Shown here: piece by piece, positions 1-56,601 of the stretch
How positions within the stretch are numbered: the stretch's first letter is position 1
Layout of the letters: the number at the start of each line of letters is the position of its first letter
The notes under the pieces: model-generated
The model's database searches: none
Seen by the model: only the letters and a program-made list of their open reading frames with translations
What the model was told of the DNA's origin: nothing
IMG/VR virus record: IMGVR_UViG_3300032240_001377
Location: 1 to 56,601 of that record
Length of the DNA stretch: 56,601 nucleotides
Source: a virus
Lineage: Duplodnaviria > Caudoviricetes
Direction: 5' to 3' (one strand)
Program-made: the position numbers and the translations under genes

Positions 1-690
1 ATGGACTGCTTCGATGCCAGCAACGCCCGCAACACGGCCCTGTGCTACGCGCCTGACGGCTATATCGCCTACGTTGACGACTTGAGTGTCATGCTTCCTG
101 GGTGGTTGGACGCTGTTCTTGAGGCGCAGTCAGTGCATTACGTGGCCTGTGGGGCATACCGGAAGGTGAAGGATCTAGTCGTCAGCGATGGCGAGATACA
201 GAGTTTTACCCATCACACTCCAGGGGAGGACCATAGGCTTTGGCATAAAGCACATCACAATCCATGCCCGTCGAACTGGTTGTATGGATGTTCAGCCGCC
301 ATCCCTGTCGAAGCGCTGGAACTTATCAATGGTTGGCCTGAAGACTTTTGCCAGTCACTCAGCTACGAGGACTCAGTAACAGGACAGGCCCTAGCGGCAA
401 ATGGATACATCATGCGGTACGATCCAAGGATGATGACCTATGAGTCTGAGGAGCATCATCATGTCGGCACTCCGTTTTTCAGGTGGGACCCTGGAGTCAG
501 CCCGAACGACAAGTCCCATGCACTTCTGGACAAGTGCCGAGGATTGAAGCGATTTCCGAACCATTTCGGTGGAGGCTTCCAGTCCATCCATGAACTTCGG
601 AAGCACGTCCTGTCAGGCGGTGAGTTCCCTGTCCGCACCGAGCCCACCCATGAATGGTTCACTGGGAAGCGTTGGCAGGACATACCATGA
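1..690 (+). CDS. GT-A fold (GT2-like) glycosyltransferase, probably 5'-truncated
   Basis: ARN..L, YVDD (DxD-like), INGWPEDF..YED motifs of GT2/GT7-type enzymes; starts at window edge. Confidence 0.7.
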   Translation: MDCFDASNARNTALCYAPDGYIAYVDDLSVMLPGWLDAVLEAQSVHYVACGAYRKVKDLVVSDGEIQSFTHHTPGEDHRLWHKAHHNPCPSNWLYGCSAAIPVEALELINGWPEDFCQSLSYEDSVTGQALAANGYIMRYDPRMMTYESEEHHHVGTPFFRWDPGVSPNDKSHALLDKCRGLKRFPNHFGGGFQSIHELRKHVLSGGEFPVRTEPTHEWFTGKRWQDIP

Positions 691-1322
691 TCCACGCATA
701 CACCATCACCTGTTCCGGGAACGAGGATAGGCTTTCTGCTACCTTGAAGCACATCGAGGATTGCGGACTGATGGCATTGATGTGGTTTCATACTTTCAAT
801 GGCATCAACGGCGAGACTGCCGGGCTGGCCTGCACGAACTACCATACACTTTCAGACGGCACACAGTATACGCCCACTGCTAAGCACGTCAGCCTGTGCA
901 TCAACCACTGGTTCCTGTGGAAGCAGATTCATTGGAATACAAACCCAAAAATAGTTACTAAAGGTGAATATTCGCTTATCACCGAGGATGATGTCCGGTT
1001 CGTTCCTGGATGGTACGATAAGCTGGCCAGTGCGCTTCAGGATGTCCCCAACGACTGGGACCTTCTCTACATCGGTTCCTGCTATGCCAAGTTGAACGGT
1101 GCGACCCATGTGAAAGGGGATGTATGGGAGACTCCCAAGCCAAACTGCACCCACGCCTACTTGGTCCGTCACAAGGCCCTTCCTGTCCTGATCGAGAAGT
1201 GCCAGCGGATCTACACAAACATCGACTGGCTGATGGTGGAACAGGCCATCCCCCATCTCAGGACCTACTCGATCCTGCCTCGCATAGCCCACCAGTTTGA
1301 GATGGAGAACCTACCGGAATGA
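687..1322 (+). CDS. GT25 family glycosyltransferase
   Basis: FNGING, H..LW, ITEDD, DWDLLYIG and THAYLV motifs; ATGA overlap with upstream gene. Confidence 0.8.
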   Translation: MIHAYTITCSGNEDRLSATLKHIEDCGLMALMWFHTFNGINGETAGLACTNYHTLSDGTQYTPTAKHVSLCINHWFLWKQIHWNTNPKIVTKGEYSLITEDDVRFVPGWYDKLASALQDVPNDWDLLYIGSCYAKLNGATHVKGDVWETPKPNCTHAYLVRHKALPVLIEKCQRIYTNIDWLMVEQAIPHLRTYSILPRIAHQFEMENLPE

Positions 1323-1990
1323 ACCCATTCATCGAAACCCACGGTATCCGCCTGCTCAACGTCCCGCAGGCCCAGTCACTGATCGACGAGGTGATCTCGG
1401 GCGACTGCTACCTGATCGACACCATCCCATCCAACTGCCGGGTGCTGGACCTTGGGGCCTGCTACGGCGAGTTCGCCATCTTAGCTGCCAGCCTTGGATT
1501 CACAGTCAAGGCCGTGGAGCCGTCCAAGGACAGCCACGCCATCCTCTGCGCGAACGTACAGTCGAACAAGCTGGCTGGAGATGTTCGGGTGGTTCGCGGG
1601 GCGGCCAGCGAGAAGAAAGGTCCGCACCAGCACATGTACGACCCAACCCACCCTGCTGGGAGTGGCCAGAACGGAGCGTTCCTTGAGTCCGTCCAAGGCT
1701 TCACCATCAACGACCTGACGACTGGCTGGGACCATTGGGCCATCAAGATGGATGTGGAAGGGGACGAGGCTGGGCTGTTTGACTCGGCTGGATCATGGCT
1801 GCCGTTCACCGACTGGCTGTCCATGGAGTTCCATAACCACGACGGCGAGCAGTACGCCAAGGTCCTGCGGGAAGACGGGTTCAACGTGCAGATTTTCGGC
1901 GGTGGACCCAAGCAGACCAGGACTCCATGGGACCCTTCCATGACGGGTGGAATCGTCCACGCCCAAAGAATTTTGTCGTTTGACCGTTGA
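1319..1990 (+). CDS. FkbM family SAM methyltransferase
   Basis: VLDLGACYG, AVEP, IKMDVEGDE and MEFH motifs. Confidence 0.8.
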   Translation: MNPFIETHGIRLLNVPQAQSLIDEVISGDCYLIDTIPSNCRVLDLGACYGEFAILAASLGFTVKAVEPSKDSHAILCANVQSNKLAGDVRVVRGAASEKKGPHQHMYDPTHPAGSGQNGAFLESVQGFTINDLTTGWDHWAIKMDVEGDEAGLFDSAGSWLPFTDWLSMEFHNHDGEQYAKVLREDGFNVQIFGGGPKQTRTPWDPSMTGGIVHAQRILSFDR

Positions 1991-2027
1991 CAGCATCGTC
2001 AAGAGAACCTTTACTCACGTACAGCAA

Positions 2028-2699
2028 ATGAGCCTGTTGATCCAGCCACTTCCCGCAGACCTTGAGGCCCATGTTTTGGCCCACTACAACCTAATCAACG
2101 AGGGATGGTGCTGGCCGGAGAAGGCGATCAAGCTGGCTGAGATCGTCTGGTCTGTTCGTCCAAACCTCACTGTCGAGGTGGGTGTATTTGGTGGACGGTC
2201 ATTCATACCCATGGCGGCAGTGGTGGCCCATCTTGAGAGCGGATCCACTGCTGCCCTTCCGTCCCATGAGGCCCACGGCATTGATCCTTGGCTGGCCACT
2301 GCGGCCGTTAAGGACAACGAGGGGACGGAGCATGTGCCGTTCTGGTCCAACCAAGGAATGCTGGATGGGGTGTACAACCGGGCCAGTCAGGCGGTGGAGC
2401 GTCTCCAGTCCAGGGTGGTGCGGTTGTTCCGGGAGACCAGCGAGCAGGCTTTCGGACGGTATCCAAAAGGATCCATCGGAGTTCTTTCGCTTGACGGGAA
2501 CCACGCGGAGCCGCAGGCATTCGCGGACGTACAGCGGTGGTGGCCGAAGCTACAGGTGGGTGGTGTGTTCATCATGGACGACACATCCTGGGCCAGCCAG
2601 AAGAAGGCGGTTGACTGGCTGCGGGAGCGGGGAGATGTGGTCTGGCAGTACGATCAGGACGGTAACTCCTGCATCTTCTTCGAGAAGAAGCGGGACTGA
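2028..2699 (+). CDS. Class I SAM methyltransferase (Methyltransf_24-like)
   Basis: VEVGVFGGRS, GIDPW, LDGNH and GGVFIMDD motifs; TTGACA at 1987. Confidence 0.75.
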   Translation: MSLLIQPLPADLEAHVLAHYNLINEGWCWPEKAIKLAEIVWSVRPNLTVEVGVFGGRSFIPMAAVVAHLESGSTAALPSHEAHGIDPWLATAAVKDNEGTEHVPFWSNQGMLDGVYNRASQAVERLQSRVVRLFRETSEQAFGRYPKGSIGVLSLDGNHAEPQAFADVQRWWPKLQVGGVFIMDDTSWASQKKAVDWLRERGDVVWQYDQDGNSCIFFEKKRD

Positions 2700-2705
2700 G
2701 ATTTT

Positions 2706-2786
2706 CTAGGCTGCCGCAGAAGTTCGCTGTGACCGGCGACTATGGCATCCTGAGCGGCCGAAGTGACGAGCGGTCCGACAGCCTGG
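2706..2786 (+). ncRNA. Putative structured RNA
   Basis: Closing stem CTAGGCTG/CAGCCTGG with internal hairpins; intergenic. Confidence 0.35.
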
Positions 2787-2873
2787 TTCTTTTACAATTT
2801 AAGTGTGGCAGAAATGGTTCAATTCAAGTGATCCACCATTGACTTTGGTTTGAACAGTTCGTAGTAAATTCCT

Positions 2874-3401
2874 ATGACAAATGCAAGGCAGGCCGCCATC
2901 AGGTTCGTTGAAAACGGCGGGAAAGTTTCTAGCTGTGGAAATTTTGTATTTGGAATATCTGGAAAGCAACTGAAGAAGATGAACCGTTCTGGGTATTATT
3001 TTGTTAATGTTTATCTTCCTTCTACAAGACACAGGCATCGAGTCCATATCCATAAGATAGTTGCATACATGAAGTATGGCTCTGAATACGTTGACTCAAT
3101 ACTTGTCAGGCACTTGGATGGAAATAAGGAGAACAACTCGTTCAGCAACATAGCCATCGGATCTCACAGTGACAATTCAATGGACAGGGATAGGGACAGC
3201 AGGAGAAAAAGCGCCCAGATAGGCGGTAAGTCGGCAAGCAGGTACTCTGATGGATTTTGGGAATCCATAAGACTTGAGCACCAAGCTGGTAGCAGCTACA
3301 AGTCTCTAAGAAAGAGACATGGGATACCAATATCCACACTCAGCTACCAACTCACGAAAGTTGGAAAGCGTAAAAGATTTATATGCGCCGGAACAGCTTG
3401 A
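2874..3401 (+). CDS. Free-standing HNH homing endonuclease with C-terminal HTH
   Basis: HIHKIVA...VRHLDGNKENNSFSNI...N; AT-rich relative to neighbours; TTGACT at 2839. Confidence 0.85.
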   Translation: MTNARQAAIRFVENGGKVSSCGNFVFGISGKQLKKMNRSGYYFVNVYLPSTRHRHRVHIHKIVAYMKYGSEYVDSILVRHLDGNKENNSFSNIAIGSHSDNSMDRDRDSRRKSAQIGGKSASRYSDGFWESIRLEHQAGSSYKSLRKRHGIPISTLSYQLTKVGKRKRFICAGTA

Positions 3402-3474
3402 AGCTGGTGACACCGGAAGCGGGGCATGTCCTGCTGTACGGGTGCGGTGTTTGAATGCACACCCCGGCGCTCCA
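3385..3474 (+). ncRNA. tRNA-like RNA with extended anticodon arm
   Basis: Acceptor stem GCGCCGG/CCGGCGC + T-CCA; D-like CAGCT/AGCTG; T-like GGTGT/ACACC; no canonical anticodon loop. Confidence 0.5.
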
Positions 3475-3477
3475 ATT

Positions 3478-3581
3478 TCCCACCATCGCATCCGGACTGA
3501 TCTTCGCATTTGGAGGTGGCCGCTCATGGCGGATGACCTTCTAGCCCGTGTGGGCTGGCGTTGCCGGGTGCGGTGGTGGGA
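3478..3581 (+). ncRNA. Structured RNA, multi-branch
   Basis: 18-bp closing stem TCCCACCATCGCATCCGG/CCGGGTGCGGTGGTGGGA (G-U pairs give + strand) enclosing two hairpins. Confidence 0.55.
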
Positions 3582-3586
3582 TTCAA

Positions 3587-3667
3587 TTTTCAGTAATTCA
3601 GGGGCTTGTTCGCCGTGGATGTCGATGTAACCAAATGAACGGTACAAGCAGCGACCTGAGCTGAAAA
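3587..3667 (+). ncRNA. Structured RNA, long interrupted hairpin
   Basis: TTTTCAG/CTGAAAA, TCAGG/CCTGA, GCTTGT/ACAAGC and CCGT/ACGG nested stems. Confidence 0.45.
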
Positions 3668-3668
3668 T

Positions 3669-3781
3669 CGGCAGGAGGCCCGACGTGGCCGGGGAGGTTT
3701 TACGCATTTTACTCCCATCGGCCTGGAACTCGGATTGCCCGCGTGCCATTGCTTTCGATGGCGTACCCTGGACTCCTGCCG
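3669..3781 (+). ncRNA. Structured RNA, three-way junction
   Basis: Closing stem CGGCAGGAG/CTCCTGCCG with two internal hairpins. Confidence 0.45.
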
Positions 3782-3832
3782 CTCCTTTCTTCTCCTTGAC
3801 TGGACGTTCGCACAGGTAAGTATGTGGCCGCC

Positions 3833-4561
3833 ATGGCCGCCAGTCCTGTAAAAGCGGAGGACATTGATCCTCTCAACCCAGCCAACAGCCTCTGTGACGA
3901 GATGCTGAAGGCACTCCGTCTCCGTGACCAGATGCGTGAGTTCCTTGACTGGCTCCTCACTGTGGACGGAAACATCGAGGACAACGTGCTGGAGGGAATC
4001 GCCGACCGGTTGACCCCGGTTGGGTCCATCCAGATGTGGGCGTCCCAGTCCATGCCGTCAACCAAGTGGCTGCTGTGCAACGGGCAAGCCGTCAGCCGTA
4101 CCACCTACGCTTCCCTGTTCCTGCGGATCGGAACGGTGTTCGGGGCAGGCAACGGGTCCACCACCTTCCAGCTCCCCAACTTCACCGACCGTTCACCCAT
4201 CGGTGCTGGTGCCCAGTACACCGCAGGACTTGAAGTTGGAGCTTCCACTGTGGCCCTGACTGAGGCGAACGTGCCACTCAAGGAGCACTACCACGGCACC
4301 GGACGACGGGCTGGTGGCAGTGCCATTGACGACGCCAACAACGACTTTGAAATCATCATGCGGACGTGGACGAAGGATGGGGCCTACCACTACAACTCCC
4401 TTCAAGGTGACGGGTCATTGAGTGGCAACGGCAACTTCAACAACACCGGAAACTCGGCCACCACCGGCCCCATCGCGGACACTGTCGGCACCAACCAAGG
4501 AACAGCCCACACCAACATCCAGCCTTCCTTGGGCATCTACTTCATCATCAAGGCCCTTTGA
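3833..4561 (+). CDS. Tail collar domain protein
   Basis: PVGSIQMWA...WLLCNGQAVSRTTYASLF..IGT.FGAGNGSTTFQLP; C-terminal H.NIQPSL..YFIIK. Confidence 0.85.
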   Translation: MAASPVKAEDIDPLNPANSLCDEMLKALRLRDQMREFLDWLLTVDGNIEDNVLEGIADRLTPVGSIQMWASQSMPSTKWLLCNGQAVSRTTYASLFLRIGTVFGAGNGSTTFQLPNFTDRSPIGAGAQYTAGLEVGASTVALTEANVPLKEHYHGTGRRAGGSAIDDANNDFEIIMRTWTKDGAYHYNSLQGDGSLSGNGNFNNTGNSATTGPIADTVGTNQGTAHTNIQPSLGIYFIIKAL

Positions 4562-6690
4562 AGCCCTGCAAGGACATCACTATCGAGCCGTTGGCAGGTG
4601 GCCTTGATCTGAGGTCCGAAAGCGGGTCTGTGGATCCAGGCAACTACCGACTCATCCTCAACATGAGCGGAGACCGGGCTGAGTCCTGGTGCCGGATGAA
4701 TGGCTGGTCCAGGTACGGTTGGGACAACGATTGTGTCAACAATCTGGATCTCCATGACCAGATGATCGACGGGTCCGGGTTCTATTCGCAGCCGTACGAC
4801 TACACCTCAGGGGCTCGCTCAAACGTACTTGGGACAATCTATTCCCTGTGGTATGTGGCTGGCGCCTATGGTTACGGTCCTCTGCTTGAGGTGTCCACCC
4901 TAGTCCCGTCCGAGACCACCGAGTATTGCTACCCTGGCCTGTACTACCTTGGTGGACAATGCCATGAGGCTCCCACACTACTTGAATCAGTCACTTCCAC
5001 CACCGGAAAGCGCCGGCTGGTAGCAGCCACCAAGTCCCGCATCTACGCCGGGGACGACAAGGGTGGGAACTGGACCATCTTGGCTGACGGTTTGGGTGGC
5101 CCCACCACGGCGGAGGACTGCATCTGCTCTACCAAGCGGTTCCGTATGGCCCAGCTTGGCAACACGGTGCTGTTCACAAATGGAATCGACCCGGTGATGG
5201 CCTGGGAGATTGGGATGGCCCCGTCCGGCTGCTACTACTGGACGGCTGATTTCGTCACCGAACTCCAGGGAATCGGTGTCACCAACGCCAAGGTGATTGC
5301 TACCTGGGGCGGGTTTGTGTTCGCCGGAAACGTGCTGGATTCCGGATCCATACGTCCTTCACGGTTGTACTGGAGCGACTACAATGACCCGTACTCATGG
5401 GTTCCGGATGCCGAGTCCTTGGCCGGATACCATGACTTCGGACTGGGTGAGAAGATACAGGCCATGCACCCCATTGGTGGGAGGCTGCTGGTCTACACCG
5501 ACAAGGCCATCTACGAGGTGGTCCAGTCCACATCCACCGAGCTGGTGTTCGCGGTCAACGAGATGTACCGGGGACCGGCCATACCAAAGTTCCCGTACGC
5601 CATCATCAACACCGGCACTACCCATGTGTGGCTTGGGGATGATGACATGTGGACCATGAACGACTTTGACCGTTCACCCCAGCGTGTCCAGTGGATGCGT
5701 GGGGCCAGTGCGGCCATCTACAAGGGTATCAAGTCCGAGTATCTGACCGATCTTCCTGACGGAATCCTGTCCGCCTACTCCCCGATCAACAAGGCGAAGT
5801 GCGACTTGGCCAGCGGATGGTGGAACCCATTGGACCAGTCACTGTGGTTCAGTTGGCCCACCGGTTCGTCTGTCTGCCCAAACCTGACATTGGTTATCTG
5901 GACCCAGACCGGCAAGGCCAGCCTGGTTGACCATGGCATCCTGGCCGCCACTGTCCATCGTCCCGACACGTCCCCAACGCTCAGGGATTTCCTTGGGGAC
6001 TACGGGCTGTGCGACCCTTCTACTCTCCGTTCCACAAAGGAGGGTGATCCATGCCCTGTGGACTTCACTCCAGTTAGCTACACTGGTCTTGTAAACTCCA
6101 CGGAGAATTTTTCACTAGGAGTGAAACAGGGATCATTGTTGTCGAATTTCTGCAACATGAGTCTGGATGAACTTTGCCGGGCTTGTGAGGCTGGTGAACG
6201 GTGGCTGTTTGTCAGCGCATCAGACAAGGCTATCAAGGAGTTCACAAAGGCAAACTATTCGCGCCAGCAGTTGAGCACTTCCGAGGATGTCACATTCCCG
6301 GCAGTGGGTGAGGCTACATACACTGCATCGTCCTACCCGTCTCTGATCCAGACGGATGGCATGAACTTCAAGTCGTCCACTGAGAAGCGGGTACAGGCCA
6401 TGAGCGTGGAGTTCACCGCCGAGGACCAGACGGTCCCAGGGGTTCTCTATGCAGCGGTTGGGGCGGGTTCACAGCCAAGCTGTCTGGACTGGGAAACTGC
6501 TGATGGAGTGGATCTTGAATGTCTTGATGCGCCTACCGACAGCCAGACACGTGCCACCAAGATACCTCGCTACGCTTTCTGGGTGGACGGTGTGAACATC
6601 GCCTGGAGAATCTGGACCAACGGTACTGGTAATGCGTTCTGTCTGAGTGGTGTCACACTGAAGATGCAGGGTGCTACCAAGTGCTGGTGA
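4558..6690 (+). CDS. Tail tube / head-closure protein (P22 gp10 / T7 gp12-like), Cys-rich
   Basis: Beta-rich 710 aa, N-terminal GGL, RLYWSD motif, position before ejection genes. Confidence 0.55.
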   Translation: MKPCKDITIEPLAGGLDLRSESGSVDPGNYRLILNMSGDRAESWCRMNGWSRYGWDNDCVNNLDLHDQMIDGSGFYSQPYDYTSGARSNVLGTIYSLWYVAGAYGYGPLLEVSTLVPSETTEYCYPGLYYLGGQCHEAPTLLESVTSTTGKRRLVAATKSRIYAGDDKGGNWTILADGLGGPTTAEDCICSTKRFRMAQLGNTVLFTNGIDPVMAWEIGMAPSGCYYWTADFVTELQGIGVTNAKVIATWGGFVFAGNVLDSGSIRPSRLYWSDYNDPYSWVPDAESLAGYHDFGLGEKIQAMHPIGGRLLVYTDKAIYEVVQSTSTELVFAVNEMYRGPAIPKFPYAIINTGTTHVWLGDDDMWTMNDFDRSPQRVQWMRGASAAIYKGIKSEYLTDLPDGILSAYSPINKAKCDLASGWWNPLDQSLWFSWPTGSSVCPNLTLVIWTQTGKASLVDHGILAATVHRPDTSPTLRDFLGDYGLCDPSTLRSTKEGDPCPVDFTPVSYTGLVNSTENFSLGVKQGSLLSNFCNMSLDELCRACEAGERWLFVSASDKAIKEFTKANYSRQQLSTSEDVTFPAVGEATYTASSYPSLIQTDGMNFKSSTEKRVQAMSVEFTAEDQTVPGVLYAAVGAGSQPSCLDWETADGVDLECLDAPTDSQTRATKIPRYAFWVDGVNIAWRIWTNGTGNAFCLSGVTLKMQGATKCW

Positions 6691-6705
6691 AATACATGGA
6701 CAAAT

Positions 6706-6909
6706 ATGGCAGCCAACCCCAGTTTTAGCAGGGCCAGTGCAGAACGGTCCACGGCGGACGAGTTCCAGTTCAGCGAGTTCCCGGAGATCCCGGTGAGCAT
6801 GTTGAACAGGTTTCCGGAACTGCGGCCGTGGGAAGCCAGTGTGAAGGTTTGGAATGAGCAGAACTCTCGCCGGCTCCGTGACGCATTGACCGCATTGAAA
6901 GGACGTTGA
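6706..6909 (+). CDS. Small hypothetical virion-module protein
   Basis: Fills the gap between tail and ejection genes. Confidence 0.5.
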   Translation: MAANPSFSRASAERSTADEFQFSEFPEIPVSMLNRFPELRPWEASVKVWNEQNSRRLRDALTALKGR

Positions 6910-6912
6910 CCT

Positions 6913-7992
6913 ATGGCATTTCAGGATCCAATCGCCGGCATCGTTGGCATGTTCGGGGACACCAAATACGAGACGCTGTACAACGACAATGAGGCGTTGC
7001 GTCCAGCCTTGGTGGATTCTGTCCGCCAGCTTGGCATCGACCGTAATGCCGACCAGCGCACGGTGGACCAGATCCAGGGTGAGGTGGCCAATGCCCAGGA
7101 TCTGTACCGGCAGATCACCCCGGAGGACCTGTCTGTCCTGGGCCAAATTGCCCGGAACTCTGCTGTCAATCCGCTGGACAACTTCGATGCCCTGTCCTCA
7201 CGCTACTCCAATCTCGCCAACAGCTTCGCCGACCGCATGGCTGGTGCTGGGCTGGGTGCGGTGGACAAGCTAAACCTGAGCCGCACTGGGTTTGGTGGGC
7301 GCGGCGGTGGTGGCCGGTCCCGGTTTGAGACCATTCTTTCCACCAACCGTTCCAATCAGGCGGCACTGCCCCTGTTCCAGACAGCCCTGTCCTCGATCTC
7401 TCCGGCCACCTCGGCCCTGAGCAATTCGACGGCACAGCAGGCCAACACCGCCATGCAGGCCATCGCGGCCCGTGGCAACCTTCCTCTCCGTGGGGTGGGT
7501 CTTTCGTTCCTGCCCATGCAGGCGCGGGGCGAGGCGGCTCAACGGAATGCCGCACTGCTTGGTTCCCTGACAAACACCAACCAGGCCAACATCATGGGCT
7601 ACAAGGCCCACGACAACTGGGCCAAGAAGCTGTCCGACTACGGCAACCAGCAGGCTGGTCAGATCATGGACCTGGCGAAGACGGCGGCCTCGATGTACTT
7701 CGGTGGCGGTCTAGGTGGTGCGGCCGGTGCTCTCGGGGGCGGTGGAGGTGGAGGTGGAGGCGGGTTCTCCCAAATCTTCGGTCTCCTCAACCAAGGTCAG
7801 GGCCAGGGTGGTCAGGGCCAGGTCAGCAACAATGTGTACAACCCGCAGTTCGGAAGCTATCAGCAGAGCCCGTACGCCATCGGTAATCCCGGGACTGTCA
7901 GCTATGGCGGTGGTTCCCAGCCGTTGATTCCTCCTCGCCAGAACAATCCCTACGCCATTGGCGGAAACTTCGGTGTCTCCTACGGAGGATAA
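6913..7992 (+). CDS. Putative DNA ejection / internal virion protein
   Basis: Gly/Ala/Gln-rich, Cys-free, position typical of P22 gp7-like genes. Confidence 0.55.
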   Translation: MAFQDPIAGIVGMFGDTKYETLYNDNEALRPALVDSVRQLGIDRNADQRTVDQIQGEVANAQDLYRQITPEDLSVLGQIARNSAVNPLDNFDALSSRYSNLANSFADRMAGAGLGAVDKLNLSRTGFGGRGGGGRSRFETILSTNRSNQAALPLFQTALSSISPATSALSNSTAQQANTAMQAIAARGNLPLRGVGLSFLPMQARGEAAQRNAALLGSLTNTNQANIMGYKAHDNWAKKLSDYGNQQAGQIMDLAKTAASMYFGGGLGGAAGALGGGGGGGGGGFSQIFGLLNQGQGQGGQGQVSNNVYNPQFGSYQQSPYAIGNPGTVSYGGGSQPLIPPRQNNPYAIGGNFGVSYGG

Positions 7993-7996
7993 TTTC

Positions 7997-8914
7997 ATGC
8001 CATCCAGCACCCTATTCACCAATCCTGTGGTGGCCCAGCAGCAGATGGCTGCCGACCAGTACGCTCTCCAGTCCCGTGCCCAGGAGCAGGCGGACCGTGA
8101 CGCCTTGCTGTCCAACATCCGGGAACTCCAGAAGATCCAGTCTGGTGAACGGGTGGCCAACAACCAGGTTGGTGCCCAGCGTTACCAGACGGAAGCCTAC
8201 CGGGACGTGGCCACCGGTCAGAACCAGATCGGCCGGGACCGTCTGACCAGCGAGGCTGCCATGGCCAAGGACAAGCTGGATCTGGACCGCCAAATTGCAG
8301 AGAACCAGAAGGTATTCAACAATGCCAACCTGGCCACCCAGGAGCGGATCGCCCAGATCAACGCGAACCGGTCGCTGATGCGTCCACAGGACATTGTTGA
8401 GGTAGGGAGGCTGGTCACCGACCACAACGTCCAGGCCGACGACTTCAACTCCAAGGCCCAGAACGCCGTGGCCATCATCCAGTCCCTGGCTGGTGACCTT
8501 GGAAAGCAGAAGGCAAACACTGGTCTCTACACCCGCCAATCTGTCCTTGATGCAGCCGGCACTGCTGGCAAGACCAACATCGACCTGATCCGCACCATCA
8601 TCGGTTCCCATCCTGAACTTGTGGACTATGTGGACATCTCCGGTACTGAGATCAAGCCGCGTGTCATGTCCAAGGTGGAGGCGAAGAACGGGATGCTTGT
8701 CCCCATCACTCCCACCTTCACAAAGCCTACTGTGACCCCGGCCGCTGAGTCCATGACAGGAATGGATGGTGGCGTGGCCATGCCTGAGTCCAACCTGGCG
8801 AGGATCAGGGCCATCGCCAATGGTGCTGGTGCTGTCACGCCAATCCAGGCTGGCCAGACAAATGGATATTCGCTTCCGAAGTACAAGGGCTACGGAATCA
8901 ACGTCCGCAACTGA
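7997..8914 (+). CDS. Putative DNA ejection / internal virion protein
   Basis: Gln/Ala-rich coiled coil, Cys-free, synteny. Confidence 0.55.
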   Translation: MPSSTLFTNPVVAQQQMAADQYALQSRAQEQADRDALLSNIRELQKIQSGERVANNQVGAQRYQTEAYRDVATGQNQIGRDRLTSEAAMAKDKLDLDRQIAENQKVFNNANLATQERIAQINANRSLMRPQDIVEVGRLVTDHNVQADDFNSKAQNAVAIIQSLAGDLGKQKANTGLYTRQSVLDAAGTAGKTNIDLIRTIIGSHPELVDYVDISGTEIKPRVMSKVEAKNGMLVPITPTFTKPTVTPAAESMTGMDGGVAMPESNLARIRAIANGAGAVTPIQAGQTNGYSLPKYKGYGINVRN

Positions 8915-8977
8915 CTCACATTCCACTTGAACCGGCAGTGAGATGAGTGGCACTTTGGACTGGCCAAAAGGCTGTCC

Positions 8978-11900
8978 ATGCCCATCTACACTGTTACCGA
9001 GGATTCCACTGGCCGGTCCATTGACTTCGACGGGGAGTCCCCTCCTGACCAGTCCACGGTGGACCAGGCGTTCCGTAACTACGACGCCTTCAAGATCGCA
9101 CAAGCCGGTCCCCGTGGAAGTCGTGAACGCCGTGTAGCCTCCGCCCAGGTCACCGCCCAGAACTCCCAGGATGCCTTTGCCAAGGAGTCTGGCGGTTCCA
9201 CTTCTTCTCCTTTCACTTCAGCCATAGCCTCCCTTGGTGCTGGTGCGTCTGAAGGTGGATCAAAGATCATCAAGAGCATTGGTCGGTTTGCCTCCTATCT
9301 TCCTGAGTCCATGGGAGCAGGCATCGCGGACAGTCCTGTCCCGGCCGATCAGATGACGGCTGCCGCCATCCTTGAGCGCAGCGACAACAACCCGCTCGTT
9401 CAAGCTGGCCAGTCATTGGAAGATCAAGGAAAGGCGACCTATCCAGTCAACCCGAAGTATCCATGGGCCAACCTTCCTGGATCAGCCATCGCTTCAGGTC
9501 TTTCCGTGGTGGCTGCTGGGCCACTGGCAGTGCCGGCCTATGCCGCCCAGTCGTTCGAGTCTGGACTTCAGGACAGCAGGGACGCAGGGGCCACACCTGA
9601 GCAAGCCATCCAGCAGGGTGCTGTTGAAGCCCTGACTGGTGCGGCCACCGAGGCTTCACTGGGTCTCGTCCCGTTCCTCCATGAGGCAGCCAAGGGGGTC
9701 ACCCGTGGCTTCCTGAAGCCCACCGCAAAGGCTATCGTTGGCGAGGCCATCCAGGAGCCCACTGAAGGCATCCTCAACCGGTTGTCTGCGAAGTACCTCA
9801 CCCAGACCCAGCCCGGGATCGACCCGTTCGACCCGCAGACCATCGCCATGGAAGCAGCGGGTGGTGCCATCGGAGCCGGCGCCATCTCAGGCGGATTCAC
9901 TGGGGCCAACCAGTACCAGCGTGGACAGAGGTTGGCGCAAATCAGGCAGTACCGCGCAGATCCTCTGGCCCAGCTTGCCAACCAGGTCGAGAACGGACCC
10001 ATGGGGTCTTCTCCCCAGTACCAGCTTGAGCAGCAGCTTCGCCAGATGCCCCGTGCGGAAGCTCCTCGCGGCATCCTGAACCTCCAGCCCAACTTCCCCA
10101 TCGCCGGTCCTTCCCAGGACGAGACGGCTTCAGGGATTGGGCAGATCCAGGACCAGTCCGTCCAGACCCCGTTCGACCAGTTACGCAACCGGGCTATCCG
10201 TGCCCAGCGACGGGCTAATGTGGAGCAGGGCCTTACCATGGAACAGCCGTCTCAACCGGTTGAACAGCCTGTCCAGCAGGTGGGCCAGTACCCGGCTGAA
10301 GGGTTTGGTACGGGCGCCATCGTCTCACCAGAGGAACAGGCCCGCCGTGATGCAGTCCGAGCCAGGGTGGAACAGGCCAATGCCCAGCAGGCTGAACAGG
10401 CCCGCGCTGAGGCTCTACGCCAGCAGAACCTTCAGGCCCAAGCCCTGGTCGTGGCAGCCCGTCAAGCCGAAGCGGAACGGCAGGCCGAGGTGCTGGCACG
10501 GTACGAGCGGATGAAGGCTCGCCCCATCTCCACCCCGTTCCTGGATGCCCAGCTTCCACAGCCAGTCCAAGCCCCGCTCGTACAGACCGACCAAGGATTG
10601 ACCGAGGTTGTCCAGCCTGAAGGCCAGACTCCGATGGACGATCTGATAGCCAGGCTGCGTGCTGTCCGTGCCCAGACTCCAGCCACCGCTAGTGGTGGAT
10701 TTACTCCTGGAGGAGCACTCCAAGCTGTAGGTGGAATCACGGCTGACTTTGGAGGGCTGAAGATGTCTGTTATTCCAAGCCCTGATGATCCGTCCATTGG
10801 GTTTGTAACCGGGCTTTCTGGAAGTGGAGTCGCTGGGAAGCTTAACGAGATCAAAGCAGCCCTAAACAATGCAGGGTTCAGGGACATCCAGTATCGTCCA
10901 GACAATGAGGACGGCCGGTCTGCTGCGAGGGTTCGCCTGTTTGAGTCCCTGAAGGCTAAGATAGCATCTCAATCCATCACACCTTCCAATGAAAACCAAG
11001 TCCCTCAAGCAGGTTCGCTACCTAATGTCAAAGGTCAGCCCTCTCAAACCAGCGCAGAAGTCCAAGCTACGCCGGGAACTGCACAGCAAAAAGGTGCGAA
11101 TCCGGAAGTAGCGGAGCCGGTGTATCCGGTTGGTTTCAAGCCGTTCATTGACGAGAATGGAATTGTTGTTGAGCGGTGGAGGCCAAGCCGGTTTGACCTG
11201 AACAACCCTCCTGCTGGAGTGGACGTTGGCATCGCTGACTTCTATTCGCGTGGTGGCGGCAGCTACATGTGGCGGGCTGTTGGTGATGGTGAGTTGGTGA
11301 AGCTGCTTTCCAGATCCAAGACATACGGTGGCGGCGTGTCTGGTCGTGGGAACTACCTTGCCGCATATCCTGAGAAGGCTGCCAAGTGGGATCCTGAACA
11401 GCAGAGCAAGTACCTGATCGAGTTTGCTGGAGCAAAGCCCTCAGGAGAGACATCAAAGAACAAGCTTACACTGGACAATGTAACCCGTATCCTTGTTCGT
11501 GAGAATGGACAGTGGCGTGCATTGACGGATCAGGAGCGTCAGGAGTTGGTATACCAAAAGCCACCCACCCCTTCCGGTGTCCGTCTCCGAAAGGAACCCA
11601 TTTCCCGCAGTAACCCTGCGGCGGCCCAAAGACTCGCTACCTTGGGGCAGGCTGCTCCCTCTTCGGAGGGGGCGGCTTCTTCTGCTTTCGGTGTACGCAG
11701 CTACGGTGGAACCACCATCACCCGTGAACAGGTGGCATCCCATAATCAGGAGGTAGAGAAGCGTGCTGCTGCCGGTGATCCCACAGCTATCCGTGTCCAG
11801 AAGCTGATCGCATCCGTGGACACCGACCAGGGTGTGGGCCGTTTTGCTGGGTATGCCACATTGCCTGATTCCGGGAAGAACAAGGCGCTGGCCTACTACT

Positions 11901-14900
11901 CCACCTCGCTCTATCGCCAGATTGGAAAGTGGCTGGATGGAGGGGAGTTCAAGTTCCAACCGCTGGCAGTCAGCCGGTCGGCCACTAGTTCTTCCGGGAA
12001 GACCCAAGCTGTCCAGATGGAGGCCAAGACGGTGGGCGAGACCCCGCTTGGCGAGGACACGGCCGAGACCAACCTGACCCGTTCATCGGAACCCATAGTC
12101 CAACAGGTCCCACTGGCCAAGCCGGTCAAGCTCCAGGAGGAATCGGTCAAGACCATCCTCGATCTCCAGCGTGAGCTGGGTGTCAGTTCCGAGTCACTGG
12201 TCCGGATCATCCATGCTTTCCAAGACCAGAACACCAGCGACTTGGACGACCAGGAACTGGCTGCACTGGAAGCTGCCACGCCCACACTGAACAAGCTTAG
12301 GAACGTCCAATACTCGGTGGCTGGAGAGGCTGCACCGTTCTACTCCCGACTTGTCCGTACTGTTGAGCAGTCACAGCAGGGCAAGGCCACCGGCGCTCAA
12401 TGGAAGGCGCTCATTAAGAACAGTAAGCTTGGCACGAACAGCGACGAGTTCGCCTTGGTCGGCGTGAACGACCTTGAGGACGGCAAGACCTACACCAAGG
12501 CGGAGGTTCTGGAGTACCTGAATGCCAACCAGGTGGCGGTGAAGGATGTGACGTTGGGTGAAGGGCTGTCTGGCGATGCCCAAAAGCGTTTTGAAGAAAT
12601 CCAACTGCGCTATCGGATTCTCACGGACGAGATGGCTGGCAACCGTTTCCAGCGTGAAAACAGGGAAATAACCTTGGAGGAGTCTCGGAGAAATGCCAGC
12701 AGGCTAAGTGCTGAAAGGAGCAATCTGGATGACGAAATGAACGCCATTAACAGGCAGCGTTCTGAAACCCACTTCTCCTCCTACCAACTGCCCGGTGGTA
12801 AGGAAGGATCGTACAGGGAAGTGTTGCTGACGGTTCCTGGTTCAAATACGAGTGGTAAATCTGGAGCTGAACTTGAGGATTGGAAGCGACAGGCAGCAAT
12901 CAAGTATGGGCCAAACTGGAATCGCCAAGACCTGACTTGGTTTGAGCGCCAAAAGCTTGATGAGTTCACTATTCCAACAAGTTGGGTGGACGGACACAGC
13001 CAATACTCCTCCATAACCAATCCCATCGTCCGTCTCCGCTTCAACGAGCGCACGACCGCTGACGGGAAGCGGATGCTTTTCCTTGAGGAAGTCCAAGCCC
13101 CACAAAAGGCCCAGTTCGAGAAGATGCCTGCCCTGTTCCAGAAGAACTGGCGGGAGATCGCGTTCAAATGGGCACTCCGTCATGCGGCGGATAACGGGTT
13201 CGACAGCGTGGGCTGGACCACTGGGGAACAGCAGGCGGAGCGGTATGACTTGAGCCAACAGGTGAAACGGATTGAATGGAACTCAGTTCGTGAACGCCCT
13301 GGTCAGGTTCTTCTGACTGTGTTCAACACCAACGATTCTCGGGTGATGAACGAGTGGATGCCTGTCGAGAAGGTGGAGTCCGTTGTCGGAAAGGAAATAG
13401 CCGCCAAGATTCTCAACGAACCAAACGGCACACTTCAAGGAGACGGCCTGAAGATCGGCGGAGAAGGCTTGAAGAAGCTGTACGACTCCGACTTCCGCAA
13501 CGTCGTGAACGGCCTGCCGGCTGTGAAGAAGAGCGGGCAGAAGGTGGGGATGGCGGAAATCAACAAGCCGGGTGGAATCGGTCAGTGGCGCTACGAAGGA
13601 CCGTTGTTGCTGCCTGAAGAAGTCCGCGCCATCGCACGCAAACAAGACGTGCGTGTGGAGCAGCAGTTGAACGACATCGCCAATAGCGTTCTAAATGGAA
13701 CGGATCTTCACGATGCCGTGGAGCAGCTAGGCTCCGCCTCGGCAGCACGGGCGCTTGGTGGAACTTTGGTGCCGGTGGACAAGACGCTTCCGATCCACGC
13801 CATCGCCATCACCCCAGCCATCCGCGACTCCGTGATGGGCGGGCAGGCTTTGTTCTCTGTTGGAAGTTCCCTGTCCACCCTAATCAGGGAACCGCTTGGA
13901 CTGGAGCGTACCCAGGAAGCGGTGAACCAGTGGAAGGCTGTCCATGGAGGACAGGACATAGCCATCCGTGTGGTGGACGATCCCAACCTGAAGACCCCTG
14001 ACGGCCGGACTGTGGCTGCACAGGTCGAGATGGTCCCGGGTGGTGTGCCCATCATCACCATCAACGCCTCCCAAGTGGGATCGGCTGCGGAAGTCCATGA
14101 GAAGATTTGGCATGAGCTGTTCCACCCGGTCTGGAACGATCCGTCTGTCCAGCAGGCTTGGGGTGAGGTGATGCAGTCTGTGGACCAGCGGATGGTTGAG
14201 GGCCAGTTGGCCCGTGGCTACTCGCCGGAGGAGGCAGCCATGGAAGCAGCCATCGACTTGGCTGCCATGAAGGCTGGTGACAAGAAGGTCCGGTCGGCCT
14301 GGAAGCGGTTCCTGGACAAGGTGTGGAATGCCATGAAGAAGGCGTTTGGGTTCGAGGTCCGGCCGAACAACTTCGAGGCCCTGATGATCTCTGCCCTGCG
14401 CCAGGCCAGCCGGCCGTGGAATGGCCAGCAGCAGAACCAGTACAACCAGGATGTGGCCGCACTGGACAAGGCCCACTTGGAAGCTGTGGCCCGTGGTGAC
14501 ATGGCTACGGCACAGAGGCTGGTGGACGAGGCGGCGAAGAGGGCCGGGTACTCCACTGCAAAGCCTGGCAATAATGCCTCCAAGCGGAACAGCCTTCGGG
14601 TAAAGCTGTCCCGTCAGGCATTGACGGATCTCGCGCTATCACAGGCCAACTGGAGGGATTGGTACAAGGAACATCAGGATACGCTAAATGCCTTCTTTGG
14701 AAGCGACGCTGGTTTGTTCCAGAAGATCCTGGCCATCACATCTCAGGCGGCTTCAGTGAAGGCGAATGTCGGCCTGGCCTTGAAGGCTTTCGCGCAGTTC
14801 AAGCAGGGGCTGGCTTTTGATGGATACCTTCCTGCCGTAATCGGAAATCTCAATGCACTTCGTGCCGAGACACAGATTCAGGGAAGGAAGATCGGAGCCT

Positions 14901-17900
14901 ACACTTCAGCCAACGAGGGTCAGACCGATGCAGTTGTCGTGGATCGGCATATTGCACGGATGCTTTTCGGGGTTGATACCCCCTCTGCCGCACAGTTTGC
15001 AAAGGCGGCCCGCGTGCTTACCGAGATAGCCAATGAAATCGGGTGGGAACCGCGTCAGGTCCAAGCTGCTCTTTGGGCGGCATCAATCGTAAAGTCGGGA
15101 AAACAACCTCAATCTTATGGACAATACCTCAAGCAGCTCAATTCAAACGGAACCCTCGCGGAACGAATTGGACATGTTGTTGATAGAAGCTCAGAGATCT
15201 ATGGAATTGGCGGAAGCGGGGTCGCTGATTCTGGAGGAATCTCAACAGAGACTGAAGGATCCAAGTCGGCCGACCCAGTAACCTACGACGACGCCGGCAA
15301 GGTGGTGCTCCTGTCCCAGCGGTTCAACCCGCAGAACAAGGACATCCGCTACTCGGTGGCCAACAACCTGTACGTCACCAGCCCGACCAAGTTCAACACC
15401 ATCGCTGCCAATGGACAGACCGAGGCTGTGGCAGCCCAGGGTCAGGTATCCTCGGCCATCGTTCCGGAATCTACTCTCAAGGTGGTCTCCGATCTGGAGG
15501 CCAAGCAGGACCGTAACCCAGTCGAGAACGCCACCCTCAAGGCCCTGAAGGGTGTGAGCAACATCGCCCAAGTGGCTGCTGCGGCGGACCAGCTTCGTGC
15601 CAATGTGGATGGGATGCCCTCCTACACGACCATCAACCAGCTACCGGAGGAGTTCAAGAGTGTGGGCGCCCAGTCGGTGATGGCCACCCACTTCTACCTG
15701 AACCAGTTCCGCAAATCCATCCGCACCCAGATGGAGCGGGCCTCCAACGATGTAGCCACGTTGTCCCAGGAACTGGCTGACCTGACGCCGGACCGGTTGC
15801 TGGCCACGCTCACCTCCCATGAGGCGGACGAGATGCTGGTCAACCTCCAGAAGTTCCTGGATGTGGAGCAGGGCAAGCTGGGCACGTCCACTGCATCCCG
15901 TACCCGCGAGGAACTGGACAAGGCTTCCGCTGCCATCGTTGGGATGCGGCGAAAGATCGAGGCAATCTCCGCAGGGTTGCAGGCCATGGCCAAGGAGATG
16001 CCCCTGGCCGACTTCGACAGCCCGGCCGCCGTGAAGGCTTGGCTGGAGTCGCGCATGGCCGACAAGAACCTTCCCCTGTTGATGGGGCAGGACGTGTTCC
16101 AGACCATCCGTGTGGCCCTCAACAAGGACTCCACCCTGCACAACCGCCTCTCCATGGTGCGGGGACTCATGGCCGACACCCAGGCAGCCAAGAAGGAGCT
16201 GGAAGGGTTGGCCAAGCAGCTTGGATCCGGCAAGCCCGCTGTGGTCTTGAAGCGGATCATCGAGATGAAGGGTGATGCCCGGGCTGTCCTTGATAACGTT
16301 CGCCGGTTGGACCTTCGTCTTGACCGGGCCATGAACAAGATCGAGGGGTTGACCGAAGCTGGAAACGTGATGGACCAGATGCAGGTCGATCCGTCCTACC
16401 AGGAACGGGTCAAGTCCGCTTTCGACTACGCCGGGTTCAAGTATTCCGGGGTGATCCGGTTTGACGACCAACCCTCCGGAAACCAGACGCTTCGTGCCCC
16501 GGACGGGACGGAGTACCGTATCAACTTCTCTCCCGATTTTGCTGTCGAACGGCAGAACCTGGACACCCTTGGGAAGTGGATGGAGAAGACGTTGGATGCA
16601 CTTACCAATCCGGAGAGCCCACAGTACATCACCGACCCGGCCACCCGTACGTCCTACGCCAACACCATGGCGTTCGTCAGCCGGTTCTTGATGGACAAGC
16701 GGGGCTTGGTCGAGTCGGCCTGGGCAGATGCCGGGTCGGTCCAGACCATGAACGCCATCCTAGGTGCGCCTGAGAAGCTGGTGCAGTTGAAGTTCCTCCT
16801 CGGGGACCATCTGAACACGCGGTTCAACCTGTACCGCAATCTCGCCGGTCGGGCTGGGCTGGATCTGGTCAACCGTTCCCGTGCCATCGACCGGTTCATG
16901 GCCGAGGTGAAGAACATCCTCGATGCCACCCGTACCCAGAATGCTGCTGCACGGCGGAAGGCCATCCTGTCCCACGGTCTCAACCCGGATGACCCGGCCG
17001 ACTACGAGCTGTGGAATAGTACGGTCAACTCCTGGATCCTGAGCCAGAACCAGAACCCTGGGTCCCGTCCTGTGCAGGAAGGGGTGCATGTGGGGATGGG
17101 GCTTGAGGTCACCAAGGAGGACATCGCCTTCGCCGGTCTCCAGCACAAGTTCTCCAGGGCCATCTCGGAAGCCTACTCCGGGATCATTGGAGAGGACATG
17201 GTGCAGGACCCGAATGCCCCGGGCTACAACCCGGAGGAGACCCTGTTTGGACAGGTGTTCTCGCGCAAGGCCATGCAGTTTGGGTTTGCCACCGGCCGCA
17301 AGTTCTCCCATGCCGGCCGGGAGTACACCAAGCTCTGGATGGATGCCCGGTCCAAGGATCTCGCCGAGTACAAGGCTAGCGTGGCTGCTGCCCCAGAAGG
17401 GACTGAAGTCCCCATGGTGTACACCGAGCGGAAGAAGGTGGCCGAGGAATCCATGGAGGGCCATGTGTACGCCCATATCCGTGAGAGCAACCCGGAGTAC
17501 ACGTCCACCGCAGACAAGGGCCTCAGGGAAGCCTACCGGGATGTGGCTAATGCCATCCGTAGCGGCGCAGACTTCCGTTCCATCACCGACCTGTCAATGG
17601 CTCTCGCCGAGGCGATGACCACGGACGAGAAAGATGTGGGTGCCTTTGAAGCGGAGCAGTCCTTGATGAAGGCGCTGGACCGGGATGTGGTGAACTACAA
17701 CATGGCCGCCGAGGTGGTGGGTTCAACCTCTCCCAACGAGACTGTAACCGACCTTCCTCCTGCCCTCCGGTCCATCAAGACGGCCAAGGGTGCGCTGGTT
17801 AAGGCGCGTGGCAAGATGGTGGCCCCGTCCTTCTTCTACGACTACTCGATTGGCACCGACCTGGACCGGTCCTCGATGGTGCAGATGGGCAAGCAGGCCC

Positions 17901-20128
17901 TGATGATCTCCGAGGTAAACGCCGCACGTAACATGGTGGCTGCCATGCGGGACAAGCTGGATGGGCACGAGCGCCAGATCGACAAGAACGCCAAGGTGAT
18001 AGGGCGGAACGGTAAGCCTGTCGGTCGAGGCAGGGCCATCGCTGAACTGGATGCGGAACTGAAGAAGAAGTTCAGGGAAGGCGCCGAGTTCATCACCTAC
18101 AAAATGCTGAAGAAGCACATCGCCGCACTGGAGACAGCCATTGGTGACCGCGAGAAGTCCATGGTGCGGGAGCGGGTTACCGAGGAGGAATCCTTCAAGG
18201 TGTCCATGGTGAATGCCTTGGGTGGTGGTGTCATCTCGTCCATCCTGTCCGCCCCGGCCCCCATGATTAACAACATGCTTGCCGTGGTGACCGATCCTGT
18301 CCGTATCGGAATGATGGTGGGAGGGCCGTTGACCGCCATCAACTGGGCTGGACGAGGGGCCATGAGTGCCCTCAAGTACAGCTTCCAGAAGCTGGTGAAC
18401 GGTGTGGTCGATGCCACGGGTGTTGTCCTGAGCAGGGATGCCAAGGCCAAGCTTGCTGAGATGGCCTCGTTCATCACCGGGTCGATGCTGGATACCCGGT
18501 CCAATCTTGAACGGTCTGGAACCATCGACGCCCCGGAGTCGTTCACGTCAATCTGGTCCAGGTACAAGAACAACCCCGCTGCGTTTGGCAGGGCCACAAG
18601 GGCGCGTGAGACCGAGTTCTCAAAGAACTTCTCGCGGGTAATGACTTCACCCTTGTTCGCCTACGGGTTCCTGCCCGCCATGGGTGAGTGGCTGAAGCAG
18701 AAGGCCCCAGGGTCCGGTGACCGTATGGTCAACTACGTCAACGCGAAGATGGGGACACTTATGGCCAACCGTTACGCGCCATACCTGTGGAACTGGGTGA
18801 ACGAGCAGGACGGCACCACTGTTGAGGAGAAGATCCGGTCCGCCATGGAAGCTGGGGCTCTCCGTGGATCGGACCTTGGTGTCTCCGACGAGGCCATGGC
18901 CAACATCCGTGACATCCTTGGACCCGCTGGATCGCTGGAGAAGCTGGCCTTGGACTACTACCGTGCCAACCCGAATGGTGCGAAGGGTCCGCTCCTGAAC
19001 CAGTCCCAGCGGGAAGGGGTTGAGTTCGAGATCGCTGCCATCACCAACAAGGAGACCGACTCCACCCGTCCTGACATCACCAAGGGCGGGGCTGGGATGG
19101 AGAACACCTTCCGACGGATGCTGTATCTCTTTGCCCGTTACATCCTCCAGCACATGGGGGTGAACAAGCGGGTGTTCGGGATCAAGGGCGGGGATGGTGG
19201 TGGGCTGGGCAAGGACCTGAAGAAGGGGCTGGGCTATCTGTTCGTGCTGGCCATGACCCTGTTGGCCGGTTCTCTGGCCCTGCCCATCAAGCAGCTTGCC
19301 CGTACATTGCTCCAGCGGGAACCGCTTACATCGCCCACCATCGTACAGGCGTTCGATTCTCCTGAGATGGCCGGGAAGTACCTGGCCAGTGCGGCCATGG
19401 GCGTGCTGCCGGTGGGTGCGGCTGCGGTCGGGATGGCTTTGACCGGGAATGGGGTGAATGGACCCATCACAGCAAACTTCTTCGACAGCAACCCGATTGC
19501 TGGTGCTGCCAACAACCTGATCCAGGCGGCCACCTCGGCCTACCAGACCAAGGACATCACCTACCCTGCACTGGACCTGGCCCGGAAGACGTTCTGGTTC
19601 AGCCAGCCCCTCATCAACGCTGCTATGCCGGGAGACACCATGGCCCGTGAGGCGAATAGGGCTGTCCGTACTGCGGCCACCGGGCTTGAAATCCGTCCTC
19701 AAAGTGGTGGTGGTATGGGACGGTCCACGCCGGTTACACCGTTTGTCAGGGATGCAGTGGCGGCCACCTACGAGGGCAACGCTGAAGCCTTTGCTGCCGC
19801 CAAGCAGAAGGCCATCGACTACTACGTGAGCCAGGGCAAGACGGCCAAGGAGGCTGAGGCCCGGTTCAACTCGTCGGTCAGTGGGCGTGACCCGTTCAGG
19901 AGCGTGTTCGGAAGGACTCCCACCGCAGACGAGACGGCCACCGTCCAGCGCCGGCTTACTTCCGGTCAAGCGGAGACGCTTTCCAAGGCCAACTTCTCCC
20001 GTCCAGCCAGGCTCAGGAAGACCAAGGGAAGTGTCAGCCTGCGGAAGAGGAGGAAGTCGAAGGGGTACACCGGGCTTCGGAAGCCTTCTTCACGGCGCGT
20101 GCGATTGCGGCGCGTTGCCTATTCCTGA
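8978..20128 (+). CDS. Giant (3716 aa) polyvalent internal virion / ejection protein
   Basis: Cys-free; HELFH zincin motif; VVVDRHIAR glycosylase-like motif; YSV/FSV module ends; C-terminal hydrophobic helices and basic tail. Confidence 0.8.
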   Translation: MPIYTVTEDSTGRSIDFDGESPPDQSTVDQAFRNYDAFKIAQAGPRGSRERRVASAQVTAQNSQDAFAKESGGSTSSPFTSAIASLGAGASEGGSKIIKSIGRFASYLPESMGAGIADSPVPADQMTAAAILERSDNNPLVQAGQSLEDQGKATYPVNPKYPWANLPGSAIASGLSVVAAGPLAVPAYAAQSFESGLQDSRDAGATPEQAIQQGAVEALTGAATEASLGLVPFLHEAAKGVTRGFLKPTAKAIVGEAIQEPTEGILNRLSAKYLTQTQPGIDPFDPQTIAMEAAGGAIGAGAISGGFTGANQYQRGQRLAQIRQYRADPLAQLANQVENGPMGSSPQYQLEQQLRQMPRAEAPRGILNLQPNFPIAGPSQDETASGIGQIQDQSVQTPFDQLRNRAIRAQRRANVEQGLTMEQPSQPVEQPVQQVGQYPAEGFGTGAIVSPEEQARRDAVRARVEQANAQQAEQARAEALRQQNLQAQALVVAARQAEAERQAEVLARYERMKARPISTPFLDAQLPQPVQAPLVQTDQGLTEVVQPEGQTPMDDLIARLRAVRAQTPATASGGFTPGGALQAVGGITADFGGLKMSVIPSPDDPSIGFVTGLSGSGVAGKLNEIKAALNNAGFRDIQYRPDNEDGRSAARVRLFESLKAKIASQSITPSNENQVPQAGSLPNVKGQPSQTSAEVQATPGTAQQKGANPEVAEPVYPVGFKPFIDENGIVVERWRPSRFDLNNPPAGVDVGIADFYSRGGGSYMWRAVGDGELVKLLSRSKTYGGGVSGRGNYLAAYPEKAAKWDPEQQSKYLIEFAGAKPSGETSKNKLTLDNVTRILVRENGQWRALTDQERQELVYQKPPTPSGVRLRKEPISRSNPAAAQRLATLGQAAPSSEGAASSAFGVRSYGGTTITREQVASHNQEVEKRAAAGDPTAIRVQKLIASVDTDQGVGRFAGYATLPDSGKNKALAYYSTSLYRQIGKWLDGGEFKFQPLAVSRSATSSSGKTQAVQMEAKTVGETPLGEDTAETNLTRSSEPIVQQVPLAKPVKLQEESVKTILDLQRELGVSSESLVRIIHAFQDQNTSDLDDQELAALEAATPTLNKLRNVQYSVAGEAAPFYSRLVRTVEQSQQGKATGAQWKALIKNSKLGTNSDEFALVGVNDLEDGKTYTKAEVLEYLNANQVAVKDVTLGEGLSGDAQKRFEEIQLRYRILTDEMAGNRFQRENREITLEESRRNASRLSAERSNLDDEMNAINRQRSETHFSSYQLPGGKEGSYREVLLTVPGSNTSGKSGAELEDWKRQAAIKYGPNWNRQDLTWFERQKLDEFTIPTSWVDGHSQYSSITNPIVRLRFNERTTADGKRMLFLEEVQAPQKAQFEKMPALFQKNWREIAFKWALRHAADNGFDSVGWTTGEQQAERYDLSQQVKRIEWNSVRERPGQVLLTVFNTNDSRVMNEWMPVEKVESVVGKEIAAKILNEPNGTLQGDGLKIGGEGLKKLYDSDFRNVVNGLPAVKKSGQKVGMAEINKPGGIGQWRYEGPLLLPEEVRAIARKQDVRVEQQLNDIANSVLNGTDLHDAVEQLGSASAARALGGTLVPVDKTLPIHAIAITPAIRDSVMGGQALFSVGSSLSTLIREPLGLERTQEAVNQWKAVHGGQDIAIRVVDDPNLKTPDGRTVAAQVEMVPGGVPIITINASQVGSAAEVHEKIWHELFHPVWNDPSVQQAWGEVMQSVDQRMVEGQLARGYSPEEAAMEAAIDLAAMKAGDKKVRSAWKRFLDKVWNAMKKAFGFEVRPNNFEALMISALRQASRPWNGQQQNQYNQDVAALDKAHLEAVARGDMATAQRLVDEAAKRAGYSTAKPGNNASKRNSLRVKLSRQALTDLALSQANWRDWYKEHQDTLNAFFGSDAGLFQKILAITSQAASVKANVGLALKAFAQFKQGLAFDGYLPAVIGNLNALRAETQIQGRKIGAYTSANEGQTDAVVVDRHIARMLFGVDTPSAAQFAKAARVLTEIANEIGWEPRQVQAALWAASIVKSGKQPQSYGQYLKQLNSNGTLAERIGHVVDRSSEIYGIGGSGVADSGGISTETEGSKSADPVTYDDAGKVVLLSQRFNPQNKDIRYSVANNLYVTSPTKFNTIAANGQTEAVAAQGQVSSAIVPESTLKVVSDLEAKQDRNPVENATLKALKGVSNIAQVAAAADQLRANVDGMPSYTTINQLPEEFKSVGAQSVMATHFYLNQFRKSIRTQMERASNDVATLSQELADLTPDRLLATLTSHEADEMLVNLQKFLDVEQGKLGTSTASRTREELDKASAAIVGMRRKIEAISAGLQAMAKEMPLADFDSPAAVKAWLESRMADKNLPLLMGQDVFQTIRVALNKDSTLHNRLSMVRGLMADTQAAKKELEGLAKQLGSGKPAVVLKRIIEMKGDARAVLDNVRRLDLRLDRAMNKIEGLTEAGNVMDQMQVDPSYQERVKSAFDYAGFKYSGVIRFDDQPSGNQTLRAPDGTEYRINFSPDFAVERQNLDTLGKWMEKTLDALTNPESPQYITDPATRTSYANTMAFVSRFLMDKRGLVESAWADAGSVQTMNAILGAPEKLVQLKFLLGDHLNTRFNLYRNLAGRAGLDLVNRSRAIDRFMAEVKNILDATRTQNAAARRKAILSHGLNPDDPADYELWNSTVNSWILSQNQNPGSRPVQEGVHVGMGLEVTKEDIAFAGLQHKFSRAISEAYSGIIGEDMVQDPNAPGYNPEETLFGQVFSRKAMQFGFATGRKFSHAGREYTKLWMDARSKDLAEYKASVAAAPEGTEVPMVYTERKKVAEESMEGHVYAHIRESNPEYTSTADKGLREAYRDVANAIRSGADFRSITDLSMALAEAMTTDEKDVGAFEAEQSLMKALDRDVVNYNMAAEVVGSTSPNETVTDLPPALRSIKTAKGALVKARGKMVAPSFFYDYSIGTDLDRSSMVQMGKQALMISEVNAARNMVAAMRDKLDGHERQIDKNAKVIGRNGKPVGRGRAIAELDAELKKKFREGAEFITYKMLKKHIAALETAIGDREKSMVRERVTEEESFKVSMVNALGGGVISSILSAPAPMINNMLAVVTDPVRIGMMVGGPLTAINWAGRGAMSALKYSFQKLVNGVVDATGVVLSRDAKAKLAEMASFITGSMLDTRSNLERSGTIDAPESFTSIWSRYKNNPAAFGRATRARETEFSKNFSRVMTSPLFAYGFLPAMGEWLKQKAPGSGDRMVNYVNAKMGTLMANRYAPYLWNWVNEQDGTTVEEKIRSAMEAGALRGSDLGVSDEAMANIRDILGPAGSLEKLALDYYRANPNGAKGPLLNQSQREGVEFEIAAITNKETDSTRPDITKGGAGMENTFRRMLYLFARYILQHMGVNKRVFGIKGGDGGGLGKDLKKGLGYLFVLAMTLLAGSLALPIKQLARTLLQREPLTSPTIVQAFDSPEMAGKYLASAAMGVLPVGAAAVGMALTGNGVNGPITANFFDSNPIAGAANNLIQAATSAYQTKDITYPALDLARKTFWFSQPLINAAMPGDTMAREANRAVRTAATGLEIRPQSGGGMGRSTPVTPFVRDAVAATYEGNAEAFAAAKQKAIDYYVSQGKTAKEAEARFNSSVSGRDPFRSVFGRTPTADETATVQRRLTSGQAETLSKANFSRPARLRKTKGSVSLRKRRKSKGYTGLRKPSSRRVRLRRVAYS
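10989..11111 (+). CDS. Overprinted 40-aa basic peptide (+1 frame inside giant gene)
   Basis: MKTKSLKQVRYLMSKVSPLKPAQKSKLRRELHSKKVRIRK; GC3-biased codons in this frame; G-poor leader. Confidence 0.55.
   Translation: MKTKSLKQVRYLMSKVSPLKPAQKSKLRRELHSKKVRIRK
15117..15281 (+). CDS. Overprinted 54-aa acidic helical peptide (+1 frame inside giant gene)
   Basis: MDNTSSSSIQTEPSRNELDMLLIEAQRSMELAEAGSLILEESQQRLKDPSRPTQ; A/C-rich leader. Confidence 0.45.
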   Translation: MDNTSSSSIQTEPSRNELDMLLIEAQRSMELAEAGSLILEESQQRLKDPSRPTQ

Positions 20129-20438
20129 CGGACGGATGGGATAGATGGGCGAACGGCTCCTGTCCCCCCATGGACCGCTTGACGTACTTCCGGATGGCCG
20201 CCCAGTCCGAGAAGGTGAACCCGCAGCCTTTCAGGAACTGGTCCACCACACCCACCTCCACAGTGGCCCATGAGGTGAGGGTGGCCATGTACTGGACGTA
20301 CCCCTTGGCCAGACCGGACCGTTCAGCTATTGAGTCAAGCGTGGCAGGGATGCGCTTCCTCCCAGGCTCCCGGGCCACCATACGGATCACGCATGGAGGG
20401 AACTCGTCTAGGGTGGAGAGGAGGGATGGGGTTTTCAC
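20034..20438 (-). CDS. HTH DNA-binding protein
   Basis: TLDSIAERSGLAKGYV HTH-like segment; ends the leftward operon. Confidence 0.5.
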   Translation of the reverse strand: MKTPSLLSTLDEFPPCVIRMVAREPGRKRIPATLDSIAERSGLAKGYVQYMATLTSWATVEVGVVDQFLKGCGFTFSDWAAIRKYVKRSMGGQEPFAHLSHPSVRNRQRAAIARAVKKASEARCTPSTSSSSAG

Positions 20439-21133
20439 CCCACCACCCCCATCCTGACAGCCAGCTTGGCCGTCAACTCAAGGTCGTTCTCAAGGTATGC
20501 CAGGGCCTGCTTCTGATCGGTCTGGTACAGGTCCCAGAAGAATGCGCCGGACCCGTTCTTCTGGCCCAACCCCAGCGACTTGCTGACCGCATCCAGGTTG
20601 TACCCAGCGAAGTCCCGCCCCATCACCAGCTCTGGCAGGAGGTCCCGGAACTTCTCGGCCCAGTTGGCCCGTCCGTTGTACCGGATCCAGTGGAGTGGCT
20701 GCACCTTGTGGACAATGGCCCGGAAGCGCAGGAACGGCAGGTCAAACCCGTGGATGTTGAAGCCGATGCACTGGATCCGTTCACTAATGGTATGGTTCAG
20801 CCAGCCAACAGCGTCACCTACCACCTGCTTCTCGTCTGTGCCGTGGAAGATGATGGGCGGACTCCAGCTAGGCTTGATGCCAACAGCCACCACCCTGCCA
20901 GTCAACGGGGATAGGGCGGCCTGGCTCATGTACCGGGCCTTCTTGTCCTCGATGGACGCCTTCATCTTGTCCGGGTCCTTCAGGTTGGCTGCCGGGGCGA
21001 ACTCCGGAATCTGGGAGAGAAGTTGGTCCTCGGGCAATGGGGCACTCTCAAGGTCAAAAACACACCACAATTCAGATGAACGGGTTGATTTCGGTGGCAG
21101 TTCAGTGTCTTCTAATGGATCGCCTGTATTCAT
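20435..21133 (-). CDS. DnaQ-like / PolB-type 3'-5' exonuclease
   Basis: ExoI VFDLE, ExoII GFNIHGFDLPFL, ExoIII YLENDL. Confidence 0.8.
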   Translation of the reverse strand: MNTGDPLEDTELPPKSTRSSELWCVFDLESAPLPEDQLLSQIPEFAPAANLKDPDKMKASIEDKKARYMSQAALSPLTGRVVAVGIKPSWSPPIIFHGTDEKQVVGDAVGWLNHTISERIQCIGFNIHGFDLPFLRFRAIVHKVQPLHWIRYNGRANWAEKFRDLLPELVMGRDFAGYNLDAVSKSLGLGQKNGSGAFFWDLYQTDQKQALAYLENDLELTAKLAVRMGVVG

Positions 21134-21674
21134 TGTAATTACTCCTATAACAAATGGCGCATAAACCATTTCCAATGTGCTTGGCTTCTGATTTACCGCA
21201 TTGAGCACAAGATTTATGCTTCTTTGACCAACCAATTTTTGGTTGTCTGCTTTGCATTTCGTTCCAGTGAATCTTTATGTGATTAGACTGGCTCATTACT
21301 TCCAGATTTTCTATCCGGTCGTCATCTATAACCCCGTTCTTGTGATGCACTATCTCTTCTGGTTCCAAGAACCTTCCGATATGCTTCTCAACAACTAGCC
21401 TGTACCTGTAAACATGACTTCCGCAATAAGAAGGATTTGGGTGGTTTGGCGAGTAAATCAATACTCTACCATGCCCGTCAGTAATTTGACCACCTTTCCA
21501 GTTAGGATTATGCTCTCCTATGTTGGATATTATCTCTCTACCAACAAGGCTCCCATACTTTTTGAGTCGCTTTCTATGTGTCTGGCAAAGGCCAAGATTA
21601 CACATTGCTCTTCCGCAGTTAGGAACACTGCAAATACGTGGAACAGATCCATCTGCAATCTTTTTTCTTCCCAT
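21102..21674 (-). CDS. HNH endonuclease with Zn fingers
   Basis: RLVVEKHIGRFL...VHHKNG..DDRIENL; N- and C-terminal Cys clusters; AT-rich. Confidence 0.8.
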   Translation of the reverse strand: MGRKKIADGSVPRICSVPNCGRAMCNLGLCQTHRKRLKKYGSLVGREIISNIGEHNPNWKGGQITDGHGRVLIYSPNHPNPSYCGSHVYRYRLVVEKHIGRFLEPEEIVHHKNGVIDDDRIENLEVMSQSNHIKIHWNEMQSRQPKIGWSKKHKSCAQCGKSEAKHIGNGLCAICYRSNYNEYRRSIRRH

Positions 21675-21692
21675 AATAATTCAAAGGAAGAG

Positions 21693-21870
21693 AGCCACCC
21701 TCATGGTAGCACCTGGTCAGAGTTGCGGAGTGAAGAAGTCCTCCGACCAGCATGAGGGTGGCTGAAAGCCGTATTTGCTATCGCCTCCGCCATGTTCTTT
21801 CCGGTGCTACCCGAGAGGACTTTCGTCCCAAGAACAAGTGATTGGTATTTCATGGGCAGTGGCGAGTCAA
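21693..21870 (-). promoter_or_regulatory. Promoter plus structured leader RNA
   Basis: TTGACT at 21870-21865; branched hairpin; 13-bp stem AGCCACCCTCATG/CATGAGGGTGGCT; 9-nt internal complementarity. Confidence 0.5.
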
Positions 21871-21914
21871 GAAATTCATGCGCGTATCCACGTCGCGCCC
21901 CGGTGGGAATGGGC

Positions 21915-22577
21915 TTAGAACGGTGCGTAGTCGTCTTCGGGAGGCCCGTCATCATGGGTGCTCGTCGGACCCTGCTGCGACTGGGAACTGTTCCCGCCCC
22001 GGGCGAGCAGCAGCTTGTACTCCTCGGACTCCGTGACCATCTTCTTGATCCAGTCCGGGAGACCCACGCCCTCCAGGTCGGACGCCTCGTCCAGATCTGA
22101 CACCGAGAACTTGTACGGGGTGATGGTGGCCTTCGGGTACGGCTTGCTGGCCGGAAGGATGGTGTTGATGTTTGAGTACAACCCACCGCCAGCCTTCTTC
22201 TCCTTGTGCATCACCTGGAGCAGGCACGGCTTGCCCAACGTGGCGGAGATGTCGAATGTCGGAAGCTCCTCGGCCGTGAACGGCTTGCCTCGCCAGGATT
22301 CCAGGATGGGGCGGAGATGGCTGTTCTCACCGAGGCTGGCGGTGAAGGTACGGGACAGGGTGCGTGGAACCAACCTGCCGGGTTCAGCCTCGAACGGCTT
22401 CTCATTGGGAAGTTCAAACTCGAAGACGACCTTGCGCTTCGGTTTGTGGTACGTCTGGTCGATGTGGGTTCCCACGTCGAACATGTAGACGAGCACGGCA
22501 GGATGGAGCCCTGCTGCGACCCGTGGAGTGGAGTTCCCTGAAGCCCCGGGGACAAAGGGGTTCTTCTTCTCAGTCAT
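21915..22577 (-). CDS. Phage single-stranded DNA-binding protein
   Basis: Beta-rich core (LGKPCLLQV..Y.NI) and acidic DDYAPF C-terminus. Confidence 0.6.
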   Translation of the reverse strand: MTEKKNPFVPGASGNSTPRVAAGLHPAVLVYMFDVGTHIDQTYHKPKRKVVFEFELPNEKPFEAEPGRLVPRTLSRTFTASLGENSHLRPILESWRGKPFTAEELPTFDISATLGKPCLLQVMHKEKKAGGGLYSNINTILPASKPYPKATITPYKFSVSDLDEASDLEGVGLPDWIKKMVTESEEYKLLLARGGNSSQSQQGPTSTHDDGPPEDDYAPF

Positions 22578-22635
22578 AGATGCCTTTTGGAACCGGCCCG
22601 AAACGATAACAGGCTCTGTCCTTATTGGCGGGGAC

Positions 22636-22701
22636 ACACTGGTCCAGGACCCATCCACCGTCAAGAGGGAACTTGACAAATGTCTGGATCCCACCAAGGC
22701 T
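22636..22701. promoter_or_regulatory. Back-to-back divergent promoters
   Basis: GTCAAG-N6-CTTGAC gives TTGACG-17-CAGTGT leftward and TTGACA-17-AAGGCT rightward. Confidence 0.5.
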
Positions 22702-22712
22702 GGAAGCCGTCG

Positions 22713-23000
22713 ATGAAGTTCAACCGTAAAACCATGGAGAAGCTGGACTGGACCGCACAGGATGCCGTGCTGGCCCGCAAACTGCGCTGTTCCGCCACCA
22801 CCATCTGGCGCTGGCGCCGCCGTCTCCTCAAGTCCAACCCTTCCACCTACCGTGCCCATCCTTCCCTGTCCCATGTACCCAAGAGAGCTGGATGGGACTG
22901 GACCAAGACCAATGCCGAGCTGGCCAGGGAGAACAACCTGACCCGTCAGCGTGTCCACCAGATCCGGGCACAGCTCAAGGCACGGAAGGTCATCGCTTGA
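22713..23000 (+). CDS. Tandem HTH protein
   Basis: Two repeats, LDWTAQDAVLARKL and WDWTKTNAELAREN, each followed by a recognition helix. Confidence 0.65.
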   Translation: MKFNRKTMEKLDWTAQDAVLARKLRCSATTIWRWRRRLLKSNPSTYRAHPSLSHVPKRAGWDWTKTNAELARENNLTRQRVHQIRAQLKARKVIA

Positions 23001-23452
23001 ACCCGCTTCAATTCCAGAGGGTGGTGGCCCACCGTCCCGACATCATCCAGAACCCGGCCCTCTACGAGGCCATGATGACGCTGGACCTGTTGCTGGCCCA
23101 ACTGGATGCCGGTGTTCCGCAGATGGAGGTGGAGGCAAGGAAGTGGCCGGTCGATCCTGTCCTTATTGAGGAGCTGGTCTACGAGTCCTGGAGACGACCG
23201 TCCTTCTCTGAACTGGAGATCCTCTGTGCATCCGGTGCCCAGTTCATCTTCTCCACCACCCAGCAGAAGAAGGAGAAGAAGCGCCGTTCCAGCTACCGTG
23301 TCTGGAAGGGCGTGGTCTGCACCCGTCTGCTGAAAGCACTGTGCTACAAGCGGTGCCCCATCTTCCTAACCCCTGCCCAAGCCGCCCACATCATCACCTT
23401 CGGACTTCAAGACCTACTGCTCCCCCTATGGCTCATTCCCTCATTGCCCTGA
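22997..23452 (+). CDS. Hypothetical protein
   Basis: TTG start overlapping the upstream stop; GC3-biased codons. Confidence 0.55.
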   Translation: MNPLQFQRVVAHRPDIIQNPALYEAMMTLDLLLAQLDAGVPQMEVEARKWPVDPVLIEELVYESWRRPSFSELEILCASGAQFIFSTTQQKKEKKRRSSYRVWKGVVCTRLLKALCYKRCPIFLTPAQAAHIITFGLQDLLLPLWLIPSLP

Positions 23453-24042
23453 CCGGCTACTCCCGATCCGGAAAGGACACCGCCGCTGATGCCCTGGTGG
23501 CCATAGGCTACGAACGGCGGGCATTTGGCGACATCATCAAGCGGTTTGTGGCCGAGGACCAGTCGTTCATGTTCAGCCATTTCCGCCATTGGCTTCTGGA
23601 TACTGCGAGAACCCAGTCCAGGATCAGCGAGATCGCCTACGGGTGGAGTCTGGTGAAACTTTGCGGGGTGGACCCGTTCACCCAGGACGACGAGGTGAAG
23701 CCGCTTTTGCGGGCACTGTTCGAGGACTACGGGATCTGGCGCTACGATGAGGTGGTCCAGCAGTTCTTCTCGTCCCTGCCTGAGAAGTGCGTCAACTCAA
23801 GGCTCTGCCGGGCCGAGGAAGCCATCCAATGGAGGCAGAAGGGAGGCTTGATCGTGGAGGTGATCCGGCCTAGCAACCGGCCCCACACGGAAGTTGAGGG
23901 CCAGTGGATGACGGAGCTTCACGTCCAGGGACTGGTGGATTCCATCATCAAGAACAACGGCAGCCCGGCCCAGTTGTCTAAAGCCATCGTGGCCATGGCG
24001 GATGGAGCTGTCTCAGGGATGGTCAGCGCAGCCAGCTTTTAG
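23428..24042 (+). CDS. Deoxynucleoside monophosphate kinase-like
   Basis: IALTGYSRSGKDTAA P-loop, AFGD.IK, IKNNGS. Confidence 0.75.
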   Translation: MAHSLIALTGYSRSGKDTAADALVAIGYERRAFGDIIKRFVAEDQSFMFSHFRHWLLDTARTQSRISEIAYGWSLVKLCGVDPFTQDDEVKPLLRALFEDYGIWRYDEVVQQFFSSLPEKCVNSRLCRAEEAIQWRQKGGLIVEVIRPSNRPHTEVEGQWMTELHVQGLVDSIIKNNGSPAQLSKAIVAMADGAVSGMVSAASF

Positions 24043-24097
24043 GGCCAGTCAAGACAACAGCATCCGAACTCTCCATTCCCACCGTTCCGCCTCGGTA

Positions 24098-24286
24098 TCA
24101 CTCAGCCCCGTCCCGGTGGACCAGTCCAGAAGAGGGTTGTGGTCCGAACATTCCACCGAGTCCTCCTTCAACCTGTCGCAGTCGAGCAAGGAGATGGAGT
24201 GCGGCGAGTCTGTCTGGTGTGATGGGTCCATGGGTTGATACAGCTTGAAGCCAGTGGACGATGGCCTCCTTGTCATTGTCTGTCAT
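24098..24286 (-). CDS. Hypothetical protein
   Basis: Follows the upstream gene directly in the leftward operon. Confidence 0.4.
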   Translation of the reverse strand: MTDNDKEAIVHWLQAVSTHGPITPDRLAALHLLARLRQVEGGLGGMFGPQPSSGLVHRDGAE

Positions 24287-24287
24287 C

Positions 24288-24524
24288 TCACTTGCGTTTG
24301 AAGTGGGCCACAGGACGGACTGTCTTTCCGGTTGGGATCTTGAAGACCTTCTTCTCGATCCTGCCAGTCTTCTCAAGGGCTTCCAGCCTGGCCTTCATGG
24401 TGTGCTTGGATATGCCTGCATCGTCCGCCATACCCACCACAGTCAACCACCCAGAAGGCACCTTGTCCGCCCGGTCCTTGACCAGTTCGTTGTGAAGCTG
24501 CTCTGTCCAGTGAGGCTTTTTCAT
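24288..24524 (-). CDS. Winged-helix DNA-binding protein
   Basis: GWLTVVGMADDAGISKHT...L...G.IE. Confidence 0.55.
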   Translation of the reverse strand: MKKPHWTEQLHNELVKDRADKVPSGWLTVVGMADDAGISKHTMKARLEALEKTGRIEKKVFKIPTGKTVRPVAHFKRK

Positions 24525-25273
24525 AGCACGTCGATGTTCCATGTTCCGTCAATCTCCTCTGCTTGGTTGCTGAAAAACTGGCCTGTCTTCCGGTGGATGG
24601 CCCCGTACGCGAACCCGTGGGCCTGCCTCAATGTTCCCGGCTGTGCCGAGTTGTAGTCCATGGACAGATCGCAAAGACAACCCACTCCCCGTGCCACCCT
24701 TCGTTCCAATCCTGGGACTGGCGCCACGTCGATGGTGTGGGTGTGGCCGAAGTGGATGGAGCCGTATGTCAGTGCGTGCTGGCGAGCAGCGTTGACCCCG
24801 ATGTAGTACCCATGGGAAAACCCAGCCTGGCCAACAAACAGGATCCCGTGCCGCTTGTCGTACGGAAGCTGTTTTGCTCCAAGCTTTTTGACCCGTGAGT
24901 CAATGTCATGGATGGCATCCAGTGCCAGTTGATGGATCAACCCATCCTGATTTGAGGTATCCCGCAGGTGGTACAGCCGCTTCAGGTCGTGGTTGCCCCA
25001 AAGGATGTGCTTCTTTTCGCCTGTCTTGAAGTAGTCCTCCAGGAACTGGAAGCCTTCCGTCATGTCGCCCTTGATAGAGCAGGCCCTGTCCTCCGGCCCG
25101 GCTCCCCGGCGTAGGGCGGCTAGGTTGAACACATCCCCGCCGAATATTGTGATCTTAGGCTTGAAGTTCCCCATGAAGTCCAGCAACCGCTTGACGGTGG
25201 GACGGTGGAGGTGGTCGCCGTGGAGGTCGGAGGCGAATACGAACGGTTCCCAGAGTCCGGTTATGGTGGCCAT
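24521..25273 (-). CDS. Calcineurin-like metallophosphoesterase
   Basis: SDLH, GGD, GNHD, SHG and GHTH motifs. Confidence 0.85.
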   Translation of the reverse strand: MATITGLWEPFVFASDLHGDHLHRPTVKRLLDFMGNFKPKITIFGGDVFNLAALRRGAGPEDRACSIKGDMTEGFQFLEDYFKTGEKKHILWGNHDLKRLYHLRDTSNQDGLIHQLALDAIHDIDSRVKKLGAKQLPYDKRHGILFVGQAGFSHGYYIGVNAARQHALTYGSIHFGHTHTIDVAPVPGLERRVARGVGCLCDLSMDYNSAQPGTLRQAHGFAYGAIHRKTGQFFSNQAEEIDGTWNIDVL

Positions 25274-25326
25274 AATCTTTACCGATCCTTGGTAAATACC
25301 CCAGTACCACCGTCTTTTGCAAGGCT

Positions 25327-25476
25327 TCAGTCATCCTCGTCCCGGCTGCACCACATGCAGGCCGCCTCGTCGTCTTCAGGACGGAACAGGTCTCCACAGG
25401 AAGCACACCGGACAGGACTGTTCTGGAAGTGGCGGTCGATGTCGGCCGGGTCCATGGATGGGGGTAGGTTTTCCAT
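25327..25476 (-). CDS. Small Zn-finger protein
   Basis: CASC...CMWC, 49 aa. Confidence 0.45.
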   Translation of the reverse strand: MENLPPSMDPADIDRHFQNSPVRCASCGDLFRPEDDEAACMWCSRDEDD

Positions 25477-26541
25477 TCACTTCATCCCCATGGTTGCAAA
25501 CAGTGGGTACTGTCCAACAGCAGGATAGACCGCCATAGGCACAGTGGTATCGGCCATCCTCACCTCGACAAACTGGCAGTCCAGCGCCTCAAGAATGGGC
25601 AGCAGGGCAGGCAGCCACACTGTCAGGGACGTATCAACCAAGTCCACGTTGAGCACATTCAACTCCACATCGGCATGGTAGTCATTGTCGGCCACACCCC
25701 GGTCCACATGGAGCCGGCCTTCCTTGATGGACAACAAGGCTGTCATCAACAGCTTGTCGGCAGACGGGACGGACGCAGCCCCACGCAGTGCAGCCAGGAA
25801 GACCTCCCGGTCAATTGTGAACAGCCTTGGCGCACTGACCAGCTTGCCTAGCATCTTCTCCCCCACCACAGCCAGCCGTTCATGGTGGACCACGGTGGAC
25901 GCAATCCCTCTTGAGGTGTTGATGCAGAACCGCCGTCCATTGTGGAGCAGGGAGACTTCCCCTTCCAGCCCTTGAAGGATGGGGACGAACTCGATGGGGA
26001 CGAACAGGGGTTCAGCCAGGTTGCACTTCCCTTCCACCACCGAGACCGCGAAGTTGCGCCGGTCCATGGACAGCAGGTGCAACCCACCTTCACTACTCAT
26101 CTGGAGATGGTCCAGCCCACCGTGGACCATGGCCGACCCTGCAAAGATGGACGCCTGCTTCACAGCCTTGGACAGGATCTCCCCGTCGCACTGGAAGAAC
26201 TCGTCCCACTTGTACTCAGGCCAGGACCAGTCACGCTGGTCGAACAGTGAAACCTTCAGCCTGGTTGTCCCGCACCTGATCTCGGCTTCCTTGTCCGATA
26301 GGGCGGTGATGGTTACCAAGTCCGACCCCGGCCCACGAAGGAACGCCTCCACCCCATGGGCTGGGATGGTCATGGGTGCCACCGGTTCACCGTCAATCAG
26401 GTATTCACCGGTGGTCTCGCCACTGGTCACCTGGATGGAAGTCCCAGTGAACCGGTAGGATGGATGGATGGTGGACTTCCTGCGGTGCAGCTTGGACAGG
26501 AATGAGATGGCGTCAGACAGGACGGACCGTTTGATAGTCAC
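25477..26541 (-). CDS. DNA polymerase III beta (sliding clamp) homologue
   Basis: 354 aa; three-domain repeat pattern; LSMDRRNFA resembles ATDGHRL; IDR..FL.AL. Confidence 0.65.
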   Translation of the reverse strand: MTIKRSVLSDAISFLSKLHRRKSTIHPSYRFTGTSIQVTSGETTGEYLIDGEPVAPMTIPAHGVEAFLRGPGSDLVTITALSDKEAEIRCGTTRLKVSLFDQRDWSWPEYKWDEFFQCDGEILSKAVKQASIFAGSAMVHGGLDHLQMSSEGGLHLLSMDRRNFAVSVVEGKCNLAEPLFVPIEFVPILQGLEGEVSLLHNGRRFCINTSRGIASTVVHHERLAVVGEKMLGKLVSAPRLFTIDREVFLAALRGAASVPSADKLLMTALLSIKEGRLHVDRGVADNDYHADVELNVLNVDLVDTSLTVWLPALLPILEALDCQFVEVRMADTTVPMAVYPAVGQYPLFATMGMK

Positions 26542-26717
26542 GAAAGTATGGCCGTATGGCGGCCGAGTCGCTGGTTGTTTTCACGTACGATGGAGCCAGT
26601 GAAACGAGTTTCACTATCAACATGGATCATCACCACATCGTCTAGCTTTGCGTTCCGTTGGAGCAGTTCGATCAGCTCGCTCACCGTGTAGTACGGCTCT
26701 CCTTTTTCGGTGGTCAT
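26538..26717 (-). CDS. Hypothetical protein
   Basis: TVSELIELLQ motif common in small phage proteins; promoter TTGACG-17-CAGTGT upstream. Confidence 0.5.
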   Translation of the reverse strand: MTTEKGEPYYTVSELIELLQRNAKLDDVVMIHVDSETRFTGSIVRENNQRLGRHTAILS

Positions 26718-26780
26718 TTCGTTTGTTTCCTTGTTCGTTTCAAACACTGGTCGATACCGTCAAATACGTCAATAGAGAAT

Positions 26781-27164
26781 TTACTTCAGCTTGTGGATTT
26801 GCTCCACCATCCAGCCCAGCAGGTAGCAGTAGGTCTCCTGTGTGGACTCGTTCAGCACCATCCCCTTGGACTCAAGCTGGCGGAACACCGCATGGAGGCA
26901 TTCGTGGACCACTGTCCCGGCAAAGTCCGCATCGTTGTCAGGCTTTCCAATCCAGATGGCCGAACCCACCACCCCGTTATTGGTAAAGTGGGTGTGGACG
27001 CCTGATGCGCCTTCGACAAGCACCTTCCATTTGCCTCCTATGGCCTTCTGGAACAGCTTGATTGATTCGGACTGAGTCCCTCCCAGCACAACATAGACAT
27101 TGAACTTGAAGGTCTCATTGTACAGGTGGTGGACCTTGTTCTTGGCCTTGGATTTTGATGCCAT
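26781..27164 (-). CDS. HExxH minimal metallopeptidase-like protein
   Basis: VVHECLHAV...QETYCYL. Confidence 0.6.
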   Translation of the reverse strand: MASKSKAKNKVHHLYNETFKFNVYVVLGGTQSESIKLFQKAIGGKWKVLVEGASGVHTHFTNNGVVGSAIWIGKPDNDADFAGTVVHECLHAVFRQLESKGMVLNESTQETYCYLLGWMVEQIHKLK

Positions 27165-27339
27165 GGGTAATCAGGTGGGCTATGAAGTGGGTGGCTGCGA
27201 TTATGAGTAGCTGCTTCTGGTCGTCCAAGAGGGGCAGGACATCATTGGACTCAAATCCATCGTCCACTACCTCAGCAAACCCCATGGCCTCCATCTCGAT
27301 GGAAGTCTGGAGCAGGATGGCCTTGTCGGCGTCGTTCAT
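27115..27339 (-). CDS. Hypothetical protein
   Basis: ATGA coupling to upstream gene. Confidence 0.45.
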   Translation of the reverse strand: MNDADKAILLQTSIEMEAMGFAEVVDDGFESNDVLPLLDDQKQLLIIAATHFIAHLITHGIKIQGQEQGPPPVQ

Positions 27340-28106
27340 ACAACAGGGGCCAGTGCCAGGTACGCCTTCTGTTCCATGTGCGCCCACTCGGCCACCTCGA
27401 ACTGGCCTTTCAATCCATGGGTGGCGGCCAGGTTGTGGTACTCATGCTGCCCTGTCTGGGCCTTCCGCATGTACACCTTTGGTTGTCCAAGAGGGGGATT
27501 GGCCAGCTCGTCCACGGTAACCGAGTGGTCCTTGAACCTGTCCTGTACCAGCCCACCCCAGAACACCTCAATGAACTGGTCGCTCCGTTGCTTGGCGTTC
27601 TGGCATTGGGACACGTAGGCGTCCCGGAGCATCTGGGCCGTCACCTTCTCTGGACGCCAAGCCACCACATCGGTCAGTATGGTGAACTTGTTGAAGAACC
27701 TGGCCGAGGCACGGGCGAACGACAGCATCTTCGGCTGGCCAGGCACCACGATCCACTTGTCCTGGTCCTTGAACGGGTCCAGTAGGAGGGACTGGATGCC
27801 GTCCAATGGGATCAGCCGTTGACTCAGCTTGACCGCTACATCCGCTCCCACTTGAGAAGCAAAGGCCGCCCCGTTGATGAAGGCTTGAAGGTCGCCGGAC
27901 GTGTGGGACCTACGGTGGGGCGGGCACATGTACGAGCATCCGTGGGTGCGGGCAATCTGTTCGATGGCGCCTGATTCCTGGGACCGGTCGTCCGACAGCA
28001 GGATGGGCACATCCTCCCCGAACACCTTCCGGCACTGGACCACATTCAACTCGATGAAGTCTGGCAGCCGGTAGCAGCCGATGGTGATGGCTATGGATGG
28101 GGTCAT
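27336..28106 (-). CDS. GT-A fold glycosyltransferase-like protein
   Basis: IAITIGCY, ILLSDDRS, ADVAVKL N-terminal nucleotide-sugar fold pattern. Confidence 0.6.
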   Translation of the reverse strand: MTPSIAITIGCYRLPDFIELNVVQCRKVFGEDVPILLSDDRSQESGAIEQIARTHGCSYMCPPHRRSHTSGDLQAFINGAAFASQVGADVAVKLSQRLIPLDGIQSLLLDPFKDQDKWIVVPGQPKMLSFARASARFFNKFTILTDVVAWRPEKVTAQMLRDAYVSQCQNAKQRSDQFIEVFWGGLVQDRFKDHSVTVDELANPPLGQPKVYMRKAQTGQHEYHNLAATHGLKGQFEVAEWAHMEQKAYLALAPVV

Positions 28107-28128
28107 TTGGTTGTTACTTCCTGTCATA

Positions 28129-28296
28129 TCATTCCATAACCGCATACACCACCATCAACGGCCCGCACGCCACCGCCCCGATCACATCGCCTATCCTGTC
28201 CCAGAACAGGAAGTGGCAGACTACCATGGGGATGATCCATACAGCCAACCACAGGATGGCCAGGATGTAGAGGACTGCTCGGATGGTGGATTTCAT
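28129..28296 (-). CDS. Small membrane protein
   Basis: Two hydrophobic segments, 55 aa. Confidence 0.5.
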   Translation of the reverse strand: MKSTIRAVLYILAILWLAVWIIPMVVCHFLFWDRIGDVIGAVACGPLMVVYAVME

Positions 28297-29252
28297 TTTA
28301 CGTTCCTCTCGGAATACTTGGTCAGTGCATCCCCCATGGACTCCCGGATCAGCTCCGGATCCCGGTCCACGTAGGACATGAACATCTTCGGGTCCTTGTG
28401 CCCGACAATCTGGCAGCCCACCAATGGATTGATGCCACCATTGGCCAACCGGGTAATCAGTCCTCTCCGGAATGAATGGGGGGTGAACCCGCGAGCCCGC
28501 AGGCCCGACTTGTTCAGGGCCGCATTCATGCGCTGGATGAATCGCCGGTTGCTCACATCGAGCCAAGCATGGGGGTGGACGTACTCCACGTTGGGCACGT
28601 TGGGCCAGAGGTAGCGGTCCCTGTCCCGCTTGGTGGCGCGGTCACGGATCATCCCAGCCAGCTGACAACAGGGATCCACCGGGATGATGCATGGCTTGTC
28701 GTAGTTTCGGATCTTCTGGCGGACCTTCTGGATGATCCACCGCTCCATGTCCACCTCCTCCCACAACAGCCCCGCCGCGTCCACCAGGGCCAGACCGGTG
28801 TTGAACATGAGGCAGTACAGCCAGTGGGAGTTGGGATCCTTGTCGTGGTCCAGCAGGATCCGGTACTCCCGTTCCATGACGGGAGGATGGAAGATGGGCT
28901 TCTTGGCAGGAGGCGGACGGATGCCATTGGCTGGGCTGTTCCGGCAGTACCCAGCCATGACCAGCCAAGCGCAGAACTGCTTCACCCCAGCCCATTCCAC
29001 GCTGCCACCAGCCCCTTCCCGGGTACGGATCAGGTGGTCCCGGTAGGCCAGCAGGTTGGGCCGGCTCAATGGACGCCCAGCCAGGAACAGTTCAAGGTTT
29101 TTGACGCAGTATCCAATCCTCCCAAGGGACGATTCGGTCAGTTCCGTCCGCCTCTCGGCCAGGAACTCCTTGGCCAAGTCGAACAGGGACGGCATCCGGA
29201 CCACCTCCCGCAATGGGGGCAATGGTTCCACCACCAGTTCCAGTTCGTTCAT
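28293..29252 (-). CDS. Tyrosine recombinase / integrase (Arg-I replaced by Ala)
   Basis: TGLA.D, RQK, HSFRR, VGH and Y motifs; SAM-like N-terminal domain. Confidence 0.85.
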   Translation of the reverse strand: MNELELVVEPLPPLREVVRMPSLFDLAKEFLAERRTELTESSLGRIGYCVKNLELFLAGRPLSRPNLLAYRDHLIRTREGAGGSVEWAGVKQFCAWLVMAGYCRNSPANGIRPPPAKKPIFHPPVMEREYRILLDHDKDPNSHWLYCLMFNTGLALVDAAGLLWEEVDMERWIIQKVRQKIRNYDKPCIIPVDPCCQLAGMIRDRATKRDRDRYLWPNVPNVEYVHPHAWLDVSNRRFIQRMNAALNKSGLRARGFTPHSFRRGLITRLANGGINPLVGCQIVGHKDPKMFMSYVDRDPELIRESMGDALTKYSERNVK

Positions 29253-29300
29253 GCCAGAACAGCCTTCTCCATGGAGGCTAAAGCGTCAAGCGTCAACTTG

Positions 29301-29546
29301 CTATCCGGGTGGTCCCAGTAGGCCGAGATGAATGGTAGCTTGGACGGTGATCCATTGATCCACAGGAAGATGGACTTGGTGGCTGGCCAGTTCAAGGCTA
29401 GCACAGTTCTCCTCCGTCAGATGACATTCAGCTAGCTGGCGCAAGGCAAACTCCATACGTTCCAGCTTGTCCGCTGCCAGTAGCCGATCATCCAAGCTCT
29501 CATAGGCGCTCTCACGCAGCCATTGGACTAGTTCCTTGTTGGTCAT
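29301..29546 (-). CDS. Hypothetical protein
   Basis: LV..LR...AAD.LE motif common in phages. Confidence 0.55.
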   Translation of the reverse strand: MTNKELVQWLRESAYESLDDRLLAADKLERMEFALRQLAECHLTEENCASLELASHQVHLPVDQWITVQATIHLGLLGPPG

Positions 29547-29710
29547 CGGTCCTTCCTCCTTCTCCAAGTGGACGGGCCGTAGTCCCGTCGCTTCATGGCC
29601 GCGTCAACCTGTCGCTTGGTCTCGGACGGTTTGTCCAGTGGGGCCATACCCTCCCCGCGCATCTGCATGGACCGGTGCAGGCAGGGTTTAGTCGAGTTCG
29701 ATTCTTTCAT
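29543..29710 (-). CDS. Hypothetical protein
   Basis: Chain of overlapping small ORFs. Confidence 0.35.
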   Translation of the reverse strand: MKESNSTKPCLHRSMQMRGEGMAPLDKPSETKRQVDAAMKRRDYGPSTWRRRKDR

Positions 29711-29849
29711 GGTGGAACAGTTTTCCTTTAGCTGCGATTTGTATGTGGATTCCGAGGATGAAGCCGGCCTTGCAGTAATCCGACAGGACCTTGACCGCCT
29801 CGGCGGCTGTTGGGTAGCTGGTGATCTGTTTTGAATCAACGAGGTACAA
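29688..29849 (-). CDS. Hypothetical protein
   Basis: TTG start just after the upstream stop. Confidence 0.35.
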   Translation of the reverse strand: MYLVDSKQITSYPTAAEAVKVLSDYCKAGFILGIHIQIAAKGKLFHHERIELD

Positions 29850-29850
29850 C

Positions 29851-30030
29851 CTAACCTGACTTGAGTCTGGCCTTGTAGGCCCTGTTGCGGGCGAGCCGTC
29901 GCTGGTTGCCCCGTTCCCAAGCATCTGGCTTGAGCCAGGTTTCAAGGAATCGCCCACCGCTCTTGTAGTATTGAACGAACCGCATCCCGTCCCGTCTCCT
30001 GTCCCCGTACTTGTGGATGGTCTCATTCAC
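29851..30030 (-). CDS. Hypothetical protein
   Basis: GTGA coupling; K.GD.R.DG..F..Y motif. Confidence 0.5.
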   Translation of the reverse strand: MNETIHKYGDRRRDGMRFVQYYKSGGRFLETWLKPDAWERGNQRRLARNRAYKARLKSG

Positions 30031-30287
30031 TTGTTCCTCCTGGCCTTGACCCATTCCAGCCGCCATTTGAAGTGCGAGAACCCGCCCGTCATCTTGGACA
30101 GCATGGCCGCGCTGATCCCGCTCCATTCCATCACCTGTGCCCGGCCAGCATCGGCCGCCATGGCATCCCAGATGGCCCACACCTGGTCTTTGGTGAACCG
30201 TTCCTGGCAACCGGGCTTCTTGGGTGTGCCGGGGAATGGGGGTAGTGGGATCAATGGCTTGGCCAGCCCTGTCTTGTTGGTAATCAC
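30027..30287 (-). CDS. Small HTH-like protein
   Basis: RAQVMEWSGISAAMLSKM. Confidence 0.45.
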   Translation of the reverse strand: MITNKTGLAKPLIPLPPFPGTPKKPGCQERFTKDQVWAIWDAMAADAGRAQVMEWSGISAAMLSKMTGGFSHFKWRLEWVKARRNK

Positions 30288-30448
30288 AGATAGCCTTTCT
30301 GCCTGCGGAACTGCTGCTTGATCTCATTGGCCTGTTGTTCAGCCTGGATCCGCTGGCTCCGGGACATCCGGTACATGTCCAGCCAGAAGGCGAAGATGGC
30401 TCCCAGCAGGAACCCGATGAAGGCGGCGAGGATGGTTTCAGTGGTCAT
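30284..30448 (-). CDS. Small single-pass membrane protein
   Basis: MTTETILAAFIGFLLGAIFAFWL + coiled coil. Confidence 0.55.
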   Translation of the reverse strand: MTTETILAAFIGFLLGAIFAFWLDMYRMSRSQRIQAEQQANEIKQQFRRQKGYL

Positions 30449-30531
30449 GGTTCATGGTTGTTCTTTGGTTTGGTCAGCCTTGCTTGGCCTCCCGCTTCTC
30501 CCGCGCCCAGCGGACGGGGAGATTCAGGTGG

Positions 30532-30831
30532 TCACATTCCGATCACTCGGCGAGCGTCCTTGGCCCATCCCGACAGGATTGGATTTCCGTCCGCATTCTC
30601 GGTTTCAACCCGCCAGATGGCCGCTTCAATCAAGGACCGCATCTCCTCGCGGTCTGGTGACGGCCGATCCACACCCATTCCCCTGGCCTTTGCCGCCATC
30701 TCCCTGGCCAACAGGAACGCACGGGCCGCTTCTGTTGGTTGCTTGGTCCTGAATGCCTCACTGTAGGCCGATTGAAGCGGCGCAAGACAGGCTTCCAAGG
30801 CTTCCAGCAGTTCGCTTTCCAAGGTGGTCAT
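30532..30831 (-). CDS. Hypothetical protein
   Basis: ELLEALE motif, ATGA coupling. Confidence 0.55.
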   Translation of the reverse strand: MTTLESELLEALEACLAPLQSAYSEAFRTKQPTEAARAFLLAREMAAKARGMGVDRPSPDREEMRSLIEAAIWRVETENADGNPILSGWAKDARRVIGM

Positions 30832-31133
30832 TCCTGCCCCCTTACCTTGGCGATGGTGGAGCGGGCGGCAGCTAGAATGTCGGAGCAGGATGGTCCCTCC
30901 AACTCAAGCTGCTCCGCGATCTCTTCCAACGCCTCCAGCAACTCCGGCGCGGCGGCGATCAGGCGGGCGTTGGCGGCCATTTCAGAATTGGACGGCACTG
31001 GCCCAAACGCGGGATCGGAGCACAGTTCGCCAATCACAGTCCGACCCCCCAGCCCCCAGATAGTCACATCGTGCGTCAGATTCGTCCCGTTGCCGTAATT
31101 GCAACGCCACGGCCCCGGCGTATGCGTGTTCAT
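30828..31133 (-). CDS. Conserved phage hypothetical (HTPGPW family)
   Basis: HTPGPW...ANARLIAAAPELLEAL. Confidence 0.75.
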   Translation of the reverse strand: MNTHTPGPWRCNYGNGTNLTHDVTIWGLGGRTVIGELCSDPAFGPVPSNSEMAANARLIAAAPELLEALEEIAEQLELEGPSCSDILAAARSTIAKVRGQE

Positions 31134-31480
31134 CGCTGTGCCCCCTCGATCACGTCCAACCGGACGGCAGTTGATTCGGCAGAGAATGCCAGGACCAGCC
31201 AAGCCAGCCCCAGCAGGACCGTGATGGCCACCACGCCCAGCAGGATGCGCCGCCCGTCCTTGTAGTCCCGGTCAGCCAGGGCCGCACGGGTCTCGATGGG
31301 CAACAGTTTAACCTGTGCCAATGTCATCTTGCGGACGGTGGAACGGGATGGAAGGGCCGAGCCGTAGCCTGGAGCTGGACGGGTGGCCGGTTCGTTGTTG
31401 GGGTCAAAGCCAATCCAGTTGCGGAGGGCTTGGTTGGTTGGTGGGGTGGGGCAGACTTGCCGCCATGGATTCGGTTTCAT
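31130..31480 (-). CDS. Membrane-anchored hypothetical protein
   Basis: C-terminal TM helix; AACC-repeat leader. Confidence 0.55.
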   Translation of the reverse strand: MKPNPWRQVCPTPPTNQALRNWIGFDPNNEPATRPAPGYGSALPSRSTVRKMTLAQVKLLPIETRAALADRDYKDGRRILLGVVAITVLLGLAWLVLAFSAESTAVRLDVIEGAQR

Positions 31481-31502
31481 TTTTGGTTGGTTGGTTGATT
31501 GG

Positions 31503-31778
31503 TTAGAACTCTTCCCGCGTGGTTCGCTCGCCCGGTGTGTACATCGTCGCCAGTTCCCGGGCCTGAGCCAGCACCCGGGCCGAGTGGCCGCGCTTGGTCC
31601 CGTAGTCCATGCGGACCCGGCCAAGGTGGGCCAGTACCTGGAACTTACCACAGGAACGCATGTCCCGGAAGCCGTCCCGCACCCGGAGGACATAGACGGC
31701 GCAAGTGGTTCCGAATCCCCTTGTCCTGGCCGTGCCCGTGGGGATTTGCGGGCAATGCACGATCACTTTTTCTTTCAT
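31503..31778 (-). CDS. Early hypothetical protein
   Basis: ORF with A/C-rich leader. Confidence 0.5.
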   Translation of the reverse strand: MKEKVIVHCPQIPTGTARTRGFGTTCAVYVLRVRDGFRDMRSCGKFQVLAHLGRVRMDYGTKRGHSARVLAQARELATMYTPGERTTREEF

Positions 31779-31853
31779 GGGTTTTGTTTTTCAAAGGCTG
31801 GATTGACCGGACCACACTCCCCCGGCCGATCCAGGGAGCGGGATCCGATCACT

Positions 31854-32060
31854 TCACAGTTCCATCAACTCCCGCTGTAGGGCCGTACCGTAGTCGCGGA
31901 CATACGCCGTCACCTCGCCTTGCGTCCACGGCCCTACGCCGTCCCGGTGCGTCCTGGGAAGGTTCCCGTTTGTCTGGATGGAGAATGCGCGACAGTCGCC
32001 CAGCTTGACCCGGCAAACCTTGTTTCCGTTGCCGTCCATTCCGATTTTTTGGGTGGTCAT
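31854..32060 (-). CDS. Early hypothetical protein
   Basis: DGNGN...FSIQTNGNLP motif. Confidence 0.55.
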   Translation of the reverse strand: MTTQKIGMDGNGNKVCRVKLGDCRAFSIQTNGNLPRTHRDGVGPWTQGEVTAYVRDYGTALQRELMEL

Positions 32061-32080
32061 CTGTGGAGTGTGTCAGTAGT

Positions 32081-32752
32081 TCACCAAACGAATCCAAGGC
32101 TTTCCACGTCGCGGCGGAAATCCGCCAGCAAAGCCGGAAGCCGGGCCAGGAGAGCCGCCCTCAACTCCGCAGGCTCCGCGCACAACTCCGCATCGGTGGC
32201 CTCAGGCCAGACCGCAGCACTCCGGGCCGCGTCCAGTTCCCGCGCCTTCCCTTCACCGGTCCGGCCGTACGGCTTCCATTCGCAGACGACAGGCGTGGGC
32301 TTCTTGGTAGAATAAACGTCCCGCACTTCAAGGTCTGGAATCACCAAAACCCAATTCGGGACGCCTTCAACGCCGCCGTTCTGCTTCCCTCGAGACGTGT
32401 GCTGCCGAAACTCACCGGCAAGCAATCCGTGGCAATCCCGGATTCCGGCATGATAAACGGTGTTCCCTACATAGTGCATCGGGCCGTCTGTGGAGCAAAG
32501 ATGCCATTTGATGAATGGAGCCAGTTCCGGGAACACGCGGGCAATGTCTTCATGCAGACAACCGCCGGCTTCGATGTCGTTCCGCCGCTTGCTGGCCGGC
32601 GTGACAACTACGGCGGTGATCGAAAACGTATTGTGCCCGTTCCCGCACTGGTCATCAAACCGAACGGTTGCGGTGATAGTGGCTCCAGACCCGTATCCCG
32701 TGACGGGGCGCGGTCCGTATGTTTTGAACTGGCTTTTTGTTGGTGTGCTCAT
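32081..32752 (-). CDS. Conserved early phage protein
   Basis: DDQCGNGHNTFSIT...GGCLHEDI..FPEL...KWHLC...PMHY..N motif pattern. Confidence 0.65.
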   Translation of the reverse strand: MSTPTKSQFKTYGPRPVTGYGSGATITATVRFDDQCGNGHNTFSITAVVVTPASKRRNDIEAGGCLHEDIARVFPELAPFIKWHLCSTDGPMHYVGNTVYHAGIRDCHGLLAGEFRQHTSRGKQNGGVEGVPNWVLVIPDLEVRDVYSTKKPTPVVCEWKPYGRTGEGKARELDAARSAAVWPEATDAELCAEPAELRAALLARLPALLADFRRDVESLGFVW

Positions 32753-32836
32753 GCGTTTCGATTTGTTGGTTTGTTTGGGCGGTATGCCCGGACCCGGTAA
32801 CCTTAGGAAATGGATCCCCAAGGTCACCGCGTCCGA

Positions 32837-32986
32837 TCACTTGGCCGTTCGGATGAACTGGCGGAAATAGGCCACCGCTTCTTTGCGGGTGAAATCGTAA
32901 TAAGTTTTCCGGACAAGGTAACCGTTGACCATGGCGGACAGTTCAAGGGCTCCGGACGGGAAAAGGATGGTGGTTGTGATTTTCAT
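32837..32986 (-). CDS. Early hypothetical protein (49 aa)
   Basis: MKITTILFPSGALELSAMVNGYLVRKTYYDFTRKEAVAYF... Confidence 0.55.
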   Translation of the reverse strand: MKITTTILFPSGALELSAMVNGYLVRKTYYDFTRKEAVAYFRQFIRTAK

Positions 32987-33007
32987 TTGTCCCTATTGTC
33001 TAGGAAA

Positions 33008-33526
33008 TCAGGCTTCCGGTTCATCGCACGGAACCAGGTTCTCCCCTTGCTGGCGGTTTAAACTTTCACACTTCATGCCGCACCCGTCGCAAGTGTCCTC
33101 CCCGAAAGCCGGGTCATTGTCGGAATCCTCCGGCCGGGTCCATTCCTCCCCGCACTTGCACCGATAAGAGACAACCCACCACCCGCCAAGTTCCAGATAG
33201 TGCTCGCCGTACACGTGCGCGGCATCGGTCAACTTCCGTCCCGTCTCGCCGTATCCATGATCCCAAAAGCCGGCCCCGTGGCGGTTACGAGTCAGCCAAA
33301 AATCGTGACCGTTTTGGCTGTCGTCGCCGGCACTGGCCAGCAAGTCCGCATTGGCTTCCTGGAAGTCACGGCAATCCGTTTCGGCCTGTTTGATAAAGTC
33401 ATCCGGGATGCGTGAAAGCATGTCCGGGCTTGCGTAGTATTCACCCGAGCCGGGGCAAGGGTCGGTTGTCCACAGTGCGGCTGTGAGATAGGCGGACAGG
33501 AAAGGATCGGAGGGGAGCGTTTTCAT
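33008..33526 (-). CDS. Conserved early phage protein with C-terminal Zn ribbon
   Basis: YLTAALWT...GHDFWLTRNRHGAGFWD; CKC...CDGC. Confidence 0.65.
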   Translation of the reverse strand: MKTLPSDPFLSAYLTAALWTTDPCPGSGEYYASPDMLSRIPDDFIKQAETDCRDFQEANADLLASAGDDSQNGHDFWLTRNRHGAGFWDHGYGETGRKLTDAAHVYGEHYLELGGWWVVSYRCKCGEEWTRPEDSDNDPAFGEDTCDGCGMKCESLNRQQGENLVPCDEPEA

Positions 33527-33548
33527 GCTTACAGTCTAGGAAATTGGG

Positions 33549-33950
33549 TCAACCGCACTGTTCATCCAGAGAGCCGTTGTTTTTGTGCCATTCTTCTAGC
33601 CTGTCCGCGTCCGTCTCAAATGCGTCCCGCTTGGCCTCTAGGGCGGATTCAAGTTCCTGGCCCTGTTCATCGGTCAACTCCCCGCGCCATAGTTCCCGGC
33701 CGGCATCGTCTAAAAGTTCCTCCGCATAGTCGCGGAAGTCCTGGATATTCTCCCGATGGGTGGAACCGTCGCACCCGTCCTCTGACGCTTTCCAGATACG
33801 GTTTGCCCTGTCTGGGTCTGAAATGAACAAGTCATTCCTAAGCCGCTCAGATTGCCACCGGCAAAACGCTTGCCCGTCATACTGCAAAAGCGCGGAAGTG
33901 GTGGCGGGGAGCCCTTCAATAAGGGCCTTCAATTCAAAGTAGTTTTTCAC
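33549..33950 (-). CDS. Acidic early hypothetical protein
   Basis: GTG start after the motif; Asp/Glu-rich. Confidence 0.55.
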   Translation of the reverse strand: MKNYFELKALIEGLPATTSALLQYDGQAFCRWQSERLRNDLFISDPDRANRIWKASEDGCDGSTHRENIQDFRDYAEELLDDAGRELWRGELTDEQGQELESALEAKRDAFETDADRLEEWHKNNGSLDEQCG

Positions 33951-33958
33951 GGGATAGT

Positions 33959-34033
33959 CTAGGAAATGGCCATAATGGCCAGGATTAGGACGAAAAGGAG
34001 AAGGAAGGCGAGGGATTCCAAAAGGGGTTTCAT
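33959..34033 (-). CDS. 24-aa hydrophobic micropeptide
   Basis: MKPLLESLAFLLLFVLILAIMAIS; fills an intergenic slot. Confidence 0.4.
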   Translation of the reverse strand: MKPLLESLAFLLLFVLILAIMAIS

Positions 34034-34052
34034 TAGTGGAATGGGTTAGTGG

Positions 34053-34502
34053 TTACACTTCGGAAAGGAGGGAAGCGCCGGCCCCGTCGGCTTTTGCGAT
34101 GGCGACAATAAGTTCGATGTCCCGGGACGGTTCAAATTCCACCTCAGCAATCCAAGCGTAAGAAATATCCGCATATTCCCCGGCATTGCCCAGCGCAGTG
34201 TATTCGTTTTCCTCGGCTTCCTCGTGGGTAGGCTGAGGGTCAACAAGCAAGGAATCTCCGAGGCCGGAATCGATTAATTGATCCAATGCGTCCCCGTCAA
34301 AACGGGCCGTTACGGCGGCAATGGCGCCGAACTCGTTGCCGATTACATAAAGCTTCCCGTTGCCGTTTCGGTTTCCCGGATAGCCAATGAAACAATCAGC
34401 CCCGGAAACATTGATCCGGTCGTCGTCCATGGCGAACTGGCCAGCCGGACGGCAATGGAATGGGCCGCCGTTTTGCGCTTTTGTGTGAAGTGTGTATTTC
34501 AT
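34053..34502 (-). CDS. Early hypothetical protein
   Basis: ATG directly after TTCCTAGCC; acidic; LGNAGE motif. Confidence 0.6.
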   Translation of the reverse strand: MKYTLHTKAQNGGPFHCRPAGQFAMDDDRINVSGADCFIGYPGNRNGNGKLYVIGNEFGAIAAVTARFDGDALDQLIDSGLGDSLLVDPQPTHEEAEENEYTALGNAGEYADISYAWIAEVEFEPSRDIELIVAIAKADGAGASLLSEV

Positions 34503-34521
34503 GGCTAGGAAGGTTAGGAAA

Positions 34522-34722
34522 TCAGGCTTTGCGGGGTTGAAATTCAAGGCACGGGCCGGACACGGAAGCGGAAACAAAAAAGTCAGAAAGGCGGAAAGCG
34601 GCCGGACGTTCCGCATCTGGAAAGGGGAGAATAGCGATGCATTCAAAGGGCTGGCCAGCAAACCGGACTTCCGTTTTTAGGCCAGTCCGTTGGAGGAAAT
34701 GGGCAAGGGTTTCGTTGTTCAC
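34522..34722 (-). CDS. First early gene, hypothetical
   Basis: GTG after ATTTCCTAC; TTGACG promoter at 34781-34776. Confidence 0.45.
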   Translation of the reverse strand: MNNETLAHFLQRTGLKTEVRFAGQPFECIAILPFPDAERPAAFRLSDFFVSASVSGPCLEFQPRKA

Positions 34723-34819
34723 GGTGGAAAGTAGGAAATGGGCGACCGGAGAATGTGGGCAAGGGTAGGGACTGGCGTCAATAGGCAAGTTTCCCGTACC
34801 AGCTCCCCAAGAACAGGAC

Positions 34820-35090
34820 CGGCAAAGGGTAAAGGAGGAAGGAACCGGACAGGCTAGACAGGCTACCAGGGAAGGAAGGGAACGGTCTGGAAAGGGAAGG
34901 GAAGGAACGGGCCAGCAAAGGGAAGGAAGGGACGGACAGGCTACCAGGGAAGGGAAGGCTATCCTGGGCAAGGAAGGAATGGAAAGGCCAGCAAGGCTAG
35001 ACAGGGAAGGAAAGGCCAGCAAGGCACGGAAAGGATTGAAGGGTAAAGGGTTAGATGGGGAAGGAAGCCAAACAGGGAAGGGGAGTGAAT
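34820..35090. repeat. Purine-rich low-complexity repeat (GGAAG/GGGAA, ACAGGCTA, GGCCAGCAAG)
   Basis: Degenerate tandem units with extreme strand bias. Confidence 0.8.
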
Positions 35091-35382
35091 AGCGTCCGCA
35101 CTTTTCGCCACAAAGCACTTTGTCCGGCAAAGTGAACTAGAGTTATATTCCGTTCTCACTTGTAAACACTACTGGAACCTTGATTAAACCGTCAAACATA
35201 AACCGTTGCAAATCAAGCAAGCGGAAACGGCTGGCCAGCCCCAGAAACGAGCCCCAAAACAGGAGATCCGGGGGGAGACCTTGGGGTGCCGGTGGCCTGG
35301 TCGCCCTCGATAGAGGGGTATGCGTTCACACGGTTTTGGCCACATAACCATCTACCCATCAACCCTTTAAAACAATGTATTA

Positions 35383-35575
35383 CAGCCTAGCCCACCTACC
35401 CAACCCATTCCCAGTCAGCCACATAGCCCTGTAGCCCTACCTGCCCTACCTAGCCTCGCCTAGCCATTCCCTTCCCCGTCTAGCCCAGCTAACCAGCTCC
35501 GGCCTTGGACGCCCCATCCTGGCAAGCTGGCCTATCCAGCCTACCCTACTACATACTCAAAACACATATAGCCTA
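35383..35575. repeat. C-rich TAGCC/CCTAC repeat tract
   Basis: Roughly the inverse complement of the GGCTA-containing tract at 34820-35090. Confidence 0.7.
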
Positions 35576-35689
35576 GAAATGAGCAGGCCCTTGAAATCGG
35601 TTTTTGGACAGTTTTGTTGATTAGCAAGTACTTGCATGGATCTGGCCCCGGGAAGGAAGGACACCTAGGACAAGCCATGTCTGAGGTGT

Positions 35690-35782
35690 CTGGACAGGGT
35701 AAAAGGGGGTTTGGATGGGGTGGACTTGTGGGTTTTGGATATGAAAGTGGGGGTTGGACTGGGTTTGGACCGGGTTGGACGG
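35690..35782. repeat. G/T-rich TGGAY repeat tract
   Basis: About seven TGGAC/TGGAT units. Confidence 0.6.
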
Positions 35783-35886
35783 TTCCTTACTGGTTCCTCT
35801 CCGTTCTCTCCCTTGGTGGTCTTTCTCTTGGGGAGCATGGATGAGAAACTTTACTATTGACGGTTAGCTGTGTGGTTTCCTAGCCT

Positions 35887-36222
35887 ATGGGCGAGATGAT
35901 CCAACCATTCTCCTACATCACCTCCCACTACGGCGTTCCAGCCTGTATTGGCAGGCGTGTCACCGTGTACGGAAATCCAGCCACCATCGTCCAGGACTGT
36001 GGCCACTACATCGGGATCAACTACGACTCGTCCAAGCCGTCCCATGTGGTGAATGCCCATCCTGTTGACGGGGTGGTCTACATTGACGAGGTGGTGAAGC
36101 CACGCAAACCGTCCCGGTCGGCAGCCCGTTACAGCCGGTTCAATGAGTACGGGGAAGGGTTCAATGACTTCCTGTCCTTCTGCCGTTGGGACGCACAACC
36201 TGAACGGTCCTGGAATACCTGA
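35887..36222 (+). CDS. Hypothetical protein
   Basis: YI..HYGVPA.IGRRV motif; TTGACG promoter at 35857. Confidence 0.65.
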   Translation: MGEMIQPFSYITSHYGVPACIGRRVTVYGNPATIVQDCGHYIGINYDSSKPSHVVNAHPVDGVVYIDEVVKPRKPSRSAARYSRFNEYGEGFNDFLSFCRWDAQPERSWNT

Positions 36223-36223
36223 T

Positions 36224-36610
36224 ATGACCTACCCCATAAAACTGGTGCCCATTGAGGCCCCTCAAACCATCGCCACCACCCACCCGTCCATACCTTCTGT
36301 GGACGTGAAGGACCTCCCGGTCTCGTCCCTGGAAGCCATCGTGAACGAGTTCAGGAACGACCTGTACAGGAAGGCTGGGAAGGAGGCTCCGTTCAATAAC
36401 CGTGGACTGGGACAAGGAACCAACCGCACTTCCGAGGAGTTCTACAAGGAGATGCAGCGGATCAACGACAAGTTTCAGCTACCCAGGCCAGATTACCAGC
36501 CCACCACTGCACCGAACTGGCCTCCCGGCACCATCCTCTGCGGGGCTCAAGACGCCGTGGGAGCCATCACCGCCCAGGAACTCCCCATCTCACCCACCCA
36601 GACCCGATAG
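36224..36610 (+). CDS. Hypothetical protein
   Basis: ORF right after the previous stop. Confidence 0.55.
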   Translation: MTYPIKLVPIEAPQTIATTHPSIPSVDVKDLPVSSLEAIVNEFRNDLYRKAGKEAPFNNRGLGQGTNRTSEEFYKEMQRINDKFQLPRPDYQPTTAPNWPPGTILCGAQDAVGAITAQELPISPTQTR

Positions 36611-36625
36611 CTTGAAAGTTCACCC

Positions 36626-36733
36626 TTGACAGTTTGGCCCGGTTGAACCAGTTTCGCGTCGTTCATCCAGCCCACCCTGTTTGGATGAAGAGTTCATAGC
36701 AGCGGTTCCCGGCTGGTGGGCGTCGGGAGCCGC
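36626..36733 (+). promoter_or_regulatory. Promoter and two-hairpin kissing-loop leader of thyX
   Basis: TTGACA-17-CAGTTT; GCCCACC (36670) complementary to GGTGGGC (36715). Confidence 0.5.
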
Positions 36734-36744
36734 ATTTCAAACAA

Positions 36745-37434
36745 ATGAAAGCCACCCTCATCGCAGCCACTCAACCATTCCTTCCCCACAAGACGGATGA
36801 TCGCCTGCTTACCCCAGAGGAACTGATCGTCTACTGTGCCCGGGTATCCAATCCGTCCAACCAGGAGAACGTCGAGACTGGCGAGAAGCTGCTGCGCTAC
36901 TGCATCAGTCATTCGCATTGGAGCGTCTTTGAAACGGCCTCGCTCACGGTCGAGGTCCAGACATCCCGGGCCATCGCAGCCCAGATCCTGCGCCACCGGA
37001 GCTTTACGTTCCAAGAACACAGTTTAAGGTACGCCGTGGCCACCGAGTTCGAGCCTGTCGAACTTCGCAGCCAGGACACCAAGAACCGGCAGGGGAGCGG
37101 TGAGGTGTTTGATCCAATGCTTGGAGACGAGGTGGTGCGTGCTCCAGCTTCTGAGGTAGTCAGCCTTGCTATTGGGACTTGTGAAGGTGTGTACAATGAC
37201 TTGATTGCAGTTGGCGTCTCCAAGGAAACCGCCCGCATGGTCCTACCGCTCTGCACACGTACCACCATGTACGTCACCGGGAACGTACGTTCCTGGATCC
37301 ACTACTTCCAGCAGCGGTGCAGCCCCCATGCCCAGAAGGAACACCGGCTACTGGCCGAGGCCATCCGGGATACCTGCTTCAAGTCGGTTTTCCCAACCGT
37401 CCACCGGATCATTGGAGATGCCGCCCATGAGTGA
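36745..37434 (+). CDS. thyX: FAD-dependent thymidylate synthase
   Basis: H.SVFE, QILRHRSFTFQEHSLRY, ETARMVLP, HAQKEHR. Confidence 0.95.
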   Translation: MKATLIAATQPFLPHKTDDRLLTPEELIVYCARVSNPSNQENVETGEKLLRYCISHSHWSVFETASLTVEVQTSRAIAAQILRHRSFTFQEHSLRYAVATEFEPVELRSQDTKNRQGSGEVFDPMLGDEVVRAPASEVVSLAIGTCEGVYNDLIAVGVSKETARMVLPLCTRTTMYVTGNVRSWIHYFQQRCSPHAQKEHRLLAEAIRDTCFKSVFPTVHRIIGDAAHE

Positions 37435-37633
37435 CACTCCAAGGACCCTTCAGGAACAGTGCTACGGGACATGTCATGCCGCGTGTGAGCGCATTGACGA
37501 GTTAGAACGAGACCTAACCGCCGCCCACGAGCGAATCAAGCGGCTGGAGGAGGCTGGGGATCGTGCGATCCTAAACTCATATTTGCCTGACCGGTTAGCA
37601 GTATGGAATGCAGCCAAGGAGGTCCAGCCGTGA
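37427..37633 (+). CDS. Hypothetical coiled-coil protein
   Basis: MSDTPRT...ELERDL motif. Confidence 0.6.
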   Translation: MSDTPRTLQEQCYGTCHAACERIDELERDLTAAHERIKRLEEAGDRAILNSYLPDRLAVWNAAKEVQP

Positions 37634-38184
37634 CCTACTCACAAGCCGGCCAGCTTTCGGCGCACCAGTATTGCATGGTGGATGCCGCGTTCATCTCACG
37701 TGGAACAGGTTGGATACCGTGTGTATGGTTTGGTCTGGTGTCCATCCCGGGACGCGCTTGGGGATGCACGGTGATGCTTGAATGCGGGGCGGTGTACCGC
37801 GCCATCCCGCCGCACGCTCTAGCCTTCAGCACCGACGCGGAACCTGACTGGCCCATCAAACGCGCCCAGAGGTGGGACTGCTACGGCCGTGAGTTCTCGA
37901 TTATCGAGTACACCTACCTGCGTGGGCTCAATGTCGAGGCCAACGTTGGAGGGAAGATACTTGAAGGCGAGTACCTGTTCACGGCGGCTCCAATCGACGA
38001 CGGATTCTCCAGGAAGCCTGAACAGGCCAAGGAGTTCATGTTCATCAAGCTGTACAACGGGCGAATTACGATCCAGCCGACGGACAAGGTGCTGTTCCAT
38101 GAGAAATCCTTCGTGGAACCGAAGTGGCCTACCGATTTGGTTTCGATCAGCCAAGTGTATTCGTGCGAGGACATTAAACCATGA
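37630..38184 (+). CDS. Conserved phage hypothetical protein
   Basis: GAVYRAIPPHAL...QRWDCYG...GEYLFT...QP. Confidence 0.7.
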   Translation: MTYSQAGQLSAHQYCMVDAAFISRGTGWIPCVWFGLVSIPGRAWGCTVMLECGAVYRAIPPHALAFSTDAEPDWPIKRAQRWDCYGREFSIIEYTYLRGLNVEANVGGKILEGEYLFTAAPIDDGFSRKPEQAKEFMFIKLYNGRITIQPTDKVLFHEKSFVEPKWPTDLVSISQVYSCEDIKP

Positions 38185-38450
38185 CCACACCACCCCGTTC
38201 ATCCACGTCCACCCTCATCACCGCCCTGCAAATCATCGCCCTGGACATCGAGTCCCAGGACGGGGTGGCCACGGCGGCCCTGCTGGAAGCGGCGGACAGG
38301 ATGAAGGAACTTTACGAAGCCTTGGATGATTCATGTGGTTTGAATGAAAACTGGGCAGCCACCTGTGAACCTGGCGACCTTGAGTATTTCAGCGAGTACA
38401 GGAAGGTAATCAAGCAGGCCCGTCACGCGCTGGGAGAGGCTGAGAAGTGA
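38181..38450 (+). CDS. Hypothetical protein
   Basis: DI.S.DGVA.AA..EAA.R motif. Confidence 0.6.
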   Translation: MTTPPRSSTSTLITALQIIALDIESQDGVATAALLEAADRMKELYEALDDSCGLNENWAATCEPGDLEYFSEYRKVIKQARHALGEAEK

Positions 38451-38581
38451 CCTTCAAGGAATGGAAGGATCAGATGAAGGAGCATTTGGCTGAGGAGTGG
38501 GCGTTCCACAAGCGCCACCCGGAAATGTTCATTCCTTTGGCCATCCTGGCCTACGGTCTGTACGACGCCTTCTTCAAATGA
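38447..38581 (+). CDS. Small hypothetical protein (44 aa)
   Basis: GTGA coupling. Confidence 0.4.
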   Translation: MTFKEWKDQMKEHLAEEWAFHKRHPEMFIPLAILAYGLYDAFFK

Positions 38582-38638
38582 CCGACGCCCGCTACGCTGA
38601 ACTGGACGAGGCTGGCTACCAGGCGGAGGAATGGGAGG

Positions 38639-38827
38639 TTGACAGAGCTGGGCCGGTGTTCTAGGTAGTCCGGCAGACAAGCCGTTCTGGGTGAGGTGAG
38701 AGACATCCAGGGTGGTAGATGATGGAGACATGACCACAGACACTACAATTTTGCCCGTCAGCGTTCAGGTCGCCCGTTCATGTCCGGGCCTCTCCAATTT
38801 CCTGAGCGTTGGCGGGCTTTCTGTTTT
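38639..38827 (+). promoter_or_regulatory. Promoter, leader and 17-bp hairpin with antisense-type complementarity
   Basis: TTGACA at 38639; stem 38753-38769/38801-38817 followed by Ts. Confidence 0.55.
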
Positions 38828-38830
38828 GCT

Positions 38831-39265
38831 ATGACATACTACGAGAAACTGAAGGATCCACGGTGGCAGAAGCTCAGGCTTGAGGTTTTTGAGCGAAACA
38901 AGTGGACATGTTTTGATTGCGGCGCGAAGGACAGGCAACTTCACGCTCACCATGCTTATTACGAAAAAGGACTAGAGCCATGGGATTATGATGCTAATAT
39001 GATTATGTGTCTTTGTGATAAATGTCACACAAGGCGTCATTCTGCTATAGAAATAATTACGTCCTATTCAGGATTGATGCCTATTGGAATGCTTGAAAAC
39101 GTAGCAAAAGTAGTACGTCTTACGAGAGTGATGTACAATTCTAATAATGCACACATAGCAAATAAAGCTCTTAGAATAGCTATAACAACTTTCAAAAATA
39201 AATTAAAATCTAAATCAATGGTCGAGAAGCATGGAGACATAAGTGAGGAGCTAAATGAGCTTTAA
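38831..39265 (+). CDS. HNH endonuclease-like protein
   Basis: Y...L..PRW...R..V..R...C..C...HAHH..Y...LC..CH. Confidence 0.8.
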   Translation: MTYYEKLKDPRWQKLRLEVFERNKWTCFDCGAKDRQLHAHHAYYEKGLEPWDYDANMIMCLCDKCHTRRHSAIEIITSYSGLMPIGMLENVAKVVRLTRVMYNSNNAHIANKALRIAITTFKNKLKSKSMVEKHGDISEELNEL

Positions 39266-40325
39266 GGCTTCAGCTTGGGCGGTTGACCAAAAGGTTGGGA
39301 ACTCTACCGCAAAATTGCTTCTACTAACCCTAGCAGAGGCCGCCTCGATTGAGGATGCTTCATGCTTCCCGTCAAGGGCCACTCTGGCTGACCGGATTGA
39401 GGCATCAGTGGACACTGTGGACAGGATGGTTCGGGTTCTGGCTGACAGGGGATTCATCAGCATTTCAAAACGCCATCGTCCCAATGGATCAGACAGTAGC
39501 AACGTGTACACAATCAACCTGAACAAGGAGCCGCAGATTGCGGCCCCAGCCAGCAAGCCTGTAGTGCAAGGTAGGGCCGCACCAATGCGGCTCCCCCAGC
39601 CGCACAGCTATGCGGCCCCCCCCAGCCGCACCCATGCGGCCCCCATACTAACCGGTCAGTCAGAACCGTCAGTTGAACAGGTCAATTCTTGTCGAGCATG
39701 GAACTCGACGCCAGAGCTACCCAGTCCATCCCATCCTCCTCAAGGCCCTGACAATTCAAACCTCGAAGCACTCCCTTCGGCGGAGCCGAAACCCAACCCC
39801 CATCTCCGCCAGCCCCCCTCCCTTAAACGCGCACCTTCCCTGCCTCTGAGCCCACCTCGGTCTCGAAACCCGCTTCTAGACGCCTTGGCGCTCCACGGCG
39901 GCGCGTCCTTGGATCACATGACACCCAACGAATGGGGCCGGGCAGCTAAGGCACTTAAGGACATCCGGTCAGTGAAGCCGGATCTGTCCATCGAGGACAT
40001 CCGGATTGCGTCTGAGAACTACAAGCAGTTGTACGGAATCTCCCACCTGACGGTGACGGCCCTGTCCAACAACTGGTCCAAGATCCGCCCCGGGGTGGTC
40101 CTTCCCGACCCAAAGAAGTCATCCACACGCCCCGCCTGGGCTATCCGGAAGGACAAGGAGGCTGAAATCGACGCCCTTGAGGAAAAAATGCTCATCCACC
40201 CTGGCAATGCAAACGGCCGTAAGTGCATCCCACATGAGACCAGCGAGGCCACATTTGCAGCGTTTGACCAACTGAAGGCCAAACTGAAGGCCCTCCAAGC
40301 CGAACTGGCCTCCATCCCTGCCTAA
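39255..40325 (+). CDS. Replication initiator with N-terminal winged HTH
   Basis: KLLLLTLAE...CFPSRATLA...TV.R...L...GFI; upstream of DnaB; contains iterons. Confidence 0.75.
   Translation: MSFKASAWAVDQKVGNSTAKLLLLTLAEAASIEDASCFPSRATLADRIEASVDTVDRMVRVLADRGFISISKRHRPNGSDSSNVYTINLNKEPQIAAPASKPVVQGRAAPMRLPQPHSYAAPPSRTHAAPILTGQSEPSVEQVNSCRAWNSTPELPSPSHPPQGPDNSNLEALPSAEPKPNPHLRQPPSLKRAPSLPLSPPRSRNPLLDALALHGGASLDHMTPNEWGRAAKALKDIRSVKPDLSIEDIRIASENYKQLYGISHLTVTALSNNWSKIRPGVVLPDPKKSSTRPAWAIRKDKEAEIDALEEKMLIHPGNANGRKCIPHETSEATFAAFDQLKAKLKALQAELASIPA
39530..39645. repeat. Putative origin iterons GCCGCA-N3-6-TGCGGC x4
   Basis: Copies at 39530, 39576, 39599 and 39625 inside the initiator gene. Confidence 0.65.
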
Positions 40326-41696
40326 ATGAGTGAAATCACCCCATTCAGGCGGACCGGCCGGGCCATCGACCTGTCCAAGCTGGACCGCCTTCCCCCTCAC
40401 TCGATTGAAGCCGAGCAGGGCCTTCTGGGCTGCTGCCTGATGGATCCGAACGAGGTCATCCCGGCAGCCAAGGCGACCATCCAGACCGAAACCCTGTACG
40501 ATTTGCGCCACCAGGCCATCTGGGACTGCCTCGTCAAGCTGATCGAGGCCATGAAACCGGTGGACCTGATCTCGGTCCAGCAGGCCCTGAAGGACGCCAA
40601 CCAGTTGGAGGCTGTGGGCGGGCTGGCCTACCTCAGTTCACTACAAGATGCCTGCCCCAGTGCGGTCAATGCGGCCTACTACACTGCCATCCTCAAGGAA
40701 AAGCAGTTAGCCCGGGACCTTCTCCACGCGGCCAACCAGGTCGCCAGTTCCATCTACGAGAAGGAGGCTGACATCGCCACCATCCTGTCTGGCCATCTCA
40801 ACCAAGTGGAACTGCTGTGCCAGGTGGACTCGTCGGATACCCGTACTTCAGGGCAGGTGATGGCCAAGGTGGTGGACCATGCCCAAGCGGTGTTCCAAGG
40901 AACAGCCCAGCCGGCCATCCTGACCCCGTTTTACACGTACAACCGGTTCGCTGGGGGACTGTGGACCGACGAGCTGGTGGTGGTGTCGGCCAGACCGGGT
41001 GTGGGCAAGACTGCTTGGCTAACCCAACTGGGTGCCCATGTGGCCCAGGAAGTCCCGGTGGGGATGTTCTCGGCCGAGATGAGCGCAGAACAGGTGGTCC
41101 AACGGTTTGTGGGTGGGCTGGCCGGTGTGAACGTCCGGGACATCAAGGAATGGACCCAGGAGGACTTCAAGGCGTTCACCGTGGCAGCCTCGCGGTTCAA
41201 GAACCTGAAGCTGCTCATCAACGACACACCCTGTATCTCCATCGAGAAGATGCGGCCCCTGGCCAAGGAGTGGGTCAGGAAGAAAGGGGTGAAGGTCATC
41301 GTGGTGGACTACCTCCAGAAGCTGACCACCCTGAAGGAATGCGGGAACCGGGAGCAGGAGATCGCCCACATATCTTCAACGTTAAAGCTGATCTCCCGGG
41401 AGAACCACATCACCGTGGTATGCGCCTGCCAGTTGAACCGGGAATCCGAGAAGAAGGGGGCTGGTCGTCCCAAGTTCTCCCAGGCCCGCGAGTCCGGCGC
41501 CATCGAGCAGGATGCGGACGTGGGGGCTGTGCTGTACCGGAACGACGAGGAGGACAACGAGCTGGCCCGCTACCAGTCAAGGCCGTACGAGGTCACGCTG
41601 GATGTCCAGAAGGGACGGAGCGGAGGGGTGTTCCGGGTGTCCATGGTGTTCGACGGCAAGAAGCAGCAGTTCACCGAGAAACCGTTCGAGCCTTGA
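40326..41696 (+). CDS. dnaB: Replicative DNA helicase DnaB
   Basis: PPHSIEAEQ, ARPGVGKT, SAEM, VDYLQ, QLNR, RESGAIEQDAD. Confidence 0.95.
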   Translation: MSEITPFRRTGRAIDLSKLDRLPPHSIEAEQGLLGCCLMDPNEVIPAAKATIQTETLYDLRHQAIWDCLVKLIEAMKPVDLISVQQALKDANQLEAVGGLAYLSSLQDACPSAVNAAYYTAILKEKQLARDLLHAANQVASSIYEKEADIATILSGHLNQVELLCQVDSSDTRTSGQVMAKVVDHAQAVFQGTAQPAILTPFYTYNRFAGGLWTDELVVVSARPGVGKTAWLTQLGAHVAQEVPVGMFSAEMSAEQVVQRFVGGLAGVNVRDIKEWTQEDFKAFTVAASRFKNLKLLINDTPCISIEKMRPLAKEWVRKKGVKVIVVDYLQKLTTLKECGNREQEIAHISSTLKLISRENHITVVCACQLNRESEKKGAGRPKFSQARESGAIEQDADVGAVLYRNDEEDNELARYQSRPYEVTLDVQKGRSGGVFRVSMVFDGKKQQFTEKPFEP

Positions 41697-41772
41697 AACT
41701 TCCCACTTGACGCCATCGACACATTCCACCAACATGTCGATGCCATGAACAATGCCTACTAAACCAGATAAT

Positions 41773-42490
41773 ATGAAAGTAATTCAACTATCAAAAAAAA
41801 GACTGTGATAGATGGGTTCTGGCCAAGCACTATTCAAGACGGGCTCCTATTTACTGGGCTGGGTTTGGGTTGGTGATTGATGGGAATGTTGAAGGGGTTT
41901 GTGTGTATGGACAACCTTCTCCACCAATCCAAAAACACGCATTCAAGGATCGTGATTTCAAGCTGCTTGAACTTTCAAGGCTTGTGGTACAGACAACTCA
42001 GAAGAATGCGGCATCATTCTTGGTTGGTAACAGTCTCCAAATGCTTGATGCGCCGTGTGCGATAGTATCTTATGCAGACAGTGAGCAAGGGCATTCAGGA
42101 ATTGTCTATCAGGCGACCAACTGGATTTACACTGGAGCCACAAAATCACACGACAGCGCCTACATTGTGGACGGTAAAAGGGTTCATCCCATGACTCTGC
42201 GCGATATGGGAATCACCGACCCTGTAAGGTGGGCAAAGGAAAACGGAATAGAAAAAGTACCTCCAATGCCAAAGCACAGGTATTTCCAATTTGTAGGCAA
42301 CAGGCAGCAGATACGGAAAATGAAATGCAAGCTGTCGTACCCTATTGTAAGTGCATACCCTAAAAGCCCTAAATCCAGGTACGATGACGGACCTAAAATA
42401 GTCCACACTGTAAAAGAATATGATTCTTCTGAAGATTGGAACTTGCCACTTTACGGAATAAAAACCCTAGTCCAACAATCACTCCTGTAA
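41773..42490 (+). pseudogene. Mom-like (GNAT) DNA modification gene, frameshifted at an A8 tract
   Basis: A7 would give MKVIQLSKKDCDRWVLAKHYS...GV..YG.P...ELSRL...SYAD..QGH.G..YQATNW.YTG. Confidence 0.75.
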
Positions 42491-42666
42491 TGAACAATAC
42501 AGAAAAGGAAGCACTGGCCCGGTCCATGATCGCCCATGCCCAGCGCCAGCTCATCGAGGCTGAACTGCTGCTCAACGACCACGCGGCAGCCATCCATGCC
42601 AGGAATGCCATCCGTTCCACCGAGGAGGCGCTGGTGTGGCTGGAGGAGAAGGTGGTTACTGCGTGA
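42490..42666 (+). CDS. Hypothetical protein
   Basis: TAATG coupling. Confidence 0.55.
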   Translation: MNNTEKEALARSMIAHAQRQLIEAELLLNDHAAAIHARNAIRSTEEALVWLEEKVVTA

Positions 42667-43736
42667 CCCTCCGTCCATACCAGCAGAAGGTGGTTGATTG
42701 GGCCTGTACTAACGATAAAGGTATCGTAATCGCCCCACCTGGATCAGGCAAAACCATCATCGCCGCAGCCATCTGTTCAACCCATTGGTCTGGAGCCAAG
42801 ATTGGCTGGCTGGCACCTACAAAGGAGACATGCGCCCAAGCTGTTGATGCCCTTAAGTCGTTCAACATCCACCCCAGCCAGTACGAGGTGCGCTGCTACC
42901 ATGAGTCGGTGGACTTTAGCGACAGGGAAGTCATCATCGTCGATGAATGCAAACACGCATCCGCAAGGGTCCTCAAGGACATCATCGTCCGTAGCCAGTG
43001 CGATTCGGTGTACGGGTTTGATGGAACGCCATTCGGGGACAACGAGGAGCGCAACGAGGAACTTCTAGCCCTGTTCGGCCACTCCACCATCACCATCACC
43101 CGGGACGAGGTTGGATCGTCCTTGTCGAAAGCCAAGGTGGTCCTGTCCGACGCCACCGACCAAGACCTTGAAGGACGGATCAACCAGAACATCGAGAAGC
43201 TGGTGAAGGTACGGTCCCGGTTCATGCGGATACCTGAAGGTGAGATCAGGGCCATGGCGGCTTGGGAGTCCATCGTGGACATCGGCATCTGCCAGAACAA
43301 CGCCCGTAACTACGCCGCACTGAACTTCTGCCTAGCACATGCCGACAAACAGGTGCTGGTGCTCGTTCCACGCATCACCCTGGGCGAGAAGTTCGAGGCC
43401 AAGATACCAGACTCCACACTGGTCCATGCCAAGATTGGAAAACTGGACCGGAAGCGGGCTATGGATGACTTCAAGGCTGGAAAGCTGAAGTGCATGATCG
43501 CCACCACCCTGGCCGACGAGGGGCTTGACCTTCCGAATGCGTCCCACTTGGTCATGGTCAGCGGTGGACGGTCAACCCAGCGGACCACCCAAAGGACAGC
43601 GCGTGTTTTGCGGGCCTTCCAAGGAAAGACCCATGCCACCATCCTGGACTTTGTGGACTCGTTCCATCCACTGGCCTTCCGTCATGCGCTCAGGAGGCGC
43701 GAGGTGTACAAGGAACTCGGGTATGAGATTGGATAA
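42663..43736 (+). CDS. SF2 (DEAD/DEAH-like) helicase
   Basis: LRPYQ, PGSGKT, DECKH, EGLDLP, QRTARVLR. Confidence 0.9.
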   Translation: MTLRPYQQKVVDWACTNDKGIVIAPPGSGKTIIAAAICSTHWSGAKIGWLAPTKETCAQAVDALKSFNIHPSQYEVRCYHESVDFSDREVIIVDECKHASARVLKDIIVRSQCDSVYGFDGTPFGDNEERNEELLALFGHSTITITRDEVGSSLSKAKVVLSDATDQDLEGRINQNIEKLVKVRSRFMRIPEGEIRAMAAWESIVDIGICQNNARNYAALNFCLAHADKQVLVLVPRITLGEKFEAKIPDSTLVHAKIGKLDRKRAMDDFKAGKLKCMIATTLADEGLDLPNASHLVMVSGGRSTQRTTQRTARVLRAFQGKTHATILDFVDSFHPLAFRHALRRREVYKELGYEIG

Positions 43737-43739
43737 CCT

Positions 43740-43925
43740 ATGGACAAACCATTCTTCGTGATGCTGTACAACCAGAAAGGTGACCGTCTCGTTCCGATGG
43801 TTGATCCTGATAACGAGCTGTACATGTACGCTACGTACGATGAGGCTAGAACAGCCGCAAAGCATACATTGTACGGAGACAAGTTTGGTTACGAAGTATT
43901 TGCTGAAGGGGACGGTAGATACTAG
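43740..43925 (+). CDS. Hypothetical protein
   Basis: In operon. Confidence 0.5.
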   Translation: MDKPFFVMLYNQKGDRLVPMVDPDNELYMYATYDEARTAAKHTLYGDKFGYEVFAEGDGRY

Positions 43926-43928
43926 CCA

Positions 43929-44207
43929 ATGAACGACTGGTCCTGCACACCCATGGAAGGCGAGTGGTTCCGGTTCAACGTTGGATCCAAGAGCCGTCCT
44001 GGTAAGACCCATGTGGTGGACCTGGAAGGCGACAAATGCCTCGGCCACTGTACCTGCGAACGGTGGCGGTTTGTGGTCGATGTAGAGCGCAGGAGCGGGA
44101 AGACACCAACCGGTGAATGCCGGCACATCACGATAGCAAAGCAGGCCTGGGCAGACCTTATGCTCCCAATCTTTTCCAAGCAACTCAGCAAGAAACCATC
44201 ACGATGA
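43929..44207 (+). CDS. SWIM-type zinc finger protein
   Basis: CTC...CRH. Confidence 0.65.
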   Translation: MNDWSCTPMEGEWFRFNVGSKSRPGKTHVVDLEGDKCLGHCTCERWRFVVDVERRSGKTPTGECRHITIAKQAWADLMLPIFSKQLSKKPSR

Positions 44208-44722
44208 AATCCATCCATCTCCGCTACCTCGAATACCACGACCGCATCCTCCGCTGGCAACGCGCCATGGGGCAGGATGTCAACTCACCCGGCCAGTCCG
44301 ACCGGCAATGGGGCTACTGCCAGAGCGAGTGGGTGGAGCTGCTGGATGCCATGCGAACTGGAAACCTTGTCGAGTACATCGACGGTATTGGTGATGTCCT
44401 TTTCACGGCACTGGGTATGCCGTCCAATGAAGTGATCCGTATGTTGGACGACAGGAACACTGGCATTCTGCTTGTGGTTGAGACGCTCTGCCTGGTTGAG
44501 AACTGGGACCAGTTCGAGATTCTGGAGGCTGTGTGCCAGTCGAACGAGACCAAGTTCTGGGAGACTGTGGACGGGGTTGACTTGGCCACCAACACCGTCC
44601 ACTCTGCCGACAACGGGAAGTTCGTAGTGCGAAGGAAGTCGGACAATAAGGTGACCAAGCCTCCAACCTTCAAGCTGCCGGACTTCTCAGCCATAATCCA
44701 TGGTCCAACGCTCGTACGCTGA
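44204..44722 (+). CDS. MazG-like NTP pyrophosphohydrolase
   Basis: E..EL...E..DG.GD, V..SN.TK, D.KV.KP..F..PD. Confidence 0.75.
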   Translation: MKSIHLRYLEYHDRILRWQRAMGQDVNSPGQSDRQWGYCQSEWVELLDAMRTGNLVEYIDGIGDVLFTALGMPSNEVIRMLDDRNTGILLVVETLCLVENWDQFEILEAVCQSNETKFWETVDGVDLATNTVHSADNGKFVVRRKSDNKVTKPPTFKLPDFSAIIHGPTLVR

Positions 44723-45035
44723 CAAGCCACGCAGGCAGGACAACCGTCCAAAGCAGCGCAATCGGATACCGGCAATGAGCAAGGTCCGGTATGCCAGGAT
44801 GCAGGAGTACAGGAAGAAGCGTGAAGCATTCCTGAAGAAGAATCCGCAGTGTGCTAGGTGTGGAAAGAAGTCAACTGAAGTCCACCACTACAAGGGCAGA
44901 ATAGGCAGGCTTCTATGTATGGAGGAGCACTGGTTTGCACTGGATCGTCAGTGTCATAATTGGATAGGCGAAAACCCTGCCCAGGCCCGTGAGGAAGGGT
45001 TCCTGTGCCAGATTGGCCAGTGGAACACGGTATGA
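44700..45035 (+). CDS. HNH / NinG-like nuclease
   Basis: CARC...EVHH..GR...CHNWI. Confidence 0.7.
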   Translation: MVQRSYADKPRRQDNRPKQRNRIPAMSKVRYARMQEYRKKREAFLKKNPQCARCGKKSTEVHHYKGRIGRLLCMEEHWFALDRQCHNWIGENPAQAREEGFLCQIGQWNTV

Positions 45036-45415
45036 AGGTGACCCAGAAGTGGTATGAAGAGTACCTCGAAAGACGTTCAGGAGAGGCTGCCAAGAAACAG
45101 CCTTCAAGTAGGGGAGTCTGTAACCCTGAAGATCAGATACATAGTACCAAGCCTGAACGCCCTGTTCGGGATGAACCACTGGGGAAGGGCCAGGGCAAGA
45201 AAGATGGCTATAAACGCTTTCTTGTCAGCGTTGTCGCAAGGCGAAGCAAACTTATTGATCCGGACAATATCTGCTCAAAGCACATTATTGATTGCGCGAG
45301 ACGTAGCGGACTCATTGAGGATGACACTCCAGAGTGCATTGAGTTCGGAGTGCGCCAGGAAAAAGTCAACAAAGGCGAAGAGGAAACGGTCATCACGGTC
45401 ACACGGATCCAGTGA
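45032..45415 (+). CDS. RusA-like Holliday junction resolvase, catalytic C-terminal part
   Basis: DPDN..SK..ID....GLIEDD. Confidence 0.7.
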   Translation: MKVTQKWYEEYLERRSGEAAKKQPSSRGVCNPEDQIHSTKPERPVRDEPLGKGQGKKDGYKRFLVSVVARRSKLIDPDNICSKHIIDCARRSGLIEDDTPECIEFGVRQEKVNKGEEETVITVTRIQ

Positions 45416-45425
45416 TGACGACTAG
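45054..45425 (+). CDS. Overlapping ORF carrying a RusA-like N-terminal motif
   Basis: VTLKIRYIVPSLNALFGMNHWGRARARK. Confidence 0.5.
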   Translation: MKSTSKDVQERLPRNSLQVGESVTLKIRYIVPSLNALFGMNHWGRARARKMAINAFLSALSQGEANLLIRTISAQSTLLIARDVADSLRMTLQSALSSECARKKSTKAKRKRSSRSHGSSDDD

Positions 45426-46741
45426 CCCGGAGTCACGTTCAGTTCCGTCTTACCGTTGGCTTGACTCACTGCTCGCTCCAGCCCGTCGTCTCCCCGAGAG
45501 ACCGCTTCCAGCACGTCTTGCGTTTGTCCCTGGCGGCTAACGGTATCCAGCACCAGCAGCCTATCTTCAGCTCCAGGTTCCCTGATGAATCCAGCAGGAC
45601 TTCCCCCGGCTTCCCGCATGTACGGGTGGACCTTGCGTAGAACGGGCAGCTTTGACAGGTTCTTACCCTGCGCCACCACAAGCCGCCCACCTCGGTCGTC
45701 GCACAGTTCCCCGGCTGACTGAGTGACAGGATCGACTTCAACAGCATCCACCATGACCGGGCGAACTCGCTTGTTGGCAATGTACGGAACGAGACAACCA
45801 AGATTCTTGTCCACAGCACCGCCAAGCATGGCAGCCGGGAGAACCGTCTGGCGTACAAACGACGTGAAGACATCCACGATCTGCGGGAATTGGCGGGCGA
45901 TGACGGCGCCCCATTGCTTTGCATAGTCGCTCCTCTTGAGTGTGGCGTGGCGGTCGGTTTCAAACTCCTTGGCCCATTCAACGAAAGCCTTGGACTCCTC
46001 AACCTCCAATGTCCAACGGAACTTGTACTGGCCGGAGTCCTTGTCGCCATGGTCCAGTGCATTGAGGACGGTGTTCCGAAGGTGAGCCGGCAGTTCGGTC
46101 TGCATCACCGCCTCATGCTTCCCGGCCCTGTCATTTGTGGATGCAGGCAACTGCTCGATGGCATTCGGGAACCTAGACAGGACGATCTGCTTCCAGTTCT
46201 TGCGGTACGGAAAGGCGTGGAGCTTTGCCCAGCCCAAGTCGATGGGCTTCATGTCGGCCACAAGGCGACGAGGCATCTCCTGGGTGATGGCCAGCCAGAC
46301 CAACCGGAATGTCTTCAGGTCGGCTACCTGTGAACGCTTCCAAGCCGCCTTGACGAACGGGTCATCCTCCGCCCCGCTGTGGAGCGGCCCTTCCTCATCA
46401 CCATTCGGCTTGGCCAACACCTCCATGGACTCAGGCTTCTTAGGGTCCATCTTGGCATGGCGGTTCCACCAGGTTGGGTTGGTGCCGTACACCGGCCGCC
46501 CCATTGACTTCCACAGGTCATCCGGGATGAAGAACACGTACCCGTCCGCGCTCATGGACGCCTTCTGGAGCTGTCCTATGATCTCCTCCCTGGCCGCACG
46601 GGGTATCCTGATCGACAGCGGGATGGTGACCAGCCACACAGGTTGACCGTCCACAGTGCCTTGAGTGGCCCAGAACGATTGGGTCCACTTCTCGCGTTCC
46701 CAAATCCAGAGGTGCTTGTCGCCGGTTTGTGTGAATTTCAT
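45422..46741 (-). CDS. Hypothetical protein coupled to TerL
   Basis: 439 aa, ATGA overlap with the terL stop. Confidence 0.7.
   Translation of the reverse strand: MKFTQTGDKHLWIWEREKWTQSFWATQGTVDGQPVWLVTIPLSIRIPRAAREEIIGQLQKASMSADGYVFFIPDDLWKSMGRPVYGTNPTWWNRHAKMDPKKPESMEVLAKPNGDEEGPLHSGAEDDPFVKAAWKRSQVADLKTFRLVWLAITQEMPRRLVADMKPIDLGWAKLHAFPYRKNWKQIVLSRFPNAIEQLPASTNDRAGKHEAVMQTELPAHLRNTVLNALDHGDKDSGQYKFRWTLEVEESKAFVEWAKEFETDRHATLKRSDYAKQWGAVIARQFPQIVDVFTSFVRQTVLPAAMLGGAVDKNLGCLVPYIANKRVRPVMVDAVEVDPVTQSAGELCDDRGGRLVVAQGKNLSKLPVLRKVHPYMREAGGSPAGFIREPGAEDRLLVLDTVSRQGQTQDVLEAVSRGDDGLERAVSQANGKTELNVTPG
45466..45873 (-). CDS. Nested Cys-rich Zn-binding protein
   Basis: R..TCQSCP....TC...GCWC......TCW...W in an alternative frame. 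Confidence 0.5.
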   Translation of the reverse strand: MSSRRLYARRFSRLPCLAVLWTRILVVSFRTLPTSEFARSWWMLLKSILSLSQPGNCATTEVGGLWWRRVRTCQSCPFYARSTRTCGKPGEVLLDSSGNLELKIGCWCWIPLAARDKRKTCWKRSLGETTGWSEQ

Positions 46742-48201
46742 ACCATCATGGTGGATGCCACCCTCTTCCCTGTTGAAACCTTTGACCGGTTGGACCGGTT
46801 TAATTCGTTCGGGACGGCACAGGATAGCATGTAGGTGAGCGCGTCGAACGAGTGCTTGTGGGGAGACTTTGGGTCCACCGACTGGTTGCCCTTCCCAGGC
46901 GGCAGCAATTCAAGCATGTCCTTGAGGTGGGTGCAATGGGATGGGACAAAGATCCGTTCCTCGAACAGCAACCGGTGGAGCAGGTTCTTCCTGTCCGCCA
47001 CAGACCCTCCACCCTTCGTCACCGGCCTCAATGAAATCTTCCTGTCTGAATGCTTGTAGACCAACTGCGCTTCCGTCCCACCGATGGTCATGGACTGGCT
47101 CATGGAAGACGAGTCGGACCAGTGACACCACAGGACTGATTCCCGGCCGTACATGGACTTCAGCCTCCGTTCCCAGAAGTCTTCCAATTCAAGGACTGCA
47201 TCGGTAAAGTCGGAGATGGATCGGTTGGTCTCGTTCAACCAGATGATCTCGTCCAGGACATCGAACGCGAACAACCCGTTCACAATACGAGGGGCGGCCA
47301 TCACGAACGCGGATGACCGGTCACCAAGATCCCATCCGCAATGGATGGTGTGGGCGTCCTTCGCCGGGCAGAGCAGTTCCCAATCCTCTTCCGGTTCATC
47401 CTGATGCTTCTGTGTGTGGATGATGTGGATTGGTTCGTGGTAGACATCCTCGAACACGCTGCCCTCGTTACGGGCCTCAACCCATTCAGAGAAGTAGTAC
47501 CGGGCCAACAGGTTGGGTGAGTCCTTGTAGAGGGCGTACAGCTCGTCCTTCTCCTCCTGGGAGATGAACGGGTTGTCGTCTATCTTGAATTGGATCTGTT
47601 TGTGGTGCTTGGTCGGGTTCTTGAAGAACTCGTCGTGAAGCCAGTGGGACGTGCCTTCCTTTGGAGGATTGGTGTCCAGGATGAACTGCTGCTGTCCAAA
47701 CTTCAGCAGACGCATAGTCTGGGTCAACGTCTTGAAGACCATAGGGTCTTTGAAGTTGTCCGCCTCGACCATCTGGATCATCGAGCACTTGAACCCCTTG
47801 AACTTGGTCTCAACCTCTTCGTCAAACTCCAGGGAGTGAAGCTGGCATTCGCTGACCCCGCCATGGGCGTTCCTGATCCGGAAGAAGCTGACCTTGGTGG
47901 TGTTAGTGATCGTCGGTTCCTTGACGATCTCCATGGAGGTGTTGTTGGCCCAGACGTACAACCGTCCATCTGTAGGCCGGATCAGGTCGCCCCAGACACC
48001 CTGTTCACCAGCGCGGAGAGTACGGGCGATGATGGCCACGATGGCCCCATTGTTCTCCCACATGTGCCGGATCACCTTGTCACACAGGGCGATGGTCTTT
48101 CCGGTTCGGCGTGCCCCGTGGACCAGGAGGAAACGGTGGTAGTCGTTGTAGACTTCCACACCTTTCTGACTCATGGGCGGGAGCCAGTATGGCTGACTCA
48201 T
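46738..48201 (-). CDS. terL: Terminase large subunit
   Basis: GARRTGKT Walker A, MVEAD Walker B, DTNP, DNPF, GWDLG and H..DALTY nuclease motifs. Confidence 0.9.
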   Translation of the reverse strand: MSQPYWLPPMSQKGVEVYNDYHRFLLVHGARRTGKTIALCDKVIRHMWENNGAIVAIIARTLRAGEQGVWGDLIRPTDGRLYVWANNTSMEIVKEPTITNTTKVSFFRIRNAHGGVSECQLHSLEFDEEVETKFKGFKCSMIQMVEADNFKDPMVFKTLTQTMRLLKFGQQQFILDTNPPKEGTSHWLHDEFFKNPTKHHKQIQFKIDDNPFISQEEKDELYALYKDSPNLLARYYFSEWVEARNEGSVFEDVYHEPIHIIHTQKHQDEPEEDWELLCPAKDAHTIHCGWDLGDRSSAFVMAAPRIVNGLFAFDVLDEIIWLNETNRSISDFTDAVLELEDFWERRLKSMYGRESVLWCHWSDSSSMSQSMTIGGTEAQLVYKHSDRKISLRPVTKGGGSVADRKNLLHRLLFEERIFVPSHCTHLKDMLELLPPGKGNQSVDPKSPHKHSFDALTYMLSCAVPNELNRSNRSKVSTGKRVASTMMV

Positions 48202-48245
48202 TCTTCTTGCCAGCCTACAGAGCAAATGGTCTATTGACAAGCCGT

Positions 48246-48551
48246 ATGACCGATCTTGGCACGAAGTACGATCATGGCGCCATGTCCGCCCCGATCAAGG
48301 AGTCCAAAAAGATGGACTACCCCAAGCTGTGCATCCGGGACAAGTCCCTGGAGGCTGCATTTGGGAAGGATCTTCCGGATGTGGGTGAGGAGATCGAGGC
48401 CACCGTCAAGCTGGTTGTGACCGGCATCCGCAACGACCAGTACGGCAAGTCCGTCGATTTCGATGTGGTATCCGGCGACTTCTCGGAACCGGCCGAGGAT
48501 GAAGGCGTGAAGGATGCAGGCGAGGAGATGCCGATGGACGAGGAGGATTGA
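48246..48551 (+). CDS. Acidic hypothetical protein
   Basis: YP.L.I...LP.VG motif; GC3 bias. Confidence 0.6.
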   Translation: MTDLGTKYDHGAMSAPIKESKKMDYPKLCIRDKSLEAAFGKDLPDVGEEIEATVKLVVTGIRNDQYGKSVDFDVVSGDFSEPAEDEGVKDAGEEMPMDEED

Positions 48552-48841
48552 TGGCAGGTGGTCCGAGAAAGAGGAAGACGGCCATCCTCCCGAATGCAGA
48601 TGGGACGTTCTCAATAGCCATCGCGTTCAGCAGGTACAGGTTTGTGAAGCATCCAAGGAAGGCAAAGTGGTCGCTTGTGGTACTGAATGAGGAGATGGAG
48701 TTTGAATATGAGCCCATCCCAGGAGTACGGTTTCGGCCGCGATTGATAGTGCGGATCGAGGGCAGGCCAAAGAACTCGAAGAATCTACAGAAGCAGTTGG
48801 TGCTGCACCAGATACGCAAAAAGAACAAACCGATATGGTAG
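48551..48841 (+). CDS. Basic hypothetical protein
   Basis: TGATG coupling; fills the gap before portal. Confidence 0.4.
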   Translation: MAGGPRKRKTAILPNADGTFSIAIAFSRYRFVKHPRKAKWSLVVLNEEMEFEYEPIPGVRFRPRLIVRIEGRPKNSKNLQKQLVLHQIRKKNKPIW

Positions 48842-51330
48842 ACATCAAGGCACTGGAGACTGCTGGGTATTCGGATGAGAAGCTGAAGGCGATCTTCACC
48901 CAGCCTCACACCAAGCTGAAGTCGTCCCATCCGAAGGCGGCTGACCTCATCGACCTTCACCAGTCTCGGATGGATGACGGCATCTCCAGGTCTCTGGACA
49001 TGGCCAGGACGTACTGGGCCATCGACCGTGCGTACGACATCTCGTCCGAACAGGTCACCTTCTCGATTGCCCGTGGACTCATCAGCCAGAATGCTTCCGG
49101 ACCTGAAGTATTAAACCTGGCCAAGCAGGCAAAGTTGGACCGGCTTCTGATGAAGAGGACCAATGCGACTGGCCAGTTCCTCAACTGGCAAAACCAGCCG
49201 TGCGATGCAAAATCGGCGGCTGAGGATGTCCACCTTCCAACCTTCTTCCAAATCTACATCCCTTTGGTGGCCAGCTACATGAAGGCCCGCTGGGCGAAGC
49301 TTTTCAACGACCGGAATGTCTCCCCGCTCTACAAGCTTGAACCGTCCATCCTGAGTCTTCGCAGGAAGCTGCTGACCCGGATCATCACTTCCAGGATCAG
49401 CAGGATGAGCGCGGACCTTGGCTATGCGGCCATGGAGCGCCAGTCCATCCATGCTGCCCTACTCTACGGCATCTGCATCAACTTCGCTGAGCAGGACTGG
49501 TTGTCTGAGAAGCATAAGATCGGCGAGAAGGAAGTGACTGTGAAGTCGGGTGTCCCGTTTGTGGCGCCCCATCCAAGCCGGATCTTCTACGACCTGGCCA
49601 AGCCACTCTCCACGCTGAACACCGACTCCGGGGTCAGCTATGTGGGCTACTGGACCCTCCATCGGTTCAGCGACATCTTCCACAACACCGAGTTCTGGAA
49701 CCGTGACGGGGTGAATGTAAACTCCAATGGCAAGCAGCCTTGGCGCGAGTCATCCATCTTCCGACTGTACCAGGAGTTGTACCCGTGTGCGGCCAAGTTC
49801 CCCCAGTTCCAACCAGGGAGCGACAACGACCGTGAAGACAAGGCGTTCCGGTACACCTACTCGGAACATTCGGATTCAGCAGTGGACGTGACGGTGATGT
49901 TCCACAAGCTGGTCCCGAAGGACTGGGGCCTGTACGACTACGACAAGCCCGTCTGGCACCGGTTTGTCTATGCCGGCAACACGGTGATCCATGTGAAGCC
50001 GTGGTCGTATTGCCCGGCTATCGTGTACCAGTACGATGCGGATGGAAACCGCGCCAACCCGTCCGGCATTGGACAGGAACTCCTGCCGTTTCAGGACCAC
50101 CTTGGGAACCTCCTGTCCCAGTACCTGCTTTCGGTAAAGAAGAACCTCATCCGGATAGTGATGACGGACCTTGATGTCATCTCCCCGGATGACGTGAATA
50201 AGATTTCAAACGAGTCCGAGAACGCCCTTCGCGGCATTGCCTTCATCCCTGTTGACAACCGGGAACTCCGGAACATGGGTGTGGACGATGCCCGCCTTGG
50301 TCTCCGTGCGCTCCAGTTCCCGCCCCAGAACACCCAGGAAGTCCTGTCTGCCATCACGGCCCTATTGACCATGGTGGAACGGGCGCTTGGGTTCTCCCCG
50401 CAGGAGATCGGCGCATCCGCCTCCCACCAGCAGTCCGCCACCGAAGTCGTCACCATCTCACAGAACACCTCACAGCGTCTCCAGTTGACTGGCTCGTTCA
50501 TTGATGAGGCCATGAATGCAAGGGCCAAGCTGCTCTACGAGGCCATGCTTTCCCACGACGACGACGAGGTTCTCGCGGACGTGGCCGAGATGACGCCGGA
50601 AGGGGAAAAGATCCTTACGGAGGCCGGCTTCAAGATTGAGAAGGACGGCTCACACACCGCTGGAGTGACCGGCCCGAAGTCTGCACTGCTCCTTGAGGGG
50701 ATAGGCCTGTTCAAGGATACGTCCAACCGGGTCAACGAGCCTGCCGTGGCCCAGTTGATGACTGCGTTCCTGGACCGCATCCTTTCCAATCCGGCCATCG
50801 TCCAGCTTGTTGGTCCGAAGTTCCTGTTCGAGCGCCTCAATGAGATCGCCGAGTTCTTCCAGTTGCCTGTGGACTTCCGGTTGCCGGCCGATTTCAAGCC
50901 CATAAACGGCGAGCCCACTCCTGAACAGCAGGCCCAGATGAAGGCCCAGCAGGAAGGCCAGCAGCAGCAGGCTCTACAGGCCATGCAGCAGATCGCGGCC
51001 GAGGTGAGCCAGCAGGTGGTTGGCCAGGCCGTGGCTGGACTGTCCGAACAGGTGAAGACCGGGTTGGCCGACCCCCTGGCACAGAAGCAGCAGCAGATCG
51101 AGCAGGCCCTGATGGCTTTCATGCAGCAAGCCCAAGCTGATTCTGCCCAGACCAAGGAGGCCATCGGACAGGTCGTCCAGCGTGGCCAGCAGGTTGAGCA
51201 AGCTGTGACTGCGGTAGCTGGACAGACGGCCCAGAACAAGAGCCTGATCGACCAGTTGTCCCAAATCATGGATGGCATGGACAAGATGCAGGCAGCAGCG
51301 GCCGGAGCGACTGTCCAACCCATGGCATGA
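48835..51330 (+). CDS. Portal protein with Gln-rich C-terminal barrel
   Basis: 831 aa; G.G..L...QD, SATE motif, long Q-rich helix (P22-like); synteny. Confidence 0.8.
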   Translation: MVDIKALETAGYSDEKLKAIFTQPHTKLKSSHPKAADLIDLHQSRMDDGISRSLDMARTYWAIDRAYDISSEQVTFSIARGLISQNASGPEVLNLAKQAKLDRLLMKRTNATGQFLNWQNQPCDAKSAAEDVHLPTFFQIYIPLVASYMKARWAKLFNDRNVSPLYKLEPSILSLRRKLLTRIITSRISRMSADLGYAAMERQSIHAALLYGICINFAEQDWLSEKHKIGEKEVTVKSGVPFVAPHPSRIFYDLAKPLSTLNTDSGVSYVGYWTLHRFSDIFHNTEFWNRDGVNVNSNGKQPWRESSIFRLYQELYPCAAKFPQFQPGSDNDREDKAFRYTYSEHSDSAVDVTVMFHKLVPKDWGLYDYDKPVWHRFVYAGNTVIHVKPWSYCPAIVYQYDADGNRANPSGIGQELLPFQDHLGNLLSQYLLSVKKNLIRIVMTDLDVISPDDVNKISNESENALRGIAFIPVDNRELRNMGVDDARLGLRALQFPPQNTQEVLSAITALLTMVERALGFSPQEIGASASHQQSATEVVTISQNTSQRLQLTGSFIDEAMNARAKLLYEAMLSHDDDEVLADVAEMTPEGEKILTEAGFKIEKDGSHTAGVTGPKSALLLEGIGLFKDTSNRVNEPAVAQLMTAFLDRILSNPAIVQLVGPKFLFERLNEIAEFFQLPVDFRLPADFKPINGEPTPEQQAQMKAQQEGQQQQALQAMQQIAAEVSQQVVGQAVAGLSEQVKTGLADPLAQKQQQIEQALMAFMQQAQADSAQTKEAIGQVVQRGQQVEQAVTAVAGQTAQNKSLIDQLSQIMDGMDKMQAAAAGATVQPMA

Positions 51331-51629
51331 TTGTACCAGAGAAACAGCCCATCCTTGGAGGGGGCCACAAGGAGCTGATGGTTTGGATTGGAACCGGTAA
51401 CGGTCTGACTATCCAGAAGATCATGGCCCATCATATTGCCTACCACCAGGCCCTAGCCATTGCAGCCCAGTCAAAGGTCACTGGACCTGCATCTGACTCG
51501 CTTTGCTTGGAAGCGAAAAGAAACTTGGGTATTGCTACAAAGTTTGCAAATGCACTTGAAGTAATGAAGGATCTGACCAGCAAAGAAGAACTGTACGCAC
51601 TGACGAATCTCCCCACTGAATATGCCTGA
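51327..51629 (+). CDS. Hypothetical protein
   Basis: Between portal and scaffold. Confidence 0.55.
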   Translation: MIVPEKQPILGGGHKELMVWIGTGNGLTIQKIMAHHIAYHQALAIAAQSKVTGPASDSLCLEAKRNLGIATKFANALEVMKDLTSKEELYALTNLPTEYA

Positions 51630-53016
51630 TCCACTGAAGCAGATCGCCCAGCAAGGCGAGCAGACTCCCGCAGCCGAGGAACCCGCAAAGCGACAGACCG
51701 CAGAGGAGGCCACTGGCAAAACTGTGGCTGCCGCCCGCGACTTCTTCGCCAAGGTCAACAAGCTGGATGGTGCGCCTGAAGCGAAGGCTGAAGACAAGCC
51801 GAAGGAGGAATCGGCGCCAGTGGCTGAGAAGCCGGCTGAGAAGCCCGCCACTGAACCCGAGACGCCAAGCTCTCCCATCTTCGGAAAGAAGAAGTCCAAG
51901 AAGGCGGAGGCCCGCGAGATTGCCGATGCGGTGGCCGAGGGTAACCAGAAGCTCATCGAAGCCATCCAGGCAAAGAATGAGCCCGTGAAGCCCGTTGAAC
52001 AGAAGGCTGCCACACCTCCGCCCGAAGATGATTCCGATGATCTGGCTTCACAGATCCGGAAGCTGGAGGAGATCAACCCCTCCTACAAGGGTGTCACTGC
52101 CAAGTTCGAGGAGTTTAAGAAAAAGGAGGCGGACTACGAGGCCAAGTGGTTGGCCGCCAATCCGGACGAGGACTTCGACCCGGACTCAGACGAGCACGCC
52201 AAGTTCTACGAGCGGAACGAGCCTGTCATCAAGCCGTCCGACCTGAAGAAGGCTGAGAAAGAACTCCTTCGTGAGGAGGCCCGCAAGGAGGCCCAGGCCG
52301 CCGTCGAGAAGCAGCTTGCCCCCATCCAGCAGAAGCAGCGCAACGATGAGGTCCAGAAGCGGGTGGGCGAGAAGCTCCAGAAGACATTCGCTGAAGTCGC
52401 AAAGGAGGCTGTGGCTGCCGTGCTGCCCGACTTCAAGGGTGACGACATCTCCAAGGTGGCCGAGTCCGACCCGTTGGCCGCCCAGGTTCTTTCCGCATCT
52501 GCCAACCGTTGGCTGCCCATCATCCAGTCTGCCTCGTTGGTCTACAACGGCGCCACCGTGGATGAGAACGATCCTGCTGTGCAGGGCGTGAACCACATGA
52601 TCGGGGTACTGGAGGAGCAGGTGCTTGGACTTCCAGTGGCCGACCGGACGAACAAGGGCAAGAAGTTCGCCACCCTGGGCGAGTATGCCGCCATGAGCCG
52701 GGCGGAGCAGGCGCGTCACTGGTACATTGGTGAGGATGAGATCGTCGAGTATTCCAGGCACAGGATGGCTTCTGAGGCTAAATCCATGTATCAGCAGGAG
52801 CAGGAACGCATAGACAATATCATCGCTGCCCGTGGAGGAGTCCAGAAATCGGGACATTCACAGCAGAAGAATGAGTATGCAAAGCCCAATACACAGGCGG
52901 CTTTTAAGCCTGCTCCTGCTGTTGGTGGATCATCCACTCCTCCCCCTGCCCCTGGACTTGAGAAGGACAAGAACCTCACTCCGCGTGTGAAGGTTGCTAA
53001 GGCGATGGGCTGGTAG
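51622..53016 (+). CDS. Capsid scaffolding protein
   Basis: Glu/Lys/Ala-rich coiled coil immediately upstream of MCP. Confidence 0.7.
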   Translation: MPDPLKQIAQQGEQTPAAEEPAKRQTAEEATGKTVAAARDFFAKVNKLDGAPEAKAEDKPKEESAPVAEKPAEKPATEPETPSSPIFGKKKSKKAEAREIADAVAEGNQKLIEAIQAKNEPVKPVEQKAATPPPEDDSDDLASQIRKLEEINPSYKGVTAKFEEFKKKEADYEAKWLAANPDEDFDPDSDEHAKFYERNEPVIKPSDLKKAEKELLREEARKEAQAAVEKQLAPIQQKQRNDEVQKRVGEKLQKTFAEVAKEAVAAVLPDFKGDDISKVAESDPLAAQVLSASANRWLPIIQSASLVYNGATVDENDPAVQGVNHMIGVLEEQVLGLPVADRTNKGKKFATLGEYAAMSRAEQARHWYIGEDEIVEYSRHRMASEAKSMYQQEQERIDNIIAARGGVQKSGHSQQKNEYAKPNTQAAFKPAPAVGGSSTPPPAPGLEKDKNLTPRVKVAKAMGW

Positions 53017-53045
53017 TAAAAGATTGGGCCGAAAGGTTCCAATCC

Positions 53046-54770
53046 ATGCCTACTGACTATTTCAGCAAGTGCGCCCCACTTCTCCGCGAGGACTTTGATT
53101 CCTGTGCAGGACTGACGCTGTGCAACGTCGCTCCTGTCACCGACACGCAACTCGACGGAATCTTCCAGGATTCGTCCGGCCGCTTCCGTGGCATGGCTCA
53201 CCTGATCGAGGCCGACATGATGGGCTCCGCCTGTCAGGTCCGCGAGAACCCGCTGTACAAGTGGATCATCGCCAACGCTGAGTCCTACCAGGCCAGTGTC
53301 AACACGTCCAAGCGGCGTGGCTCCGGCATCACCGAGGTTGAGCCATTCCTTCGCGTCCGGCGCAAGGGAATCTTCAACAACCTGTTCTGGACCGTGGCGT
53401 CCGGCACGAACGGCTCCGTCAGTGTCAACGGCACCATCGCGGATGCGTTCTTCAACCTGTCCAGCCAGACCAGCGTCCCGAACGACGTGACCTGGTTTGC
53501 GGTGGGTGATGAAATCTCCATCTTCGGCAAGAGCGCCTCTGGCAATGCGACCCGCACCAACTGGCGTGTCGTGTACTCCGCCATCGTCGGCGATTACGTC
53601 CGGGTCTATGTGAAGTCCCGCAACGCTGGATCTGCCCTGGCGTCCGGCAAGCTGGAGTTCCCGACCACTGGTGTTGCCATCTCGCTGGCGAACAACAGCT
53701 CTCCCTACGAGAGTCGCTGCAACAACATCCCCCGGGTCAACCTCAAGTCCGACTACCTCATCTGGATCCAGAACACCCGGTGGTCTATCTGCAACGACGA
53801 GCACACCCAGAAGTTCCGCAAGTACCTGTTCGACAACAACCCTCTGTACCGCGAATACTACGCTGTGGAGGAGGGTGAGTACAACAAGTCGGTCCTGGAG
53901 GACTTCCAGAACAAGGTTGCCCACACCTTCCTGTTCGGCAAGGGAGACGCGAACCAGACCGAGACGCTGTGGAATAACCTGGAGCAGATCACCTCGTTCA
54001 GCGATCAGGTGTTCGGCGAGTACATCTACCTGCCCGGAATCGAGGGCCGTTGCGTTGAGCGCCGGGCCTACGTCAAGGGCGTGTACGAGCAGCTCGCCGA
54101 GTGCGGCCGTGTGATCGACCTCCAGGGTGACGTGCTGAACTTCCCCGAGCTTCAGACCTACCTGTACGACATGGTTCGTATCAGGTCTGACAACGGTTTC
54201 GAGAGCAAGGTCATCGAGATCGTCACGGACAGCGCCTACAAGCAGCTCCTCCTGCGTGGCCTGTACCAGTACCTCCGAACCCAGTTCGGTGGCGATCTGC
54301 GCGTCAACGTTGACATGTCCACTTTCACCAAGACGGGCACCACCCCGCTTGGGTTCATGTTCACCGAGGTCGATCTGGATTACCCTGCCGTCAAGCTCCG
54401 CATCGTCAGCCACTTCGCCTTCGACGATCTGGTCAACGCCCATGCGCGTGTCAATTCTAACCTCACCACGGCGGGCCGCATGATCTGGATGCTCGCCTGG
54501 GACACCGTGACCATGGGTGTCATCGAGTCCCGGTTCAAGGACCTGTCCAGCGGCAACGTCGAGGATCTGGCGAAGATCAACTCGGATGCGTTCTGCCGGA
54601 TGGATAACCCTGTCCGCAACATCCGCCACTACCTGCTCAAGTGGACGGTGGACGTGAAGTGCCCGCAGGCTTCACTGGTGATCGAGAACGTCGCGTTCCA
54701 GGTGCCCGAGGTGGAGAACAAGTACGGTTCCTACACTGACATCAAGGGTAACGATCCTTCCAACGACTGA
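53046..54770 (+). CDS. Major capsid protein
   Basis: Very strong codon bias; FLFG motif; follows scaffold and precedes a terminator. Confidence 0.8.
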   Translation: MPTDYFSKCAPLLREDFDSCAGLTLCNVAPVTDTQLDGIFQDSSGRFRGMAHLIEADMMGSACQVRENPLYKWIIANAESYQASVNTSKRRGSGITEVEPFLRVRRKGIFNNLFWTVASGTNGSVSVNGTIADAFFNLSSQTSVPNDVTWFAVGDEISIFGKSASGNATRTNWRVVYSAIVGDYVRVYVKSRNAGSALASGKLEFPTTGVAISLANNSSPYESRCNNIPRVNLKSDYLIWIQNTRWSICNDEHTQKFRKYLFDNNPLYREYYAVEEGEYNKSVLEDFQNKVAHTFLFGKGDANQTETLWNNLEQITSFSDQVFGEYIYLPGIEGRCVERRAYVKGVYEQLAECGRVIDLQGDVLNFPELQTYLYDMVRIRSDNGFESKVIEIVTDSAYKQLLLRGLYQYLRTQFGGDLRVNVDMSTFTKTGTTPLGFMFTEVDLDYPAVKLRIVSHFAFDDLVNAHARVNSNLTTAGRMIWMLAWDTVTMGVIESRFKDLSSGNVEDLAKINSDAFCRMDNPVRNIRHYLLKWTVDVKCPQASLVIENVAFQVPEVENKYGSYTDIKGNDPSND

Positions 54771-54791
54771 GCCCTGGTGGGCTGACCAACT

Positions 54792-54830
54792 GGGGCTTCC
54801 CTTCCGACTGGGATGGGGAGCCCCTTTTTT
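54792..54830 (+). terminator. Rho-independent terminator
   Basis: GGGGCTTCCC...GGGGAGCCCC + T6. Confidence 0.85.
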
Positions 54831-54867
54831 CTGATTCAGATTCAATCCTGAACACTCGTCCAATCTC

Positions 54868-55257
54868 ATGCCTACTTCTCCTGACGGTTTTGCTTCAAGC
54901 ACGTCGAACCCGACAGCAACAAGAGCCAATCTTCCTGTTGTTCCTCCTTCAAATCCGTTGATTAATGGTCTGTCTATCAGTCCTGGAGGAGCAAGGTCTT
55001 CTGCTATTGCAGCCCCTTCATCCCCGAGGCGGATCAAGGCATGGATTCAGAACCTTTCAAACGCCAATCCGCTTTTTGTAAAGCTTGGACCTGGATGCAC
55101 AGTGACTGATTATCACCGTGTGCTGAAAGTTGGAACTGGAGCCGCTGATGGAAGTGGTGGAGATTGGACGATTGATGGGTATTCTGGAGAAATCTCAGTG
55201 GCCAGTGCTGGGTCAATCTCCTACTGCTACGTCTCGATCATGCGCGGAAACCAGTGA
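54868..55257 (+). CDS. Small beta-rich structural protein
   Basis: R....IQN.S...L.V..G...Y.G.I motif pattern. Confidence 0.6.
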   Translation: MPTSPDGFASSTSNPTATRANLPVVPPSNPLINGLSISPGGARSSAIAAPSSPRRIKAWIQNLSNANPLFVKLGPGCTVTDYHRVLKVGTGAADGSGGDWTIDGYSGEISVASAGSISYCYVSIMRGNQ

Positions 55258-55263
55258 ACTCAA

Positions 55264-55530
55264 ATGTCCACTACCGACGATCTCCGGGCAGAAATAAACC
55301 TGATCCGTGAAAAGCAGGACAGAATCCTGGCTGAAGCGGTACGCACAAACACGCTTCTTGACCAGTTGGTTCTTCCGCAGATGAAGGAGATGCGTACCAC
55401 AGTCAACCTGCATGAGAGCATTCGTCACAGGGCAATCGGTTGGATGATTGGAATTTCATTGAGCGGAGGGGCTCTTGGTGGAAAATTGGCGGCGTCGCTT
55501 GGTTTGATTGGCGGCAACAACAAAATCTGA
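55264..55530 (+). CDS. Holin-like membrane protein
   Basis: Coiled coil followed by a C-terminal Gly-rich hydrophobic helix. Confidence 0.45.
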   Translation: MSTTDDLRAEINLIREKQDRILAEAVRTNTLLDQLVLPQMKEMRTTVNLHESIRHRAIGWMIGISLSGGALGGKLAASLGLIGGNNKI

Positions 55531-55532
55531 CC

Positions 55533-55760
55533 ATGCCAGGAGGACCATTCACTCAGAATGACCAATGGGGTAAAACTCAGGTGGACAAAATATCATGCCA
55601 GCATACCATGGCTTGCATCAAGCTTAACCGTGAACTGGTAGCACAGATCGTCGCAGAAGAGGGCCAGTTACCATCACTGTCTGGCACAAGGCGATACCGT
55701 GTAATTGTGGATGACAGTGACTCAACCATGCCATCTTTGATCCTAGTCCAAATACCATGA
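55533..55760 (+). CDS. Hypothetical protein
   Basis: In operon. Confidence 0.5.
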   Translation: MPGGPFTQNDQWGKTQVDKISCQHTMACIKLNRELVAQIVAEEGQLPSLSGTRRYRVIVDDSDSTMPSLILVQIP

Positions 55761-56601
55761 TCCGTTTCCTATCCATCTTGCTGCTTTCTGCCCTGGCTGT
55801 AATTGGCCAGGGAACTCGTACGGTGATGATCTACACGAACACTGGGATCTTGAATCCTGGTGGCCGTCTACCTTCAGGGGTGTACCCAAACATCACCCAG
55901 TACGCTACGGACGAGCAGGACATCACTTCTCGCAACCCATCCCAGGGTAGATTCCTAATTTCGCTCACTCAGCCTGTCAGCGGGTTCTGGGTTTGGGATG
56001 ACACGTCCACTTCCTCAACTGGTGATGGAGTAATCGACATCAACGGCTATCCGGTTGGACGTTGGATCAGACAGTTTGGAGGAACTACAGCCCCAACCCT
56101 TGCTGGAGGGAAATTTCTTGTAACTAGTTCCTCAAAGAATGCAGTCGAATCAACTGCGCCGTCTTCATCTTTTGAATTTGCAGCAAGGAACACACTGTTC
56201 CCGCTTCCTTCAGGTGTCACAAACTACTGGAGTATTGGCGACTCGCAAACCGCTAGCGAGTTTGTAAACACGCAGGTTTGGACTGATGGGTCGAAGCTCA
56301 TGTTTCCTGCTCTTCGTTACCCGAACATTGTGGCTGCAACGTGGGGCCTAAACCTCACAAACCTTGGGGTTTCCGGAACAAGGTTGCTGTTCCAGTCATC
56401 TACGACGGCAGGCCGTCAGTATTCAATGGAGATGTTGCAGTCGTACTCTCCTTCGTGGAAGGGTTTAATCTCGATTGCTCACGGCTACAACGACAGCACT
56501 ACTGAACCATACGGTAATCCGCAAACAACTTTCACCACGTTTCAGAGGGCTGCATCTGGAACAATCGCTAGGGCTCTTTACACGTCATACACAGCTCCTA
56601 C
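55757..56601 (+). CDS. Tailspike-like protein with signal peptide and SGNH hydrolase domain (3'-truncated)
   Basis: MIRFLSILLLSALAVIG; GFWVWD...GDG...GRWIR; IGDSQT, NLGVSG, GYND. Confidence 0.7.
   Translation, partial: MIRFLSILLLSALAVIGQGTRTVMIYTNTGILNPGGRLPSGVYPNITQYATDEQDITSRNPSQGRFLISLTQPVSGFWVWDDTSTSSTGDGVIDINGYPVGRWIRQFGGTTAPTLAGGKFLVTSSSKNAVESTAPSSSFEFAARNTLFPLPSGVTNYWSIGDSQTASEFVNTQVWTDGSKLMFPALRYPNIVAATWGLNLTNLGVSGTRLLFQSSTTAGRQYSMEMLQSYSPSWKGLISIAHGYNDSTTEPYGNPQTTFTTFQRAASGTIARALYTSYTAP

Follow-up and report, generated by a model that had tools for sequence, protein, structure and literature searches.

An island of structured elements upstream of the tail genes

The stretch of DNA analysed here (the window, 56,601 nt) belongs to an uncultivated, temperate phage from a lake, an aquatic source, that encodes a tyrosine integrase about 25 kb from the region described below. 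Between the methyltransferase gene of a sugar-methyltransferase operon and a tail-collar (tail-fibre) gene, the 3' untranslated space holds five elements on the + strand: element A (2703-2795), unit 1 (3385-3474), unit 2 (3479-3580), unit 3 (3585-3668), and unit 4 (3669-3781), with an HNH gene between the first two. An earlier note, made from the letters alone, had proposed five structured elements, each closed by its own terminal stem, and folding confirms them, with the start of the first corrected to 2703. Also as that note described, the last four are separated by short A/U spacers: CCA-AUUU between units 1 and 2, AUUCAAUUUU between units 2 and 3, and an A-U junction where units 3 and 4 meet directly. 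The units are unrelated to one another, as had been claimed, since a unit-against-unit comparison yields only partial repeats of at most 21 nt.

Over 3380-3830 on the + strand, the MFE structure (-190.7 kcal/mol, z -2.95, 0 of 100 shuffles as good) resolves into four abutting self-closed domains (3385-3470, 3478-3580, 3585-3668, and 3669-3779), while on the - strand the same interval reaches z -1.70 (6/100 shuffles). All five elements reach a lower energy on the + than on the - strand, for example -61.7 vs -43.7 for the third, which, together with strain changes that keep G-U pairs and with relatives whose corresponding genes lie on the + strand (both described below), upholds the strand assignment of the earlier note.

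None of the elements is a canonical tRNA, again as first supposed: ARAGORN finds no gene in the whole 56.6-kb window (at its 80% threshold it makes only two calls there, both implausible), and Rfam finds no tRNA at E<=10. At gathering score Rfam has no match anywhere in the window, so that the check proposed earlier places the elements in no Rfam family; at E<=10 in 2500-4000 it returns only two meaningless lncRNA matches, both within the HNH ORF, and the tmRNA model (RF00023) has no match in the window, with Rfam taken down to that same E value in 2500-4000. No unit has a D arm, 7-nt anticodon loop, or T loop of the kind that tRNA detectors recognize, and no 7-nt hairpin loop occurs in the MFE structure of any unit. 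The combination of a 7-bp acceptor stem, discriminator, and CCA is found in unit 1 only, element A and units 2-4 having no CCA.

A conserved protein that would explain the region was likewise not found. Pfam matches nothing at E<=1 in the antisense ORF at 3306-3749 or in four other small ORFs, and for the 147-aa ORF a search of 5.8 billion clusters, in the band of 80-258 aa, returned no homologue. The Pfam scan covered 48 ORFs of the window, with about 23 small ORFs of a 66-ORF list falling outside it. Two known classes of RNA element were rejected on the same scan, in which no reverse-transcriptase domain (for a retron msr/msd) and no TROVE domain (for a bacterial Y RNA/YrlA with Ro, which also has no Rfam match) appears among the 48 ORFs. 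A consensus scan for promoters and terminators called no promoter upstream of the island, and INPHARED contains no cultured-phage relative of the region.

A tmRNA slot occupied by a homing-endonuclease cassette

The interval from methyltransferase to tail-collar gene is readable in seven genomes (the window, L005, L166, L168, L171, L004, and L167). In L005 it comprises 1.47 kb of non-coding DNA with a full-model tmRNA (102 bits, E 2e-40), a tRNA-model hit of 26.6 bits, and five units ending in an acceptor stem followed by N-CCA or N-NCA, the T arm being canonical in three. L166 has element A, a tmRNA (90 bits), and a T-arm unit; L168 and L171 have other units; L004 and L167 have only the motif that constitutes unit 4, termed d4 here. 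The tmRNAs of L005 and L166 are full-length (model positions 1-374), and another phage group (L175-L177) also carries tmRNAs, scoring 89-93 bits. Matches between the L005 island and other phages are limited to the T-arm stretch of the tmRNA. Across the sister phages the tRNA-like units lie on the + strand, are set apart by AUUU(U) spacers, and combine a T arm with a 7-bp acceptor stem that ends in N-CCA or N-NCA, and a loose end of strain contig X3 directly 5' of unit 1 resembles a T arm plus acceptor strand. The likeness to a phage tRNA array that the earlier note drew is thereby strengthened, the same interval in sisters holding a tmRNA and acceptor-stem units with the same spacers, and the small RNAs of the window are predicted to be non-coding RNAs arranged like a tRNA gene array.

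Element A (2703-2795) is a multi-branch fold lying directly 3' of the methyltransferase stop codon (2697-2699). Folded singly, as each element was (+ strand, 200 shuffles), it is weak and not significantly structured (z -1.39, 23 shuffles as good). BLAST places homologues at 3812-3926 of L005 (72.7% identity over 117 nt) and at about 2516-2608 of L166 (69% over 140 nt), and RNAalifold on the three sequences predicts 25 pairs, 7 of them changed on both sides. Element A occurs in all three family members with a tmRNA or its remnant and in none of the four without; a 15-mer of it was found at 56 loci, among which the L005 record alone is related. Directly 3' of element A, where L005 and L166 have the tmRNA itself, comes a conserved tmRNA leader, GUUCUUU(U)ACA, and alignment with the tmRNA 5' ends of L005, L166, and L175 delimits a remnant of about 19 nt on the + strand of the window (2801-2819). 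Strain contigs agree: a contig of run X5 follows 2736-2819 with 2 differences and then continues with sequence like the tmRNA 5' region of L005, and the X2 and X3 contigs diverge from the window at 2800, where the loose end of X3 resembles the tmRNA 5' end of L166 and L175. We conclude that the tmRNA of the window was replaced by a low-GC HNH cassette that left about 19 nt of its 5' end.

The cassette (2820-3381, + strand) has a GC content of 0.38-0.42 vs about 0.58 on its flanks and carries a homing-endonuclease-like ORF of 175 aa (2874-3401, + strand; Pfam HNH_3, 34 bits, E 2.3e-8). The ORF overlaps unit 1 by 17 nt, and its last 20 nt, stop included, fall within the conserved spacer and unit 1's first hairpin. 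Only distant relatives turned up for it, HNH endonuclease genes in two Rhodobacter phages with 30% identity and an uninformative gene context, and IMG/VR holds no close relative of it. The ORF is missing from L005, L166, and the X2 strain contig; in the last of these, a 40-kb contig that aligns over about 1,300 bases to a 2-kb stretch of the window with 43 differing letters (identity roughly 96-97%), 2800 is joined to 3382 through 364 other letters and the HNH block is absent. The size of this insert, along with the loose ends of X3 and X5, suggests that it is a tmRNA. The earlier description of an array interrupted by an HNH gene is therefore right and can be made sharper: in sister genomes the position of the HNH block is taken by a tmRNA, sometimes accompanied by a tRNA-like unit, so that a free-standing predicted homing-endonuclease gene lies within a tandem array of small RNAs and is absent from sister alleles. 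In alleles without the HNH gene, the enzyme may target the conserved 5' region of the tmRNA, and it may spread into them by gene conversion.

A homing-endonuclease ORF flanked by structured RNA is a common phage arrangement, and with structured RNA on both sides of the ORF, 2706-3781 could be read as a group I intron with the HNH ORF in a loop and the flanking folds as ribozyme halves. We give this reading almost no credence, as it is already contradicted on several counts: there is no Intron_gpI match even at E<=10; no gene is split, the methyltransferase having its own stop as in relatives and the tail-collar gene starting after d4; the flanks are not joined in the HNH-less strain but separated by the 364 other letters; and the homologues of element A and unit 1 are separated in L005 by a tmRNA and three units.

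Units 1 to 4 and the d4 motif

Unit 1 (3385-3474, + strand) folds into a cloverleaf shape (z -2.30, 4/200 shuffles). Its closing stem is acceptor-like, with 7 bp (GCGCCGG/CCGGCGC), and leads to a U discriminator and an encoded CCA, the 3' UCCA ending at 3474; canonical D, anticodon, and T loops are absent. Its homologue at 4640-4727 of L005 is identical in the acceptor strands and UCCA (7/7 and 11/11) and agrees at 29 of 72 interior positions, and independent MFE folds of the two give the same four-way topology. The acceptor, U73, and CCA also recur in ARAGORN-called tRNA-Cys(GCA) genes of two phages (L285 and L179). A pattern scan of IMG/VR for unit 1 gave at least 101 distinct matches, and those listed, besides the window and L005, are unrelated GC-rich sequence or true tRNA-Cys genes. 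On this comparison, unit 1 is best described as a tRNA-Cys-type acceptor end around a predicted non-tRNA body. An X3 contig shows no differences from the window across 3382-3478.

Near-identical strains either have or lack units 2 and 3, each as an exact cassette. The orphan cassette of unit 2 (3479-3583, + strand) has a 17-bp closing stem with two hairpins (z -5.64, 0/200 shuffles), and unit 3 (3585-3668, + strand), also an orphan, has an A/U-rich closing stem, inner stems, and a 22-nt loop (z -2.66, 1/200). Unit 2 alone is missing where an X3 contig joins 3478 directly to 3584; both units are missing where an X3 contig joins 3478 directly to 3669; and in the X2 contig 3590 is followed by 3669, so that 78 nt are left out (the unit 3 indel, 3591-3668). 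These breakpoints (3478, 3584, 3590, and 3669), giving strains without unit 2, unit 3, or both, bear out the earlier view of the elements as discrete modules. Both indels, of 105 and 78 nt, have lengths divisible by three, with which a coding region would also be compatible. All three listed X2 differences in unit 2 are structure-neutral on the + strand, two (3481 and 3541) being C-to-U changes that give G-U pairs and the third (3527) lying in a loop. Homologues of units 2 and 3 were found neither by BLAST among all loci examined, nor in three related virus records (a search that did not extend to L168 and L172), nor by a two-arm pattern scan of IMG/VR, in which all 13 hits were chance, and the two folds therefore rest on thermodynamics and the few strain differences.

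Indels this precise, in a phage with a tyrosine integrase, might suggest that the hairpins are sites in DNA, either integron-attC-like or attP-like recombination sites or 3' fragments of tRNA genes left by integration. This is very unlikely, given that the integrase lies 25 kb off, that the units are neither repeats of each other nor copies of tRNA 3' ends, that the relatives have a full-length tmRNA rather than a fragment, and that the strain changes preserving G-U pairs point to an RNA of the + strand.

Unit 4, or d4 (3669-3781, + strand; z -2.97, 0/200 shuffles), consists of an outer helix (P0), a core hairpin (P1-P2-P3, at 3675-3738), and a second hairpin with a pyrimidine tract 3' of it. 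It is present in all seven family members. The P0 helix is supported in five of the seven, all different in sequence (at most 8 of 300 shuffles as good), and not in L004 or L167. A model of the core, R1, scores 67.9 bits in the window and has 24 matches of at least 52 bits (19 distinct) in the examined loci, against at most 30.5 bits for chance hits to the pattern only. In the core, 26 cells are changed on both sides vs 8.2 expected (0/500 shuffles); the invariance of 11+12 nt in it is partly by construction, because those nucleotides were part of the pattern that retrieved the instances outside the family. The listed strain differences in unit 4 amount to 5 substitutions and 2 indels, of which five lie in the P3 loop and two give G-U pairs, so that the changes listed in units 2 and 4 either fall in loops or replace C by U or A by G, which leaves G-U pairs intact only on the + strand. 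A scan of a genome collection with the d4 pattern returned 24 loci, of which three are true (at least 52 bits), two in Verrucomicrobia MAGs and one in a Hyphomicrobiaceae MAG, the other 21 scoring at most 30.5 bits where R1 matched at all. The Verrucomicrobia instances are a weak hint as to the host. The motif has no occurrence in six supplement files of a catalogue of viral structured RNAs (PMC10690425), which were the part of that catalogue searched. We conclude that d4 is a separate, more widespread, and apparently uncatalogued structured motif that closes the island in every relative.

Downstream of d4, TTGACT (3796-3801), TAAGTAT (3817-3823), and a likely start ATG (3833-3835) together make up a putative tail-collar promoter with the probable true start codon (3796-3835, + strand); by eye, the CTTGACT and ATG context is conserved in five of the seven relatives, and the consensus scan called no promoter there. 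Nor did that scan call an intrinsic terminator at 3669-3800, where P0 is followed in the window by a mixed C/U tract. Unit 4 may act as a 3'-end or terminator-proximal element. By extension, all of the folds could act in cis only, as 3'-UTR stabilizers, terminators, or insulators on a long mRNA from which nothing is released. Such a role fits d4: its core begins -5 to +11 nt from the upstream stop codon at 8 of the 11 loci that have an upstream ORF (12 examined), it lies directly 3' of the stop codon in relatives that have no array, its second hairpin is followed by U5 in L004 and L167, and in the window P0 leads into the pyrimidine tract and then the likely promoter. The other units fit it poorly. 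The row in relatives holds a bona fide tmRNA and CCA-ended units, which need release to work, unit 1 encodes UCCA, and four different large folds exceed the needs of a terminator. We thus give a purely cis-acting island a small chance.

Possible roles and comparison with known systems

On balance, the region is probably a hypervariable island of stable-RNA genes, built of swappable cassettes that may be matured by tRNA-type processing. The island would be transcribed from the upstream operon as a single precursor, which host tRNA machinery could cut into discrete stable RNAs by virtue of the acceptor-like closing stems and A/U spacers: as for phage tRNA/tmRNA arrays, RNase P would act at the 5' ends, with RNase E or Z plus exonucleases forming the 3' ends. 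Units 2-4 speak against processing of this type in that they have no CCA and start with C, which is not a preferred RNase P +1 base. Most speculatively, the variable bodies might decoy or compete for host factors whose targets are tRNA ends or tmRNA, and such a role would explain the rapid turnover of units. Phage tRNA arrays are described as countermeasures to tRNA-cleaving immunity in several papers (PMC10264068, PMC11555353, PMC11464382, PMC12851939, PMC13096335), and for the island we infer both the processing and the counter-defence or decoy role.

Two more specific functions put forward earlier lost ground. Decoys for anticodon nucleases would be expected to display an anticodon-like hairpin loop of 7 nt, the key feature that is missing from every unit. 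Antisense RNAs like C4/CI would need a target, and in a test of perfect complementarity within the phage's own 56.6-kb genome the longest complement outside 2650-3850 is 10-12 nt for every unit, which is about chance by a rough estimate rather than a computed control.

Alternatively, the units could be decaying relics of a tRNA/tmRNA array, pseudo-tRNAs that remain rich in stems, no longer function, and are being lost piecemeal. In favour of this, near-identical strains do without the orphan units 2 and 3, the tmRNA has already been destroyed, unit 1 is left with only the acceptor end of a tRNA-Cys-like gene, and ARAGORN recognizes the units of relatives only at thresholds of 80-90%, with poor arms. 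However, all listed strain differences in units 2 and 4 spare pairing on the + strand, unit 1 keeps the same four-way fold and identical ends as its L005 homologue at 40% interior identity, the z of unit 2 is unexpected of drifting sequence, and gains and losses at exact unit borders resemble cassette exchange rather than erosion. Decay is accordingly an unlikely account of the island.

A bolder form of the stable-RNA reading, to which we attach only slight credence, would make the island a library of RNAs scaffolded by tRNA ends, whose bodies are swapped with the help of the HNH enzyme and serve as decoys or jammers, and would make d4 part of a new class of autonomous RNA element. Stems that mimic an acceptor would recruit tRNA-processing enzymes, so that any inserted body could be excised and stabilized, and the swapped bodies might decoy or jam host immunity and quality control acting on tRNA ends or tmRNA. 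Here d4 could be more than a plain terminator, namely a module of the 3' end that cleaves itself or binds a factor; that it could be a new autonomous element is suggested by the conservation of its core in phages of unrelated hosts and its placement right after stop codons.

Under the simpler reading of a swappable stable-RNA island, the locus shares the genomic logic of a tRNA array (tandem units, a homing endonuclease, and gain and loss at the strain level) with units that are not tRNAs. It points to a wider and unexplored repertoire of stable RNAs in phages, for which a tRNA-type end may be no more than a handle that aids processing or stability. Comparative evidence supports three new RNA families (element A, the cloverleaf of unit 1, and the d4 motif), the locus offers a natural example of a homing-endonuclease gene displacing a phage tmRNA, and its strains provide natural isogenic variants with and without units 2 and 3 and with and without the HNH cassette.

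Among known systems, the island is most readily compared with the tRNA/tmRNA arrays of mycobacteriophages and Streptomyces phages, which it resembles in its tandem same-strand genes with very short A/U spacers and in having relatives with a real tmRNA; the annotated tmRNA of Streptomyces phages in GenBank shares a 3' T-arm stretch with that of L005. Unlike those arrays, the window has no tRNA or tmRNA, its folds are unrelated, and it occupies a 3'-UTR site before tail genes. Phage T4 has two RNAs, RNAC and RNAD, that lie within its tRNA gene cluster and are matured like tRNAs. Their function is still described as unknown in passages of PMC9697503. The units resemble them in kind, as predicted phage RNAs that are not tRNAs.

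The SegB homing endonuclease is of the GIY-YIG type. One paper (PMC13096335) reports that it is often associated with tRNA genes and has a role in remodelling such loci under defence pressure. As with SegB in the tRNA regions of T-even phages, a free-standing homing-endonuclease gene here lies inside a phage small-RNA array, whereas the enzyme of the window is of the HNH_3 family and displaced a tmRNA instead of sitting between tRNAs. A G3-U70 pair is needed for alanine charging. In mycobacteriophage DS6A, a tmRNA that consists of the tRNA-like domain only, without a CDS, inhibits the host tmRNA, according to passages of PMC11915505. Unit 1, with tRNA-like ends and no normal body, is similar to that RNA, which may serve as a model for acceptor-ended units; unlike it, unit 1 has G3-C70 rather than G3-U70, and units 2-4 have no tRNA-like domain.

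A row of self-closed folds on the + strand

The array lies in a complete 56.6-kb IMG/VR virus record whose genes include terminase, integrase, DnaB, ThyX, and tail genes. The island holding it is bordered upstream by a Methyltransf_24 gene (stop at 2699) and downstream by a phage tail-collar gene (listed from 3824; likely true ATG 3833), and in the 1.1 kb between them the single convincing ORF is an HNH_3 endonuclease (2874-3401), in a low-GC block (0.38-0.42, against ~0.58 on both flanks). On the + strand, the minimum free energy structure of 3380-3830 is four abutting domains, each with its own closing stem (z -2.95, 0 of 100 shuffles as good; - strand, z -1.70). Folded singly, unit 1 (3385-3474) has a z of -2.30, unit 2 (3479-3583) of -5.64, unit 3 (3585-3668) of -2.66, unit 4 (3669-3781; hereafter d4) of -2.97, and element A (2703-2795) of -1.39, and for all five the + fold is more stable than the - fold. 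ARAGORN calls no tRNA or tmRNA gene in the window, and Rfam gives no match there at gathering score and, at E<=10, two meaningless matches only, both within the HNH ORF. Repeats common to different units are partial and at most 21 nt long. The earlier note's description of a tandem array of unrelated, self-closed + strand elements, none of them a canonical tRNA, was therefore accurate.

Some units do share short stretches: 3439-3459 in unit 1 and 3565-3585 at unit 2 (21 nt, 81% identical), and 3513-3522 in unit 2 and 3682-3691 in the d4 core (10 nt, 90% identical), which may reflect either past recombination of units with one another or mere coincidence. That the whole row represents DNA-level recombination sites is unlikely, given that the units are not repeats of one another and that the integrase gene is 25 kb away. 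A group I intron is excluded by the lack of any such Rfam match at E<=10 and by the intervals of relatives and of an HNH-less strain, and Pfam and protein-collection searches found no protein that accounts for the region. Elsewhere in the window, downstream of the tail genes, lies a single ORF of 3716 aa (8978-20128), for which DUF7178, at 26.5 bits and just under the cut-off, is the one weak match. A Mom-family protein (84 bits; 41870-42490) and a tyrosine integrase (43 bits; 28293-29252) point to a probably temperate phage, perhaps one that modifies its own DNA.

The interval in relatives and in near-identical strains

Searches with the downstream proteins as queries found three related virus records and eight metagenome contigs, and the methyltransferase-to-tail-collar interval is readable in seven genomes. 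In L005, one of the two closest relatives, the interval is 1.47 kb without credible ORFs and carries an element A homologue, a full-length tmRNA (102 bits, E 2e-40, model 1-374), a match to the tRNA model (26.6 bits), and five units with an acceptor stem and an N-CCA or N-NCA end. Of these five, three have a canonical T arm and one is the homologue of unit 1; further folds and d4 come after. L166, the other closest relative, combines element A and d4 with a tmRNA (90 bits) and a single T-arm unit; different units (one with a CCA end before AUUUU) accompany d4 in L168 and L171; and in L004 and L167 d4 stands alone, beginning 3-10 nt past a stop codon. Junctions in relatives run from N-CCA (or a variant) through AUUU(U) to the next unit, a spacer type also found in the window. 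With their tmRNAs, acceptor-ended units, and like spacers, these intervals indicate that the island and a phage tmRNA/tRNA-like gene row are, as judged by sequence and fold, homologous, the content of the row varying by genome. Default ARAGORN settings overlook even the relatives' tmRNAs, and at relaxed thresholds the D and anticodon arms drawn for the relatives' units are poor; these units are tRNA-like at their ends and are not tRNAs. It is possible that some units are decaying pseudo-tRNAs.

Between unit 1 and its L005 homologue, the acceptor strands and UCCA are identical (7/7 and 11/11) and the interior is identical at 29 of 72 positions, and independent folds give one topology: a 7-bp stem, a 5-bp hairpin two bases on, a long central arm, and a 5-6-bp arm against the 3' strand. 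The acceptor stem, U73, and CCA of unit 1 also occur in tRNA-Cys(GCA) genes called by ARAGORN in unrelated phages; neither a 7-nt anticodon loop nor a conserved GCA is present in unit 1 or its homologue. All three genomes that carry a tmRNA or what is left of one also carry element A, and the other four lack it. Its consensus fold, from three sequences only, has 25 pairs, 7 of them changed on both sides. For units 2 and 3, no homologues were found in related loci and virus records or by an IMG/VR pattern scan.

DNA contigs from four runs of four studies, labelled aquatic or lake metagenomes, were compared with 2300-4300. A 40-kb contig of run X2 matches 2300-2800, 3382-3590, and 3669-4260, with 43 letters differing in ~1,300 aligned bases (~96-97% identity); it has 364 other letters between 2800 and 3382, and thus no HNH block, and joins 3590 directly to 3669, and thus lacks unit 3. 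In contigs of run X3, 3478 abuts 3584 (without unit 2) or 3669 (without units 2 and 3). The unit borders that had been drawn from the fold alone coincide with these indel borders. Loose ends past 2800 in X3 and past 2819 in run X5 resemble the tmRNA 5' ends of L166/L175 and of L005, and a loose X3 end before 3382 resembles the T arm and acceptor strand of the L166 unit 3' of the tmRNA. Since the loose ends past 2800 and 2819 read like tmRNA 5' ends, ~19 nt of a tmRNA 5' end (2801-2819) survive in the window, and the tmRNA slot is taken by the HNH cassette. The last 20 nt and stop codon of the HNH ORF come from the spacer and first hairpin of unit 1.

Among the strain differences listed, those in unit 2 are two C>U changes turning C-G into U-G and one change in a loop. 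Those in unit 4 are three substitutions and two indels in the P3 loop, a C>U giving the G-U pair found there in 16 of 19 relatives, and an A>G changing U-A to U-G. On the - strand, the wobble pairs arising in units 2 and 4 would be mismatches. The cassette indels 3479-3583 (105 nt) and 3591-3668 (78 nt) are multiples of three within a 147-aa antisense ORF (3306-3749), which could encode a strain-specific small protein; this ORF matches nothing in Pfam, nor did the protein collection yield a homologue within an 80-258 aa band, and we take the lengths to be coincidence.

The tmRNA tags of L005 (4008-4115) and L166 (2701-2808) are 35 residues long and conserved at the protein level, with a common internal block and a ...VAA end. 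The textbook tag has ~10 residues, and the much greater length suggests that the predicted phage tags may have a function beyond marking proteins for degradation. A unit that begins with GAGCGCG or GAGUG and then UGGC stands after or near the phage tmRNA in three genomes (L005 4426-4519, L166 2944-3072, L175 2410-2500), the L005 and L166 copies having a T arm, and also at the X3 loose end just before unit 1; it is a candidate for a conserved element accompanying phage tmRNAs. L175, L176, and L177 belong to a different, lower-GC phage group with tmRNAs of 89-93 bits (L175, 1943-2402). These agree with the L005 tmRNA in every letter across a 24-nt stretch of pseudoknot 1, and are followed by a small folded unit and then a terminator.

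The d4 motif

All seven genomes with a readable interval have d4, which comprises an outer helix P0, a core hairpin (P1, P2, P3), a second, variable hairpin, and a pyrimidine tract (U5 in L004 and L167). P0 is supported in five of the seven sequences, all differing in sequence (at most 8 of 300 shuffles as good), and has no support in L004 and L167. A pattern search for the core extended the motif to a second phage group, with contigs of ~45 kb, and to three prophage-like loci of bacterial MAGs (two Verrucomicrobia, one Hyphomicrobiaceae); core matches include, among others, L010 1993-2057, L069 1993-2064, L304 1493-1557, L309 1493-1568, and L310 1489-1552. Across 93 sources, the covariance model of the core separated 18 true matches (at least 52 bits) from 13 pattern-only matches (at most 30.5 bits), and a second run gave 24 matches, 19 distinct. 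The proportion of paired cells in the alignment is 88.4%, compared with 78.5% in shuffles and at most 66% in slid controls, and two-sided changes occur in 26 cells where 8.2 would be expected (0 of 500 shuffles); another run of the test came out much alike. The informative regions are only P1 and distal P3, since the 11+12 invariant core letters belonged to the search pattern. In the second phage group, P1 forms across a linker that is shorter by one base and is scored as unpaired in the alignment. The match begins -5 to +11 nt from the stop codon of the upstream same-strand ORF in 8 of 11 loci (12 examined), and neighbouring genes vary (methyltransferase, recombination module, Mu-like head genes, HU-like gene). 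Rfam has no match for the d4 loci, and the core may be a candidate RNA family. For some units, a purely cis-acting UTR structure is possible.

Proposed working and known phage RNA arrays

In tRNA precursors, RNase P and 3'-end nucleases are guided by acceptor-type stems and A/U trailers. The arrangement of the island, with A/U trailers and acceptor-like closing stems, matches that of phage tRNA/tmRNA arrays. One precursor would be transcribed from the upstream operon and the units excised from it, d4 would be a 3'-end or terminator-proximal module before a conserved TTGACT...TAAGTAT promoter-like stretch, and the HNH gene would home into the conserved tmRNA 5' region. High turnover of units suggests an arms-race function. 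Phage tRNAs are reported to counter tRNA-cleaving defences (PMC10264068, PMC11555353, PMC11464382, PMC12851939), a homing endonuclease to remodel a phage tRNA locus under defence pressure (PMC13096335), and a CDS-less phage tmRNA to inhibit host tmRNA (PMC11915505). Because phage tRNAs and the CDS-less tmRNA reportedly counter host systems, a decoy or competitor role of the units is plausible by analogy. Two versions of their action proposed in the earlier note find no support: the units have no anticodon-like loop with which to act as anticodon decoys, and no complementarity that would make them antisense RNAs was found within the phage genome.

Apart from the tmRNA and a weak tRNA-model match in relatives, searches of Rfam and part of the supplements of PMC10690425 turned up no unit or d4 motif, which is no proof that these are unpublished. 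Phage stable-RNA arrays with a homing endonuclease are an already known kind of locus, and T4 RNAC and RNAD are described as phage RNAs without known function (PMC9697503). New here are a row wholly of non-tRNA folds, unit-precise cassette variation between strains, a tmRNA apparently displaced by an HNH cassette, and the d4 motif.

Follow-up and report, generated by a model that had tools for sequence, protein, structure and literature searches.

Positions 15117 to 15281 of the window, by which we mean the whole 56,601-nucleotide stretch of viral DNA analyzed here, very probably hold a real overprinted coding gene, embedded in the +1 frame of a giant polyvalent-protein-type gene, as judged by comparison among related loci. 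The best explanation overall is that the product of this gene works together with the protein module it overlaps, a reading to which we give an even chance. The evolutionary evidence for such a nested gene inside giant polyvalent virion proteins is unusually clean, and the gene appears welded to a single HhH-GPD module, having persisted while all other parts of the protein were shuffled.

The ORF is read in the +1 frame relative to the 8978-20128 ORF (Table 1), and its ATG is formed by the TAT-GGA of a conserved main-frame Ser-Tyr-Gly. An earlier note on this DNA had described a 54-aa acidic, amphipathic +1-frame ORF here with an A/C-rich leader, running from the end of a glycosylase-like domain to the flank of a cassette, and this description is borne out in its coordinates, frame, charge, and predicted helix. 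The 16 nt preceding the ATG (AAACAACCTCAATCTT) are free of G, as fits the proposed leader. The start lies within the last helices of the DUF7178 domain, and the stop lies in a main-frame module junction, inside the motif KSADPVTYDD...DIRYS, which also occurs at other module borders in loci L006, L007, L011, and L077. The peptide has a net charge of -5 and a pI of 4.4, and its relatives are likewise acidic (median charge -6). It is predicted to form a single amphipathic helix over residues 15-47, in which L18, L21, and G35 are invariant and E17, A25, and L39 nearly so; the hydrophobic seam of the helix comprises positions 18, 21, 22, 25, 28, 29, 32, 38, 39, 42, and 46.

Table 1. Positions of the nested ORF and the features around it in the window
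Feature	Positions	Strand	Details
Giant main-frame gene (P0001), polyvalent-protein type	8978..20128	+	3716 aa
Cassette (domain plus most of nested ORF)	14573..15248		77% DNA identity to record G001
HhH-GPD glycosylase-like domain (DUF7178), main frame	14582..15178	+	Pfam match, AF2 model, structure comparison
Unstructured, G-poor initiation region around nested ATG	15087..15146	+	MFE -4.7 kcal/mol
Nested +1-frame ORF (P0002)	15117..15281	+	54 aa; ATG at 15117, TAA stop 15279-15281
Conserved core of nested product, predicted amphipathic helix residues 15-47	15159..15257	+	
Main-frame module-junction motif KSADPVTYDDAGKVVLLSQRFNPQNKDIRYS	15263..15355	+	Nested TAA (15279-15281) inside

Polyvalent virion proteins are thought to be injected and to counter host defenses. 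The giant gene lies downstream of tail and virion-structural genes, its neighbors being tail, virion, terminase, and integrase genes, and of 2081 candidates, 138 are relatives at E<=0.001. Many of them carry PF18760, called "ADP-Ribosyltransferase in polyvalent proteins" by one source. The gene thus resembles the polyvalent proteins of Iyer et al. (2017, PMC5512222) in being a giant multimodule gene adjoining virion genes and in having relatives that carry ART-PolyVal and other shuffled modules. The terms "frameshift," "overlapping," "alternative reading," and "linker" occur 0 times in the text of that paper and, as far as this search of PMC5512222 shows, nested genes are absent from the published description of polyvalent proteins. 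Positions 14573-15248 (query 5596-6271 of 11151) are the only part of the giant gene with a DNA match to G001; because the cassette alone matches, a whole-gene comparison with the closest relative's record is not possible. The nested ORF is physically part of this cassette, the sole giant-gene DNA common to the window and G001, in agreement with the earlier suggestion that it travels with the cargo.

The domain that the ORF overlaps matches Pfam PF23802 (DUF7178) at an E value of 7.3e-6, with 26.5 bits against a cut-off of 27, and precomputed PF23802 matches are available for many relatives. We compared an AF2 model of the domain (pLDDT 91.2) with known structures. HhH-GPD glycosylases or DUF2419 make up 22 of the best 23 VIA-align rows (Z 11.8-6.2), after which Z drops to 3.9; the best match is 3n0u (Z 11.8, rmsd 3.4 over 166 residues), and the best Foldseek rows are Ogg2 enzymes at E values of 0.1-0.2. 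On the strength of this model the domain is predicted to have the HhH-GPD fold, and the label "glycosylase-like" given to it previously holds at fold level through the VIA-align matches. Two invariant residues 18 positions apart, a Lys (14888-14890, residue 1971; 64 of 64 loci) and an Asp (14942-14944, residue 1989; 65 of 65), are presumably the catalytic pair of the HhH-GPD family, in which the Asp follows the hairpin and the Lys is found in bifunctional enzymes. The segment G-x-K...18 residues...D-R-H-I aligned to GMK...IIDRHI of the Ogg/AP lyase 9o00 at a sub-threshold E value of 0.09. Ogg2-type 8-oxoguanine DNA glycosylase/AP lyases (Tm1821, 3n0u) are the best structural matches of the domain but share only 11-14% identity with it, a sequence match below significance. 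No mention of DUF7178 or PF23802 was found in the literature searched, no relatives of the domain were found in reference prokaryote genomes, and INPHARED phage records gave no match by tblastn or blastn.

Loci for comparison were retrieved solely through the main-frame domain, the nested ORF playing no part in their selection. The resulting set consists of the window plus 64 others (65 loci, 47 distinct sequences), with domain identities of 36-88%. A +1 ORF of 45 codons or more that opens with ATG (43) or GTG (4) is present in 65 of the 65 loci, spanning 39-61% GC, whereas the same search in the +2 frame found one in 1 of 65. Fifteen loci (L024-33 and L036-40) have lost the ancestral start or have stops after it; in these, the core peptide is kept and a new ATG or GTG stands directly past the last stop. 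The nested ORF is absent from 11 of 11 more distant relatives of the domain (24-40% identity), in which the Lys and Asp are kept, so not every copy of the domain needs a partner of this kind. The earlier note had proposed co-conservation as a check, and the outcome is divided, positive at this module throughout the 65 loci and negative among the distant relatives of the domain.

We favor the view that the nested peptide is a partner of the domain, and regard it as roughly evenly poised between right and wrong. The strongest competing explanation, somewhat less probable but a serious contender, is that the overprinted gene is real and its function unrelated to the domain, with a helical peptide drawn from a permissive linker riding with the cassette and acting on some other phage or host target. 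All of the evidence for a coding gene fits this explanation too, and the ORF is absent from the distant domain relatives. Because the overlap by itself ties the ORF to the domain, their linkage is not independent evidence of shared function. A precedent exists in comS, a small gene inside srfAB whose function, according to the passages on it in PMC12915044, is unrelated to its host gene. However, retention in every locus across very different giant proteins, and across that range of GC content, would be surprising if the target were host-specific and argues for a phage-intrinsic one, and the domain is the only partner common to all loci. Within the partner reading, a specific role as inhibitor or immunity protein of the adjacent domain is plausible, though we would not expect it to prove correct. 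An antitoxin should occur wherever the active toxin domain occurs; in the sequences compared, the nested ORF accompanies the domain throughout the clade (65/65), but the 11 distant relatives have the Lys and Asp and lack it, which speaks against immunity as an obligate role.

Phages are known to have genes embedded out of frame in others, but few such cases have good support, and gene-calling programs pass over them. A close parallel in arrangement is lambda Rz1, according to the passages of PMC5295617 on Rz and Rz1 a small phage gene that lies wholly inside another and is read in its +1 frame; where one frame is constrained the other is tolerant, and the two proteins cooperate. The nested ORF and the giant gene show the same partition of constraint. 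Rz1, however, is a secreted lipoprotein, whereas the nested peptide has no signal sequence, and here the host gene encodes a 3716-aa modular virion protein with which interaction of the product is conjecture. The comS gene of Bacillus subtilis resembles the nested ORF in encoding a small protein in a separate frame of a very large modular gene, and is expressed from the srfAB transcript, as described in the relevant passages of PMC12915044. It differs in being bacterial, in regulating competence, which is unrelated to the enzyme of its host gene, and in showing no sequence similarity to the nested peptide, which matched no family. Ugi, phi29 p56 (56 aa), and SAUGI are likewise small acidic proteins of phages or mobile elements and, by the accounts given in parts of PMC2018632, PMC3711442, and PMC3902945, block the DNA-binding site of a DNA glycosylase. 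Their target is the host uracil-DNA glycosylase, which has another fold, and they are ordinary stand-alone genes; here the peptide, a single predicted helix, would act on an HhH-GPD-like domain of the phage itself, and inhibition is conjecture. The resemblance of the nested peptide to such inhibitors, as those parts of the papers portray them, is limited to size and acidity.

A second, improbable alternative is that there is no gene, the open +1 frame being a by-product of a conserved low-complexity linker or of a constraint at the nucleotide level, such as RNA structure or a recombination site. Taken alone, the window agrees with this: the whole giant gene contains eight +1-frame ATG ORFs of at least 54 aa, against an expected 7.0 +/- 2.1 from codon shuffles and 7.5 +/- 2.1 from synonymous shuffles, and in neither length nor rarity does the nested ORF exceed the chance expectation. 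The Gly/Ser/Arg-rich main frame also has few codons able to make +1 stops (P(open) 0.3-0.7 in some loci), and at L047, where the start region is structured, the +1 ORF could be due to chance (P 0.46). Synonymous shuffles that hold the main protein fixed gave a probability of 0.016-0.019 for the window's frame being open with a start. Over 18 lineage representatives the geometric mean of this probability was 0.067 and the product 6.5e-22. Comparison among related loci, through the retained ORF and start codon and the codon-position pattern, does place the nested ORF beyond chance. A single-genome ORF count may thus miss a real overlapping gene that comparison exposes.

The pattern of variability across the overlap bears directly on this alternative. 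From 14609 to 15148, main-frame codon position 3 is the most variable in 18 of 18 ten-codon bins (0.45-0.68). From 15149, position 1, which is position 3 of the +1 frame, becomes the most variable, and main-frame position 3 falls to 0.29-0.30. In 12 non-overlapping pairs, the counts of differences at main-frame codon positions 1, 2, and 3 are 245/138/782 for the domain, as against 81/57/55 for the core (chi2 106, p 8e-24), although the core position-1 excess over a uniform spread is modest in these independent pairs (p 0.039). The three-base period of the variability is thus that of the +1 frame and not of the main frame, contrary to what a by-product of the linker would give. Amino-acid identity over the middle 14 codons stands at 0.41 for the +1 frame as against 0.26 for the main frame, and the +1 frame has the higher value in 230 of 276 pairs. 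Omega in the core is 0.60 in the +1 frame (p 8.7e-4) and near 1 in the main frame (0.96, p 0.44), which also speaks against the absence of a gene and indicates that the +1 frame is under purifying selection.

Two further observations concern the linker and the RNA. The main-frame linker is partly conserved, with GRGR[FY][AS]P in most relatives, as the no-gene explanation would have it, and some of the signal therefore reflects double constraint; against that explanation, the window's clade has lost the motif and kept the +1 peptide. RNAalifold predicted 0 conserved base pairs in the core, and starts are kept, or replaced directly after new stops, both of which also weigh against it. The constraint is split between the frames, the variable N terminus of the peptide lying over the conserved HhH-GPD end and its conserved helix over the Gly/Ser/Arg-rich linker. 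The earlier reading of the ORF as a gene is upheld: the frame and start in every locus, the switch of phase, and the core omega mark it as a conserved coding sequence, and linkers of polyproteins can evidently hide genes.

The region around the nested ATG is well below its surroundings in predicted structure, its MFE being -4.7 kcal/mol where the background is -16.7 +/- 4.3, and only 0.8% of the giant gene's windows are less structured. The start region is similarly unstructured in 24 of 25 relatives (mean z +1.88). A clear Shine-Dalgarno sequence was found neither in the window nor in the loci sharing that ATG; purine-rich or GGAG-like runs precede the start in some relatives, and an obvious Shine-Dalgarno sequence is missing from many genes of this phage too. 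No sigma-70-like internal promoter was found in 14500-15600, and the one terminator-like site found (14795-14812) equals the shuffle expectation.

A programmed frameshift into the +1 frame, yielding a truncated polyprotein that ends in a helix just past the glycosylase-like domain, is very improbable. In its favor, several loci have 25-88 open codons in the +1 frame ahead of the ATG, and GGGAAAA lies 15-21 nt upstream of the window ATG. That heptamer, the only slippery-looking one, would however produce a -1 shift and so reach the wrong frame. In the 15 loci noted above, stops interrupt the +1 frame before the start, 0-1 codon away in seven (L024, L031-33, and L037-39) and within 7 codons in the rest, and a start codon is present in all 65 loci although synonymous shuffles retain it only 15-74% of the time.

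Under the preferred reading, in which the peptide works with the overlapped module, ribosomes would initiate inside the long late mRNA, using the ATG in the unstructured, G-poor stretch. The product would be an acidic helix of ~50 aa with one continuous hydrophobic seam, acting together with the overlapped module. Its most likely specific role would be to bind the glycosylase/AP-lyase-like domain and hold it inactive in the producing cell; because peptide and domain come from the same transcript, peptide supply would track domain supply. Extended to its full form, this becomes a tentative and rather unlikely scenario: the mobile enzyme cassette of an injected polyvalent protein may encode its own inhibitor in the +1 frame across a domain-linker boundary, the antidote shielding the producer cell as well as replicating phage DNA, and staying behind at packaging and injection of the polyprotein. 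If true, module and antidote would be inseparable in module shuffling and made from the same transcript, a toxin-immunity pair written in the same nucleotides. Complex prediction for the domain and peptide gave scores of 0.22 and 0.14 (mark 0.32), which count neither for nor against binding. The idea that the enzyme module brings along a partner or inhibitor of its own is a concrete hypothesis, within reach of one main-frame-silent codon change.

Literature searches for embedded antitoxins, or for genes that overlap within polyvalent proteins, gave nothing specific. The earlier note had paired the nested ORF with a companion at 10989-11111, for which no related DNA loci were found and which has only 3 protein relatives besides the query; the wider system that the note suggested from the pair is conjecture. 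We searched 32 peptides of the nested family against Pfam and PHROGs and found no shared family, only single matches at E>=0.011, and the best ESM Atlas score (0.78) was uninformative. Homology between two peptide families (A4 and A5; the second clade's peptide) was not demonstrable (hhalign probability 3.6%), and no locus in viral contigs was found for a divergent database peptide, P0131. A profile search of 1.84 billion representatives returned 13 matches at E<=0.001, 12 of them peptides of 44-78 aa from the same family; these database entries are gene-caller calls and not evidence of expression. Eight of the peptide clusters were looked up and hold 15 members, 12 on contigs shorter than 3 kb, with "hypothetical protein" as their sole name. 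The nested gene represents a protein family of these phages that had lacked annotation.

A short open reading frame (ORF) lies in the +1 frame of the phage's giant gene, overlapping the end of a glycosylase-like module. An earlier note had proposed that it encodes a frame-shifted antitoxin of that module. We found the ORF in the frame and at the length described, and its product is acidic as claimed (net charge -5, pI 4.4). The leader before its start codon reads AAACAACCTCAATCTT, the ATG is formed by TAT-GGA of a conserved main-frame Ser-Tyr-Gly, and the stop codon TAA falls within a main-frame junction motif (KSADPVTYDD...DIRYS).

By count, the nested ORF is ordinary in the window sequence: the giant gene holds 8 ATG-initiated +1 ORFs of 54 aa or longer, of which it is the shortest, and codon-permuting and synonymous-codon shuffles give 7.0 +/- 2.1 and 7.5 +/- 2.1. 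Two measures taken from the sequence itself distinguish it among the ten +1 ATG ORFs that reach 40 aa or more: with the main protein fixed, its chance of being open and having a start is the smallest (P 0.019), and its start window is very weakly structured (z +2.6). The longest +1 ORF has unremarkable openness (P 0.11) and a strongly structured start window (z -1.98) and, judged within the window, probably arose by chance. The companion ORF of the earlier note has an unstructured start (MFE -1.8, z +3.24) and unremarkable openness given the main protein (P 0.11); a search for related DNA loci found none, and only 3 protein relatives are available for its region.

Features of the giant gene and its surroundings
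Feature	Position	Strand	Description
Giant gene	8978-20128		single ORF, 3716 aa; downstream of tail and virion genes
Companion ORF	10989-11111	+	+1 frame, 40 aa
HELFH motif	14111-14125		HExxH, zincin-like; ~150 residues upstream of glycosylase-like domain
Cassette	14573-15248		domain and most of nested ORF
Glycosylase-like domain	14582-15178		main frame, DUF7178 (PF23802)
Nested ORF	15117-15281		+1 frame, 54 aa
Core	15159-15257		conserved helix of nested peptide
Region with RIG/GRGR motif lost	15179-15260		main frame
Junction motif	15263-15355		KSADPVTYDxxGxVxxLSxRFxxxxxxI[RN][YF]
Longest +1 ORF	17088-17618	+	176 aa
Integrase	28293-29252	-	phrog_1, E 2.9e-33

The window is a complete virus record of 56.6 kb with genes for terminase, DnaB-type helicase, replication initiator, integrase, tail and virion-structural proteins, methyltransferases, and two HNH endonucleases; no tRNA genes were found in it. 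Within the giant protein the only Pfam signal is DUF7178 at residues 1894-2035 (E 7.3e-6, 26.5 bits, half a bit below the cut-off). Searching with residues 1850-2350, we found 138 relatives among 2081 candidates at E<=0.001, all 2000-6200 aa long and many carrying ART-PolyVal and other shuffled modules. On the basis of this size and module content, the giant gene fits the polyvalent-protein class (Iyer et al. 2017).

The description of the domain as glycosylase-like holds at the level of fold. Its model (pLDDT 91) resembles HhH-GPD glycosylases, the Ogg2 type among them, with 3n0u as the best structural match (Z 11.8); 22 of the 23 top rows belong to the HhH-GPD superfamily or DUF2419, after which scores drop to Z 3.9. 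Foldseek agrees weakly with this assignment. Lys1971 and Asp1989, which in this family would be the catalytic pair, are invariant and fall on the G-x-K...D-R-H-I motif when the domain is aligned with an Ogg/AP lyase, a match below threshold (E 0.09). The suggestion that the nested ORF travels with this cargo was borne out, as the cassette is the only part of the giant gene that matches the giant gene of a related record (G001) at the DNA level (77% identity), indicating that domain and nested ORF move as one unit.

We gathered related DNA with the main-frame domain as sole bait, obtaining 10 loci with the domain, then 63 from IMG/VR (alignment A1) and 34 from metagenomes (alignment A3); none were found in reference genomes or INPHARED. 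The comparison set comprised the window and 64 loci (47 distinct sequences, domain identity 36-88%). In 65/65 there is a +1 ORF, opening with ATG or GTG and 45 codons or longer; an equivalent +2 ORF occurs in only 1/65. About half of the loci use the same TAT-GGN ATG. In 15 loci (L024-33, L036-40) this start is lost or followed by 2-4 stops; a new ATG (GTG in L037-39) comes immediately behind the final stop and leaves the peptide beyond it intact, a pattern expected of a protein with a dispensable N-terminal extension. These stops and restarts rule out programmed frameshifting as the route into the +1 frame. When synonymous codons were resampled with each main-frame protein held fixed, the probability of finding the frame open and provided with a start was 0.016 for the window and had a geometric mean of 0.067 over 18 lineage representatives; the product, 6.5e-22, overstates significance because the lineages are not fully independent, and the conclusion stands without it.

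Codon variability changes phase along the alignment. From 14609 to 15148, main-frame position 3 varies most in 18/18 ten-codon bins (0.45-0.68), a pattern that persists through the first ten or so nested codons (15117-15148). From 15149, the highest variability (0.45-0.58) is at position 1, which is third in the +1 codons, and position 3 falls to 0.29-0.30. Across 12 non-overlapping sequence pairs, differences at positions 1/2/3 number 245/138/782 in the domain and 81/57/55 in the core (chi2 106, p 8e-24; core versus a uniform spread, p 0.039). Core differences are silent only in the +1 frame in 70 cases, only in the main frame in 54, in neither in 104, and in both in 2. Against the spectrum of possible changes, +1-frame omega in the core is 0.60 (binomial p 8.7e-4) and main-frame omega 0.96 (p 0.44). 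In an ungapped 34-codon block (35 sequences, 24 distinct), the +1 frame has a mean pairwise amino-acid identity of 0.47, against 0.39 for the main frame and 0.34 for +2. Over the 14 codons that separate the motifs RIG and GRGR of the main frame, the values are 0.41 (+1) and 0.26 (main); +1 exceeds main in 230/276 pairs, ties with it in 27 and is lower in 19. RNAalifold gave no conserved RNA fold for the core (0 pairs). The motif RIG, 14 residues, GRGR[FY][AS]P follows the domain in most relatives (for example, L013:2059-2160); the window's clade (window, L012 and L077) has lost it and retains the +1 peptide.

A second domain clade (WAYNQVR type, 8 sequences: L043, L045, L094-L099) shows a similar but weaker shift. 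Its +1 peptide is different and conserved (...[YF]xPxxxxEKEEAFxLAxxLxxExK) and begins at the same Ser-Tyr codon junction; homology to the window's peptide was not demonstrable by hhalign (probability 3.6%).

In 24/25 representatives (mean z +1.88), the 60 nt centred on the nested start show less structure than the background of the locus, in part owing to AT-rich codons of the conserved main-frame motif. For the window, MFE is -4.7 versus -16.7 +/- 4.3 kcal/mol and GC 0.40 versus 0.59. No clear Shine-Dalgarno sequence precedes the window's nested ATG, an obvious one being missing also from many other genes of this phage, and no sigma-70-like promoter was found nearby. Some relatives have purine-rich or GGAG-like runs before the start.

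AlphaFold models the nested peptide as one helix (residues 15-47) with disordered ends (mean pLDDT 80; >90 at residues 21-40). A hydrophobic 3-4 seam runs along positions 18, 21, 22, 25, 28, 29, 32, 38, 39, 42, and 46, so modeled the helix should self-pair or lie in a partner's groove. In an alignment of 32 peptides (A4), L18, L21, and G35 are invariant and E17, A25, and L39 nearly so; the median charge is -6. The peptide matched no Pfam family, PHROG family, or Atlas neighbour.

These comparisons show, at the level of sequence, a conserved, selected coding frame fused to the glycosylase-like module, and the nested ORF is very probably a real gene. That it is retained throughout the 65 loci, whose GC content ranges over 39-61% and whose giant proteins are otherwise unrelated, points to a phage-intrinsic target; as the domain is the only constant partner, the peptide would act together with the module. 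We regard the chances that it is a partner of the domain as evenly balanced. A real gene with a function unrelated to the domain is a somewhat doubtful reading, which that same retention beside a sole constant partner argues against. In its favor, overlap forces the linkage of domain and ORF, and 11/11 distant relatives keep the Lys and Asp without the nested ORF; the co-conservation raised by the earlier note stands within the clade and fails in these distant relatives. Both points also count against a role as partner of the domain, and against its more specific form, an inhibitor or immunity protein, which we consider plausible but less likely than not. Ugi and p56 are precedents for acidic peptides that inhibit a DNA-binding enzyme. 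The closest architectures are Rz1 in Rz (PMC5295617) and comS in srfAB (PMC12915044). The main text of PMC5512222, on polyvalent proteins, lacks the terms "frameshift," "overlapping," "alternative reading," and "linker," and the literature searched contained no mention of DUF7178 or PF23802.

Given its integrase, the phage may be temperate, a point relevant to the need for an antidote to a toxic module expressed late. The HELFH region, which has no Pfam match, may be a processing peptidase module. The junction motif also occurs in L006, L007, L011, and L077; the modules that it borders vary, as do the giant proteins, and it may be a recombination or processing joint. In distant relatives (L102-L107, 33-40% identity), the domain is the protein's C-terminal end or stands alone, followed by separate genes, one of which (in L104) bears a DGNHR (ParB-like) motif; modules fused in polyvalent proteins appear there as separate genes.
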